A stretch of 53,669 bases of DNA, from NCBI GenBank assembly GCA_032718475.1, contig JAUCBJ010007683.1, positions 1-53,669 on the forward strand, written 5' to 3'. The notes under the pieces are model-generated. The model worked only from the letters and a program-made list of their open reading frames with translations, was not told the origin of the DNA and made no database searches. This DNA comes from Nemertoderma westbladi. Taxonomy: Eukaryota; Animalia; Xenacoelomorpha. The position numbers and the translations under genes were made by a program. Positions within the stretch are counted from its first letter, which is position 1. Each line of letters starts with the position of its first letter. Shown one piece after another: positions 1-53,669 of the stretch.

Positions 1-142
1 CAAACAACATGATAAATATAGTTATTAATATGTTTGTAAGGTATTATTGTAATTGTAAGGTATTCTGTAGTTAGTAGGCCTATTATATTAATATAATACC
101 GGTATATAGCATAGCGGTATGGGTATATATGTATTATATTAA

Positions 143-1073
143 GAGCTCGTTCACATATTATATAACGCACGTTAGGTGGGTGGGTGGTTTGGTTAATGTT
201 ATTATGCGTTATAAGGGTGGGGTGGTAGATTGGTCACAGTGTTATATAACGAAACGTTCAGTAGGGCCTATTGTAATTTGTTGTGAAACACATTTTTGTA
301 CATTTTATTCTATTCTGTATAGATAGATAACTTAGTGTAAGAACAGCCATAGTCGATTTACACGTTTTTAATTTACAACTCATGCAAAAGTGTTGATTTT
401 AGTGCCAATTTTAACTTTGAATGTAGGAAAATGGTAAATTTTTAGTCCGAGTGGCACTCTCGAGAATATATATTTTGCTTTCATGGGAACGAAAAGAGCG
501 GACACGGTAAAATGGATAAAAAACCCAAGTAAAGTAAAAGTTTTACTTTTAAAGTTTCAAATTTTACAAATTTGCATATTTGACAGGAGAGAGTGATAAA
601 TTCTGGTTATATTATTCCAAAATTATGAAAAAATATCGAAGCGATTTAGACAAAAATAGCAGCAATTTTTGGAAAACGATCAGACCATTGACATATTTTC
701 TTGTACCGGTATGTAAGCTCGGTACCCATAACATAGTAGTACCGTAAGCTCCTTGCTTCTTGGCAAGGAACATGCGAGTCCATTCCCATTAAATTAGGAG
801 ACCCACAGGTTGTTCAGCTTGGTCTAATTTCTTCTAGGATAAGGCCCCTTTTGATTTGACCTATAGCTACCGTCCAGCGTCTAATAATGAAAGTGAATTA
901 ATATTTGAACCAATGTTAAACATTTGGTTGGTTGATCCCTATCAGCCTATGGTGTTATATAACGCTGGCACGCTGGGGTGGGTGGTTTGGGTTCTTGTTA
1001 TAATGTCGTTATTAGGGTAGAGTGGTGGTCAAAACTTCCCATGGTTTGCGTTATATAATATGTGAACGAGCCC
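143..1073. mobile_element. PIF/Harbinger-like non-autonomous DNA transposon (MITE)
   Basis: 27-bp terminal inverted repeats GAGCTCGTTCACATATTATATAACGCA (143-169) and TGCGTTATATAATATGTGAACGAGCCC (1047-1073), 1 mismatch; TAA on both sides (140-142, 1074-1076), the Harbinger-type TSD. Confidence 0.75.
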
Positions 1074-2093
1074 TAATCTCGATGCATCTTGCATACCGGT
1101 ATATACAATATACATTTGATATTTTATTATATAATATAGTAGGCATACTGTATTAGGTACCTCGGTGTCGGTAGGCATATATGTTTTTTTAAGAAAAAAA
1201 TATTAATTGAAAAATTACAAATGGCAGAATGGGGGGGGGGGGGGGGGGGGGGGGTGGATTGTATAGACAGGCCTAATGCTTCTCACAGGCTGACTGGGCA
1301 GCACTGCAGCAGGGCGCCGCAAACCTACATACACCACTGACAATTCATGATCCCAATATAAGCGTGTCGTGGCGTGGTAGATGGAGTTTGGCTGTTTGGG
1401 GGAGGGGGGGGGGGGGGGGGGGGTGAAATATTATTTGATTCTGATTCATATTACAGTACCGGTATTCTGGTCTGGCTGTCTGGTACGGTATTAGTACGGT
1501 AATTATAGCCTAGTCACTCACCGTATCAGATGAATCGAAGTATATATAACTTGTCATAACCTCCGGAATGGATTGGATACATAAAACAGTGAAATTTGTT
1601 CCAAACGAAGTTGTAATGTAGGAGCAGGTTGATTGCGAATCCTTTCACCAAGAACATAAATTAAACTGCACATTAGGTAGTAGATAGATGTCGGTAGCAA
1701 AGTAACAAGAAAACAGTATTCAGAGATATAGGCCTCTTATATATATCCCTTATATCGTTATATACAAATAAACATATAATATTAACCGTGTATAACACTA
1801 TAACAATATATTGCTTTGCTACAGCAAATGCTAAATATCAGACCTATAACTGTCAAGCTGTGTTAAAGAAAAGGAAGGCTATTTTGAGAAACCAAGCAGC
1901 AGGCCTACTATGTACCGGTAGCCACATTTAAAAGTAGCCTGCTATGCCTAAGTTTGTCAGTTTGTACAGTCAGACAGTTAAATTTTTTCTCGGCTCTATC
2001 GTAAATCCGTACACTTGATAAAAACCGTTCCCCCCTCGCCAAATCTTGTGGGAACGCACCAAAAAATTTAACAGTCATTTTTCAACCTATCAG

Positions 2094-2647
2094 CCTTGAA
2101 TAGGCTTTCCAGGATTTGGAAGTCACCGAGAATTAATCGGACACTTAAGGTCCGATTATTTAGAGCAGCAGTAGTTCCAGTACTCCTCTATGGGAGTCCA
2201 TGCTGGGCTCCAACTGCTGAGGACACCAAATCTCTGGATGGCACATTCACAAGAATGCTACGCCGGGTTCATTGCACAATGCGAGTACAATGCACACATC
2301 TCCAACCAGACACTATATAACATTGGAGGTGTCTCATTGGTTCCCCCAAGCTTGACACTAGAACAAAATCGCCTCCGCTTTGCAGGACATTGCTTTCGCC
2401 GTGAGGACCAGCCAGTGCATAATCTTGTACTTTGGCAGCCTCATGGAGTGAATAAGCATGGTGGACAGCCCATGACTTTCTTGAGACGCATCTTAAAGGA
2501 CACTGGCCTTGAAGATGCGGATGATCTAGCAAATGTCATGCAGTCATGCACTCATGGGTGATAGGGAGTTGTGGCGGTGCAATTTTGTCGATAAGCCGGC
2601 ACAGCATTCTTAAAAATGCAGCTGCAATGCAGCATGCCGATCCTAGT
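2094..2647 (+). pseudogene. 5'-truncated RTE-clade LINE fragment (C-terminus of ORF2 and short 3' UTR)
   Basis: Frameshifted translation ...KVRLFRAAVVPVLLYGS...RLRFAGHCFRREDQPVHNLVLWQP; nearly identical to the copy at 9232-11522; ends GCCGATCCTAGTA; possible AACCTAT TSD. Confidence 0.85.
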
Positions 2648-4520
2648 AACCTATAGTGACCAACTTAAAACAAAAAATTACAATATGTCATATTTTTCCG
2701 CTTCGCGCAGCACGAAACAAATTCATTGATTTTTGCTTTTTTTTCTGAATTGTACTTTTTTTCAAACGTCTACCGGTAATGCAAAGTATTTTACTCAATT
2801 TTCCTCCAACTAGAGAAAGGTATAGCAGTATAGCTGTATAGGCAGATACGCTTAGACACCCTGACCTGTTGTTTTAATCATTAATGGTTAAATATCATTT
2901 ATTGTTTTGGTTAGAAAAGCCTGCCCCCTGGCCTCTGTAACATTTTCGGTTCCTTTCCATCTATTGTTAACCATATCAGAATATCGTTTATTGTTTTGAT
3001 TAGAAAAGGCTGCCTCGCCTCTGTAACCTACCAGCCAGCTCCTTTCCCTCAATTGGTAGGCCTAACAATATATTGTTAATATTATATAAAAAAAAATGCT
3101 TCCACCGATCAGCCGATGCTGAGAATCACGAAATTACCGGTATAGCTGTATACAGGTATAGGGCCTATGTAAAAATAAATATAAAACAGTTTTGAACATC
3201 GTATAGCAGTATAGCAGCAGTCAGTAGGCGAGTAGGCCTATACTGCTACTGTTTGACTGTGCTATAGGCCTATCACATTCGGTACCTGGAAAAAATGCCA
3301 AAATGCTAAAGTGCCTTTTGGGAACTACTGAACTATTCGTGTGACTTAGCCACACGTCACAAATTGACAGTAAATGAAAGTGGTGAAGTAGGCCTAAGTA
3401 GACTATAAGTGCAGAAGTGATCTGGTGATACCTGGATACCAGGATACGGTAGCGGGTAGCCTACCTCTGTACAGCTGTACCTTTCAGCCTTTTGAACACG
3501 GTACTGCCAGACAGCTGGACTGCAGTAGTCAGGTAGGCCTACTGAGGTAGTGCAGTAGTGAGCTGTAAGACAAACTGTCAAAGACAGCACAAAGACAGAA
3601 AGATACGGCACCTACCAGCCTACTGCTGTAGGCCTACTGAACATGTGCATGCATCCGTTTACACAGTCTACAGTACACAAGCATAATGCAATGGTGAAAT
3701 ATTACTGCGTGGAACAACATGAAATGCCTGACTCTGACTCCTTCCTTCCATATACTGATATAACCAACATGGTGTTGCTGATAGGTCCAGGATATTATAG
3801 GCTACTGATATAGGTGATACGTCCAGGTCCTCCTACTCCTGTTGCCTTTGCCTCTACTCTACATATTTGTACCTACATATTTGTACATGATTAGTATGTG
3901 GTTAAATTCCGCATACTACTTTTTGACATTAATTTTATACGGTAAAAGTGTATGTACAGCACTTAGGTATTTGGTACCATATGTCTAATATTTTTATTTC
4001 TGTGTATGTGTATTTCTGTGTATTCCATGCGATTTTCTGTCTCTGACAATAAATAACTTCAACTTTACTTCTACTATGGCAGTATGGTATACAACGAACA
4101 GACTACAGTGGCAGTCAGTGTGAAGGAGGATGGGGGGGGGGGGGGGGGGGTGGATTTTCAACAGTCAACACGGGTTTTGTTGAAAAATTATCAAGTACAG
4201 TCAAGGACAACTCTAATTTTAGGATCGCATCCTGTGTGCGATGTGCCAATTTTAGGGAAGATTTACATATGGTGGGGCACTGAACTGACCGCAATTAAGA
4301 AATGTGTTCTCCAGCGCAAATTGGTCGCATATAAAATAATTATTATTGTTTAGGTTAGAAAACACCTACTGTACACTGTAACCGGCTCCGTTTCCTTAAT
4401 GTTTTATTAAATCAAATTAATTTAAGTTTTTAAACCAACTAGATATATATATATATATTGGTGTTTGCGGTTATGTTGTCCAATTAACTATAACTATTTA
4501 CATCGTTGTGTGTAAAGTAG

Positions 4521-5447
4521 CACTTTGCAGCGTTATTACCCTAGTTTATTTATGTACCGAGCGAGCGCAGGGGATTATCCTGTTTGGGGGCCTCCAAAAC
4601 CAGGCAGGTTAGTAAAGGAGCAGGTTACAGAGGCGAGTTGAAAGGAACCAAAACAATAAACGTGAGGAATGTTGTAGAATAGAAAACCAAATTTAAAACC
4701 AAATTTAATTGAGAATCAACAGTCAGATGTATAGACCTACCGGAACTCTGAATAGACTGGAGGCCCCCAAACAGGATAGAGCCGACCGCAGCGAGATAGG
4801 CTTACATAAATAAACAAGGGTCTTTATCGCTGAAAAGTGGCCTTTGCAAGCAATGATATGTATGTAATTTTGTTACATTATGTCAACTTAACAGGGTTCG
4901 GTATGCGAAGAAAAGATTTTATGGATACTCATTTATACATTTTAATCATGTACTATATCGAATATAAGTGAAATTTATTAACAGATACACAGTATTAATT
5001 ATACATTTAAATATAATTAAAGTTTATTGGAAGTTATCTCCTGCATAGATGTGATAAATCATTAATCCATCTTGACTATAGTCGACTGAAGCAAACTTAG
5101 TCACCGTCTGTGTCAGTTCAGTTTTACTGAACACTGTCTTCACTTTCTTTCCTATTTTAGTGTCTTCTATTGGACGTTTCGCCATAATGGTATTCAATAC
5201 GCGTTAAACAATTATTATTTACATACAGTAGCTAGTCCTGTAGTCCCTTCACTGCAAACTGAATAATAAAGCAGCACTCATTAACATAAATGGAAATAAT
5301 AAATTATGGATTAGGGTAATTGAAGTTGTTTCCATGTCATTGATTACTTTGCAGCGTTCCGTCCTATAGGCCGCAACGCTGCAAAGTTGTACTTTGAAGC
5401 GTTACGAGTAATTCAACAGAACGCTGTTAAGTTGACATAATGTAACA
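4521..5447. repeat. Nested imperfect inverted repeats (foldback/MITE-like element)
   Basis: 4521-4596 is inverted against ~4758-4839 (ATCCTGTTTGGGGGCCTCCA / TGGAGGCCCCCAAACAGGAT); perfect 24-bp IR at 4871-4894 / 5424-5447; hairpin ACTTTGCAGCGTT...AACGCTGCAAAGT near 5346-5387. Confidence 0.6.
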
Positions 5448-6043
5448 TATTTCATATCTACAAGCAGTTTCTTCGTATTTATCTAATTCAAGTAAGAGGC
5501 TAGTCGCATTTTATGACGCCTTTGAGCGTGCGTGTGCATTCATTCATTTGAATGAACCCAAGCTAAAAATATGTATGTAGTTGCTACAGTAAATGGTTGT
5601 TTTGTTAAATATAATTTTAAAATTGTGAACTATGTAGTTTTGTTGGATTTTATTCAATTTTTTACAAAAGGTGTTTAATAACGAAAATAATGATGTTACT
5701 TAATTTTCGTTGAACATAACCTAAAACATAATAAAAGTTGTAATTTCTGCATTCATGGACTGGTCATGGTAAAGCCACGTATCGTCTGTTTAGGAAAAAT
5801 GGCATTCGATGAAAAATTGTTCAGGAAACACTAAAATCCTTATACAGTAAGTCTTTCTTTATTGGTTTAACCAAATTTAATATATTCGGTATCTGGTGAA
5901 AGCTATTTATCAGTTCTATCTCATAGTACTTGACATGCTGTGATCGATATACCTGATTGACTAGTTACTAAGGTATTGATTGAGTACGTGCGTTAAACTG
6001 GTACAGTAGGTTGCGGCCATTCGTGGCAATGGCACCATCCAAT

Positions 6044-6618
6044 GTCCTTTTTGCCTTTAGTAAATCAACAAATGCCATTTTGCCTTTGGTAAATCAACAA
6101 ATGCCCTTTTGCCTATAGAAAATCAACAAATGCCCTTTTGCCTTTAGTAAATCAACAAATGCCCGTTTACCTTTAGTAAATCAAGAAATGCCCTTTTGCC
6201 TTTAGTAAATCAACAAATGCCCTTTTGTATTTAGTAAATCATCAAATGCCCTTTTGCATTTAGTAAATCAACAAATGCCCTTTTGTATTTAGTAAATCAT
6301 CAAATGCCCTTTGCCTTTAGTAAATCAATATATGCCATTTTGCCTTTAGTAAATCAACAAATGCCCTTTTGTATTTAGTAAATCATCAAATGCCCTTTTG
6401 CATTTAGTAAATCAACAAATGCCCTTTTGTATTTAGTAAATCATCAAATGCCCTTTTGCATTTAGTAAATCAACAAATGCCCTTTTGTATTTAGTAAATC
6501 ATCAAATGCCCTTTGCCTTTAGTAAATCAACAAATGCCCTTTGCCTTTAGTAAATCAAAATATGCCATTTTGCCTTTAGTAAATCAACAAAAGCCCTTTT
6601 GCCTTTAGTAAATCAACA
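6044..6618 (+). repeat. 29-bp minisatellite, ~20 copies
   Basis: Unit approximately CTTTTGCCTTTAGTAAATCAACAAATGCC in tandem, with no spacers. Confidence 0.95.
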
Positions 6619-7327
6619 TTTTATACATACAAACGCCCTTTTACACCTAAAAATTGCGAAAAAAACTGTATTTTCGCACAACAAATCACATCAGGCTTTA
6701 AAATTTCCCCAGAAAGTGGAGGTCGTTGTCAGGAATCCGCATGCATAGAGGCCCTTTTACCAAATGCCCTTTTGGGCTGTTTTGGGATATGAACATGTAA
6801 GGTTATTGACCCCAAATGGATTTCTTTGTAAACTGATAGTAACTACTGTACAGTATATTTAAAGCGATGAAACATTACAGAAGATTAGTTTTTACTATAG
6901 TTTCCATGGTTACATGGCAACTGCTAATCCATTTTTGATGCGCACCCATTAAAAAGATATTGTGTCATATTGACAATATATTTGGAATGTTGCATGAATT
7001 TAGCACAAATTTAACGAATTTGTCAATGGTTTAGAAAACTATTGATATTTGTAAAAATTTAATGAAATTTGCAGTAGAAACGACATTTGAAGACATATTT
7101 CAAAGAGTTACCATCGTAACTAGATTCTAAAATCTGCCTCAACGGATTCTCTAATGTCGGTTTAGGGGGGGGGGGGGGGGGGGGGGTAGGTCGAGGTTAG
7201 AATTATGTAGGGTCAATATAAAATGGTGTTTTGCAAATGACCTCGTGTTGCCATAGCGAAACGGGACCCAACAATCCACAATTGAACTGGGCATTCGACG
7301 GATTCGGAATCACTCGATTTAGCTTAA

Positions 7328-8441
7328 CCCTTTCCCGACCATGGACTACATGGTAGTACATGCAGGGACTGTTCCATGGACTACATGGTAGTCCATGGGT
7401 TTTATACTGACATTTAGGCATTCCTATGACGTTGGAACACAAACTGGTGTGTTTTATAGGCAACTGGAGCAGTTAATAAGTAAAAAAAATATAATTTTAT
7501 AGTACTGTAGTAGGCCTACCAGACCAGTCTGCCCTAGCAACATAAATTTGAAAATGCGAAATTACGGCACTGCTACAGCAGTACAGCTCAATATAGTGCC
7601 TTACTGCATACTGCTGTACTGTCTTAGCTGCGCACTTGATGTAAAGTGTCAAGTTTGTACCGATACTAGCGGAATCCGCCAAGGAGCTGGCTACGAGATC
7701 GAGAATGAGGAGAGGATGATGATGACGACACCGACAATCAGACAATGACGGAATGAAGCATGCAGGGATAACGATAACAGCGAGGGAGAATGATGATTCC
7801 GAAATTGCTGGTTCCGATTCCGATAGAGAATCTGACAGTGATACTGGTACTGTTTGTTATAGATTTGTTATTTCCTATATCTATATATGAGACCTGGGAC
7901 TGGGGTGGCGTGATATTGCATATGCGGAAGAAAACTCTGATGACACTGCAGTCTGACGGTTGGTTGCAGTGATGTTATCGATACAACTGGAAGCCTACAA
8001 TCACCCATTGTTCATCACAAGAGAGTATAAACTGATCATTTTGGATAAAATTACATCTCGATATCGGTATACAACAATGTTGCGCTAGTTTATTTACAAT
8101 TATGTTGTCGGGTCTGCTGGGTAAATAACAAAACATTAAATAAAATCAGATTTGTATGTGTTCTATTTTACGGTATTCTGCTATTTTTTACGATAAACCA
8201 AGATTGTGCCCTGGCGGTTTTGGTAATTACCAAACTCACAAGCTGTGAATTGCTGTGAATTAATTTGTTATTAATTATAATATTAATGTTCACAATTCTA
8301 TGTTGATTCTAAAAAACTAAAAACTGGGTTCGTAGGACCACCACAACCGAAGTTATGCACAGCTAAATTACAATAATATTTTTTTCTAAAATGTTGGAGC
8401 ACTGGCGGGCACTAAATTTTAGATCCCTGGTCGGGAAAGGG
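7328..8441 (+). mobile_element. piggyBac-like internally deleted DNA transposon
   Basis: 14-bp TIRs CCCTTTCCCGACCA / TGGTCGGGAAAGGG; TTAA on the left, degenerate TAAC on the right; decayed acidic coding stretch (~7700-7850) and DKPRLCPGGFGNYQT (~8192-8236) resembling the piggyBac C-terminal Cys-rich tail. Confidence 0.65.
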
Positions 8442-8789
8442 TAACCCGTTGGATTCCAGCCATTACCTTCGCCATCACTATTTCGGCAAAAACGAACCTG
8501 ACTAATGTCATTTCTCGAGAAAGATTGCAAAATTTCGTAAGGTTTAAATTGTAGCCTACATTTTACGTGTTCTAGATCATGTTAGCTATCTGAATATAAA
8601 AACATTATTATAAAAACATTATTGCTTTTCGTGTACTAAAATTAGAACAAATTTTCTTTAAGGGTATAGTATAGTTGGTACTACTTCGCCCTGTCGACAC
8701 CCCCTGTTGTCATTTATTGTAGTTTGGTTCGGTATCGCTTTCCTTCACCAAATCTGTTTTTAATATGTGTTTTTACCGTTATTGTTATT

Positions 8790-11650
8790 TGTGCCACTAC
8801 ACTTTGTAAACATAAATCATTGTTACTATGACAACCATTGATAGTTCTAGAACACCATATATATGTTATTTAACTATTCAAGAACATAAATAAAATAAAA
8901 TGTAATGTTCTAGAACATATAGCTAGTAATTTTTGAAATTCAAAAGCTAGAATTTAAAAAAAATAAATTTTTTTTTATTAAATTTAATGTTATAAATGTT
9001 ATAATTTCAGGTAGCTAGTATTTTTTGTGGCAACTAATAAAAAATTAAAAAATTAATGTGAACAAAAAGTGAACAGAAACTTTAAAAATGTCAGTATTTA
9101 TATCGTTATTTATGTTGTTAATATTTTAAATTGTAATTATTGTAAAAATTGTTAAAAGTTGCAATCTGAATTTTTTAAAATTACTAGCTAATTTAAAATT
9201 AATAAATAACTAGCTACATGTTCTAGAACATTACTACTACTACTACTAGGATCGGCATCCTGCATTGCAGCTGCATTTTTAAGAATGCTGTGCCGGCTTG
9301 TCGACAAAATTGCGACGCCACAACTCCTTATCACCCATGACATTTGCTAGATCATCCGCATCTTCAAGGCCAGTGTCCTTTAAGATGCGTCTCAAGAAAG
9401 TCATGGGCTGTCCACCATGCTTATTCACTCCATGAGGCTGCCAAAGTACAAGATTATGCACTGGCTACTCCTCACGGCGAAAGCAATGTGCTGCAAAGCG
9501 GAGGCGATTTTGTTCTAGTGTCAAGCTTGGGGGAACCAATGAGACACCTCCAATGTTATATAGTGTCTGGTTGGAGATGTGTGCATTGTACTTGACACAA
9601 TGAACCCGGCGTAGCATTCTTGTGAATGTGCCATCCAGAGATTTGGTGTCCTCAGCAGTTAGAGCCCAGCATGGACTCCCGTAGAGGAGTACTGGAACTA
9701 CTGCTGCTCTAAATAATCGGACCTTAAGTTTCCGATTAATTCTCGGTGACTTCCAAATCCTGGAAAGCCTATTCAAGGCTGCCCATGCCTTTCCCTTACG
9801 TATTCGAAGGTCCTCACCTGACTTCCGGATCCATGATCCCAGGTAACAGAAGTCATCCACATACTCAAGCATACCATCTTTTGAGCTTATGCTCATCCGA
9901 TCAGAGACTTGCTGAGGACTTTCAAAGTTAACTGTGAAAATTTTGGTCTTTCTGGAGTTAATAAAAAGACCAACACTAGAAGCAGCATGTTCTAATGAGC
10001 TGAGAAGCCGTTGGGCTCCCTCCCTATAGTGACTCTGAGAGTACTCCTAAGTAATCAGCAAAGTCTAGATCATTTAGGTACTTGGCAGGATTTCCTCGAC
10101 TTCTGGAGCCAGTAGGTGGAGTTACCATCATCCCATCATCATTATGATCATCTAAGGACATACGTAGAACATAGTCAACCACAATTATGAACAAGAAAGG
10201 CGCAAGTGAGTCTCCTTGGAGGACTCCTCATAATACTTCAAATGGTTCTGTGTCACCGTCAACAGTAGACACAAATGTTGTCGAACCTTCGTATACTGAT
10301 CTGATTGCTGCAATATAATGAAAGTATGCTGAACATACGTGAGCGAGAGACTGAATCAAAGGCCTTGAGGAAATCAACAAAGATAACAGCCAGATGCCTG
10401 TCTTTCTTTTTTGATAACTCTTCAATTATCCTTCTAAGTGGGACTCTTTTTGTTCTGTACATGTCTACTATGATGAGATAGATGAGCTTTAAACACTCAG
10501 GTAATTTTAAAGACATCAGGAGGAACACCATCTACTCCACTGGCACGATTGGTCTTAATGCTCTTTGCAGCAGCCTTCACTTCTGCAAAGGAGATATCGC
10601 CAATGGGAATATCTGGGAGTACAGACTCAGACACATTTACTTCTATAAAGTTATCAGGCAATACCCTGTCATTATTGAGGAGATTTTCAAAGTGGGCCTT
10701 CCAACCATTGCGGCGATCGGCTGGTGATTCAGCCTTAACCTTGGTGGTTGGTTGGCTTTTCCGACCAGTAAGCAAGTTAATTGATTTCCATGCCTGGGAT
10801 GATTGCCTGCTGTCGTCAGCCTCATTGATGACACCAACCTGTTGGTTTATTAGCTCCTGTAGATTAACAGAGTACTGCCTGTTCAGGGACCTAGATGCAA
10901 CCTTAACTGCATTCTTGGCCGCTGTAGTCTGTTTGAGTCGGGACTCTTTCTGCGCCTTAAAGAGGTCATTTAGGCACTTCTGAATTTTGTGGTCAGTCCA
11001 GGGGCCCTGTTTCGAGGGTATACATGAACTGTTTCTGCAGCTGCTAACTTAACTGCTTCTGTGAAGGCAGTATAGCCCTCACAGTGATCTGCCGCCTCAG
11101 AGGCAAGAACCTCATACCTGTTGCTCAGCTGTAGTGTGAAGCTGGATCTTACACTTGGCTGTTGCAACAGAGAGAACCAGTCATGCCGCGGCAAGACAGA
11201 TTTCGTTGTTCTGCTAGCACGCAGACTAAGTCTTACCTTGGCTTAACAATAAGGCGGTGATCACTGGAGAAGGGTCGAAGTGTAAATGCATTGCAATCTT
11301 GTACAGAGCTCCTGTATTTCCTAGGAAACAAAATATGGTCTATCTGGGACTTGTGACCACTGGGTCCACTATGAGTCCATAGCTTTCCAGTTCGCTTCTT
11401 GAACTGGGTTACAGCCGAAAACAATCCATTTCCAGAGATAAAATCCTGAAGATGGACGGAATTTCGGTTAACACTATCGCTATAGAACCAGGGAAATGTA
11501 GGGAGGATGAGGGGATGTAATTCTACATGTTCTAGAACATAATATTTTATTTATGTTCTAGAATAGTTAAATAACATTTATATGGTGTTCTATAACTACT
11601 AATGTTGCCGTAGTAACAATGAATAATGTTTAAAAGTAAAGTGGCGTACG
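8790..11650. mobile_element. Foldback/MITE-like element with ~130-bp inverted arms, split by an RTE insertion
   Basis: ~8790-8918 is the imperfect reverse complement of ~11527-11650; repeated GTTCTAGAAC palindromes. Confidence 0.55.
9232..11522 (-). mobile_element. 5'-truncated, degenerate RTE-clade LINE (end of APE, RT, C-terminus)
   Basis: Minus-strand fragments WTHSGPSGHKSQIDHIL...SDHRL (APE end), RASGVDGVP, IFVDFLKAFDSV and FCYLGSWI; (TAG)n 3' tail; 18-bp TSD CTACATGTTCTAGAACAT at 9214-9231 and 11523-11540. Confidence 0.9.
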
Positions 11651-12840
11651 GAACCGTAGCCAAAATTTGTGTTTTACTTGAACCCTGAATTGAATTGAAG
11701 CCCCTGATCTAGCCTATTATTCGAAAGCAATAATGCATTTGTCTGTATAAACTAGGCCTAGTATAAAAATACAATAATTTCTAGAACCTCGCTAACGCTC
11801 GGGAAAAAAAATCATCGAGAATAGTGAAAATAAGTTATACTGTTTTCCCATGTAATAAATAATTATTCTGTATCACGTGTTTAATTAGGCTCCAGCTAGG
11901 ATCATTATACCTTACATGGAAGTATATAGTAAATGTTTTGGATGATTTGGATAGGTAATGATGATTTCCCAAAAGTGACCCCAGAATGTTTTTACTCACT
12001 ATTATTCCAATGGGAAAAGCCCCGGTTTCAAGTTATAAAGACGTCTACATCGTAACGATAATTATGTTTTGTAGAGTTAAATTAATTTAAAAAAATATTT
12101 CAATAAAAATCCATTGCATCCAGCATCATTCTTAAATTCCAGGTTGTATGATAATATATTTAAAACAACATTCCAAAATTACACGAGGTGTATTAATTTC
12201 ACCGTTCAGCCAAATGCATTCAATAAATAACATAATAAATACAATAAGTGAATATGTGGAAGGAATAAGTGGAAGGAACCGGTGAATAAGACACCGGTTC
12301 CGGTTATGTAAGGTTAAAGGTAATGGGAACATGTACCATTATTTCGTCATTCGCAAAGGTTAATTTATTACCACTAAAATACATGAAAGTAATTGGATGG
12401 ATTGTCTCTACCGCTCCTTGGGAAAATTTTTTAATTGCAAATTACACAAAATCATCAATGATGCAAGCTGGGCATCAGTGGGTTTATTGATCACAATAAA
12501 ATTTCCTATACCAAAATCACCCAAAACATTTACTATATACTCCCATCCAAGGTTTAGTGAAAAGAAAGGCATACTGCCGGACTATTAGGCCACACGATTG
12601 GCTAATAGCGAAGCAGCAGGCGTTGGGGGAATGCGTGGCGGGTGGGCTGCAGTGCAGTGGTAGCCAGTTGAAAAATAAAGTTTTTTTTCAATCATTTTGT
12701 GATTTTGAGTGTCGAAGGCATAATGCTAGGTGCTTCCCTGTAATAACTATTTACATAAGTAAAGATTGATTTCATTTTTAAAATTATTCCAGAATTAATT
12801 TCCTTTACCTGCTTGTATAGTGATAAATCATACCTTAAAT

Positions 12841-13372
12841 ATGGACCAAAAGTCCTTATTGACTGCTGGCAATAAAAATGAAACACACAGAAATGTTTCT
12901 AGAACCGAAGCACTAACAGATGACCTGACAGTTCTTATGGAGGACGGCGATTCAACGGACATTGAGTTCGTTCTCGGCCCAGATGGCGTTCGCATTTACG
13001 CCCACAAGGTAATCATATGGGCACGATGTCGGACATACCAGACAAAGTACGAGAAGGAATTATTCCACCCTTCACACAAACACCTAACAGTGAAACAACC
13101 GAGATACGATCCTGATATATTCAAGATTGTTCTAAAGTACATCTACACCGGTAGCATTACCATAGTGGACTCTATGGTATTCGAGTTGTTGGCCTTGGCG
13201 CAGGATTTGGGTTTAACACAGTTATCCGAGGAATGTACCACCCATCTATTGTTTATTATGAATACTGAAAACGTCTGTTATCTTTACAACATGTGTATGA
13301 TACTTTTAAATGCCGGGAACTTTGACCAAGAGTACCGAGATACAATGCTATGTAAACTGATTCAGTTTATAG
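12841..13372 (+). CDS. BTB/POZ-BACK-TLDc protein, coding exon 1 (BTB domain)
   Basis: STDIEFVLG...IYAHKVIIWARC...FKIVLKYIYTGSI is a typical BTB domain; phase-1 donor AG|GTAGGT after 13372; ATG at 12841 follows an acceptor-like CTTGTATAG. Confidence 0.88.
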
Positions 13373-13694
13373 GTAGGTTTGTCATAATATTATTATTTTT
13401 TGAGCTTCTTTTATTTAAAAATGATGATTGTTTGGACAACTGTGAACTTTAAGTCAAGTATTATGATTGTTTATTTAAGCATGATTGTCAAGCTTGAGTG
13501 TTATCTAAGCAGGGCCACGGATGAATTATTAAAACGGATGAAATTTGTTGTATTATTTTTCTATTTTCTAGAAAAGATAAATTTTCTAACATATCTTAGC
13601 TACTGTATTATGGAAAACAAAGTTTCTGTTCCAAAACAAAATTAATATTTTTAGATAAAGATCTATTACAGTACAACTACTGTATTACAAAATA

Positions 13695-13775
13695 TTAGGT
13701 AATATTTTCGGAATTAGTTCCGTTCTCTTACTACCCCAGTAAGAGAACGGAACTAATTCCGAAAATATTACCTAA
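13695..13775. repeat. Perfect 38-bp inverted repeat with 5-nt loop, in the intron
   Basis: TTAGGTAATATTTTCGGAATTAGTTCCGTTCTCTTACT-ACCCC-followed by its exact reverse complement. Confidence 0.95.
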
Positions 13776-13937
13776 AATTTCCTAAAACATTAGGAAATTT
13801 AGTGGCTTGGTTGTAGAAATGAAAGGATGACATTGTATCATTACAAAATTGTAAATGATATTTCTACATCTATGATGGCTTGAGTTTAGTATTAAATTAT
13901 TTGCTTTGTTTTTTTGTACAATACTGTATGTTTGCAG

Positions 13938-14935
13938 GGGAGAACGCCAACGAATGCGTGCTGTCCCAGTCATGGCTGGAGTTATCCTCGGATGCCATGG
14001 TAGGACTCTTCTCTTCCGATATGTTCGTCCTAGAGGAAGCCGAGGTCTGGCGTGCGGCGATCAGATGGGCATGTTACCAAGGGAAGTGTAACATTCGACT
14101 CGAAACTTGGGATGACGCGGTCAGGGAGAGAATCAAATACCTTATGGAGCCGCTGATTCCATATATACGATTTCTTTTAATAGAATCGAAGATATTTGCC
14201 AAGGAGGTCGAACCAACGAGAATAATTCCCAACGAGATTCTCCTAGAGCGATACAAACTCGCCGCTATTCCGACCCGTGTCTGGGAGTTGGGCTGCGAGA
14301 TGCGACTGCAGCCCAGGATCGTATACCGGCTGTTCCGAGACACGGAGATCCTTAGCAACCAATACCGGCCTCTGCAGCGCTACCTAGCGATGTGGTACGG
14401 TAACATGCAGCAGGAGTGGCGACTGCTGTGTCGGGGGTCGCGCGACGGGTTTACGGGCGCCGCGTTCCATCAGCTGGTCGACGGGTACGCACCGACCTAC
14501 ACAATCATACAGGGAACAAACGGGAACATCGCCGGTGGATATTCCGACGTGCCGTGGGACTCTACCACCAAGCTGACGGGAAGAGCGAAGAACGAGGGGA
14601 AGTTCAACGAGTCCAACAACGCGTTTCTCTTCTCTTTGGTCAATAAGGAGGAGTTCCCACCCATGCAGTTCCCGATACAGCAGCCGGCCTACGCGGTCTG
14701 CAGTCACCCCGATTACGGGCCCACGTTCGGGGCTGGTCCCGACATTATGTTGGCTAGCAACTGCAACACAAACAACGCGTCTCGCAGTCGCTTCCCGCAC
14801 ACTTACACCGCCAGGGACATGCCGGGATCCATGCTGATGGGCGACGTGGCCTTCGCCGTCCACGACTACGAGGTCTACACCCTAAGGGAATCCGTGTCAT
14901 CCGTTGTCCAGGGGATGAAGGGGAAAAATCAATAA
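13938..14935 (+). CDS. BTB/POZ-BACK-TLDc protein, coding exon 2 (BACK and TLDc domains); spliced product ~509 aa
   Basis: Acceptor TTTGCAG|G joins in frame (QFIG|ENANECV); BACK motif EAEVWRAAIRW...IRF; TLDc motifs WRLLCRGSRDGF...FH, GNIAGGYS, AFLFSL, YGPTFGAG and DYEVY. Confidence 0.9.
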
Positions 14936-14981
14936 ATATACTGAATTTGTAATTCTGTTACGAATTTTAATTGGTTCGGAG

Positions 14982-15223
14982 CAGGATAGTAGGATAGCAG
15001 GGCGAAGAGGTAACCACTAAACAGGATAGTAGGATAGCAGGGCGAAGAGGTAACCACTAAACTGGATAGTAGGATAGCAGGGCGAAGAGGTAACCACTAA
15101 ACAGGATAGTAGGAGAGCAGGGCGAAAAGGTAACCACTAAACTGGATAGTAGGAGAGCAGGGCGAAAAGGTAACCACTAAACTGGATAGTAGGATAGCAG
15201 GGCGAAGAGGTAACCACTAAACT
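14982..15223 (+). repeat. 40-bp tandem repeat, 6 copies, just 3' of the stop codon
   Basis: Unit GGATAGTAGGATAGCAGGGCGAAGAGGTAACCACTAAACT. Confidence 0.95.
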
Positions 15224-15318
15224 GACCAGCCTGTTAAATAAACATTAAACACGACCGATACAGTAGGCCTACTGTAAAATAAAGTGCCAGATGATTTTCC
15301 CTGTTTCAAGTAAATTTA

Positions 15319-16652
15319 GGCCCGGTTTCTCAAACAAAGTGCCCACTTATCCTACTGTAAAATGGCCACTTAATAATTTTAAATGCCCACTTTGTTAAAT
15401 GGCCACTGAGTTTAAGTTAAGTGTTGTCTTTCATAAAAAGATAACGAGCACTTAACAAAGTGACCACTTTAATAATTTAAGGTAAAATTTATCCTAAACT
15501 GAAAGTTGAATTCAGTAGTTAACGGTAGCTAACAGTTCAATCAGTTAAATATGATCATATGTGAATGGAAGATCAATTTAATTTATTTTTATTACGTCTG
15601 AGCAAAGGGTGTGAACAAAACAAAACCCAAGACTTTAAATAATAATACATAATTTAAATAATAATAATTAAATAATAAAATAATTTAACCTAGCTAGACC
15701 ACGAATAATAACTACCATCAAAAATCTATATATTTTTGCCACGGGATATTCTAGAACATTAATTATGTCAAAATCTGCATAAAAACAGCTAAAAAAATAT
15801 TGAAAATGAATACGGTTCTGCGTGGTTTGCTGGTAGCTCAGTTGGTTGAGCGCCGGGCCTGCAATCTATTGGTTGTAGGTTCAGCCCCGCCAGGGTCCAC
15901 TCAGCCTTTCATCCACTGGGGTCGATAAAATGAGTACCAGTTAAATAACTGGGAGCAAATCTTGGGATATGAGTAGCGCCCACCCCTACCTTCGGGTAGC
16001 AGCTATCGAAAGAGGAGCCTTCGGGTCGCCTCCGGCTTCAGCCGACTGTTTGCTTTTACGGATCTACGGATATCTTCCCAATATTTTACAGACGATATAA
16101 AATGCCCTGTAGTGGTTCAGTAGAACTCAATAAAATTAAATGGCGCAAAATGACCGCAAACACAACATAAATCGTAGTGGGTCTGAAAATTAATTTAATT
16201 TAATTAAAAACATTAAGGGAAAGGAGCAGGTTACAGTGACGGTGTTTTCTAACCAAAGCAATAAACTATACATTATTTCATTTGCGGTCAATTTGCGCTT
16301 AAGATCACTATTTTCACTTACGGTCAATGTGCGCCACGATCTGACTTGTAGGGGATTTAATTGAGTTTGATATTGTTCACTCTCGATTTTCGTCAATGCC
16401 TATTTTATTTACTGAAACAAAGGCCATAACATTACCGGCACAATGCAAACTGTATTTTTTTTATTTACTTAAGACTTGTGGCATGATAAGGTACATACCT
16501 CCCAGGGTTACTTAAGTTCTCCCTTAAATGTGAAACTTTAAATGGTCATTTAACTTTTGAGAAACTGCAAATAAATTTAAGGGGGCACTTAGTAACAAAA
16601 CACTTAGTTTAAGAGCCCAATTTAAGTTAAGTGAGTTTTGAGAAACCGGGCC
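15319..16652. mobile_element. Harbinger-like MITE carrying nested insertions
   Basis: 16-bp perfect TIR GGCCCGGTTTCTCAAA / TTTGAGAAACCGGGCC; TTA on the left, imperfect TSD on the right. Confidence 0.65.
15821..16060 (+). mobile_element. tRNA-derived SINE with Nin/Deu-type core
   Basis: A box TAGCTCAGTTGG, degenerate B box GGTTCAGCCC and a GCA anticodon-like loop, followed by ACTCAGCCTTTCATCC...GGTCGATAAAATGAGTACCAG, which matches the Nin/Deu SINE core as I recall it. Confidence 0.7.
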
Positions 16653-17595
16653 AAAGTTCTTTTAATTTAATTTGATGACCAAATAATTCGCCCATGTAAA
16701 GAATACCAGGATTTCACTTTTCGGTCGACTTTTTATTGGAATTTTATATATGAAGATTTTTTATTTTTTTTAATTTATCTTTATTAAGTGTTTTATAGCG
16801 CTTATTTATGTCTTATAACCTGTACATATACTAATTCGTTTATTGTTTTGGTTAGATTCAGCCCTTCTGTAACCTGTGGTTTTGGTGAAAACCTGGTATT
16901 CTTCACATGGGGGTAACTGCAAAGTGAAATATAACGGCAGAAAGTCTGGTATTCTTCACATGGGCCAAATAATTAAAGAGATCCATATGAAAATATAAGA
17001 TTCACACAAGAAGCCAAAAATAGTAATTTTCCGAAGATTAAAAAAAATCGTGATTTCCAGCTCTTATTTATGATAAAATTATACTAAAAGTGTAGAATAA
17101 ATTGTATTCAGTGTAAGAATACTAAAGCATTTATATAGCGGCACCATTACAATATAACGTTGCTTACGTTATAAACAACAAAATGTCAAATATCATAAAA
17201 TGAATAATGATAATGAAATATAAAAAAGGCGACAGAAACCATGTAGGCCTACAGTACAGTAGAAATTAGAGCAAAATTATAAATAAGAGTAAAATCAGAA
17301 CCACTGCACCAAGGACAGCTGCACAGGTTATACATTTGGGGCGTCTGTTATATCCATTTATAAAAAGATGAGTTTTATTTAACTCCTACAGTAGGATAAA
17401 CTCATAGGGCACACAAGGGATACATATCAGGATATAAAACCGCGGGAAATTTTATCCTTTAATCCTTATTTGCACTACAGTCAGTAGCTTCGTACATGTT
17501 AGCCCGAGGCAATGTTTAAAGAATCCGCCCCCCCCCCCCCACCCCCCCGAAATACAATGTAATTGATAAATTATTTTAGGTTTTATTATACAAAT

Positions 17596-17975
17596 GTAGC
17601 AGCTTGGTCTAGTGGTGACATTACTGTGCTTCTGATTAGGGAGCCCGGGTTCGATCCCTAGATGGGGCAGCACTGTTTGGTCACAGTGCTTTAAATGCTG
17701 CAGCCTAGCCCAACCCCGGCTTTCATCCTTCAGTGGTCGATAAATGGGAACCAAGGCAACTTGGGAAATAGAGTGGAAGGGTTTACTGTGGAAGATCACC
17801 CATGGTGGTGAACAGGCATTCATTTAGGAAACAGAGTGGAAGGGTTTACTGTGGAAGATCACCCATGGTGGTGAACAGGCATTACTTTGGGGAACAGAGT
17901 GGAAGGGTTTACTGTGGAAGATCACCATGGTGGTGAACAGGCATTCCTTGGCTTAACGAGCCTAAAAGATTCTCC
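17596..17975 (+). mobile_element. Second tRNA-derived SINE with a triplicated ~57-bp 3' segment
   Basis: A box TGGTCTAGTGG, B box GGTTCGATCCC and core CTTTCATCCTTCAGTGGTCGATAAATG; 3 copies of AGAGTGGAAGGGTTTACTGTGGAAGATCACCCATGGTGGTGAACAGGCATT (~17769-17945). Confidence 0.65.
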
Positions 17976-18199
17976 CATTCATTATACAAATGTTCGATAT
18001 TTTAAATTCGTAAATAATTCGTAAAATAAATTAATGATAAATTTTGGGACACTTTTTTTACACTTTTTTAAAAATTTTTTTTATATACGGATATTTTATG
18101 TATAAAATATAATAGCTAATTAATCGTTAGGCCTACTTGTAATTTATCATTTAAGCTGTTTGGTTAAACCTTCATACCAAGAAGAACACGCATAGTCCA

Positions 18200-18746
18200 T
18201 GTGACACTGTATTAAAGAAGAGCAAAGTAACTTGCGGGAGTCGGTGTTTAAACTATTTTGGTTTCTCTATAGAAACCTAAGCCTACTGTTAACTTTCGAG
18301 AAAATATTTTTCACTGTACTTCCTCCTGATAAGCAGTTATCCAATGTGGCGCCTAGATATTTAACTTCCTTTTTATTTTCAATCTTATGTCCATTACTAG
18401 TGACTTCAAACTTAGTTACCTTCTTTAACTTTCTTTTGGAACCAAACAAAATACTTTCAGTTTTACCGTAGTGAATGGATAGCTTATTATCAACCAACCA
18501 TTCATTACAGGATTCTAGAACTGCACTTAACTTTTGGGAAATATGGATAGGATCTTTATGAGAGAAAATAAGAGCACTGTCGTCGGCATATAAAATGAGT
18601 TTAAAATCGGGATCTATACTACTTATCATATCATTTACATAGCATACAAAAAGCAGAGGACCTAATATACTACCTTGCGGTACACCGCAGGTAATCTCTT
18701 GTACAGTAAACTGACTGACTGACACATAAACACCAAACCCTCGCAT
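18200..18746 (-). pseudogene. CR1/L2-group LINE reverse transcriptase fragment
   Basis: CGVPQGSILGPLLFVCYVND, LYADD, WLVDNKLS and KYLG motifs. Confidence 0.85.
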
Positions 18747-19752
18747 TCATCATCGACCAATCAAAATAGACTTTTAAATTCACTGCCAAGAAATCGTTTG
18801 GAGAAATCGTTATCAAATGCCCCAGTCTCAGTAATATTTTAGTATTATGGCTGCTGTATTTTGCAGATAGGGGGGAAACTGAATGCAATAAAAATTCAAC
18901 CCTCTCTAGGGGAAATTTGACGCAAATAACAGATGATTATTTTATTTTATTTATTTATTGACTAAATGGGGTAAATAATAATATTGAAAGTACGCCACAG
19001 GAAAGCCATTAAGTCCAGCAAAAAAAATATACAGTTTAAAGTGACACGAAACAGACAGAATCCAGACAGAATTCAAAAATAAAACTGTAACCTGTTCTAT
19101 TGTGTTTGGTTTATTGTTTTGGTTAAAATAACGTGTCACTGTAACCTGCTCCTTTCCCTGTTTTTGAGAATTGAACATTGAGGCGGGATATAAATTCTCC
19201 AAGACGGGTTTTGCGTCCAGTTCCACCCCCCCTCTCGTATTTTGATATATTCACTATTCATGCAATGTTACCATCCCTGTCTGAGATTCTATCTATAAAT
19301 CAAATTTTCTCTATGTATATTTATCTTAACAATATTTCTTTGAAGCAGACATAACGTAGTGTTTAAATGGGGAATTAAATATATGATTTAATTTAATTAT
19401 TGACATCAGGATGTGTTTGTTTGTACCACATTGACCTTCTATGGGTTTTTGTAACGGGAAAAATCAGGCTTTAGCACACGAAACTATAAAATTTATTATG
19501 CCTTCTTGGAGTTGGAACTTGTCAAGATGATGATGTGAGGAATCTTTTACAAGCAAATTAACTCCTATGCCACCACAGCCAGTGAGCCAGATTGGGGGGG
19601 GGGGGGGGGGGGACCAAATTTTCGCCCCCCCCCCCCCCCCCCAACCATCAACGAAATAAAAAATAATTTAAATCAAAACTTGTATAATGTGAGTGCGGGG
19701 TTGTGTGAGTGCCACCGAGAATAAAATTTACTCAAAACATTTACATATCTCT

Positions 19753-20144
19753 ACTACTACTACTACGATCGGCATACTGCATTACAGCTGCATTATATAT
19801 ATTATATAATTAGATTAGCATTATATATTAAGAATGATGTGCCGGCTTGTCGATAAAATTGCGCCGCCATAACTCCCTATCACCCATGACATTTGCTAGA
19901 TCATCCGCATCTTCAAGGCCAGTGTCCTTTAAGATGCGTCTCAAGAAAGTCGTGGGCTGTCCACCATGCTTATTCACTCCATGAAGCCGCCAAAGCACAA
20001 GATTATGCACTGGCTGGTCCTCACGGCGAAAGCAATGTCCTGCAAAGAGGAGGCGGTTCCGTCTAAGTGTCAAGCTAGGGGAGACTAATGGAACACCTCC
20101 AATGTTGTATAGAGTCTGATTGGAGATGTTTTCATTGTACTTGA
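19753..20144 (-). pseudogene. RTE LINE 3' part, left flank of the LTR element insertion
   Basis: RLLFAGHCFRREDQPVHNLVLW; (TAG)n tail at ~19753-19766; sequence resumes colinearly at 37283. Confidence 0.88.
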
Positions 20145-20268
20145 TATAGAATTATATTCCCTAAATGCCGTGGATTTTCAAAATTTATTTTTATTCGAAT
20201 TAACTTTGTAAAGATTGCTTTGAGTTCTCATTCGTATTGGTTCTATCATTTGTACATCTATCGGTCAA

Positions 20269-20356
20269 GTGGTTCAGTAGCTCAGTCGGTAGAGCGTTGG
20301 AAATTATATGTGTAGTAGGTATTGAGTTCGAATCCTAGTAAGTGCGAATTATTTTT
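20269..20356 (+). ncRNA. tRNA-like Pol III unit in LTR U3 (also ~35501-35589 and ~49518-49603)
   Basis: D-arm GCTC-AGTCGGTA-GAGC with A box, B box GTTCGAATCC, then a T6-7 terminator; acceptor and anticodon stems do not pair, so it is not a canonical tRNA. Confidence 0.6.
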
Positions 20357-20414
20357 TGTACAGAATTTCAACTCATTTAAATTAACCGCTACAAATTAAT
20401 TGCATTTGTCTGTA

Positions 20415-20682
20415 CCAATGAGACTGTAGTTATTTGATTGTAACCAATGTCGTGCAAGTTATATATTAGCTGGACCAATAGCTATCTTTAAAAACATGTT
20501 AGAACCCATAGAACAATCGAGAATTTTCTCGATTGATTGCGGCACAAATTTGGTATATAAAGGTGCGATTTCGTTCATTAGTTCACCTACTTCAATCTCA
20601 ATTGCTGATCTACCTTAACTTTCTGTCTTATTTCAGATTACATTGTTTATTGTATAATAGTTATTATATCTTTTGTAATAAA
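20415..20682 (+). promoter_or_regulatory. LTR Pol II promoter and polyA signal
   Basis: Three CCAAT boxes ~30 bp apart (20415, 20444, 20475), TATATAAA at ~20554, Inr-like TCATTAGTT at ~20575 and AATAAA at 20677; all conserved in the diverged copy-2 LTR. Confidence 0.7.
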
Positions 20683-22045
20683 AGTCAGAAATACTAGTCA
20701 CATCTCAGCCTTTTTCTATCTGTTTTATCATGGATTCACTACGGTGAACAAACTCAGGGACAGGATGGCCGGCTAGAGATCGGGCCGCAGCAATGAACGG
20801 GAACATCGGGGGAATGTAGACGAGAGACAACCCGCAATACCATCTAGAGTTATTCGCCCATCGCCTGAAAGGTTAGACAGCGTTCGATCCTTGCTACCTA
20901 AGTGTAAGACCAAAAGATCAAAAAGGTAGACGTAGTGACACGCTGTAAGCCTAAAATTACATCAAAGGGACTGTACTGTCTTGATTCAGGAAAAACCGCA
21001 GTAGACCTTCATATTCCTACGGGGGGGAGAGCGCAGGCAGATACTAGTACGCAGATAGGACGTAGGCACACCGGTACGAAGCATACACATTGGTTAGGGT
21101 GCAGCAAACTGTACGCTTAACTCTTGCTAAGTACAGGTGCGTCTGTGACTATTTGCCGTACAACGGTGTCCATTGCATTAGAACTTGTAGGCTAGGGGGG
21201 TTGCTGTGTTTTCACCTGAATTAGGATTGTACCGTTCAGGCGGTAGGGCAGTTTACGTACTAGGCGCAAATAAATTGAGGCTATTAGGGATACTAACATC
21301 TACCGTGTCCCCGCCAACGCCCTAATAGGAAGTTACCCGGACTACCTGGGTGACTAAAATTCTAGATAGGAGCCAGGATAGCTATTAGTACCCGTACGCC
21401 TACAGTAGTAAACTAACACATCTCTTCTTAGTATCAGGGACCTGGTACCTAAAATTGCCGAATTCTGGGCGTAGTATTAACCTTATGCCTGAATTTGAGT
21501 CCTGGAAATACGCAAGAGGGGAAGGAACCTTATCATTCGTGAGTATTGGACCTACAAGTTACAAAATTAGAATATTCGTAAAATGCACACCGTACCCAGT
21601 AATTATATATGTGAAGGAGCAAAACTGCTTTTGACCGTTCAGAATTAACACACGCGCGTTAGAAATTATTTACACCTCAAAATATATAAAATTAACTTTC
21701 GTCCTTACTGCACTTTGCTCGCTAGTTAGACATCTCCAAATATCTGCCTCTGTACCTAGCTAGCGTCCCTTTGCCCAACCATATAAATCACACCGCGGCA
21801 AAGTATACGAGCCTCTTAGTCCGTCAGTGAGTCAGCCTGATTTTAGGATTCGCTGCGCGGGATTTTGTTTTATCGAAGTTTGTCTGCTCGTAGACTGTTT
21901 TCTGCCTCACCGGTTATAAGAGATCGATACTGCAATATATTCGCTTACTTAGAGTTTACTGTTTTGGTGAGAAGGTCGGATTTATGATTTGATTCACAAA
22001 CTTTACAGTAGGATATTGCAGGTATTGTTGCTGTCTCTTCAATTA

Positions 22046-22056
22046 GTAGGAATATG
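22046..22056 (+). other. Non-tRNA primer-binding site GTAGGAATATG
   Basis: Immediately follows the 5' LTR, lacks TGG, and is the exact reverse complement of LTR 21010-21020 CATATTCCTAC. Confidence 0.7.
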
Positions 22057-22849
22057 TTTTACTGAACTACGGTTCAGTAGGACTAAAGTTATTTGAAAAT
22101 TTGTATTTTGAGGTAAAAATTTGTATTTGATTAGCTAAGTGCTAATTTTTGAAATAAAAATTTGATTTGAACCGCGTGTAAAATATTTGGAATTGAATAC
22201 CGGTGTTTAAAAGGGTTTAAATACCATATTGTACCGGTACAAAATTTTCGTAAAGTAAAACCTAACTCTTTTGTTTTTCAGGATTCAGAACTCATTTCTA
22301 GACTGTAACGGGAGCAAGACCGTGTTTAGCAAGTTTGGGAGATAGATAACTCAACAACTTTGGTTGGGAAAATCGCGTTTCGTCCGCAACGCTGAAAACG
22401 GAAAGGTTCACGTCCGGTTTGTATCTGGGGATCTGTTTTTCTGGAGAATTATTGGAGTGGGTGAGTTCGAAAAGTTGCATAAATAAGTTAGGCATTACCG
22501 TATTAGTTAAAATTATTGTGGGTTCCACTGTCTCAAGTATTTATGCATTCCGTATGATTTCTTTGTTCATTGCTGAATTAGTCCGTATTATTGTATTTAA
22601 TTTACCTTTTGATAACGCATATCGTTATCCGATTTATTTGTTATAAAATTGGCCGCTAGGCTAATTTTATTATATACTTATTCCGTGACATTTATTTGCT
22701 GTAAAATTGGCCGTTTAGGCTAATTTTATCCATCTGCTATAAAATCGGCCGGTAGGCTAATTTTATAAGACTGTAATTAGTACCGTTTTGTACAAATACG
22801 GTAAACTCGATACTTTAACACTCACTTTACTTGACTTACAACTACCGAA

Positions 22850-25800
22850 ATGAGTGACAAACAAGACTATACGAAGAATACACAAACCGACTATGACTCA
22901 TGCGACGGAGATAAGTCAGCAGCGGAAGAACAACAGGGGAAGACTCGCGAGCCTACCGAACCTACACCGTGTGCGTCACCAGTACATCCAACGGGAGTAC
23001 CGGATGCCGTAGTACGAGGTGACGGCAGGACCGAGGACTTTCTAACTGTTCCGCAACCTAGATATAGGGAAACGGACATGGTAAGTTCAGTAGGAAGCCA
23101 GGAGAGCGTAGTTAGAAGCGTCGGCGGTTACATGGCGCATATTACCAGAAGTATTGGAGAAGGCCAACGCATATTAGACGGGTTGACCGCTCCGATGTCT
23201 CGATTCGAGTTCTACACCCTCCAGGTTAGAGTACAGAGTAAAGTATATAAGTCCGTAGATAATCTAGTTGGCCTACAAGATCTAGCTAGACAGAGACAGG
23301 ACATGGATACTCAACTTAGAATCCTCGAGAAACTAATGATCGCTAGAGAGAAACTGATTCAGTTTAAGTCGACGATTAGACAGATACAACAGGAACAAGC
23401 GGACCAGTTGTTAGGTGAGTCAGTCTCGGACGAATTATTACAGCCCGAGGAAGAACAGGAATTGTACCGATTGGATGGACAATTGAAACATCTGACGGAC
23501 CACTTACGTATGTGCGGCGAAGACGTCAGCGATTCGGAAACCGTGCCGGAATATACGAGGGAAACTTCACCCGTACGAATCGAATCGGCACCGGGAATAC
23601 TGGACCAATCGTTAGTGAGTATTCGCAGCGAAATTGGCGAGATAAGTATAGTGACGTCAGAAATTTCCAGACAGCAACAACAGCACGACAGACAACAACG
23701 AGAAGCGGAGGAACAAGCACAACTGTTGACGGCACAAGCAGCGATGCAAGAAGAGAAACTACGCGTTGCGAATGTTGCAAGAATCTCTCATCTGCAAGAA
23801 CAAGCCGAGTTGGAAGCAGCTGAGATGGAAAGGTTGGAGCTAGAAATAGCACAGCGAACAGCGACAGCTGAGTTAGCGCAACAAGCGGCAGCAGCTGAGT
23901 TAGAACGACAAGCAGCAGCAGCGGAGTCGGAGCGACGAGCAGCAACAGCGGAACTAGAGCGACGAGCAGCGGAGTTGGAAGAACACAAGCGAGTTTCGGA
24001 GGCAAGAGCTGAAATGAAAAAACGGCAAATAAAGGCTCAATCAGCGATAAGACAAGCGGAGCTCGAGGCGCAACAACAACAGACGGAACAACGCGAGAAG
24101 GAAGTTAAACTTCATTTCGAACTCGGAAAGAAGGCGAGAGAATTAGCCAACGCGAAGGAAGATCTGGATCTACAAGCCCGCGATCGATCGATGAGATCTC
24201 GAGATGGACACGATCTAGACCAGTTAGAGGTAAGGCACCGCCAAATCCAGGAACGAATGAAGGAAGGTTCGGTAGGGGCACCTGGACGAGAAAGACAATT
24301 AGTTAAGGACTTATGTCAAAGATTCCCTCAGGTAACTCCTATGTTTGCACCTGTTACGACTAAGGAACCTGTTTCGATTGCTGGTAGCAGTGATATCTCT
24401 CCTATCCATGGTGTGACGGAACACAGGTTTGTTATTCCGGACAAGTTTATACCTTCAAGAGCAACGTCGTCGCCTATTCCGAAAGTCAAGGTAAGTAACC
24501 CGCCGATTACAGATCGTAGTAGTTTGTTGACTGGACCTGCACTACTGACGACTAAACAGGTGAGTCCACCGTCGACACCTAAACCTGTTACGCACTACGC
24601 TTACCCAATGACGTTTAGGCCAACAAGGCCTTTGGATTCAAATGCTGTTATTCGCCCACCGGTTCAGTTTACATCGCAATCTACGACTTCGAGGAAGACT
24701 TGTGAGCCTACCGAACAACGGAGACTAGTGGAAACGCGACCGTTCAACCAGTGTACATCGCAATCTACGACTTCGAGGAAGACTTGTGAGCCTACCGAAC
24801 AACGGAGAACAGCGACGCGACCGTTCAACCAATTTACATCGCAATCTACGACTTCGAGGAAGACTTGTGAGCCTACCGAACAACGGAGATCAGTGGACGA
24901 TGTTCCGAAGCGAAACGTTAGAATTCGTACGACGCAACGGACGCGAGCACGTCGACCACCATATCCAGATGATAGTAGTACTTCGAGCGAATCGGATTAC
25001 CCGAAACGCGAGGTATTTAGAACAGGGGCGGCCGATGAATACAAACGCGAGCGTTCAGACAACTCCTTTGCAGACAATCCTCCACAGAATACACCAACAC
25101 AGAAGGCGTTACAACCAACGGACGCAATTAGTACACAACAGTTCGCCGACATCCTGCGACCAGTTGTTAACAAGTTGGCTCAGATCGAGGAACGTCTGGA
25201 GGAAGGTTACACCGACAGTTCGAGAAATTCCGAATTCGAACACAATAGACACCCGAAGGAACCACAAAGACCGGTACCTTCAAACCCCACATCGTATCAG
25301 GGAAAAGCGCCAAGAAGGGATATCAACCAAGTTACCAACCAAGGACGCGAAACTCTGAACGTTGCCGAGGAGATAGCGAAATTCGCAGCCAGACAAGGAT
25401 TGCCGGTACAACAACCACCGAAGTTTTCTGGTAGCTCAAAACACTGGCATACTTTCGTAGACTATATCGAATCCCAGATCGCCGTGTGCGCCTTTACATC
25501 ACGGGAGAAGTTTAATTACCTGCTTCAAACGTTGTCAGGAGAACCTAAACGTTTGGCGGAGACTTTCGTCGGTGTACCGGACGCTTTCGAACTAGCGTAC
25601 GATCGTTTAACTTCGATATACGGAGGTACAGTTAGTATGGCCAGGTCAGTAATAGAGGAACTCTGTAAGGGAGGGGCTATCACTAAACCCGTCGACTTAT
25701 TAAAACTAGCTGACGAGATCAAGAACGCTATCACTACCTTAAGATCAATTGGACAACTTGATTACGGGAATACCCCTACAGTCCTATTAAAGATCATAGG

Positions 25801-28800
25801 ACGACTCCACCATCGACTTCGTCGGGAGTGGAGGAAGGTCGAATACCAGCGAGAAGAGCGGGGAGGATTCTTAAAATTAGAAGATGTGTACCTTTTAATA
25901 TCCAGGGAGGCAGTAGTAGAAACTAGATCTAACTACACCGACCAGCACATCGTGGCAGAAGGGATCACATTGCCATCCTCCAACCGACAAAAACCCCAGA
26001 CAACATCCACTAAGACGGCCACTTACACCACACCGACGGAATCACGACAATTCTCGGACGGTAGTAGGGTATCTGCGCCCATTGGGACAAAACAGACGAG
26101 ACAACAACTCGGTACCGACTTCAGCGGCTGCCAATACTGCGAGCATCTAGGCAAGCGGTATATCGGTCACAAGTTACGAGGTTGTCGACAATTTCGCGAG
26201 TTGAACTCGGAAGAACGAAGGCTGCAAATACGGCCACTGGACTCTTGTTGGCGGTGTACGCGACACGGACACGTCCGTAAAGATTGCCCAAATACCGACA
26301 CTTGTCCATCCTGTGGACGCAACCACGACGGTCTGCTCCACACAGACAGCCACACGCCGACAAAACGCTTCGCCAGGGAACACCCGGAAGCAGCAGCGAG
26401 ATGTGATGCGGCCTACCGAAAACGAGAATCTAAAACGACTCCAACCTTCGTGACCCATATTGAGGATTGCTTCTCAGAACAATCCGGATCGTCGGACGAA
26501 GAGTTAGAAGACGACGACGAATATTCCAATGGAGACGAACAACCGTCGATCGCGCTTCTGACTACTGACCAACTGAAGGGATTCAGTGTAATTCCGATTA
26601 AGGTTACTGGCACAAAAGGGAGCAAAAGAAACTACGCGATTCTAGATTCAGCCTCATCTCATAGCTACGTGGATGAAAAGATAGCTGACGTAGTGACGGA
26701 TCTTAAACAAGGTAAGCACGTCAGTTATACCGTAAGTAGTATGCACGGACAGCGTGCAATACCAGTGACACGAGTTAAGTTGGACTTAGACTCTCTTCTT
26801 CCGAAATCGCAACACAGCGAGAGGGAGAGGTCTTTGTTGCCCTTTAAAGATCTAACCTTTGCGGCTACGAAGGACTTTAGTAACCTACTAGGTCCAGTGC
26901 CGGAACAATCTCTAGAGGACCGTAAGTATTTCAGACACCTTGGTGTACCCGAATGTCCTGTCAATTATAGATCGGTAGCAATGCTGATCGGGACGGACCA
27001 ATTCAACCTACATCAGGTGTGGGAAACCAGACCATCGGCAGTCGTAGCGGGAAACGCATACGCCTGCAGAACGCCGATAGGGTGGTATACTCGAGCGCCT
27101 GTGCGCACACTAGACGTAAGTGACGAGGAAGACGATGTACAGAGTACATGTAGTTTATTAACTACAAATTCAATTCATTCCTTTTCACACGACGTGAACC
27201 ATACTACACTACAGTCGACAAAACATGACAGACGTGTAACTAGTATGATAAGTCACAAGGAGCAGCTAATCCACAAGGTGAGTTTAGAACTTGGGGAGAA
27301 GACGAGTCAGCTAGAGACTCCATCGACGACAGATGATAGGCTTGCGAGTCTACCTACCCCAACAACTTCAACAATACCCGTCGACATCGATGATGACGCG
27401 TTGAGAAATCATCAAATGGAACAAGCCGCTTTGGACAAAGAATTAACGGAGAAGACTATCAGGTGGTTAGAACAAGATACAGCTGAACCTGGTAGCTACG
27501 AACCTTGTATGTCGGAACAGGAGAAACAATCTCTGAAGATCATGGAAGATACTATCCACCAGACGAAGGACGGACATTATGAGGTAGGGATGTTATGGTG
27601 TAGCCAAAGTCCTAAACTTATAAACAACTACCCACTGGCTTTAAGACGTCTACACTCAATACGGCAACGTCTATTAAAGGACGAGAAGGCCCATCTGCAG
27701 TACAACACTCAGATGGAGACGTATTTGACAAAGGGATACGCTATCCGAATGACTAACCCGGAGATAGTGACTGACCAAACATATTACTTGCCACATCACT
27801 ATGTGAGACACCCCGACAAACCAGATAAAGTACGCGTAGTCAACGACTGTGCGGCTCTGTTTGAGGGAATGTCCCTCAATAGTGAGTTGATGGATGGACC
27901 AAACATGAATAATTATCTTATGGGGGTGATTATGCGCTTCCGTCAGCGTCAAGTAGCCTTTACTTGCGACATTGAAGCGATGTTTCACCAAGTGAAAGCG
28001 TTAGAGCGAGACAGAGACAGTTTGCGGTTCCTCTGGTATCCGGAAGGAGATTTAAGTCTACCACCGGCGACTTACCAAATGCAAGTTCGCGTTTTCGGTG
28101 CCAGAGACAGCCCAAATTGCACGATGTACGCCCTAAAGCAGGCCGCTAGAGATCAGAAACACCTATATGACCCAGAGATAATTAAAATCGTAGAACGTGA
28201 CTTTTACGTCGATGACGGTTTACAGAGTTGCGACACAGTAGAACGTGCTACAACAGTAGCACATCAATTACGGGACTGCTTAGCGAGCGGAGGTTTTAAC
28301 CTCACCAAATTCGCCTCAAACAGTGCCGAATTAGTAGACTCATTCGGGACGACTGAGCGTGGAGGTGGTGACATAGACCTAGAGTTCGAACCACTACCGA
28401 CGACTAAGGTGTTGGGGCTCTTTTGGGACCCAAACACAGACAACTTTCGAGTGAAAGTGAGACTGGACAGTCAAGAGAACACACTGACAAAGAGATCATG
28501 CTTGTCAAAGTTGAGCCGATTGTTCGATCCGTTAGGATTCATCAGTCCAGTGATACTGCAAGCCCGCATTTATATGCGCAGTATATGGAAGGATGGACTA
28601 ACATGGGACGAGCCGATCTCATCAGACCAAGTGGACTTATGGAAGACCTGGGAGGCGGAATTATCTTCGCTAGAGGATTATTCCATACCCAGGGTTTACT
28701 TTCCATTACAAAGTACATTTCCTGACAACTTGGAACTACACTGTTTTTCTGACGCCAGTGACAACGGTTTTGGTGTGGCAGCGTACTTGCGCAGACAAGT

Positions 28801-31585
28801 AGAATCAGACGAGTTCGATGTTTCGCTCATTACTTCTAAGGCTAAGACCATGCCTACTAAGTATATGACGACACCACGAGCCGAGCTACAAGCCGCAACC
28901 CTGTCAACCACCATCGTGAACCTCATACAGACAGAACTACAGTCGAGTTTACAGATATTTTATTGGACTGACGCGACGTTGGTTTTATTTTACATAAACA
29001 ACGACACACTCGAATTCAAGACATTCGTAGCTAACCGTCGCGCGGAAATTCTAGACCGTTCAATAAAAGAGGATTGGCGACATTGTCCCGGACCACAAAA
29101 CCCAGCTGATATTGCGTCGCGAGGAATGATGCCTGAGGAATTCTGTAAACCGGAGAACAAAGAATTTTGGCAACACGGACCCCAATTCTTGCAGAAATCG
29201 ACACAAGATTGGCCTCCGTTATACGACAACAAATCCAACACTATCCCTAAGGACGCCGAAATCAAGAAACCAAAAAAGGGGAAGACAAAGAAAAAGACGA
29301 CGGCGGCAAAACTCAAGAAAAAACCAAAGGCGAAATGGAAAGATATAACTTCAAAGGTCAAGAGAGGAAGACTTGCGAGCCTTTCTAAACCAGACATATC
29401 GCCAGACGGTCAACCAGACACGTTACTAGACGGTCAACCAGACATTCTACCAGACACTAGTGACATACTGACAAACAGTAAAGCCGCAGTTTCCCTATTG
29501 GAGCGGCCTTCTATTGACAAACAACCAGATACGTTACCAGACGTATCGCCAGACACATTACTAGACAGTCGACTAGACATTTTGTCAGAAACATCACAAA
29601 ATGTTCTACCGGACATTAGTAATTTATCGACTAACAGTAAAGCCGCAGTTTCCCTATTGGAGCGGCCTTGTATTGACAAACTACCAATTTTGACACACTT
29701 GAGCAACCATAAGCACGGTGAAACCTCATGTATTACAGATGTGGGTAGTACCTACGCTAATGTAAATACAGGTGTTACTTTGCGCTCAAGAGACATACCG
29801 AACTTGCAACCTATGGTGAAACCTGGGATTAATATCGGCAGAAAAATTAGTTTACCGAAACCCACTGATCCCATAGAGTTCAAACCACCATTAACGATCG
29901 ACTTACAAAGTACCGACAATCAAGGTAAGAAGACAAAGAAGGACAAATTACTTGTAGACCCGGACGGATCAACAGTCAACAAGGGAATACCTACCGGCGG
30001 ACCCGTGGGCCCTTCTAGTAATTCAAAACCTTCCAAAATCTCAATTGACTTACCTGATGACGTCACAAATACTCATGTCGACCGTATTGTAAACCTAACA
30101 GATTCTTGGACAAACGCTTGCCGAAAATTAGCGTGGATTGTACGTTTTGTACAATACGTTAAAGGCAAACGTGACTTTACACGTCGACTTACATTGGCTG
30201 AGATTGACAGGTGTGAAATTAAATTAATTCGCCATTACCAACTGCGATATTTCGCGCGCGAATTCACATCCATAAATCAAGGTCAACCAATCAAGTCGTC
30301 ACCAATATTGAGTTGGAGTCCGATTATTTATAATGGCTTAATTTGTCATAAATCTCGGCTTCAAAACATTGACTTTAACACAAACTTTAGGTACCCAATA
30401 ATAATACCGCAACATCACGAACTACAACGTGCAATGATACTGGATGCACATTTACATCTGAAACACGCTGGAAGACACCACTGTCTTTCCTACTTACGTA
30501 CTAGATTTGTATTAATTAGACCCAGTAAAGCATTAAGTTCAGTGACACGTATGTGTATTATTTGTAAAAAGGTACATTCTAGAATAGGTACCCAAGAAAT
30601 GAGTGAACTACCACAAGCACGACTTCAAGCATTCAGACCACCTTTTACCGAGACTGGAATTGATTGCTTTGGTCCCATACATACGAAACGTGGACGTATA
30701 CTAGTAAAACGCTGGGGACTGATTTTCACATGTATGTCCAGTAGGGCAGTTCATATTGAACGTGTGATGGATCTTTCCACCAACGCGTTTATACTAGCAC
30801 TGCGGCGATTTATCGCTAGACGCGGACTAGTAAAATGCTTGTACTCAGACCAAGGGACAAACTTTGTTGGTGCTCGGAATGAGATTGCTAGAGCCTTTAA
30901 AAAATTAGATCACGATCAAATCTCGAACGAACTGCAACCTCACAAGATTGTTTGGAAGTTCAATCCTCCAGATAGTCCTTGGAGAGGCGGAGTCTGGGAG
31001 AGATTGATTAGATCTATAAAGACAGCCATGGCAAAAGTCATTCCAGTAAACCACATACTGACAGACGACCAACTGACAACATTGTTTGTTGAAATCGAGG
31101 CAATACTAAATACTAGACCAATAGTATTAGTACCCGATGACAAACAATCTCAATTTGCTTTAACACCGGCACACCTGCTTATGCAGGCACCGACTACTTT
31201 GACGCCGATTTCTATTCCAATAGAAAGCGACAGCTACGGTAGAAAAGCGTGGAAAATCACGCAACTACTGGCTAACAAATTCTGGGAAATATGGCAAAAC
31301 CATTATTTGCCCTCTATTTCTGCCAGAACAACTTGGTACAATAACACCCGCGCATTAAAGCCGGGAGATCACGTGCTGTTAGCGGAAGTGAATCTAAAAA
31401 GACGCTTCTGGATAACAGGTGTAATTTTAGCCACACATCCATCTATGGATGGAGTGACAAGGACTGTGACGGTACGGACAATTGACGGTCGTACAGTAGA
31501 CAGACCGACTCAACGTCTCGTACTTCTGGAAGAGACTCGTAACGAGTCTGGAGACTACAAATCTCCACCTAATACTAGTAAATAA
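22850..31585 (+). CDS. BEL/Pao Gag-Pol polyprotein, 2911 aa, intact
   Basis: Coiled-coil N-terminus; Gag core PPKFSG..HW..F...EKFNYLLQ; three BEL-type Cys/His knuckles; protease YAILDSAS; RT YLPHH, DIEAMFHQV, FYVDD; RNase H LHCFSDAS, PRAEL, WTDA, NPAD; integrase HHCC, GIDCFGP, SDQGTNF, GGVWERLI. Confidence 0.97.
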   Translation: MSDKQDYTKNTQTDYDSCDGDKSAAEEQQGKTREPTEPTPCASPVHPTGVPDAVVRGDGRTEDFLTVPQPRYRETDMVSSVGSQESVVRSVGGYMAHITRSIGEGQRILDGLTAPMSRFEFYTLQVRVQSKVYKSVDNLVGLQDLARQRQDMDTQLRILEKLMIAREKLIQFKSTIRQIQQEQADQLLGESVSDELLQPEEEQELYRLDGQLKHLTDHLRMCGEDVSDSETVPEYTRETSPVRIESAPGILDQSLVSIRSEIGEISIVTSEISRQQQQHDRQQREAEEQAQLLTAQAAMQEEKLRVANVARISHLQEQAELEAAEMERLELEIAQRTATAELAQQAAAAELERQAAAAESERRAATAELERRAAELEEHKRVSEARAEMKKRQIKAQSAIRQAELEAQQQQTEQREKEVKLHFELGKKARELANAKEDLDLQARDRSMRSRDGHDLDQLEVRHRQIQERMKEGSVGAPGRERQLVKDLCQRFPQVTPMFAPVTTKEPVSIAGSSDISPIHGVTEHRFVIPDKFIPSRATSSPIPKVKVSNPPITDRSSLLTGPALLTTKQVSPPSTPKPVTHYAYPMTFRPTRPLDSNAVIRPPVQFTSQSTTSRKTCEPTEQRRLVETRPFNQCTSQSTTSRKTCEPTEQRRTATRPFNQFTSQSTTSRKTCEPTEQRRSVDDVPKRNVRIRTTQRTRARRPPYPDDSSTSSESDYPKREVFRTGAADEYKRERSDNSFADNPPQNTPTQKALQPTDAISTQQFADILRPVVNKLAQIEERLEEGYTDSSRNSEFEHNRHPKEPQRPVPSNPTSYQGKAPRRDINQVTNQGRETLNVAEEIAKFAARQGLPVQQPPKFSGSSKHWHTFVDYIESQIAVCAFTSREKFNYLLQTLSGEPKRLAETFVGVPDAFELAYDRLTSIYGGTVSMARSVIEELCKGGAITKPVDLLKLADEIKNAITTLRSIGQLDYGNTPTVLLKIIGRLHHRLRREWRKVEYQREERGGFLKLEDVYLLISREAVVETRSNYTDQHIVAEGITLPSSNRQKPQTTSTKTATYTTPTESRQFSDGSRVSAPIGTKQTRQQLGTDFSGCQYCEHLGKRYIGHKLRGCRQFRELNSEERRLQIRPLDSCWRCTRHGHVRKDCPNTDTCPSCGRNHDGLLHTDSHTPTKRFAREHPEAAARCDAAYRKRESKTTPTFVTHIEDCFSEQSGSSDEELEDDDEYSNGDEQPSIALLTTDQLKGFSVIPIKVTGTKGSKRNYAILDSASSHSYVDEKIADVVTDLKQGKHVSYTVSSMHGQRAIPVTRVKLDLDSLLPKSQHSERERSLLPFKDLTFAATKDFSNLLGPVPEQSLEDRKYFRHLGVPECPVNYRSVAMLIGTDQFNLHQVWETRPSAVVAGNAYACRTPIGWYTRAPVRTLDVSDEEDDVQSTCSLLTTNSIHSFSHDVNHTTLQSTKHDRRVTSMISHKEQLIHKVSLELGEKTSQLETPSTTDDRLASLPTPTTSTIPVDIDDDALRNHQMEQAALDKELTEKTIRWLEQDTAEPGSYEPCMSEQEKQSLKIMEDTIHQTKDGHYEVGMLWCSQSPKLINNYPLALRRLHSIRQRLLKDEKAHLQYNTQMETYLTKGYAIRMTNPEIVTDQTYYLPHHYVRHPDKPDKVRVVNDCAALFEGMSLNSELMDGPNMNNYLMGVIMRFRQRQVAFTCDIEAMFHQVKALERDRDSLRFLWYPEGDLSLPPATYQMQVRVFGARDSPNCTMYALKQAARDQKHLYDPEIIKIVERDFYVDDGLQSCDTVERATTVAHQLRDCLASGGFNLTKFASNSAELVDSFGTTERGGGDIDLEFEPLPTTKVLGLFWDPNTDNFRVKVRLDSQENTLTKRSCLSKLSRLFDPLGFISPVILQARIYMRSIWKDGLTWDEPISSDQVDLWKTWEAELSSLEDYSIPRVYFPLQSTFPDNLELHCFSDASDNGFGVAAYLRRQVESDEFDVSLITSKAKTMPTKYMTTPRAELQAATLSTTIVNLIQTELQSSLQIFYWTDATLVLFYINNDTLEFKTFVANRRAEILDRSIKEDWRHCPGPQNPADIASRGMMPEEFCKPENKEFWQHGPQFLQKSTQDWPPLYDNKSNTIPKDAEIKKPKKGKTKKKTTAAKLKKKPKAKWKDITSKVKRGRLASLSKPDISPDGQPDTLLDGQPDILPDTSDILTNSKAAVSLLERPSIDKQPDTLPDVSPDTLLDSRLDILSETSQNVLPDISNLSTNSKAAVSLLERPCIDKLPILTHLSNHKHGETSCITDVGSTYANVNTGVTLRSRDIPNLQPMVKPGINIGRKISLPKPTDPIEFKPPLTIDLQSTDNQGKKTKKDKLLVDPDGSTVNKGIPTGGPVGPSSNSKPSKISIDLPDDVTNTHVDRIVNLTDSWTNACRKLAWIVRFVQYVKGKRDFTRRLTLAEIDRCEIKLIRHYQLRYFAREFTSINQGQPIKSSPILSWSPIIYNGLICHKSRLQNIDFNTNFRYPIIIPQHHELQRAMILDAHLHLKHAGRHHCLSYLRTRFVLIRPSKALSSVTRMCIICKKVHSRIGTQEMSELPQARLQAFRPPFTETGIDCFGPIHTKRGRILVKRWGLIFTCMSSRAVHIERVMDLSTNAFILALRRFIARRGLVKCLYSDQGTNFVGARNEIARAFKKLDHDQISNELQPHKIVWKFNPPDSPWRGGVWERLIRSIKTAMAKVIPVNHILTDDQLTTLFVEIEAILNTRPIVLVPDDKQSQFALTPAHLLMQAPTTLTPISIPIESDSYGRKAWKITQLLANKFWEIWQNHYLPSISARTTWYNNTRALKPGDHVLLAEVNLKRRFWITGVILATHPSMDGVTRTVTVRTIDGRTVDRPTQRLVLLEETRNESGDYKSPPNTSK

Positions 31586-32245
31586 TTAGGAGTTTACAAA
31601 TAGATTTCCACGTACCTGTACACCGTAGTAAGGACAGCGGTAGAATTCCATTGTCTTTATATGTGAACATTGAGGGTAGTACCCTTATGTGTCACATAGG
31701 AGCGGGATTTGTAGGTATAAGAAATGGAATTCTACTTGGAACTCACAATATTGAGACATTTTCAAAATTTTAGACAATCCATTTGGATTTGAAAAATTTT
31801 TAAAATTTTCTCCAGTGAATAGATTTCAGGGTACAGTCGGGTGGAACTTAAAATTAGAGAAACAAGAGAGGAAGACGTGCGAGCCTTTCTTAAAAATTTT
31901 TAATTAAATTTTACACGGTCTTGTTTCAATAAGTTACGTCAAAATAGACTCCCCTATATTTATTACTAATTCTTGATTGCTTATTTTCTGATAATAGTTT
32001 GGGATCAAAAAGTGAGTATTTTAGACTCACAGCCAGTTTAGCCCAAATTCGTTTTTACTTCGGCAAAAAATTTTAGATAAGAAGCAGCGTGTCATTAAAG
32101 AAACCCTAGATCTTAGGCTATGGGTAGGAGGTTAGAGCGTTGTCGAGCCCAAAGGGCAGACGAAACTCTCACGTCTCCTCACAACTAACTACAAACTCTG
32201 TTGTATTCCCTCTAGTAGTAATGATTATGTAACTACACCCTAATT

Positions 32246-34564
32246 ATGGAGAAAGGGATACAAGGAGAGCCGAGATGGGGATATGATATCCAAGAGGAGG
32301 CAGCAGCGCCATTCGAAAGATTTGGAGCCAAGGACTATACTATATTTGGTATAAAGGAATTATCGGAAAGTACAGCGAAACTCGCAAAGACTAAATATGA
32401 ATGACTCGAACGTATTAAAGAGAAGGCAAAACGCATTAAACGAAAGAATCGAAAGTTTGCGCCAAACCTTCAACGAACTTTACCCGTACGACGCTTTGTG
32501 TGATACGGGAGACATTAGCGAAGACCCCGATACTGAAATTAGTCGTTTGCATCATACCATGCAATACCTGAAGGCGCACGAACCTATGCCCGCGGTACGC
32601 GATGAATTCGATGGAATGCATCTTTACAGACGAACTCGAGGAGACGATAGAGAAACCAAGGAAGCATTTTCGGTTTATAAACTTTATTATCAATGCGGTT
32701 CTTGTATGCGCGAACAACGAAATGCGATTCCGATGCGTTTGAATAAGGAAAATCCCGAACCGATATTGGCAAGGTGTTCGAATCATCAACAACTACGCTA
32801 CCAGGAAGGAGGGTATCCTTTATCGAATCCATATCATTCGTTTGCTATGACCGGACCAAAGGCGGGAGAAACTGTCATTTACCCACCTAAGGTCGTTGAA
32901 CCCGATGTATTTGAACTTACGCTGGACGAGGCAAATCAGTCAACCCGCGAAAAGAAAGAAGCTCTTAGCCTATACAGAGCCTACAAGGCTTTCGAGAAAG
33001 GTGAGATGGAAGAATGGGGCGGAAGACTCGCGAGCCTACCTTACCATTGGACGTCACACGATCAAACTTCAGCTAAAGAGATGACACCGGAAGTTTTCGA
33101 GAGCATAAACTTTGCTCAAAACGTATCGTGGAGATTATGGATGAATCACGGCAGACGCGCGCGCCTATCGGTCACCTTGGTGATGATTTCGAAGTAACTA
33201 CTACGATCACTGACGATCCTTTAGAAGAACTTCTTGAGATAGAAAGGAACCTCCCGAAGAAATCTCAGACGGAGATTCGACAACTTGAAGCAACAGATGC
33301 TATAGTTTGTATACAACCTTCAGAAACCTACCAACCCATAGACCCAGATGATTACGATTATAGTATGGGAGGAAGCGCTCGACCGATTGGAGATCTTATA
33401 TACGAACGAGTGTGGTACCCTGCCAATACGATGTGTAGTAAATGTGGCGTCGCTGGACATCATATGACAAAGTGCAGTGGAAAGCACATTACTACGACTC
33501 AGCTAATCTGTGGATGGTGTGGGGATCAAGGGTCTCATACCTTTTATACTTGCTGGAGATTTATGGCTCAATGTACTTACTGCAATATAAAAGGACATCG
33601 AGCATCTGAATGCCAACTAAGAGACATACCTTATGAACACGAATCTGTAAAACTCGTGAGGAAATTATTTGATGAGTGGGAAGATTTAGCCGACGAACAT
33701 GTATCGGCACAAAGAAGACGGTTTCCGATGAGGGCGCATCTTGGATTTTGGGCGGTAAATCCTCAAACGATGATGTCGGAAGGATATATCTCCGCTATGC
33801 CCCAATATGACGAACTTATCGAGGTAGTCGATATTTTGCCCCACGACAGCGGATTCCGAGTGGTGCGCGAGTATCTACTACAGATTCACCCGGATAACAA
33901 AAACACGTGGAATTTTCAGAAAGTCGTTAATCGGATTACGTATGGTGAATTCGATCGTTTCCGAACTGAAAAGCGGAACAAAGGAGCTTGGTTAACCGTC
34001 GCATGGGCGTACCGAGCCGCGTTTTACCATAAACGTATACGAGCGAGCGTATTCGAGGAAGAGGAGGTCCTAGAGGCGACAAATATACCAGCCACTCCGG
34101 TTGCGCCGTCTGCACGTCACCCTCGGGAGGACGGACAGGGTAGGATCATACGGGTCCAGAAAGTGGGCCAACAATTAAAGAAAATTATTAATGTAGAAGA
34201 ACGCAAGGGAGTTGAGCCGACCATTCGAGTTACTCGGGATACGGTATCACTTCCAAGAGAACCAGTAGGAGGATCGGGACATACACCAGCTGATCAACAG
34301 GGGGCGCAAGCTACTCTTGGGTCTGCGTTGTCCACTTCTCGCGCGTTCCCAGACGTTCTACCAACTGTAGTGACAACTAATCGGTCACGAGGAATCGGTC
34401 GAGGTTTTGGGATGCCAAATAGACGAATTTGCGAGGAAGTAGTCGCACCGTCTCTCAACGTCCCAAGTAAACCAGTGACTCGCCCCATTAGTCCCATATC
34501 GCGAGCAAAGTCACCTGTGCGCAGTTTTCGAGGACGCGGCAGGGCTCGATCTACTAAGCGATAA
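32246..34564 (+). pseudogene. Accessory ORF2 of copy 1, disrupted (4-bp ATGA duplication at ~32397; 1411-bp deletion at 33120-33124 removes the exonuclease domain)
   Basis: Colinear with 44829-48552 except for the segment between the two AACGT repeats (45699 and 47110); keeps the three CCHC knuckles and the RG-rich tail. Confidence 0.9.
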
Positions 34565-35368
34565 AAGGGAGGGCAAGGGTGGACGGAAGACTCGTGAGCA
34601 TTTCTTGTGAATTTGTGATTTATTTTGAATTATATGTTTTATATTTAGAAAGTTTTGTATTCTGGAAAAGACTTATATTTTGTAAAACTTATATTTAGTA
34701 AGACTTATATTTGTAAGAATTTATATTTTATATTTGTGATTATTCCGAACTTATGCAATTTATATTATTCCGAACTTATGCAATTTATATTGTTCCGAAT
34801 ATTATGCAATTTATATCTTATAAGCAGTATTTGTATTTACAGTGAAACAGAAAGTAAGAGTAGATGGAAGACTCGTGGGCCTTTCTTATAGTTTTATTTG
34901 TAAAGTGTTATATTTTGTATTCAGAAAGTTTTATAGTCAGAAATTTGTGCTCAGAAAGACTCACATTTGTAATTATTCCAAACTTATGCAATCTACATTT
35001 AGGTACGAAAGTATTTGTAATTACTTGAATTTATGCAATATTTGAGATGCAATAGTAGATGGAAGACTCGCGAGCCTTTCTTATTGTTTTCATTTATTTG
35101 TATTTGTAATTGTTTGAATTTATGCAATATTTGTGATGCAATAGATTTATATTGGTGAATTTAATTTAGATTTATATTGTACTTACTTAGTAAAGCCTTA
35201 AATACGTAAAGTTTGAATTTGTAATTATTTTGTATCGAATCATTACGTAAAAAGGAAGTATTGTTTGAAATTTAATTGTAAATATGTAAGTACGCCCTAA
35301 GTATTCTATAGTTTGATTGATTATTGGTGAAAACCGTATATTTTATGCACGATAATATCCTGTTTTCA

Positions 35369-35376
35369 TGGAGCGG
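35369..35376 (+). other. Short PPT-like tract (TGGAGCGG) abutting the 3' LTR
   Basis: Identical in copy 2 (49382-49389); sits at the PPT position. Confidence 0.55.
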
Positions 35377-37277
35377 TATAGAATTATATTCCCTAAATGC
35401 CGTGGATTTTCAAAATTTATTTTTATTCGAATTAACTTTGTAAAGATTGCTTTGAGTTCTCATTCGTATTGGTTCTATCATTTGTACATCTATCGGTCAA
35501 GTGGTTCAGTAGCTCAGTCGGTAGAGCGTTGGAAATTATATCTGTAGTAGGTATTGAGTTCGAATCCTAGTAAGTGCGAATTCTTTTTTGTACAGAATTT
35601 CAACTCATTTAAATTAACCGCTACAAATTAATTGCATTTGTCTGTACCAATGAGACTGTAGTTATTTGATTGTAACCAATGTCGTGCAAGTTATATATTA
35701 GCTGGACCAATAGCTATCTTTAAAACCCCGTTAGAACCCATAGAACAATCGAGAATTTTCTCGATTGATTGCGGCACAAATTTGGTATATAAAGGTGCGA
35801 TTTCGTTCATTAGTTCACCTACTTCAATCTCAATTGCTGATCTACCTTAACTTTCTGTCTTATTTCAGATTACATTGTTTATTGTATAATAGTTATTATA
35901 TCTTTTGTAATAAAAGTCAGAAATACTAGTCACATCTCAGCCCTTTTCTATCTGTTTTATCATGGATTCACTACGGTGAACAAACTCAGGGACAGGATGG
36001 CCGGCTAGAGATCGGGCCGCAGCAATGAACGGGAACATCGGGGGAATGTAGACGAGAGACAACCCGCAATACCATCTAGAGTTATTCGCCCATCGCCTGA
36101 AAGGTTAGACAGCGTTCGATCCTTGCTACCTAAGTGTAAGACCAAAAGATCAAAAAGGTAGACGTAGTGACACGCTGTAAGCCTAAAATTACATCAAAGG
36201 GACTGTACTGTCTTGATTCAGGAAAAACCGCAGTAGACCTTCATATTCCTACGGGGGGGAGAGCGCAGGCAGATACTAGTACGCAGATAGGACGTAGGCA
36301 CACCGGTACGAAGCATACACATTGGTTAGGGTGCAGCAAACTGTACGCTTAACTCTTGCTAAGTACAGGTGCGTCTGTGACTATTTGCCGTACAACGGTG
36401 TCCATTGCATTAGAACTTGTAGGCTAGGGGGGTTGCTGTGTTTTCACCTGAATTAGGATTGTACCGTTCAGGCGGTAGGGCAGTTTACGTACTAGGCGCA
36501 AATAAATTGAGGCTATTAGGGATACTAACATCTACCGTGTCCCCGCCAACGCCCTAATAGGAAGTTACCCGGACTACCTGGGTGACTAAAATTCTAGATA
36601 GGAGCCAGGATAGCTATTAGTACCCGTACGCCTACAGTAGTAAACTAACACATCTCTTCTTAGTATCAGGGACCTGGTACCTAAAATTGCCGAATTCTGG
36701 GCGTAGTATTAACCTTATGCCTGAATTTGAGTCCTGGAAATACGCAAGAGGGGAAGGAACCTTATCATTCGTGAGTATTGGACCTACAAGTTACAAAATT
36801 AGAATATTCGTAAAATGCACACCGTACCCAGTAATTATATATGTGAAGGAGCAAAACTGCTTTTGACCGTTCAGAATTAACACACGCGCGTTAGAAATTA
36901 TTTACACCTCAAAATATATAAAATTAACTTTCGTCCTTACTGCACTTTGCTCGCTAGTTAGACATCTCCAAATATCTGCCTCTGTACCTAGCTAGCGTCC
37001 CTTTGCCCAACCATATAAATCACACCGCGGCAAAGTATACGAGCCTCTTAGTCCGTCAGTGAGTCAGCCTGATTTTAGGATTCGCTGCGCGGGATTTTGT
37101 TTTATCGAAGTTTGTCTGCTCGTAGACTGTTTTCTGCCTCACCGGTTATAAGAGATCGATACTGCAATATATTCGCTTACTTAGAGTTTACTGTTTTGGT
37201 GAGAAGGTCGGATTTATGATTTGATTCACAAACTTTACAGTAGGATATTGCAGGTATTGTTGCTGTCTCTTCAATTA
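35377..37277 (+). repeat. 3' LTR of copy 1
   Basis: Direct repeat of 20145-22045. Confidence 0.95.
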
Positions 37278-38090
37278 CTTGACACAATGAACCCGGCGCA
37301 GCATTATTGTGAAAGTGCCATCCAGAGATTTGGTGTCCTCAGCTGTTAGAGCCCAGCAATGCCAGGATGGACTCCCATATAGAGTACTGGTACTACTTCT
37401 GCCATAAATACTCGAACCAGAGGTTCCGTTTTATTCTATGGGACTTCCAAATCCTGGACAGACTATTTAACGCTGCCCATGCCTTCCCCTTACGTATCCG
37501 AAGGTCTTCACCTGACTTTCTGATCCATGATCCCAAGTAGCAGAAGTCATCCACGTGCTCAAGAAAGCCATCCGTAGAGCTTATGCCCTTACGATTAGAC
37601 ATTTCTTGAGGGCTGTCTAGGTTGACTGTCATGATTTTGGTCTTCTTGGAATTTGCAAAAAGACCAACACTAGAAGCAACCTGCTTCGATGAGCAGAGGA
37701 GCCGTTGGGTTCCCTCTAGTGATTCTGACAGTACCCTTAAGTCATCAGCAAAGTCTAGATCAGTTAGGTACTTTGCTGGATTTCCTCTACTTATTGTGCC
37801 AGTAGCGGGTGTTACCATCACCCCATCTTTATTAAGATGGTCTAAGGACATGCGTAGAACATAATCAACAACCATTACGAATAAGAATGTTGCAAGTGTG
37901 TTACCCTGAATGACTCCCCATAAGACTTCGAATGGATCTGTGTTACAAACAGCAGTAGACACAAATGTGATGGAACCATCGAACAGTGATCTGATAGCTG
38001 CAATAATTTCCTCTGGAATCCCATATGCTGCCGGTATGCTGAAAATACGTGGTCGTATAATAGCCAGTTGTCTGTCTTTCTTTCGGAAAC
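37278..38090 (-). pseudogene. RTE LINE RT fragment, right flank (continuation of 19753-20144)
   Basis: GVIQGNTLATFLFVMVVDYVLR, YLTDLDFADD and FCYLGSWI. Confidence 0.9.
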
Positions 38091-38314
38091 TTTTTAAATA
38101 ATGTTGAATCGACACATTTAAATCGCTCTTTTTAAACAATAATACTTTTTTTTCCCAAATCAAATCTTTTTTAATCCATATTGGTTTTACAGTAGATAAA
38201 TATAAAACTAATTTACATTACCACTGGCTATACCTCTGCAGCAACAAAATTTCACCCCATATGCCTGTAATTTCGCCCCCTATATATTTACTGGGGGGGG
38301 GGGGGGGATTTAAT

Positions 38315-38401
38315 ATTACTATTACTATTACTATTACTATTACTATTACTATTACTATTACTATTACTATTACTATTACTATTACTATTACTATTACTAT
38401 T
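38315..38401 (+). repeat. (ATTACT)n microsatellite at the 5' breakpoint of copy 2
   Basis: ~14 perfect units. Confidence 0.95.
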
Positions 38402-41400
38402 AACCGCTCCGATGTCCCGATTCGAGTTCTACACTCTACAGGTGAGAGTACAAAGCAGAGTACATAAGTCCGTAGATAATCTAATTGGTCTACAAGATCT
38501 AGCTAGACAGAGACAGGATATGGACACACAGTTTAAAATCCTCGAGAAATTAATGATCGCTAGAGAGAAACTGATTCAGTTTAAGACGACGATTAGACAT
38601 AGGCAAACGTATCAGTTATCCCACAAAAGCTTTTACAGAGTCGGTTTCCGACGAGTTATTACAGCCTGAGGAAGAACAGGAACTGTACCGACTGGATGGA
38701 CAATTGAAACATCTGACGGATCACTTACATATGTGCGGCGAAGATGTCGGCGATTTGGAAACCGTGCCGGAATATACGAGGGGAACTTCACCCGTACAAA
38801 TCGAATCCGCACCGGGAATACTGGACCAATCGTTAGTGAGTATTCGCAGCGAAATTGGCGAGGTAAGTATAGTGACGTCAGAAATTTCTAGACAGCAACA
38901 ACAGTACCACAGACAACAACGAGAAATGGAAGAACAAACTCAATTGTTAACTGTACAAGCAGCTGTAGAGGAAGAGAAGCTACGCGTTGCAAATATTGCG
39001 AGAATCTCTCATCTGCAAGAACAAGCCGAGTTGGAAGCGGCTGAGATGGAAAGGTTGGAGCTAGAAATAGCACAAAGAACAGCAGCAGCGGAGTTAGCGC
39101 AACGAGCGGCAGCAGCCGAGTTGGAACGACAAGCGGCAGCGGCTGAGTTGGAACGACAAGCGGCAGCGGCTGAGTTGGAACGACAAGCGGCAGCAGCGGA
39201 GTTAGATGAACAAAGGCAAGTTTCGGAAGCCCGAGCCGAGTTGAAAAAACGACAAATAAAGGCTCAATCAGCTATACGACAAGCGGAGTTCGAGGCGCAA
39301 CAACAACAGACGGAACAACGTGAGAAGGAAGTTAAACTTCATTTCGAACTCGAAAGGAAGGCGAGAGAACTAGCCGAAGCCAAAGAAAATCTGGATCTTC
39401 TAGCCCGCGATCGATAGATGAGATCTCGTGACGGACATGATTTGGACCAGATAGAGGTAAGGCACCGCCAAATTCAGGAACGAATGAAGGAAGGAAGTGT
39501 AGGGGCACCTGGGCGAGAAAGACAATTAGTTAAAGACTTATGTCAAAGATTCCCTCAAGTAACTCCTATGTTTGCACCAGTTACGACTAAGGAACCTGTT
39601 TCGATTGCGGGTAGTAGTAATATTTCTCCTATCCATGGTGCGACGGAACACAGGTTTGTTATTCCGGACAAGTTCATACCGCCAAGAGCAACGTCGTCGC
39701 CTATTCTGAAAGTCAAGGTAAGTAACCCACCGATTACCGATCGTAGTAGTTTATTGACCGGACCTGCACTACTAACGACAAAACAGGTGAGTCCACCTTC
39801 GACACCAAAACCCGTTACGCAATACACATGTGTACACAATGTGCACACACACAATACACCCAATGACGTTTAGGCCTACAAGGCCTTTAGATTCAAACGC
39901 AGTCACTCGACCACCGTTTAATCAGTTTACGTCGCAATCTACGACTTCGAGGAAGACCTGCGAGCCTACCGAACAACGGAGACCAGTGGATACACGACCG
40001 TTTAATCAGTTTACATCGCAATCTACGACTTCGAGGAAGACCTGCGAGCCTACCGAACAACGGAGACCAGTGGATACGCGACCGTTTAACCAGTTTACAT
40101 CGCAATCTACGACTTCGAGGAAGACCTGCGAGCCTACCGAACAACGGAGACCAGTAGACGATGTTCCGAAGCGAAACGTTAGAATTCGGACGACGCAACG
40201 GACATGAGCACATCGACCACCGTATCCAGGCGACAGTAGTACTTCAAGCGAGTCGGATTACCCGGAACGCGAGGTATTTAGAACAGGAGCGGCCGACAAA
40301 TGTAAACGTGAGCGTTCAGATAATTCATTTATCGATAATCCTCCACAAAATACACCAATACAAAAGGCATTACAACCAACAGACGCAATCAGTACACAAC
40401 AATTCGCCGACATTCTGCGACCAGTTGTCAACAAGTTGGCCCAGATCGAGGAACGTTTAGAGGAAGTTCAAACCGATAGTTCGAAAAACACCGAATTCGA
40501 ACACTCTAGACACCCGAACATTCAGCAAAGACCAATACCATCGACAAACACATCGTATCAAAGAAAAGCGCCAAGAAGGGAGAACATCAACCAGGTTGCC
40601 AACCAAGGACGCGAAACTTTGAACGTTGCCGAAGAAATAGCGAAATTCGCAGCTAGACAAGGACTACCGGTGCAACAACCACCTAAGTTTTACGGTAACT
40701 CTAAACATTGGCACACTTTTGTAGACTACATTGAATCTCAGATTGCTGTGTGTGCTTTTACATCGAGAGAAAAATTCAACTACCTGTTACAAACGCTGAC
40801 GGGAGAACCGAAACGTCTAGCGGAGACTTTTGTCGGTGTACCAGATGCCTTCGAATTAGCGTACGATCGCTTAACATCGATTTACGGAGGCACCGTAAGT
40901 ATGGCTAAGTCAGTGATAGAAGAACTCTGTAAGGGGGGGGGCTATTACAAAACCCGTTGACTTACTGAAATTGGCTGACGAGATTAAAAACGCCATTACT
41001 ACACTACGCTCAATTGGACAACTTGACTACGCGAACACTCCTACAGTCCTATTGAAAATAATAGGAAGATTGCACCATCGACTTCGTCGGGAGTGGCGAA
41101 AAATCGAATATCAGCAAGAAGAACGAGGTGGATTCTTGAAGTTGGAAGATGTCTACTTATTGATATCCAGAGAGGCAGTAGTGGAGACTCGTTCAAACTA
41201 CACGGACCAACACATCGTAGCCGAAGGAATCACCCTACCTTCATCAAACAGACAGAAACCACCAACGACATCCACAAAGACGGTCACCTACGCTACACCG
41301 ACCGAAACCCGACAATTTTCAGACGGTAGTAAAGTGTCTGCACCTATAGGGACCAAACAGACCAGACAACAACTAACTGCCGACTTCAGCGGTTGCCAAT

Positions 41401-44290
41401 ATTGCGAACGGATTGGTAAGCGACATACTAGCCACAACTTAAAGGGATGTCGACTATTCTGTGAATTAAACTCAGAGGAACGACGGCTTCAAATAAGACC
41501 GTTAGATTCTTGTTGGCAGTGTACACAACATGGACATGTCCGTAAGGACTGCCCAAATACGGACACCTGTCCTTACTGTGGACGCAACCATGACGGTCTG
41601 CTCCACACGGACAGTCATACGCCGACCAAACGCTTCATAAGGGAACACCCGGAAGCTGCAGCAAAATGCAATAGTGCATATAAAACACGCGAATCGAGAA
41701 CAACACCAACATTCGTGACGCATATTAGGGATTGCTTCTCAGAACAATCCGGATCATCAGATGAAGAGTCGGAAGACGACGACGTTTATTTCGGTACTGG
41801 GGACGAACAACCATCGATTGCACTTCTGACGCCTGATCAACAAAAGGGGTTTAGTGTAATTCCTATTAAGATTACTGGCACAAAAGGGAGTAAAAGGATC
41901 TACGCTATCCTGAATTCAGCCTCATCTCACAGCTACGTGGATGAGAAGGTAGCTGATGTCGTCACAGATCTCAGACAAGGTAAGCACGTAAAGTACACTG
42001 TAAGTAGTATGCATGGACAACGTGCAATACCAGTAACACGAGTTAAGTTAAACTTGGACACTCTTCTTCCGAAATCGCAACATAGCGAAAAGGAGAGGTC
42101 TTTGTTACCCTTTAGGGATTTGACTTTTGCGGCCACCAAGGACTTTAGTAACCTACTGGGTCCAGTGCAGGAACAATCCCTAGAGGACCGTAAGTATTTC
42201 AGACACCTTGGTGTACCTGAATGTCCTGTCAACTATAGGTCGGTAGCAATGCTGATCGGGACGGACCAATTCAATCTACATCAAGTGTGGGAAACCAGAC
42301 CATCGGTAGTCGTAGCGGGAAACGCTTACGCCTGTAGAACTCCGATAGGGTGGTATACTCGAGCGCCTGTGCGCACACTGGATATAAGTGATGAGGAAGA
42401 CGATGTACAAAGTACATGTAGTTTACTAACTACAACTTCGATTCATTCCTTTTCACCTGACATAGACTATACTACACTACGTTCGACAAAACACGACAAC
42501 GTTACAAGTACGACGTGTGTAGCAAATACGATAAGTCACAAAGAGCAGCCAATCCACAAGGTTAGTATAGAGCGTGAGAAGAAGACGAGTCAGGCAGAGG
42601 TTCCATCGACGACAGATGATAACGCCGGAAGGCTTGCGAGTCTATCTACACCAATAACTTTAACGATGCCCGTCGATATCGATGTCGACACATTAAAGAA
42701 TTGTCAAGTGGAACAAGCTGAACTAGACAAAGAGTTAACAGAGAAAACTATCAGATGGTTAGAACAAGATACAGCAGAACCTGGTAGTTATGAACCGTGT
42801 ATGTCGGAACAAGAGAAACAATCTTTGAAGATCATGGAAGATACTATCCGCCAGACGAAAGACGGACATTATGAGGTAGGGATGCTATGGCGTAGCCAAA
42901 GCCCTAAACTTATCAATAATTATCCGCTAGCCTTAAGACGTCTACACTCAATACGACAACGTTTATTAAAGGACGAGAAAGCCCATCTGCAGTATAATAC
43001 TCAGATGGAGACGTATTTGACAAAGGGGTACGCTATCAGGATGACAAACCCAGAGATTGTGACCGACCAGACATACTACTTGCCACATCACTACGTGAGA
43101 CACCCCGACAAACCTGATAAAGTACGCGTAGTTAACAACTGCGCGGCCCTTTTTGAAGGAAGGTCTCTCAACAGTGAGTTGATGGACGGACCAAACATGA
43201 ATAATTATCTCATGGGGGTGATTATGCGCTTCCGTCAGCGCCAAGTAGCATTTACTTGTGACGTAGAAGCGATGTTTCACCAAGTGCGAGCGTTAGAGCG
43301 AGACAGAGACAGTTTGAGGTTCCTCTGGTACCCGGATGGAGACTTAAGTCAACCACCGGCGACTTACCAAATGCAAGTTCGCGTTTTCGGTGCCAGGGAC
43401 AGCCCAAACTGCACTATGTACGCCCTAAACAGACCGCTAGGGATCAGAAACATATGTATGACCCAGAGGTAATCCAGATCGTAGAACGAGACTTTTATGT
43501 AGACGATGGATTACAAAGTTGTGACACAGTAGAACGTGCTATAACAGTAGCACATCAATTACGGGACTGTTTAGCAGGCGGAGGTTTTAACCTCACTAAG
43601 TTTGCCTCAAACAGCACTGAATTGGTAAATTCATTCGAAACGACTGAACGTGGGGGTGGGGACATTGACTTAGAGTTCGAACCACTGCCGACGACCAAGG
43701 TGTTGGGACTATTTTGGGACCCGAACACAGACAACTTTCGAGTGAAAGTAAAACTGGACGCTGAAGGAGATTCTCTGACAAAGAGGTCTTGCTTGTCGAA
43801 ACTAAGCAGACTGTTCGACCCCTTAGGTTTCATCAGCCCAATAATACTGCAAGCACGAATATATATGCGCAGTATTTGGAAAGATGGACTGACATGGGAC
43901 GAACCGATCTCATCCGAACAAGTGGACTTATGGAAGGCTTGGGAGGCGCAATTATCTTCGCTAGAGGATTATTCCATACCCCGGGTGTACTTTCCATTAC
44001 AGACGACATTTCCTGACAACTTAGAATTACATTGTTTTTCCGACGCCAGTGACAATGGCTTTGGTGTGACAGCGTATTTGCGCAGACAAGTAGACTCAGA
44101 TGAGTTTGATGTTTCGCTCATTACTTCTAAGGCTAAAACAATGCCTACTAAGTATATGACGACACCACGCGCTGAGCTACAAGCCGCAACGCTGTCAACG
44201 ACCATTGTAAACCTCATACAGATGGAACTACAGTCAAGTTTACAGATATTTTATTGGACTGACGCGACGTTAGTTTTAGTAGATTTGTAG
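38401..44290 (+). pseudogene. Degenerate gag-pol of copy 2
   Basis: ORF fragments starting at 38412, 38704, 39418, 39830, 40436, 40971 and 43454 match copy-1 Gag-Pol; the protease catalytic D is changed to N. Confidence 0.93.
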
Positions 44291-44828
44291 GTATAAGAAA
44301 TGGAATTCTACTTGGAACTCACAATATTGAGACATTTTCGAAATTTTAGACAATCCATTTGGATTTGAAAAATTTTTAAAATTTTCTCCAGTGAATAGAT
44401 TTCAGGGTACAGTCGGGTGGAACTTAAAATTAGAGAAACAAGAAAGGAAGACTCGCGAGCCTTTCTTAAATTTTAATTAAATTTTACACGGTCTTGTTTC
44501 AATAAGTTACGTCGAATAATAGACTTCCCTATATTTATTACTAACTCTTGATTGCTTATTTTCTGATAATAGTTTGGGATCAAAAAGTGAGTATTTTAGA
44601 CTCACAGCCAGTTTAGCCCAAATTCGTTTTTATTTCGGCAAAAAAAAAAAAATTTTAGATAAGAAGCAGCGTGTCATTAAAGAAACCCTAGATCTTAGGC
44701 TATGGGTAGGAGGTTAGAGCGTTGTCGAGCCAAAAAGGCAGACGAAAACTCTCACATCTCCTCACAACTAACAATAAACTCTGTTGTATTCCCTCTAGTA
44801 GTATGATTATGTAACCATACCTCTAATA

Positions 44829-47800
44829 ATGGCGAAGGGGATACAAGGAGAGCCGAGATGGGGATATGATATCCAAGAGGAAGCAGCAGCGCCATTCGAA
44901 CGATTTGGAGCTAAGGATTACACTATATTTGGAATTAAGGATTTATCAGAAAGTACAGCGAAACTCGCAAAGACCAAATATGACTCGAATGTATTAAAGA
45001 GAAGGCAAAATGCGTTAAATGAAAGAATCGAAAGTTTACGTAAAACCTTCAATGAACTTTACCCGTACGACGCTTTATGTGATACGGGAGATATTAGCGA
45101 AGATCCCGATACCGAAATTAGTCGTTTGTATCTTACTATGCAATACCTAAAGGCACATGAACCTATGCCCGCGGTACGCGATGAATTCGATGGAATGCAT
45201 CTTTACAGACGAACTCGAGGGGACGATAGAGAAACAAAGGAAGCATTTTCAGTTTATAAACTTTATTATCAATGCGGAGCTTGTATGCGCGAACAACGAA
45301 ATGCGATTCCGATGCGTTTGAATAAGGAAAATCCCGAACCGATATTGGCGAGGTGTTCGAACCATCAACAACTACGCTACCAGGAAGGAGGGTATCCTTT
45401 ATCGAATCCATATCATTCATTCGCTATGACTGGACCGAAGGCGGGAGAAATTGTCGTTTACCCACCTAAGGTTGTTGAACCCGATGTATTCGAACTTACG
45501 CTGGACGAGGCGACTCAGTCAACCCGCGAAAAGAAAGAAGCTCTTAGCCTATACAGAGCCTACAAGGCTTTCGAGAAAGGCGAGATGGAAGAATGGGGCG
45601 GAAGACTCGCGAGCCTACCTTACCATTGGACGTCACACGATCAAACTTCAGCTAAGGAGATGACACCGGAAGTTTTCGAGAGTATAAACTTTGCTCAAAA
45701 CGTTATTCAGAGACTACAGATTGCATCCCCGGAAAGGACAAGAGAAATGCAACCGTATAGTACTTCAACTACGAAACCATTGAGTACGACACTCAATTTC
45801 CCTATTAGTATACCAGTTCGACAAGATACAACGTATGAAATACCTATTGTGGATCATCCGGAAATCATTTCGAACTTAGAGTTTCTTCCTGCAGTTGTTC
45901 TAAGCGATATGGTTAAGATATATGATTTACGTAGACATATTACGCAAAAGGTCGTGCATAATGTTCCGCCTAATATTCAAGACTTTAGGGAACTGGATAG
46001 AGCTGGCGCTGATATAGCTCCAAGTAACCTGAAAGGATATTTAACCAAAACAATTCGCTTATGGATTGGAACAGGAACCTTTGAGTCGGATACAGATATC
46101 GCTGCGGACTGGCAAGGTAAAGTCATTCGTTTCGAGGACGAGAAAGACATAGAGAAGATTTGGCAACCTTCGGAAGAATTATTGGACGAATGGAATAGGA
46201 CGTTTAGATCGTTTCAGGAAAACGGTTACATGTTTTATGATAACGAGGGCGGCAGCCATCAGCAGAGTCTAACCTCCAAGACTATACAAATTAGAGCGGC
46301 AGACGGAGTTTTGCACGTTTTCAGTAGACAAAGGAGCGACAAGCGAATGCCGATACCTCCAGGAACTACAAAGCGGCACCATTTCATCACTAATATAGTA
46401 AAGAAAATGGACCAGGCTTGCAATATCGATGCTAGAATGTTACCAAAGACGGTGAGAAATATGATTTTAGATAAAACTGTTGTAAAGATTGGATCAGGAG
46501 TAAGAGAGGACTTAATTAGCGACTTCGCCGGCATGTCGGACAGTGACGACCGATTACCGACACCTTACGTCGACACTCGACCTCTTATACTGTGGTCTAT
46601 AGAACAAGGATACTTCCGTGAGTATGATACTCAGAAAACCGGAACTGGATATATTTCCTACTTGATGTTTAATTGGGATTACAAGGAAAGTAAAAGAACA
46701 AAGTATATCGAAACGTATGGAGAAGGTGATACTCCAGATATAAATGAGTTTGAATCACAGCTCAAATGGAGAGGATGCGTATATTGGGCTATTACTTCAC
46801 CTCCAAGAGCGGTACTACAATATTATTTAGCGATAGAGTCATCAGTGAATGTTTGCTTAGTCGCCGACATTGTGTCTCGGACTCTTAAAAGACATCCACT
46901 TTGCCTCGGAGAAGATCATACATTCTACGCGGAAGGGAGAATTCATACTGATGTGTTTAGACGGTTTCTCGAACCCTTCTACAATTCCGACGCTCAGTGT
47001 AATGCCTTCACTCGAGCAGGATTTAGTATATTTCGAGACGTGTATCTTCGCTGTGCGGGATCTCTTATCGAAAGACCATCTATGTTTACATTGTTACCCT
47101 ATGAAGGAGAACGTATCGTGGAGCTTACGGACGAATCACGGCAGACGCGTGCGCCTATCGGTCACTTAGGTGATGATTTCGAAGTAACGACGGCCATCGA
47201 TGATCCTTTAGAGGAACTTCTTGAGATTGAAAGGAACCTCCCGAAGAAATCTCAGACGGAGATTCGACAATTAGAAGCAACAGATGCTGTAGTTTGCATA
47301 CAACCTTCTGAAACATACCAACCTATTGATCCAGACGATTATGACTATAGTGTGGGAGGAAGCGCTCGACCCATTGGCAATCTTATATATGAGCGAGTGT
47401 GGTACCCTGCTAATACGATGTGTGGTAAATGTGGCGTCGCTGGACATCATTCGACAAAGTGCAGTGGAAAGCACATTACTACGACTCAACTGATTTGTGG
47501 GTGGTGTGGAGATCAAGGGTCCCATACATTTTATACTTGCTGGAGATTTATGGCTCAATGCACCTACTGCAATATAAAGGGACATCGAGCATCTGAATGC
47601 CAACTGAGAGACATACCTTACGAACACGAATCTGTAAAACTCGTGCGAAAACTATTTGATGAGTGGGAAGATTTGGCTGACGAACATGTAGCAGCGCAAA
47701 GAAGACGGTTCCCGATGAGAGCGCATCTTGGATTTTGGGCGGTAAATCCTCAAACTATGATGTCGGAAGGATATATCTCTGCTATGCCGCAATATGACGA

Positions 47801-48029
47801 ACTCATCGAGGTAGTTGATATTTTGCCTCACGATAGCGGATTCCGAGTTGTGCGCGAATATTTGTTACAGATACACCCTGACAATAAGAATACATGGAAC
47901 TTCCAGAAAGTCGTTAATCGTATCACCTATGGTGAATTTGACCGTTTCCGAACGGAAAAGCGGAACAAGGGAGCTTGGTTAACCGTCGCATGGGCGTACC
48001 GAGCCGCGTTCTACCATAAACGTATATGA
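44829..48029 (+). CDS. Accessory ORF2: DEDDy 3'-5' exonuclease (WRN/Mut-7/RNase D-like) plus 3 CCHC zinc knuckles; ancestral end at 48552 (~1240 aa)
   Basis: ExoI YMFYDNEG, TIQI, ExoII LPKTVRNMILDKTVVKIGSGVRED, YVDT, ExoIII W....P....QYYLAIE; knuckles CGKCGVAGHHSTKC, CGWCGDQGSHTFYTC and CTYCNIKGHRASEC; TGA at 48027 is CGA in copy 1. Confidence 0.8.
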   Translation: MAKGIQGEPRWGYDIQEEAAAPFERFGAKDYTIFGIKDLSESTAKLAKTKYDSNVLKRRQNALNERIESLRKTFNELYPYDALCDTGDISEDPDTEISRLYLTMQYLKAHEPMPAVRDEFDGMHLYRRTRGDDRETKEAFSVYKLYYQCGACMREQRNAIPMRLNKENPEPILARCSNHQQLRYQEGGYPLSNPYHSFAMTGPKAGEIVVYPPKVVEPDVFELTLDEATQSTREKKEALSLYRAYKAFEKGEMEEWGGRLASLPYHWTSHDQTSAKEMTPEVFESINFAQNVIQRLQIASPERTREMQPYSTSTTKPLSTTLNFPISIPVRQDTTYEIPIVDHPEIISNLEFLPAVVLSDMVKIYDLRRHITQKVVHNVPPNIQDFRELDRAGADIAPSNLKGYLTKTIRLWIGTGTFESDTDIAADWQGKVIRFEDEKDIEKIWQPSEELLDEWNRTFRSFQENGYMFYDNEGGSHQQSLTSKTIQIRAADGVLHVFSRQRSDKRMPIPPGTTKRHHFITNIVKKMDQACNIDARMLPKTVRNMILDKTVVKIGSGVREDLISDFAGMSDSDDRLPTPYVDTRPLILWSIEQGYFREYDTQKTGTGYISYLMFNWDYKESKRTKYIETYGEGDTPDINEFESQLKWRGCVYWAITSPPRAVLQYYLAIESSVNVCLVADIVSRTLKRHPLCLGEDHTFYAEGRIHTDVFRRFLEPFYNSDAQCNAFTRAGFSIFRDVYLRCAGSLIERPSMFTLLPYEGERIVELTDESRQTRAPIGHLGDDFEVTTAIDDPLEELLEIERNLPKKSQTEIRQLEATDAVVCIQPSETYQPIDPDDYDYSVGGSARPIGNLIYERVWYPANTMCGKCGVAGHHSTKCSGKHITTTQLICGWCGDQGSHTFYTCWRFMAQCTYCNIKGHRASECQLRDIPYEHESVKLVRKLFDEWEDLADEHVAAQRRRFPMRAHLGFWAVNPQTMMSEGYISAMPQYDELIEVVDILPHDSGFRVVREYLLQIHPDNKNTWNFQKVVNRITYGEFDRFRTEKRNKGAWLTVAWAYRAAFYHKRI

Positions 48030-49389
48030 GCGAGCGTATTCGAGGAAGAGGAGGTCCTAGAGGCGACCAACATACCAGCTACTCCGGTCGCGCCGTCTGC
48101 ACGTCACCCTCGGGAGGACGGACAGCACAGGATCATAAGGGTTCAGAAAGTGGGCCAACAGTTAAAGAAAACTATCAACGTTGAAGAACGAAGGGGATAC
48201 GAACCGACTATTCGAATTACTCGGGATACGGTTTCGCTTCCCAGAGAACCGCAAGGGGGATCGGGACATATACCAGCTGATCAAAAAGGGGGCGCAAGCT
48301 TCTCTTGGGTCTGCGTCGTCCGCTTCTCGCGCGTTCCCAGACGTTTTACCAGCGGTAGATACAACAGATCGGTCAAGAGGGATTGGACGAGGATTTGGGA
48401 TAACTAAGAGACGAATATGTGAGGAAATGGTCGTACCATCTCCCAACGTCCAAAGTAAACCAGTGGCTCGCCCCACAAGTCCCATATCACGAGCTAAATC
48501 GCCGATACGCAGTTTTCGAGGACGCGGCAGGGCTCAATCCGCTAAGCGTTAAAGTGGGAAGGAAGGAGTGGACGGAAGACTCGTGAGCCTTTCTTATGAA
48601 TTGTTTGTTTTATGCATTGTTTAGGTAAATCAAATTGTTTATGTAATTTGTATTGTTTAAAATTTATATTGCTCTAAATTTATGCAATTTATATTATTCT
48701 AAATTTATGCAATTTATATTATTCTAAATCTATGCAATTTACATTGTTCTAAATTTATGTATTTGTATTGTTCCGGATTTATGAAATTTAGAAAGTTTAT
48801 ATTTAGAAGGAACTTATATTTGAAAGATTTATATTTCATATTTGAGATGCAAGGAGTTTATATTATTCTAAACGTATGCAGTATTATTCTAAACTTATGC
48901 AATTTAGTAAAGATTTATATTTAGAAAGTGCTATATTTGTAGTCATTCCAAACTTACGCAATTTATTGTTTCGAATATTATGCAATTTATATTTTATAAA
49001 GAAGCAGTATTTGTATTTACAGTAAATAGAAGGCAAGAGCAGACGGAAGACTTGTGAGCCTTTCTTGTGATTTATTCCGAACTTATGCAATTTGTTTTAT
49101 ATTTAAGTAGTATTAGTATTTGTGATTGTTTGAATTCATGCAATATTTGAGATGCAATAGATTTATTTTAGTGAATTTAATTTAGATTTATATTGTGCTT
49201 ACTTAATAAAGCCTTAAATACGTAAAGTTTGAATTTGTAATTATTTGTATCGAATTATTATGTAAAGGTATTATTGTTGAGATCTAATTTGTAAATATGT
49301 AAGTACGTCCCAAGTATTCTATAGTTTGATTTAGTATTGGTGAAAACCGTATATTTTATGCACGATAATATCCTGTTTTCATGGAGCGG

Positions 49390-50371
49390 TATAGAATTAT
49401 ATTCTCTAAATGCCGTGGATTTTCAAAATTTTATTTTATTCGGATTAACTTTGTTATAAAGATTACATTAAGTCCTCATTTGTATTTACTATATCTATTT
49501 GTACGATGATTATTCAAGTGGTTCAGTAGCTCAGTCGGTAAAGCGTTGGAAATTATATGTAGTAGGTATTGAGTTCGAATCCTTGTAGGTGCGAATTATT
49601 TTTTGTGCAGAATTTCAACTCATTTAAATTAACCGCTACAAATTAAATTGCATTTGCCTGTACCTAGATTAACCAATGGGACTGTAGTTATTAGACAGTA
49701 ACCAATGTCGTGCAAGTTATATATTCGCTGGACCAATAGTTATCTTTAAAAACCTATTAGAACTCATAGAACAATCGAGAATTTTCTCGATTGATTGCAG
49801 CACAAATTTGCTATATAAGGTGCGATTTCGTTCATTAGTTATTCATTCTAATTAGTTTATAGTATACAATCATTCGTGCTTTAGATTATCTTTATTAGTT
49901 ATCTATTAGTTTCTTGTTACGTTTATGTATATCTTTTGTAATAAAAGTTAGAAATACTTGTTACATCTGCCCTTTTCTATCATGTTTTACTACGGTGAAC
50001 TTAACTGAGGGACAAGATGGCAGGCTAAACATCGGGCCACAGCAGTGAACAGGAACATCTGAGGAATGTAGACAGGAGACAACCCGCAATAACATTCTTG
50101 AGTTATTCGCCCATCGCCTGAAAGGTTAGACAGCGTTCAATGCCTTGCTACCTAAGTATAAGACCAAAGATCGAAGGTAGAGGTAGTGACACGCTGTGCG
50201 CTAAAAATTACATCTAGGGACCGTACTGTCTACTGTCTTAATTCAGAGAAAACCCGCGGTAGACCTTCATATTCCTACGGGGGAGAGGAGAGCAGGCAGA
50301 GATACTAGTACACAGATAGGACGTAGGCACACCGGTACAAGGCATACACATTGGTAGGGTGCAGCAAACTG
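49390..50371 (+). repeat. Partial, diverged 3' LTR of copy 2
   Basis: Begins TATAGAATTATATT after GGAGCGG; homology ends at GCAGCAAACTG. Confidence 0.9.
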
Positions 50372-50700
50372 CCCTGCTAACCAGACACGCTACACGCTAT
50401 TATACCAAACGTTTGTTTATATGCTTGAATCATGTTGACATGTTTTTTTTCTAAACTTGTTTTAATCAACATGTTATTTTAACATCTAAATAACATAATA
50501 TCCAATCATGTTATAATCAAACATTTGTTGATCACGTTTTTATGATACCTAAATGTAACATGTTTTATCATGTAATTATTTAACATTTGTTTTACACGTT
50601 ATTGTGTAACATAAATCATACATGTTTATTCCAGCTGTTTGTTAAATGCTACTTTGTCGTGTTGAACAAACGTCCTGCACATCATTGCCAATATGTCTTA
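50372..50700. mobile_element. Probable end of an animal CMC/EnSpm-like DNA transposon inserted in the LTR
   Basis: LTR homology breaks abruptly at CCCTGCTAACCAGAC, followed by many subterminal AACATGTT/AAACGTTT palindromes; the other end is not seen. Confidence 0.4.
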
Positions 50701-52295
50701 AGGCTGTTTGAATAAACCGCCTAAAATTTACCGCCAAATTCGTTTATAGGCCTATAAATCATGCAGCAGTGCATGCAGTACTGCAGTACATCAGTCAGTC
50801 AGTAGACACTCCACTGCCTGCCCCAGCCTACCAGCACCCACTCAGCCTCAGCCACATTCTGAGAGCTTGACAGTAGTGCTGCAGGTAGGCAGTGTGTAGG
50901 CCAGCTGTTTACTGGTTTAAGTGCTGCAATAGGGTTGACCATACTCTGATACTGCCATATGTTTGTTTACTGCCGTATGCCTATATTAACTGTTTAAGTT
51001 ATTTTTAATTAAGCTTCATACTGCCTGACTGTCATATAAACTGATAAATCTTTTTATATTATACATTATATGTTATATAGGCCTACATAACATATATAAT
51101 ACATAATACTGTAATATATGTCATATACATTATATATTATTTATGTACATTATATAGGCCTAGCAGCCTAGCCTAATTGTATTGTAATACCAGAATACAG
51201 TAATATGTCTGTATGTAATGCAGTCAGGCAGTGCAGTGCCAGTAATTCGATGACGACGACAGTTTAGATTGGGCTCTGTCTTCCTGGCGCTGGTTGGTCG
51301 AAACAACAGGCAAGCGGCAAGGGCTGCACTGGCAGACTGGCTGACTGGAAAAATATTATGGCCTCCTCGAAATGCCGGCCTACTACCGGTACAGCGGTAC
51401 GTTGGAAAGAATTTTCGAATCCAGATCTTCTGTCAACTGTCAAGTTGGCCCACATTTAATGCGAAGGTTCTTCACTTAACAGGTTTGTATTGAACTTGAA
51501 TAGGCTTCTTACACATCGTTATTTCAGTGATTCAAGTGATTAAAATCCTAATCCTGTAATCTATTTGGATCAAATAGAGGGAAAAAGCGCCGGCGGTCGG
51601 AAGTAAATTACACATGCCAGCATGCGGTCCCAGGCAGCCAGCTAAAGATACGCATCAGATTCTGGCGATGAGGTTATTATTTTACTTACTACTACTGTAC
51701 TAGCCTTGCTGTTAGGTTAGGCCCACTTGGTACTTTGGGCCGTTTATAAATCGTCAGATCGTGCATATGCTTAAACTGTAATTTAAAATAAAACATGCCT
51801 TACTCTGGCTATCTATGGTAGGTAAGTAAATGTTTGCTTTATTTTTTACTCATTTCCTCTTTATAAACCAGTCCCCAGTGCAGTGGTAATGTGAAACAGT
51901 CTGTGATGGGTTGTGGTGACTTGTGCACGTTGATCTAATTGCTCCAATGCTATATGTATATATATTATTATCATTTTAGGTGGAATATATGAGCGACAAT
52001 GAATCCAATCATGTTTCCAATACGATACTCACACTGATTACCCAGACAACTAACAATACGTTGATCATTGATACTCAGAGGTGAGTTGTGATACCGCCTC
52101 TCCCTCTATCTACAACCTAACCCTATTCTAAGACAACACTAAACTCTAGACTTACCTAACCAAACCCTTTCACCAAGCTACCACTATATATCCCATGGCG
52201 ATATTTTCTCGAAATATTTTCCAGTCTCGATGTTTTATATATCGAGACGCTTTTTTATACTTTTGGAAGCAGAGACAGAAGTTGGGCGAGACAGA

Positions 52296-52842
52296 AGTCA
52301 CAGCCACTCAAAGCTATGTTACAACCACTCAATGCTATGTCACAGCCACTCAACGCTATGTCACAGCCACTCAATGCTATGTCACAGCCGCTCAATGCTA
52401 TGTCACAGCCACTCAACGCTATGTCACAGCCACTCAAAGCTATGTCACAGGCCACTCAACGCTATGTCACAGCCAATCAACGCTATGTCACAGCCACTCA
52501 ATGCTATGCCACAGCCACCCAACGCTATGTCACAGCCGCTCAATGCTATGTCACAGCCGCTCAATGCGTCACAGCCGCTCAACGCTTTGTCACAACCACT
52601 CAAAGCTATGTCACAGCCACTCAACGCTATGTCACAGCTACTCAACGCTATGTCACAGCCACTCAACGCTATGTCACAGCCAATCAACGCTAGCCACCCA
52701 ACGCTATGTCACAGCTCAATCAACGCTATGCCACAGCCACTCAATGCTATGCCACAGCCACCCAACGCTATGTCACAGTCACCCAACGCTGGCCACCCAT
52801 CGCTGGCCACCCAACGCTAGTGTCACAGCGACAGCCACTCAA
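52296..52842 (+). repeat. 21-bp minisatellite, ~25 copies
   Basis: Unit GTCACAGCCACTCAACGCTAT; accounts for the repetitive ORFs at 52195-52896. Confidence 0.95.
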
Positions 52843-53009
52843 CAATTCCCCATTTATTTTTATTTAGGTTTACATCTAGTAGATAATTTATTGTAGATGA
52901 TGAAGTCTTAGTCTAATATAATCGTAGTCCGAGCCTTATATTTTTTTAACACATAAATAAATTAATTTTCCAGATCCAAGATACGGGAAAGTTATTCCAC
53001 TTTGCTAGC

Positions 53010-53669
53010 GACGGATATCCTTGGTGGAACGGACTCCGGATTCAGTGATATCGACGGATCCTTGGTGGAACGGACTCCGGATTCAGTGATATCGACGGAT
53101 CCTTGGCGGAACGGACTCCGGATTCAGTGATATCGACGGATCCTTGGCGGAACGGACTCCGGATTCAGTGATATCGACGGATCCTTGGCGGAACGGACTC
53201 CGGATTCAGTGATATCGACGGATCCTTGGTGGAACGGACTCCGGATTCAGTGATATCGACGGATCCTTGGCGGAACGGACTCCGGATTCAGTGATATCGA
53301 CGGATCCTTGGCGGAACGGACTCCGGATTCAGTGATATCGACGGATCCTTGGCGGAACGGACTCCGGATTCAGTGATATCGACGGATCCTTGGCGGAACG
53401 GACTCCGGATTCAGTGATATCGACGGATCCTTGGCGGAACGGACTCCGGATTCAGTGATATCGACGGATCCTTGGCGGAACGGACTCCGGATTCAGTGAT
53501 ATCGACGGATCCTTGGCGGAACGGACTCCGGATTCAGTGATATCGACGGATCCTTGGCGGAACGGACTCCGGATTCAGTGATATCGACGGATCCTTGGCG
53601 GAACGGACTCCGGATTCAGTGATATCGACGGATCCTTGGCGGAACGGACTCCGGATTCAGTGATATCGA
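53010..53669 (+). repeat. 41-bp GC-rich homogeneous tandem repeat, ~16 copies, running off the window
   Basis: Unit GACGGATCCTTGGYGGAACGGACTCCGGATTCAGTGATATC. Confidence 0.97.

Follow-up and report, generated by a model that had tools for sequence, protein, structure and literature searches.

The window analysed here, a stretch of 53,669 nt from a contig of Nemertoderma westbladi, holds a BEL/Pao element of 17.1 kb at 20145-37277 (copy 1) and, at about 38400-50371, a truncated copy 2 that retains neither a 5' LTR nor a primer site. Their main parts are:

20140..20144, + strand: left target-site duplication, in its 5-bp reading, inside a LINE fragment
20145..22045, + strand: 5' LTR of copy 1, 1901 nt, with TA..TA ends; contigs from sequencing runs show loose ends at 20145
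22835..31585, + strand: gag-pol frame of 2916 aa without interruption, in which motifs of protease, RT, RNase H and integrase follow one another in this order
32355..34564, + strand: copy 1 accessory gene, split over two frames and missing an internal 1.4 kb that copy 2 has
35370..35376, + strand: short purine tract adjoining the start of the 3' LTR
35377..37277, + strand: 3' LTR of copy 1, which includes a second copy of the 11-mer discussed below, at 36242-36252
37278..37282, + strand: right target-site duplication, in its 5-bp reading
44802..48029, + strand: accessory frame of copy 2, 1075 aa, with a possible DEDD 3'-5' exonuclease (about 46230-46841) and two CCHC knuckles

The two LTRs of copy 1, each of 1901 nt, are 6 substitutions apart. 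The insertion target was a LINE fragment, for which another LINE copy at 9570-9620 provides the corresponding empty site. Target duplications of 5, 6 or 7 bp each fit, placing the right end of the 5' LTR at 22045, 22044 or 22043, and symmetry favours 22045. The LTR termini thus read TA..TA rather than TG..CA, with the right end ambiguous by 2 nt; this end can also be read as the CA of related elements followed by their usual spacer, as if spacer trimming had been lost. Copy 1 is a young, intact element. The 1.4-kb deletion in its accessory gene is flanked by 5-nt direct repeats, and the accessory frame downstream of pol shows no strong hydrophobic segment. Elsewhere in the window, a host BACK-TLDc exon (BTBD9-like) lies at 13859-14935, with at most 44% identity to the animal proteins listed, which points to an animal host distant from well-annotated genomes.

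The gag-pol product carries the Pao peptidase A17 (PF05380, E 2e-42), DUF5641 (PF18701) and DUF1759 (PF03564), and the acidic motifs of RNase H were found in pol, where the examination covered the catalytic motifs only. PF05380 is also present in all 120 RT relatives listed. Copy 1 therefore shows the features by which BEL/Pao elements are recognized, both in its enzymes (Pao-type pol domains in the order PR-RT-RH-IN) and in its structure (two LTRs, a target duplication and a purine tract). The 18-nt site matching the 3' end of a host tRNA, which also belongs to the ICTV description of Belpaoviridae, is missing, with no TGG at the LTR edge; since this departure from the ICTV description is itself the finding, we file copy 1 under BEL/Pao by its pol gene only. 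The RT is about 44% or less identical to its nearest proteins, among the matches listed, and falls on a long branch in RT trees built without the named BEL/Pao clade references (Sinbad, Suzu, Dan, Flow and others).

An earlier note, made from the sequence alone, had proposed that this element primes reverse transcription with its own RNA, through pairing of the sequence after the 5' LTR with an 11-mer inside the LTR. The elements concerned are:

21010..21020, + strand: candidate self-primer 11-mer, with its putative 3' end at 21020
22046..22056, + strand: primer-binding site, reverse complement of the 11-mer, without TGG, its first bases GT as in most relatives
50268..50278, + strand: the 11-mer in the partial LTR of the truncated copy 2, whose primer site is not preserved
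20999..21005, + strand: stretch by which the primer duplex may grow 7 bp on its 5' side, pairing probability 0.2-0.3
22057..22082, + strand: hairpin of 11 bp with a UACG loop, directly 3' of the primer site, z -2.8
21024..21045, + strand: stretch that may form a flanking helix with 22021-22040 at the U5 end, shuffle p 0.06, not common to relatives

The sequence bears out the core of this proposal. The 11-mer occurs exactly at 21010-21020, 36242-36252 and 50268-50278 on the + strand, and 22046-22056 is its reverse complement; the LTR is not followed by TGG; and the polarity is right, with C21020 pairing with G22046. That the site lies directly after the LTR holds under the 5-bp duplication, the right end shifting with the 6- or 7-bp readings. 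The match was also said to be rare by chance, and this stands: a match of at least 11 nt at the same offset arose in 2 of 5000 Markov-simulated LTRs, and with any offset from 0 to 5 in 20 of 5000. Among the 778 leader positions, 3 have an 11-nt match in the LTR, namely the primer-site position and two others. The 11-mer is indeed unchanged in copy 2, as had been pointed out, but this is weak evidence, as 270 of the 955 11-mers in the same part of the LTR are unchanged too.

The primer duplex could be extended by 7 bp between 20999-21005 and 22058-22064, and 1026 nt separate the 3' end of the primer from the primer site. Tf1, the self-priming retrotransposon of fission yeast, requires a helix next to its cut. 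The candidate flanking helix of copy 1 reaches -19 kcal/mol (shuffle p 0.06), and 13 of 1845 windows are equally good. Several other candidates were rejected: no Rfam family or ribozyme matched the LTR near threshold, no tRNA gene was found in the element by ARAGORN or Rfam, and for a primer made by splicing in copy 1 the best junction gave 9 nt, equalled by 6 of 25 shuffles. With a junction match no better than chance, copy 1 is a contiguous-type member in the sense used below for its relatives.

Variation within the family could be followed in six public sequencing runs that contain all or part of the window. None is listed as RNA, and all were read as contigs, which cannot reveal transcription starts. 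For runs X1 and X3, variants with a share of at least 8% were tabulated across 20985-22095 (1111 nt), giving 29 variable sites (21 substitutions and 8 indels). The 11-mer carries no such variant in either run. The only one in the primer site is 22054 A>G, at 31% and 29%, which turns an A-U pair into G-U; otherwise the site is kept at 92% or more. The earlier note had named a TGG site in most family copies as evidence against self-priming; no common TGG form appears in X1 or X3. With 29 variable sites in 1111 nt, an 11-mer free of variants is expected by chance about 3 times in 4, and a random transition within the primer site preserves pairing in 4 of 11 cases, and the variation is thus consistent with self-priming while lending it weak support. 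Both runs also contain, at 21982-22054, forms with a replaced U5 end and the same primer site, as well as forms in which a site-like stretch is duplicated in the U5 end; 22054 A>G may belong with the latter. The U5 end in the window has a decayed site-like copy at 22008-22016 (9 of 10 positions). Substitution-rich contigs were seen at 21198-21902 and 20230-20540, one of them A>G-rich in X4 and one with 60 changes in X1 and X3; they may stem from A-to-I hyper-editing, the second being perhaps fixed in DNA.

The strongest evidence comes from related elements. A metagenome scan of 27 of 64 parts yielded at least 574 confirmed stretches, the best 80 of which gave 74 loci; 17 of these were left out for want of a 5' end, and 57 were examined. 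Scans of viral contigs for relatives returned no loci. A primer site complementary to the element's own LTR over 10-15 nt was found in 32 of the 57, either across a splice junction (25 loci) or contiguously (7 loci: L012, L015, L023, L029, L035, L046 and L054, the last of which may be of the splice type with its donor beyond the contig). Among the 25, the GT..AG junction in the locus's own LTR was detected by script in 24 and by eye in L028, which is identical to L008. Only two loci, L063 and L064, have TGG sites of the tRNA type; they sit together in one starred 5-row clade, separate from the self-complementary families. The remaining 23 loci fall in no class and are mostly contigs lacking an LTR or junction, with L056 a true miss: its LTR end is mapped and no own-LTR match was found.

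An unbiased measure is provided by the nine loci whose LTR end was set independently by direct repeats. None of them has TGG, and eight match their own LTR, six of them unequalled in 100 shuffles each and two once the boundary had been corrected. We also compared 23 families, copy 1 counted, which were chosen because they match: their own matches of 10-15 nt compare with a mean of 4.7 nt in 506 foreign pairs, 22 of which reach 10 nt, most strongly between families with the same site. These families use 19 distinct 11-mers; in 21 of the 23, copy 1 among them, the primer site starts with GT. The longest match of the copy 1 site to a foreign LTR is 7 nt. The check for covariation suggested in the earlier note is positive at the level of families, in that primer sites differ in their letters and each matches its own LTR; no close sister of copy 1 with a compensatory change was found among the relatives examined. 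A site starting with AT instead of GT was observed in the splice-type loci L020, L042, L051 and L059.

Two contiguous relatives are of particular interest. L046 has the junction CA-ATTA-GT, the same as copy 1, and L012, which has no spacer, shares with copy 1 a starred 16-row set of the RT tree that includes five splice-type rows besides L012 (a quick tree, in which long-branch placement is unsure). A poly(A) hexamer follows the primer end by 12-128 nt in 10 of 13 relatives, an arrangement that priming in cis would require, and a TATA-like word precedes the primer by 47-64 nt in 4 of 6 contiguous relatives. Secondary structures are less uniform: a flanking helix reaches p <= 0.05 in 1 of 23 families, and neither this helix, nor a U5 hairpin, nor a hairpin after the site proved general among relatives.

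How the primer of copy 1 could be exposed depends on where transcription starts and how the RNA folds. The features that bear on this are:

20278..20357, + strand: U3 unit with an A box (20278-20289) and a B box (20326-20334) of tRNA type and a T6 run, present in the three LTR copies only
20554..20561, + strand: putative TATA box of an upstream promoter, called from its sequence
20677..20682, + strand: AATAAA upstream of the primer
20872..22281, + strand: GT..AG intron containing the 11-mer and the primer site, with its joint in run X4
20952..20958, + strand: TATA-like word 58 nt before the primer, a weak candidate for a downstream promoter
20973..21232, + strand: predicted long irregular RNA rod, the 5' arm of which holds and masks the primer
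21269..21274, + strand: first AATAAA downstream of the primer

The joint of 20872 to 22281 was seen in X4 only, in a single contig of depth 250 whose shorter side spans 25 nt, and is absent from X1, X3 and X5. It implies an RNA start upstream of about 20845. X4 had been labelled DNA by guess; from this joint and from an excess of A>G changes over the LTR (58 of 153, against 26 of 125 in X1), we infer that it behaves like RNA. The earlier note had offered two starts. A sole start at 21010 is unlikely, given exon sequence upstream of 20871 in the spliced X4 contig. The alternative, a TATA-driven RNA with the primer about 440 nt inside it, agrees with the only RNA-like evidence, the upstream start implied by X4, but the predicted rod would mask the primer in such an RNA. 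The AATAAA at 21269, invoked for strand transfer, is present downstream of the primer, and a second one lies upstream at 20677.

None of 20 shuffles folds as well as the region 20740-21500 (z -4.6). In RNAs starting at or before 20980, the rod is predicted to beat primer pairing, with a margin of 14-17 kcal/mol at those starts that were folded under constraints; for starts at or after 20985, the predicted probability of primer pairing rises from 0 to 0.8-1.0. A start near 20985-21000 would thus be the best fit of the three start options, bearing in mind that folding predictions for RNAs of 1-2 kb are uncertain and that nucleocapsid could remodel the fold. A TATA-like word at a comparable distance is found by background at 8-18% of positions. 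A short intron, 20872-20989, was considered as a means of unmasking the primer and rejected: the gap falls to 4-5 kcal/mol, the fold is not switched, and the joint was unseen.

The A/B-box unit in U3 (1 of 2000 shuffles as good) may serve as an element for Pol III or TFIIIC. As a tRNA it was rejected, with no cloverleaf fold (z -0.5) and an end that differs from the 11-mer. The first bases of the surrounding unit, 20269-20357, are complementary to 22060-22070 (10 of 11), the 5' arm of the hairpin that follows the primer site. The leader ahead of the start codon contains three 35-nt repeats with inverted arms (22636-22768).

Because the primer site is complementary to an 11-mer of its own LTR and offers no TGG to the end of a tRNA, self-priming is the likely explanation, and we estimate from the sequence comparisons a probability of about 0.85 that copy 1 self-primes in some form. 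The match, the missing TGG and the intact enzyme motifs are observed, and so is an equivalent arrangement in relatives whose letters differ. The idea first proposed, that the element's own RNA takes the place of a tRNA as primer, gains its support from these differing sites, each matching its own LTR, and from the lack of a common TGG subfamily. The route itself, cis self-priming from an RNA that starts shortly before the primer and is cut by RNase H after 21020, has somewhat better than even chances in our judgement; we infer the start, the cut and the enzyme for the primer of copy 1. The replicating RNA would start at about 20985-21000, leaving the primer internal by only 10-25 nt and so able to escape the masking rod. 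The primer would then fold onto the site 1 kb away, and the element's RNase H would make its cut behind 21020, in the manner of Tf1 from yeast. Reverse transcriptase would copy U5 and R back to 21021, and transfer to the 3' end would use RNA extending beyond the 11-mer to the AATAAA at 21269. RNA from the upstream TATA would be mainly mRNA, since either its fold hides the primer or its splicing removes both primer and site.

Another source of the primer would be an RNA 3' end bearing the 11-mer, supplied by the 3' LTR copy (36242-36252) or by a short LTR transcript acting in trans, which a 3'-5' exonuclease of the element would trim back as far as the duplex, without internal cleavage. This suits the upstream TATA start and leaves about 435 nt of R. 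The accessory frame of copy 2 may supply the enzyme: its first match in the atlas is PF01612, in a cluster of 3'-5' exonucleases (0.87, below the 0.9 mark), all 10 of the best named matches belong to one family or clan, NCBIfam offers a single match, to DNA polymerase III epsilon, which covers the first motif (E 0.03-0.07), and DEDD motif-like words can be picked out by eye at aa 477, 561 and 673. Genes of this kind occur in gypsy elements of rotifers, where a part in 3'-end processing has been suggested for them (PMC5408684, in the part available). However, the exonuclease call lies under every threshold; searches of Pfam, PDB and PHROGs gave no match and no homologs were found, a single-sequence structure model is unusable (pLDDT 33), and a DEDD identity is to be taken as a lead only. 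Moreover, the young copy 1 lacks the exonuclease segment, self-complementary relatives show no such gene, so that the clade does not need an exonuclease, and the 3' copy of the 11-mer would be masked by the same rod. We consider this source unlikely. Slightly less probable still is a combined reading, in which a BEL/Pao lineage primes with its own RNA 3' end or an LTR RNA in trans, the end is trimmed to the duplex edge by a captured DEDD exonuclease without internal cleavage, the rod and the alternative splice select replicating transcripts, and the lineage belongs to a wide animal clade with mostly splice-built primers.

A different possibility is that a host RNA, a tRNA fragment or another small RNA, primes at the site while the LTR 11-mer only regulates access to it. 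The ICTV describes the family as tRNA-primed (PMC8742986), half-tRNA primers occur in copia lineages (PMC6317226, in the part available), and the relatives L063 and L064 keep TGG sites. Against this, each of 19 different 11-mers would need both a host RNA and an LTR copy ending exactly at the first base of the site, and 25 loci have no match until the RNA is spliced, which makes a host primer quite improbable. More doubtful again is a host RNase specific for double strands that would release the primer from the rod of 260 nt and leave a 3'-OH. The 11-mer does lie in the 5' arm of the rod, X4 has its A>G excess over the LTR, and of 8 common rod variants 3 preserve pairing, 4 fall on unpaired bases and 1 disrupts a pair; the rod, however, is irregular, the bond 21020|21021 lies mid-helix, and copy 2 substitutions break 8 predicted pairs and keep 5. 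A chance match or a decayed tRNA site, which the two other matching leader positions of 778 and the decayed site-like repeat in the U5 end might suggest, is very improbable for a site at the LTR edge with a clade-wide GT start, in an intact young element, kept at 92% or more bar one wobble variant.

Self-priming is absent from the standard description of BEL/Pao. A self-encoded primer has reportedly been described in a nematode BEL element, as the earlier note mentioned, and no such case was found in the literature searched. Nor was a report of self-priming or splice-made primers in BEL/Pao found there, in a literature that was available in part, includes PMC3601003, PMC6934838, PMC13524379, PMC8220671 and PMC12786077, and leaves most subscription papers, Repbase and GyDB notes outside its scope. 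The words primer, PBS and tRNA do not occur in the main text of a BEL/Pao survey (PMC3118150), nor do PBS and tRNA in PMC554778. Should self-priming extend across a wide aquatic clade, a third superfamily would have evolved or retained priming without tRNA; this would account for the missing tRNA sites in such elements, which, we suggest, would also lie beyond tRNA-fragment defences. The matched pairs in many families specify the exact primer end and so allow a direct test by RNA-end sequencing.

BEL/Pao is one of three large LTR superfamilies of animals, described as tRNA-primed and with a replication that is "poorly understood"; for Belpaoviridae the ICTV gives LTRs of 0.2-1.2 kb, genomes of 4.2-10 kb and an 18-nt tRNA site (PMC8742986). 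Copy 1 resembles them in its peptidase A17, DUF1759, DUF5641, PR-RT-RH-IN order, single gag-pol frame, LTRs and purine tract, and differs in having no 18-nt tRNA site, an LTR of 1.9 kb and a length of 17.1 kb, both above the ICTV ranges, and TA..TA ends. The rotifer gypsy elements Juno and Vesta carry a DEDDy ORF3 (PMC5408684, in the part available), and copy 2 is like them in carrying, downstream of pol, an additional gene whose possible 3'-5' exonuclease motifs are a lead only; Juno and Vesta are gypsy elements, not BEL/Pao, and the same part of that paper shows no link to priming.

The closest parallel in mechanism is Tf1, in which, according to the available parts of PMC7175516, PMC4600332 and PMC6317226, an 11-nt LTR stretch is complementary to the site after the LTR, no tRNA takes part, and RNase H cuts between bases 11 and 12. 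Self-priming is known, from the parts of these papers and of PMC5341516 available, in the Ty3/gypsy groups Tf1/Tf2 of Schizosaccharomyces pombe, Tj1, Tf1/sushi and Tcn1, and is predicted for the TAR lineage of Ty1/copia (PMC6317226); in Tf2, alternative starts yield non-replicating RNA (PMC5341516). Copy 1 shares with Tf1 the tRNA-free site adjoining the LTR and the LTR stretch of about 11 nt complementary to it. Its pol domains, in contrast, are of BEL/Pao and not the Ty3/gypsy chromovirus RT and integrase that define Tf1/sushi: copy 1 probably operates like Tf1 yet lies outside the Tf1/sushi group. It also differs in a primer that is probably internal and 1026 nt from its site, where Tf1 uses the first 11 bases of its transcript, in a predicted masking rod, and in a splice that removes primer and site together.

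Compared with the aquatic BEL/Pao relatives (L003-L071), of which the literature searched gives no description, copy 1 has the same missing TGG, the mostly shared GT start and a complement in its own LTR (10-15 nt in relatives). Six or seven of them are contiguous like copy 1; most need splicing to build the primer, which splicing removes in copy 1. Their LTRs are mostly 0.3-0.9 kb long with TG..CA ends and spacers of 0-5 nt, against 1.9 kb and TA..TA in copy 1; their primer end lies 78-252 nt from the site, against 1026 nt; and no accessory gene was detected in them, whereas copies 1 and 2 have one. To this clade copy 1 contributes a contiguous version with long-range pairing, whose priming appears to be turned off by folding and splicing.

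What the first reader, a model, noticed from the sequence alone, without database searches (positions are those of the whole stretch)
44829..48552. Env-position accessory gene encodes a DEDDy 3'-5' exonuclease fused to zinc knuckles
Seen: a ~1240-aa ORF between pol and the 3' LTR with no evident signal peptide or transmembrane segment, so it is not an envelope. The central part (~46190-46880) has the ordered motifs of the WRN/EXD2/Mut-7/RNase D family: YMFY-D-N-E-G (D at 46239, E at 46245), IQI, LP..V...ILD..VVKIGSGVRE-D, YVDT, and W...P...QY-Y-LAI-E (last acidic residue E rather than D). It is followed by three CCHC knuckles and an RG/RS-rich basic tail, with a possible N-terminal CxxC...CxxH. 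Shared parts of the two copies differ largely at synonymous sites, suggesting purifying selection. Known: this family trims 3' ends of tRNAs and small RNAs (RNase D, Nibbler/Mut-7). I recall exonuclease domains in a few nematode BEL elements, so the degree of novelty needs checking. Inference: the protein could mature the self-encoded primer's 3' end, proofread RT products, or antagonise piRNA silencing. Together with the non-tRNA PBS, this is the candidate new system.
Basis: partly seen in the sequence, partly recalled or inferred. Interest (0 to 1): 0.88.

Follow-up and report, generated by a model that had tools for sequence, protein, structure and literature searches.

The report
Retrotransposon exonuclease fused to zinc knuckles
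A BEL/Pao jumping gene carries, where an envelope gene would sit, a strongly conserved extra gene predicted to encode a 3'-to-5' nuclease joined to three RNA-binding zinc knuckles, which likely trims the element's own RNA, possibly the primer it appears to make for itself instead of using a tRNA.

Summary
Largely confirmed. The gene lies between pol and the 3' LTR of a BEL/Pao retrotransposon. It is open for only 1066 codons: a stop at 48027 and a frameshift near 48283 break the 1240-codon span. It has no sequence relative among 1.84 billion representatives and Pfam misses it. Even so, ordered EXD2/WRN-type motif blocks score z about 7 (0 of 500 shuffles), the ESM Atlas gives DNA_pol_A_exo1 at 0.92, and a family-guided model matches DEDDy folds (partly circular). 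The catalytic set is D471, E473, D561, Y666, E670 (D in all 16 references). Selection is purifying: dN/dS 0.03-0.06 in the flanks, and 32 of 40 listed variants in the nuclease domain are silent. DEDDy third ORFs are already described in bdelloid LTR elements, and nuclease plus CCHC knuckles in trypanosome TbRND. I found no report for BEL/Pao. The primer-trimming link is untested; the young copy with intact gag-pol has lost the domain. New: a 20-nt motif repeated 18 times along the element RNA. Verdict: new variant of a known kind.

The parts
44829..48552 (+). ORF2 of copy 2 (env position); open 44829-48029 (1066 aa), premature stop 48027-48029, one-base frameshift near 48283; span equals 1240 codons
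46170..46910 (+). DEDDy/EXD2-WRN-like 3'-5' exonuclease domain (residues 448-694); ExoI D471 (46239) and E473 (46245), ExoII D561 (46509), ExoIII Y666 (46824) and E670 (46836, D in references)
47421..47600 (+). three tandem CCHC zinc knuckles (C-x2-C-x4-H-x4-C twice, C-x2-C-x5-H-x4-C once)
   Evidence: Pfam zf-CCHC only below cut-off, E 0.0066
45273..45365 (+). possible N-terminal zinc site CxxC-x23-CxxH in a region of no recognised family
   Evidence: Atlas found no usable hit for residues 1-420
44768..44798 (+). predicted branch point (CTAAC), pyrimidine tract and splice acceptor upstream of ORF2, kept in both copies (copy 1: 32185-32215)
   Evidence: read from sequence, (the script's strict acceptor filter did not list it); not shown by RNA
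32247..34564 (+). ORF2 remnant of copy 1: 4-nt insertion at 32397, 1.4-kb deletion at ~33124 (AACGT microhomology) removing the whole nuclease domain; knuckles and basic RG/RS tail in frame at 33137-34564
22850..31585 (+). intact 2911-aa gag-pol of copy 1 (DUF1759, knuckle, protease, RT YVDD, Peptidase_A17/RNase H, integrase, DUF5641): BEL/Pao
20145..22045 (+). 5' LTR of copy 1, 1901 nt, ends TA...TA; TATA 20556, initiator-like TCATT at ~20577, UGUA+AATAAA at 20677, second AATAAA 21269
35377..37277 (+). 3' LTR of copy 1, 6 differences in 1901 nt from the 5' LTR; 5-bp target duplication CTTGA at 20140 and 37278 (single copy at the homologous empty site near 9591)
22046..22056 (+). primer-binding site, not tRNA-CCA type (starts GTAGG)
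21010..21020 (+). perfect 11-nt complement of the PBS inside the LTR; kept in the diverged LTR of copy 2 (50268-50278)
   Evidence: 0.0005 expected by chance
20579..20591 (+). second, bipartite (7+6 nt) complement of the PBS region at the predicted RNA 5' end; not kept in copy 2's LTR
38400..50371 (+). copy 2: 5'-truncated, gag-pol broken by stops/frameshifts, integrase region missing, partial 3' LTR 49390-50371
22938..49064 (+). dispersed 20-nt near-palindromic motif (core GGAAGACYYGYGAGCC): 18 sense-strand copies, 10 in copy 1 and 8 in copy 2, one inside ORF2 at 45600

Best explanation
The gene after pol is a conserved accessory gene of a BEL/Pao retrotransposon, predicted to encode an EXD2/WRN-type 3'-5' exonuclease joined to three zinc knuckles, and it likely works in trans as a knuckle-guided trimmer of the element's own RNA, with the self-made primer as the most likely substrate. 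Shown: position, motifs, purifying selection, a non-tRNA PBS with complements in the LTR. Strongly supported prediction (about 0.9): the DEDDy fold. Inferred: (1) translation from a spliced subgenomic mRNA (acceptor at 44798, candidate donor at 22022 upstream of the PBS); (2) catalysis with Glu in place of the last Asp (about 0.65); (3) knuckles hold the RNA and feed its 3' end to the active site, as in TbRND; (4) an LTR-derived RNA anneals to the PBS by 11 bp and its unpaired 3' remainder is chewed back to the duplex, leaving a paired 3'-OH at 21020 for RT (about 0.25). Copies that lose the domain would be served by intact copies elsewhere in the genome.
For: Motif chain z about 7, 0 of 500 shuffles; EXD2-like profile 7.3 bits, above all 1000 shuffles; Atlas 0.92 to a PF01612 cluster; weak dnaQ hit exactly at ExoI, E 0.058; model pLDDT 66.5 with best blocks 84-88 around ExoII, Z 10-12 to DEDDy structures. 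dN/dS 0.055 (CI 0.024-0.11) and 0.032 (0.015-0.059) in the flanks, as low as RT-RNase H at 0.073. In the nuclease domain 32 of 40 listed variants are silent (expected fraction 0.21-0.29) and none alters D471, E473, E560, D561, Y666 or E670. TbRND has the same nuclease-then-CCHC layout, and its fingers are needed for efficient RNA binding and trimming (PMC7797062, section 13). The conserved TATA/initiator and UGUA-AATAAA put the 11-nt PBS complement about 430 nt inside the transcript, so its 3' end has to be made by processing (inference).
Against: No activity or expression data. The last acidic ligand is E where all 16 references have D. No homolog was found, so co-occurrence with the self-PBS is untested. 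Copy 1, with 99.7% identical LTRs and an intact gag-pol, lacks the domain, and 7 of the 7 long ORF2 joints among the 15 listed in other copies also skip it (22 joints not shown, and any 2-3 kb deletion here would). In the predicted fold of the leader the PBS pairs with the RNA 5' end, not with 21010-21020 (pairing probability 0.00), which points to Tf1-like priming for copy 1. The single-sequence model failed (pLDDT 31) and the good model used a DEDDy alignment. RNase D and Pol I profiles gave no signal. The 40 variants are the best-supported of 108.
Confidence: 0.4

Rival explanations
1. ORF2 is a Rev/CERV- or Egalitarian-like RNA adaptor. Made from a spliced mRNA, it binds the repeated 20-nt motif along the unspliced genomic RNA through its knuckles and a weak or dead nuclease fold, and licenses export, transport or packaging.
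For: 18 sense-strand motif copies only inside the two elements versus 0.04 expected, in two reading frames and in non-coding parts. Splice signals flank the PBS and precede ORF2. Cer1 uses a spliced accessory protein, CERV, for genomic RNA export (PMC10309623, abstract). Egalitarian-RNA complexes are among the structural matches. ExoIII D-to-E could weaken catalysis. Basic RG/RS tail.
Against: Four of five catalytic residues are canonical and the fifth is conservative; none varies among the listed variants. Gag has its own knuckles that could read the motif. The motif shows no compensatory changes and no unusual stability.
Confidence: 0.25
2. ORF2 is a silencing suppressor that trims or destroys piRNAs/siRNAs aimed at the element, a public good that deleted copies can exploit.
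For: Nibbler/Mut-7 are in the same fold group. The domain is dispensable in cis. A silencing role was floated for bdelloid DEDDy ORF3s (PMC5408684).
Against: No small-RNA data. Strong purifying rather than diversifying selection. That mature piRNA 3' ends are methylated and resist trimming is recalled, not tested.
Confidence: 0.2
3. ORF2 acts on DNA: it proofreads RT products or trims cDNA ends before integration (the LTRs end TA...TA, not TG...CA).
For: WRN/EXD2 and Pol I proofreading domains are equally close in fold. Dada DNA transposases carry a DEDDy domain proposed to process 3' DNA ends (PMC3706591). Non-canonical LTR ends.
Against: It is a separate ORF, not fused to RT or integrase. 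Tandem CCHC knuckles suggest single-stranded RNA (by analogy with TbRND). Copy 1 has a clean 5-bp target duplication yet no nuclease domain.
Confidence: 0.1
4. The central region is not a DEDD fold; the motifs are a chance likeness amplified by a family-guided model.
For: No Pfam, PDB-sequence or protein-database hit. Single-sequence model failed. Motif blocks were chosen after seeing the protein, and over half of the chain score comes from the ExoII block.
Against: The Atlas result, the dnaQ hit at ExoI and the unedited EXD2-like profile do not depend on my block choice and point to the same family.
Confidence: 0.05

Closest known systems
DEDDy ORF3 of bdelloid Juno/Vesta LTR retrotransposons and Athena/Terminon elements (PMC5408684)
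   Same: Separate ORF downstream of pol, no envelope features, DEDDy nuclease with one acidic residue changed D to E; function unknown; 3'-end processing and silencing already proposed.
   Different: Here the host element is BEL/Pao; the change is at the last position (DEDE) whereas theirs is given as DEED; the nuclease is the middle of a 1240-codon protein with three CCHC knuckles; strong purifying selection is shown; the PBS is not tRNA-type.
Trypanosoma brucei RNase D (TbRND; PMC7797062; PDB 7C42/7C45)
   Same: DEDD nuclease followed by tandem CCHC fingers; structural match Z about 10.
   Different: Cellular enzyme with four fingers that trims guide-RNA U tails. Here three knuckles, a 170-residue linker, a large unknown N-terminal part and no detectable sequence relationship; likely convergent.
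EXD2 / WRN exonuclease / Nibbler (Mut-7), Pfam PF01612
   Same: Motif order and ExoII signature; top Foldseek matches.
   Different: Insertions of about 33 residues after strand 3 and about 20 before ExoIII; ExoIII Glu; below Pfam detection.
Belpaoviridae (ICTV profile PMC8742986)
   Same: Single gag-pol, PR-RT-RH-IN order, LTRs, Pao-specific Pfam domains.
   Different: The profile gives 4.2-10 kb genomes, 0.2-1.2 kb LTRs, an 18-nt tRNA-Arg/Gly PBS and an optional env-like gene. Copy 1 is 17.1 kb even with its deletion, with 1.9-kb LTRs, a self-complementary PBS and a nuclease gene.
Tf1/Tj1 self-priming (PMC4600332)
   Same: PBS complementary to the element's own LTR RNA.
   Different: There the primer is the 5' segment of the mRNA. 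Here the perfect, conserved complement lies about 430 nt after the predicted start, with a second bipartite match at the 5' end in one LTR type only.
CERV of C. elegans Cer1 (PMC10309623)
   Same: Accessory protein from a spliced mRNA with a cysteine-rich putative RNA-binding part.
   Different: Gypsy element; no nuclease domain described in the passages read; export function shown there, only a rival here.

Membership tests
DEDDy (DnaQ-like) exonucleases, PF01612 group | ExoI D-x-E on the first strand | tested here: met
   D471/E473 align with invariant columns; NCBIfam dnaQ E 0.058 over this stretch
DEDDy (DnaQ-like) exonucleases, PF01612 group | ExoII Asp after K-x-G | tested here: met
   K553, D561; block score 26.5 bits
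DEDDy (DnaQ-like) exonucleases, PF01612 group | ExoIII Y-x3-D | tested here: not met
   Y666-x3-E670: Tyr present, Glu instead of Asp (D in 16 of 16 references); so filed as DEDDy-like (DEDE variant), not a canonical member
DEDDy (DnaQ-like) exonucleases, PF01612 group | Score above the Pfam cut-off | tested here: not met
   No PF01612 row at E up to 10
DEDDy (DnaQ-like) exonucleases, PF01612 group | RNase H-like DnaQ fold | tested here: inconclusive
   Family-guided model matches but is partly circular; unaided model failed; Atlas features agree
DEDDy (DnaQ-like) exonucleases, PF01612 group | Acidic residues cluster and bind two metals; 3'-5' activity | not testable with these tools
   The fold tool returns no coordinates; needs assay
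BEL/Pao (Belpaoviridae) | Pao-type Pol, order PR-RT-RH-IN, flanked by LTRs | tested here: met
   Peptidase_A17 E 2e-42, DUF5641, DUF1759; motif order; LTRs and target duplication
BEL/Pao (Belpaoviridae) | 18-nt PBS for host tRNA-Arg/Gly | tested here: not met
   PBS starts GTAGG and matches the LTR for 11 nt; the host's tRNA set was not available to compare
Envelope gene | Transmembrane anchor / signal peptide | tested here: not met
   Maximum 19-residue hydropathy 1.39 in the open part and 0.79 in copy 1's C-terminal part; signal peptide judged by eye only
Bdelloid retroelement DEDDy ORF pool | Groups with Juno/Vesta/Athena DEDDy ORFs in a tree | not testable with these tools
   None of those proteins came up
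Tf1-type self-priming | Primer is the 5' end of the genomic RNA | tested here: inconclusive
   Bipartite 5'-end match in copy 1 is absent from copy 2's LTR; transcription start is only predicted

The most novel reading that the evidence does not exclude
A tRNA-independent BEL/Pao lineage that makes its primer from an internal LTR RNA and encodes its own primer-maturing enzyme: a knuckle-guided 3'-5' exonuclease, recruited by a 20-nt motif stamped about ten times along the element's RNA, that trims the annealed primer RNA back to the 11-bp PBS duplex. That would be a third route to priming besides host tRNA and Tf1-type cleavage, and a first assigned function for the DEDDy genes that several retroelement classes carry.
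Probability: 0.2. Interest if true: 0.87.

Novelty: new variant of a known kind. Interest (0 to 1): 0.6.

Why it matters
DEDDy nucleases have been captured by gypsy-like LTR elements, Penelope-like Terminons and Dada DNA transposons, and no function has been shown in the papers I read. This element adds BEL/Pao, shows that such a gene is under selection as strong as RT, and offers concrete substrates to test: a candidate self-primer with a defined 3' end and a repeated RNA motif. The nuclease-plus-knuckle stretch is unbroken in the window, so the open question of what these captured nucleases do becomes directly testable in vitro.

Tried and rejected
Homolog searches all blank: word-indexed (lengths 586-1866, lengths 179-573), full HMMER over 1.84 billion representatives (0 at E<=0.001), viral contigs, metagenome contigs with RT, plasmids and phages (none, and 2 chance hits at E 7-8), exact look-up (0 of 5), PDB sequences, earlier scan findings. 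No whole genome is held, so copy number and other subfamilies could not be read. One search (profile of alignment A3) returned 132 PF01612 proteins, driven by the bacterial rows; none is a relative of ORF2. The PDB list is likewise driven by those rows and is not support. Single-sequence AlphaFold failed. The first motif-chain run had the ExoII block set on the wrong columns and gave z=0; it was corrected. Alignments A4 and A5 mis-register ExoIII, so A3 was folded. Atlas search of residues 1-420: no usable hit. No RNA holder listed among runs; run X5 is only guessed to be RNA. Contig depth was not used as copy number. The repeated motif as a stable hairpin: not supported (folding z from -1.8 to +0.9; 0 compensatory pairs of 9). 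Rfam on the LTR/leader: two chance-level rows. ARAGORN: 0 tRNA genes. The wide structural search (pdb_via_wide) was not run.
Full report
Anatomy. The window holds two copies of one BEL/Pao family. Copy 1 (20145-37277) has 1901-nt LTRs that differ at 6 positions, a 5-bp target duplication CTTGA (single at the homologous empty site), TA...TA ends and an intact 2911-aa gag-pol with Peptidase_A17, DUF1759 and DUF5641. It sits in a fragment of a non-LTR element. Copy 2 (38400-50371) is 5'-truncated, with broken gag-pol and no integrase region. The finding is ORF2 of copy 2. It is open for 1066 codons, stops at 48027-48029 and has a one-base frameshift near 48283; the whole span equals 1240 codons. 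Copy 1 reads open through the knuckles and the basic tail but has a 4-nt insertion and a deletion of residues ~292-762, which takes out the entire nuclease domain.

Is it a DEDDy nuclease? Direct searches are blank: Pfam, PDB sequences, 5.8 billion proteins by word index and 1.84 billion representatives by full HMMER. Positive lines: (a) ESM Atlas features for residues 420-740 give three unnamed eukaryotic clusters at 0.93-0.94 and a DNA_pol_A_exo1 set at 0.92, 24 of 30 hits, with PF01612 on 50% of that cluster's members; shuffled proteins reach 0.9 in 4-10% of cases. (b) NCBIfam's only row for the domain is DNA polymerase III epsilon, E 0.058, starting at ExoI. (c) A profile of 11 bacterial EXD2/WRN-like proteins scores the domain 7.3 bits, above all 1000 shuffles and centred on ExoII; profiles of 7 RNase D-like and 13 Pol I domains give nothing. 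The blocks were chosen with the protein in view, and a first run with a mis-set block gave nothing. (e) Folding with 16 bacterial references gave pLDDT 66.5, pTM 0.62, top Foldseek matches EXD2 and WRN (E 2e-4 to 6e-3, TM 0.3-0.45), Z 10-12 at about 4 A over 150-175 residues, and giant-virus 3'-5' exonucleases in the viral library. This line is partly circular, and the unaided model failed. Together I put the fold at about 0.9. The catalytic set is D471, E473, D561, Y666 and E670; the last is D in all 16 references.

Selection. Between the copies dN/dS is 0.055 for the N-terminal part (288 codons), 0.032 for the knuckle part (300), 0.23 for the tail (172), against 0.07 for RT-RNase H. For the nuclease domain I used contigs of four public runs. 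Of 108 variant places the 40 best supported were listed; 32 are silent, 28 are third-position, and none changes a catalytic residue. The family is abundant and has diverged subfamilies (contigs at about 83-86% identity). Seven of the 15 listed joints are 2-3 kb deletions in ORF2 and all seven skip the nuclease. Geometry alone makes that likely, but with copy 1 it shows that nuclease-less copies are common.

Context. A branch point, pyrimidine tract and acceptor precede ORF2 in both copies. A candidate donor at 22022 and an acceptor at 22281 bracket the PBS (predicted only). The PBS is not CCA-complementary. It has a perfect 11-nt complement at 21010-21020 (0.0005 expected), kept in copy 2's LTR, and a bipartite complement at the predicted RNA 5' end, which the leader fold prefers but copy 2's LTR lacks. 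TATA, initiator and UGUA-AATAAA are conserved in both LTR types and suggest a short R and a 1.35-kb U5. A second AATAAA at 21269 leaves open a start near 21010, which would make priming plainly Tf1-like. Not noted in the finding: a 20-nt near-palindrome occurs 18 times on the sense strand, only within the two elements, in two reading frames and in non-coding DNA, versus 0.04 expected. Its G residues are invariant while C/T varies, but it shows no compensatory pairs, so it looks like a sequence read by a protein.

Mechanism. The best reading is a trans-acting, knuckle-guided 3'-5' trimmer of element RNA, by analogy with TbRND, whose fingers are needed for binding and efficient cutting (PMC7797062: abstract, passages and section 13 read). 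The self-primer is the most specific candidate substrate, but that step is inference (about 0.25). Rivals are an export/transport adaptor reading the motif (CERV, PMC10309623: abstract and passages), a silencing suppressor, and DNA-end processing (Dada, PMC3706591: passages).

What is known. Rodriguez et al. 2017 (PMC5408684; parts 1-3 of 5 read, covering the main text, plus passages) describe DEDDy ORF3s in bdelloid Juno/Vesta LTR elements and Athena elements, with DEDD changed to DEED, and propose the same range of functions. Reviews repeat this (PMC5718144, PMC6431247, PMC6338049: passages). The ICTV Belpaoviridae profile (PMC8742986: whole text) lists only gag, pol, env-like genes and tRNA priming. 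The word exonuclease is absent from the BEL/Pao survey PMC3118150 and the GyDB paper PMC3013669 (word finds in the main text; supplements not opened). Ten library searches listed no BEL/Pao exonuclease and no nuclease-knuckle fusion in a transposon; for most listed papers I saw only the listing. Self-priming background is from PMC4600332 (passages). The RNase H step in Tf1, the catalytic death of Egalitarian and piRNA methylation are recalled.

Verdict. Real, selected and unusual, but a variant of a published kind: new host superfamily, TbRND-like knuckle fusion, DEDE site, and a suggestive but unproven tie to self-priming. Interest 0.6.

Noticed in passing
window 22938-49064 (18 sites, e.g. 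22938, 24693, 29366, 31870, 34585, 35061, 44446, 45600, 48574, 49045): 20-nt near-palindromic motif repeated along the element on the sense strand, in coding (two frames) and non-coding parts; G invariant, C/T free; 0.04 expected by chance. Candidate protein-binding, packaging or dimerisation signal.
   Followed up: partly
window 20145 and 22045; 35377 and 37277: LTR termini are TA...TA rather than TG...CA, with a 5-bp target duplication confirmed by an empty homologous site near 9591.
   Followed up: yes
window 20270-20345 (also 35502-35577 and about 49519-49590): tRNA-like fragment with A-box and B-box in U3, followed by a T run; not called by ARAGORN or Rfam. Possible Pol III promoter or insulator.
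   Followed up: partly
window 20580-20665 versus 49840-49925: The predicted R region is almost unalignable between the two LTR types while TATA/initiator and poly(A) signal on either side are conserved.
   Followed up: partly
window 20700-21250: Long, heavily base-paired U5 segment in the predicted leader fold, containing the PBS complement followed by a G run.
   Followed up: partly
window 29000-30300 (gag-pol residues ~2090-2400): Long low-complexity Lys/Asp/Pro-rich insertion between RNase H and integrase, helping to make the polyprotein 2911 aa.
   Followed up: no
window 44803-44814: Tiny upstream ATG-ATT-ATG-TAA frame between the predicted acceptor and the ORF2 start, present in both copies.
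   Followed up: no
window 12841-14935: Host gene with BTB, BACK and TLDc domains in two long ORFs.
   Followed up: no
window 2091-2648, 9244-10315, 18267-18746, 19828-20144, 37278-38005: Fragments of non-LTR retrotransposons with RT motifs; copy 1 is inserted into one of them.
   Followed up: partly
window 5960-6595, 14942-15261, 38320-38400, 52255-52833, 52894-53669: Tandem repeats of 29, 40, 6, 21 and 41 nt; the 6-nt run marks the truncated 5' end of copy 2.
   Followed up: no
run X5 (organism B) on window 44536-49814: A second coded organism holds ORF2-like pieces at about 86-95% identity, including 148 nt of the nuclease domain; low depth, origin unclear.
   Followed up: no
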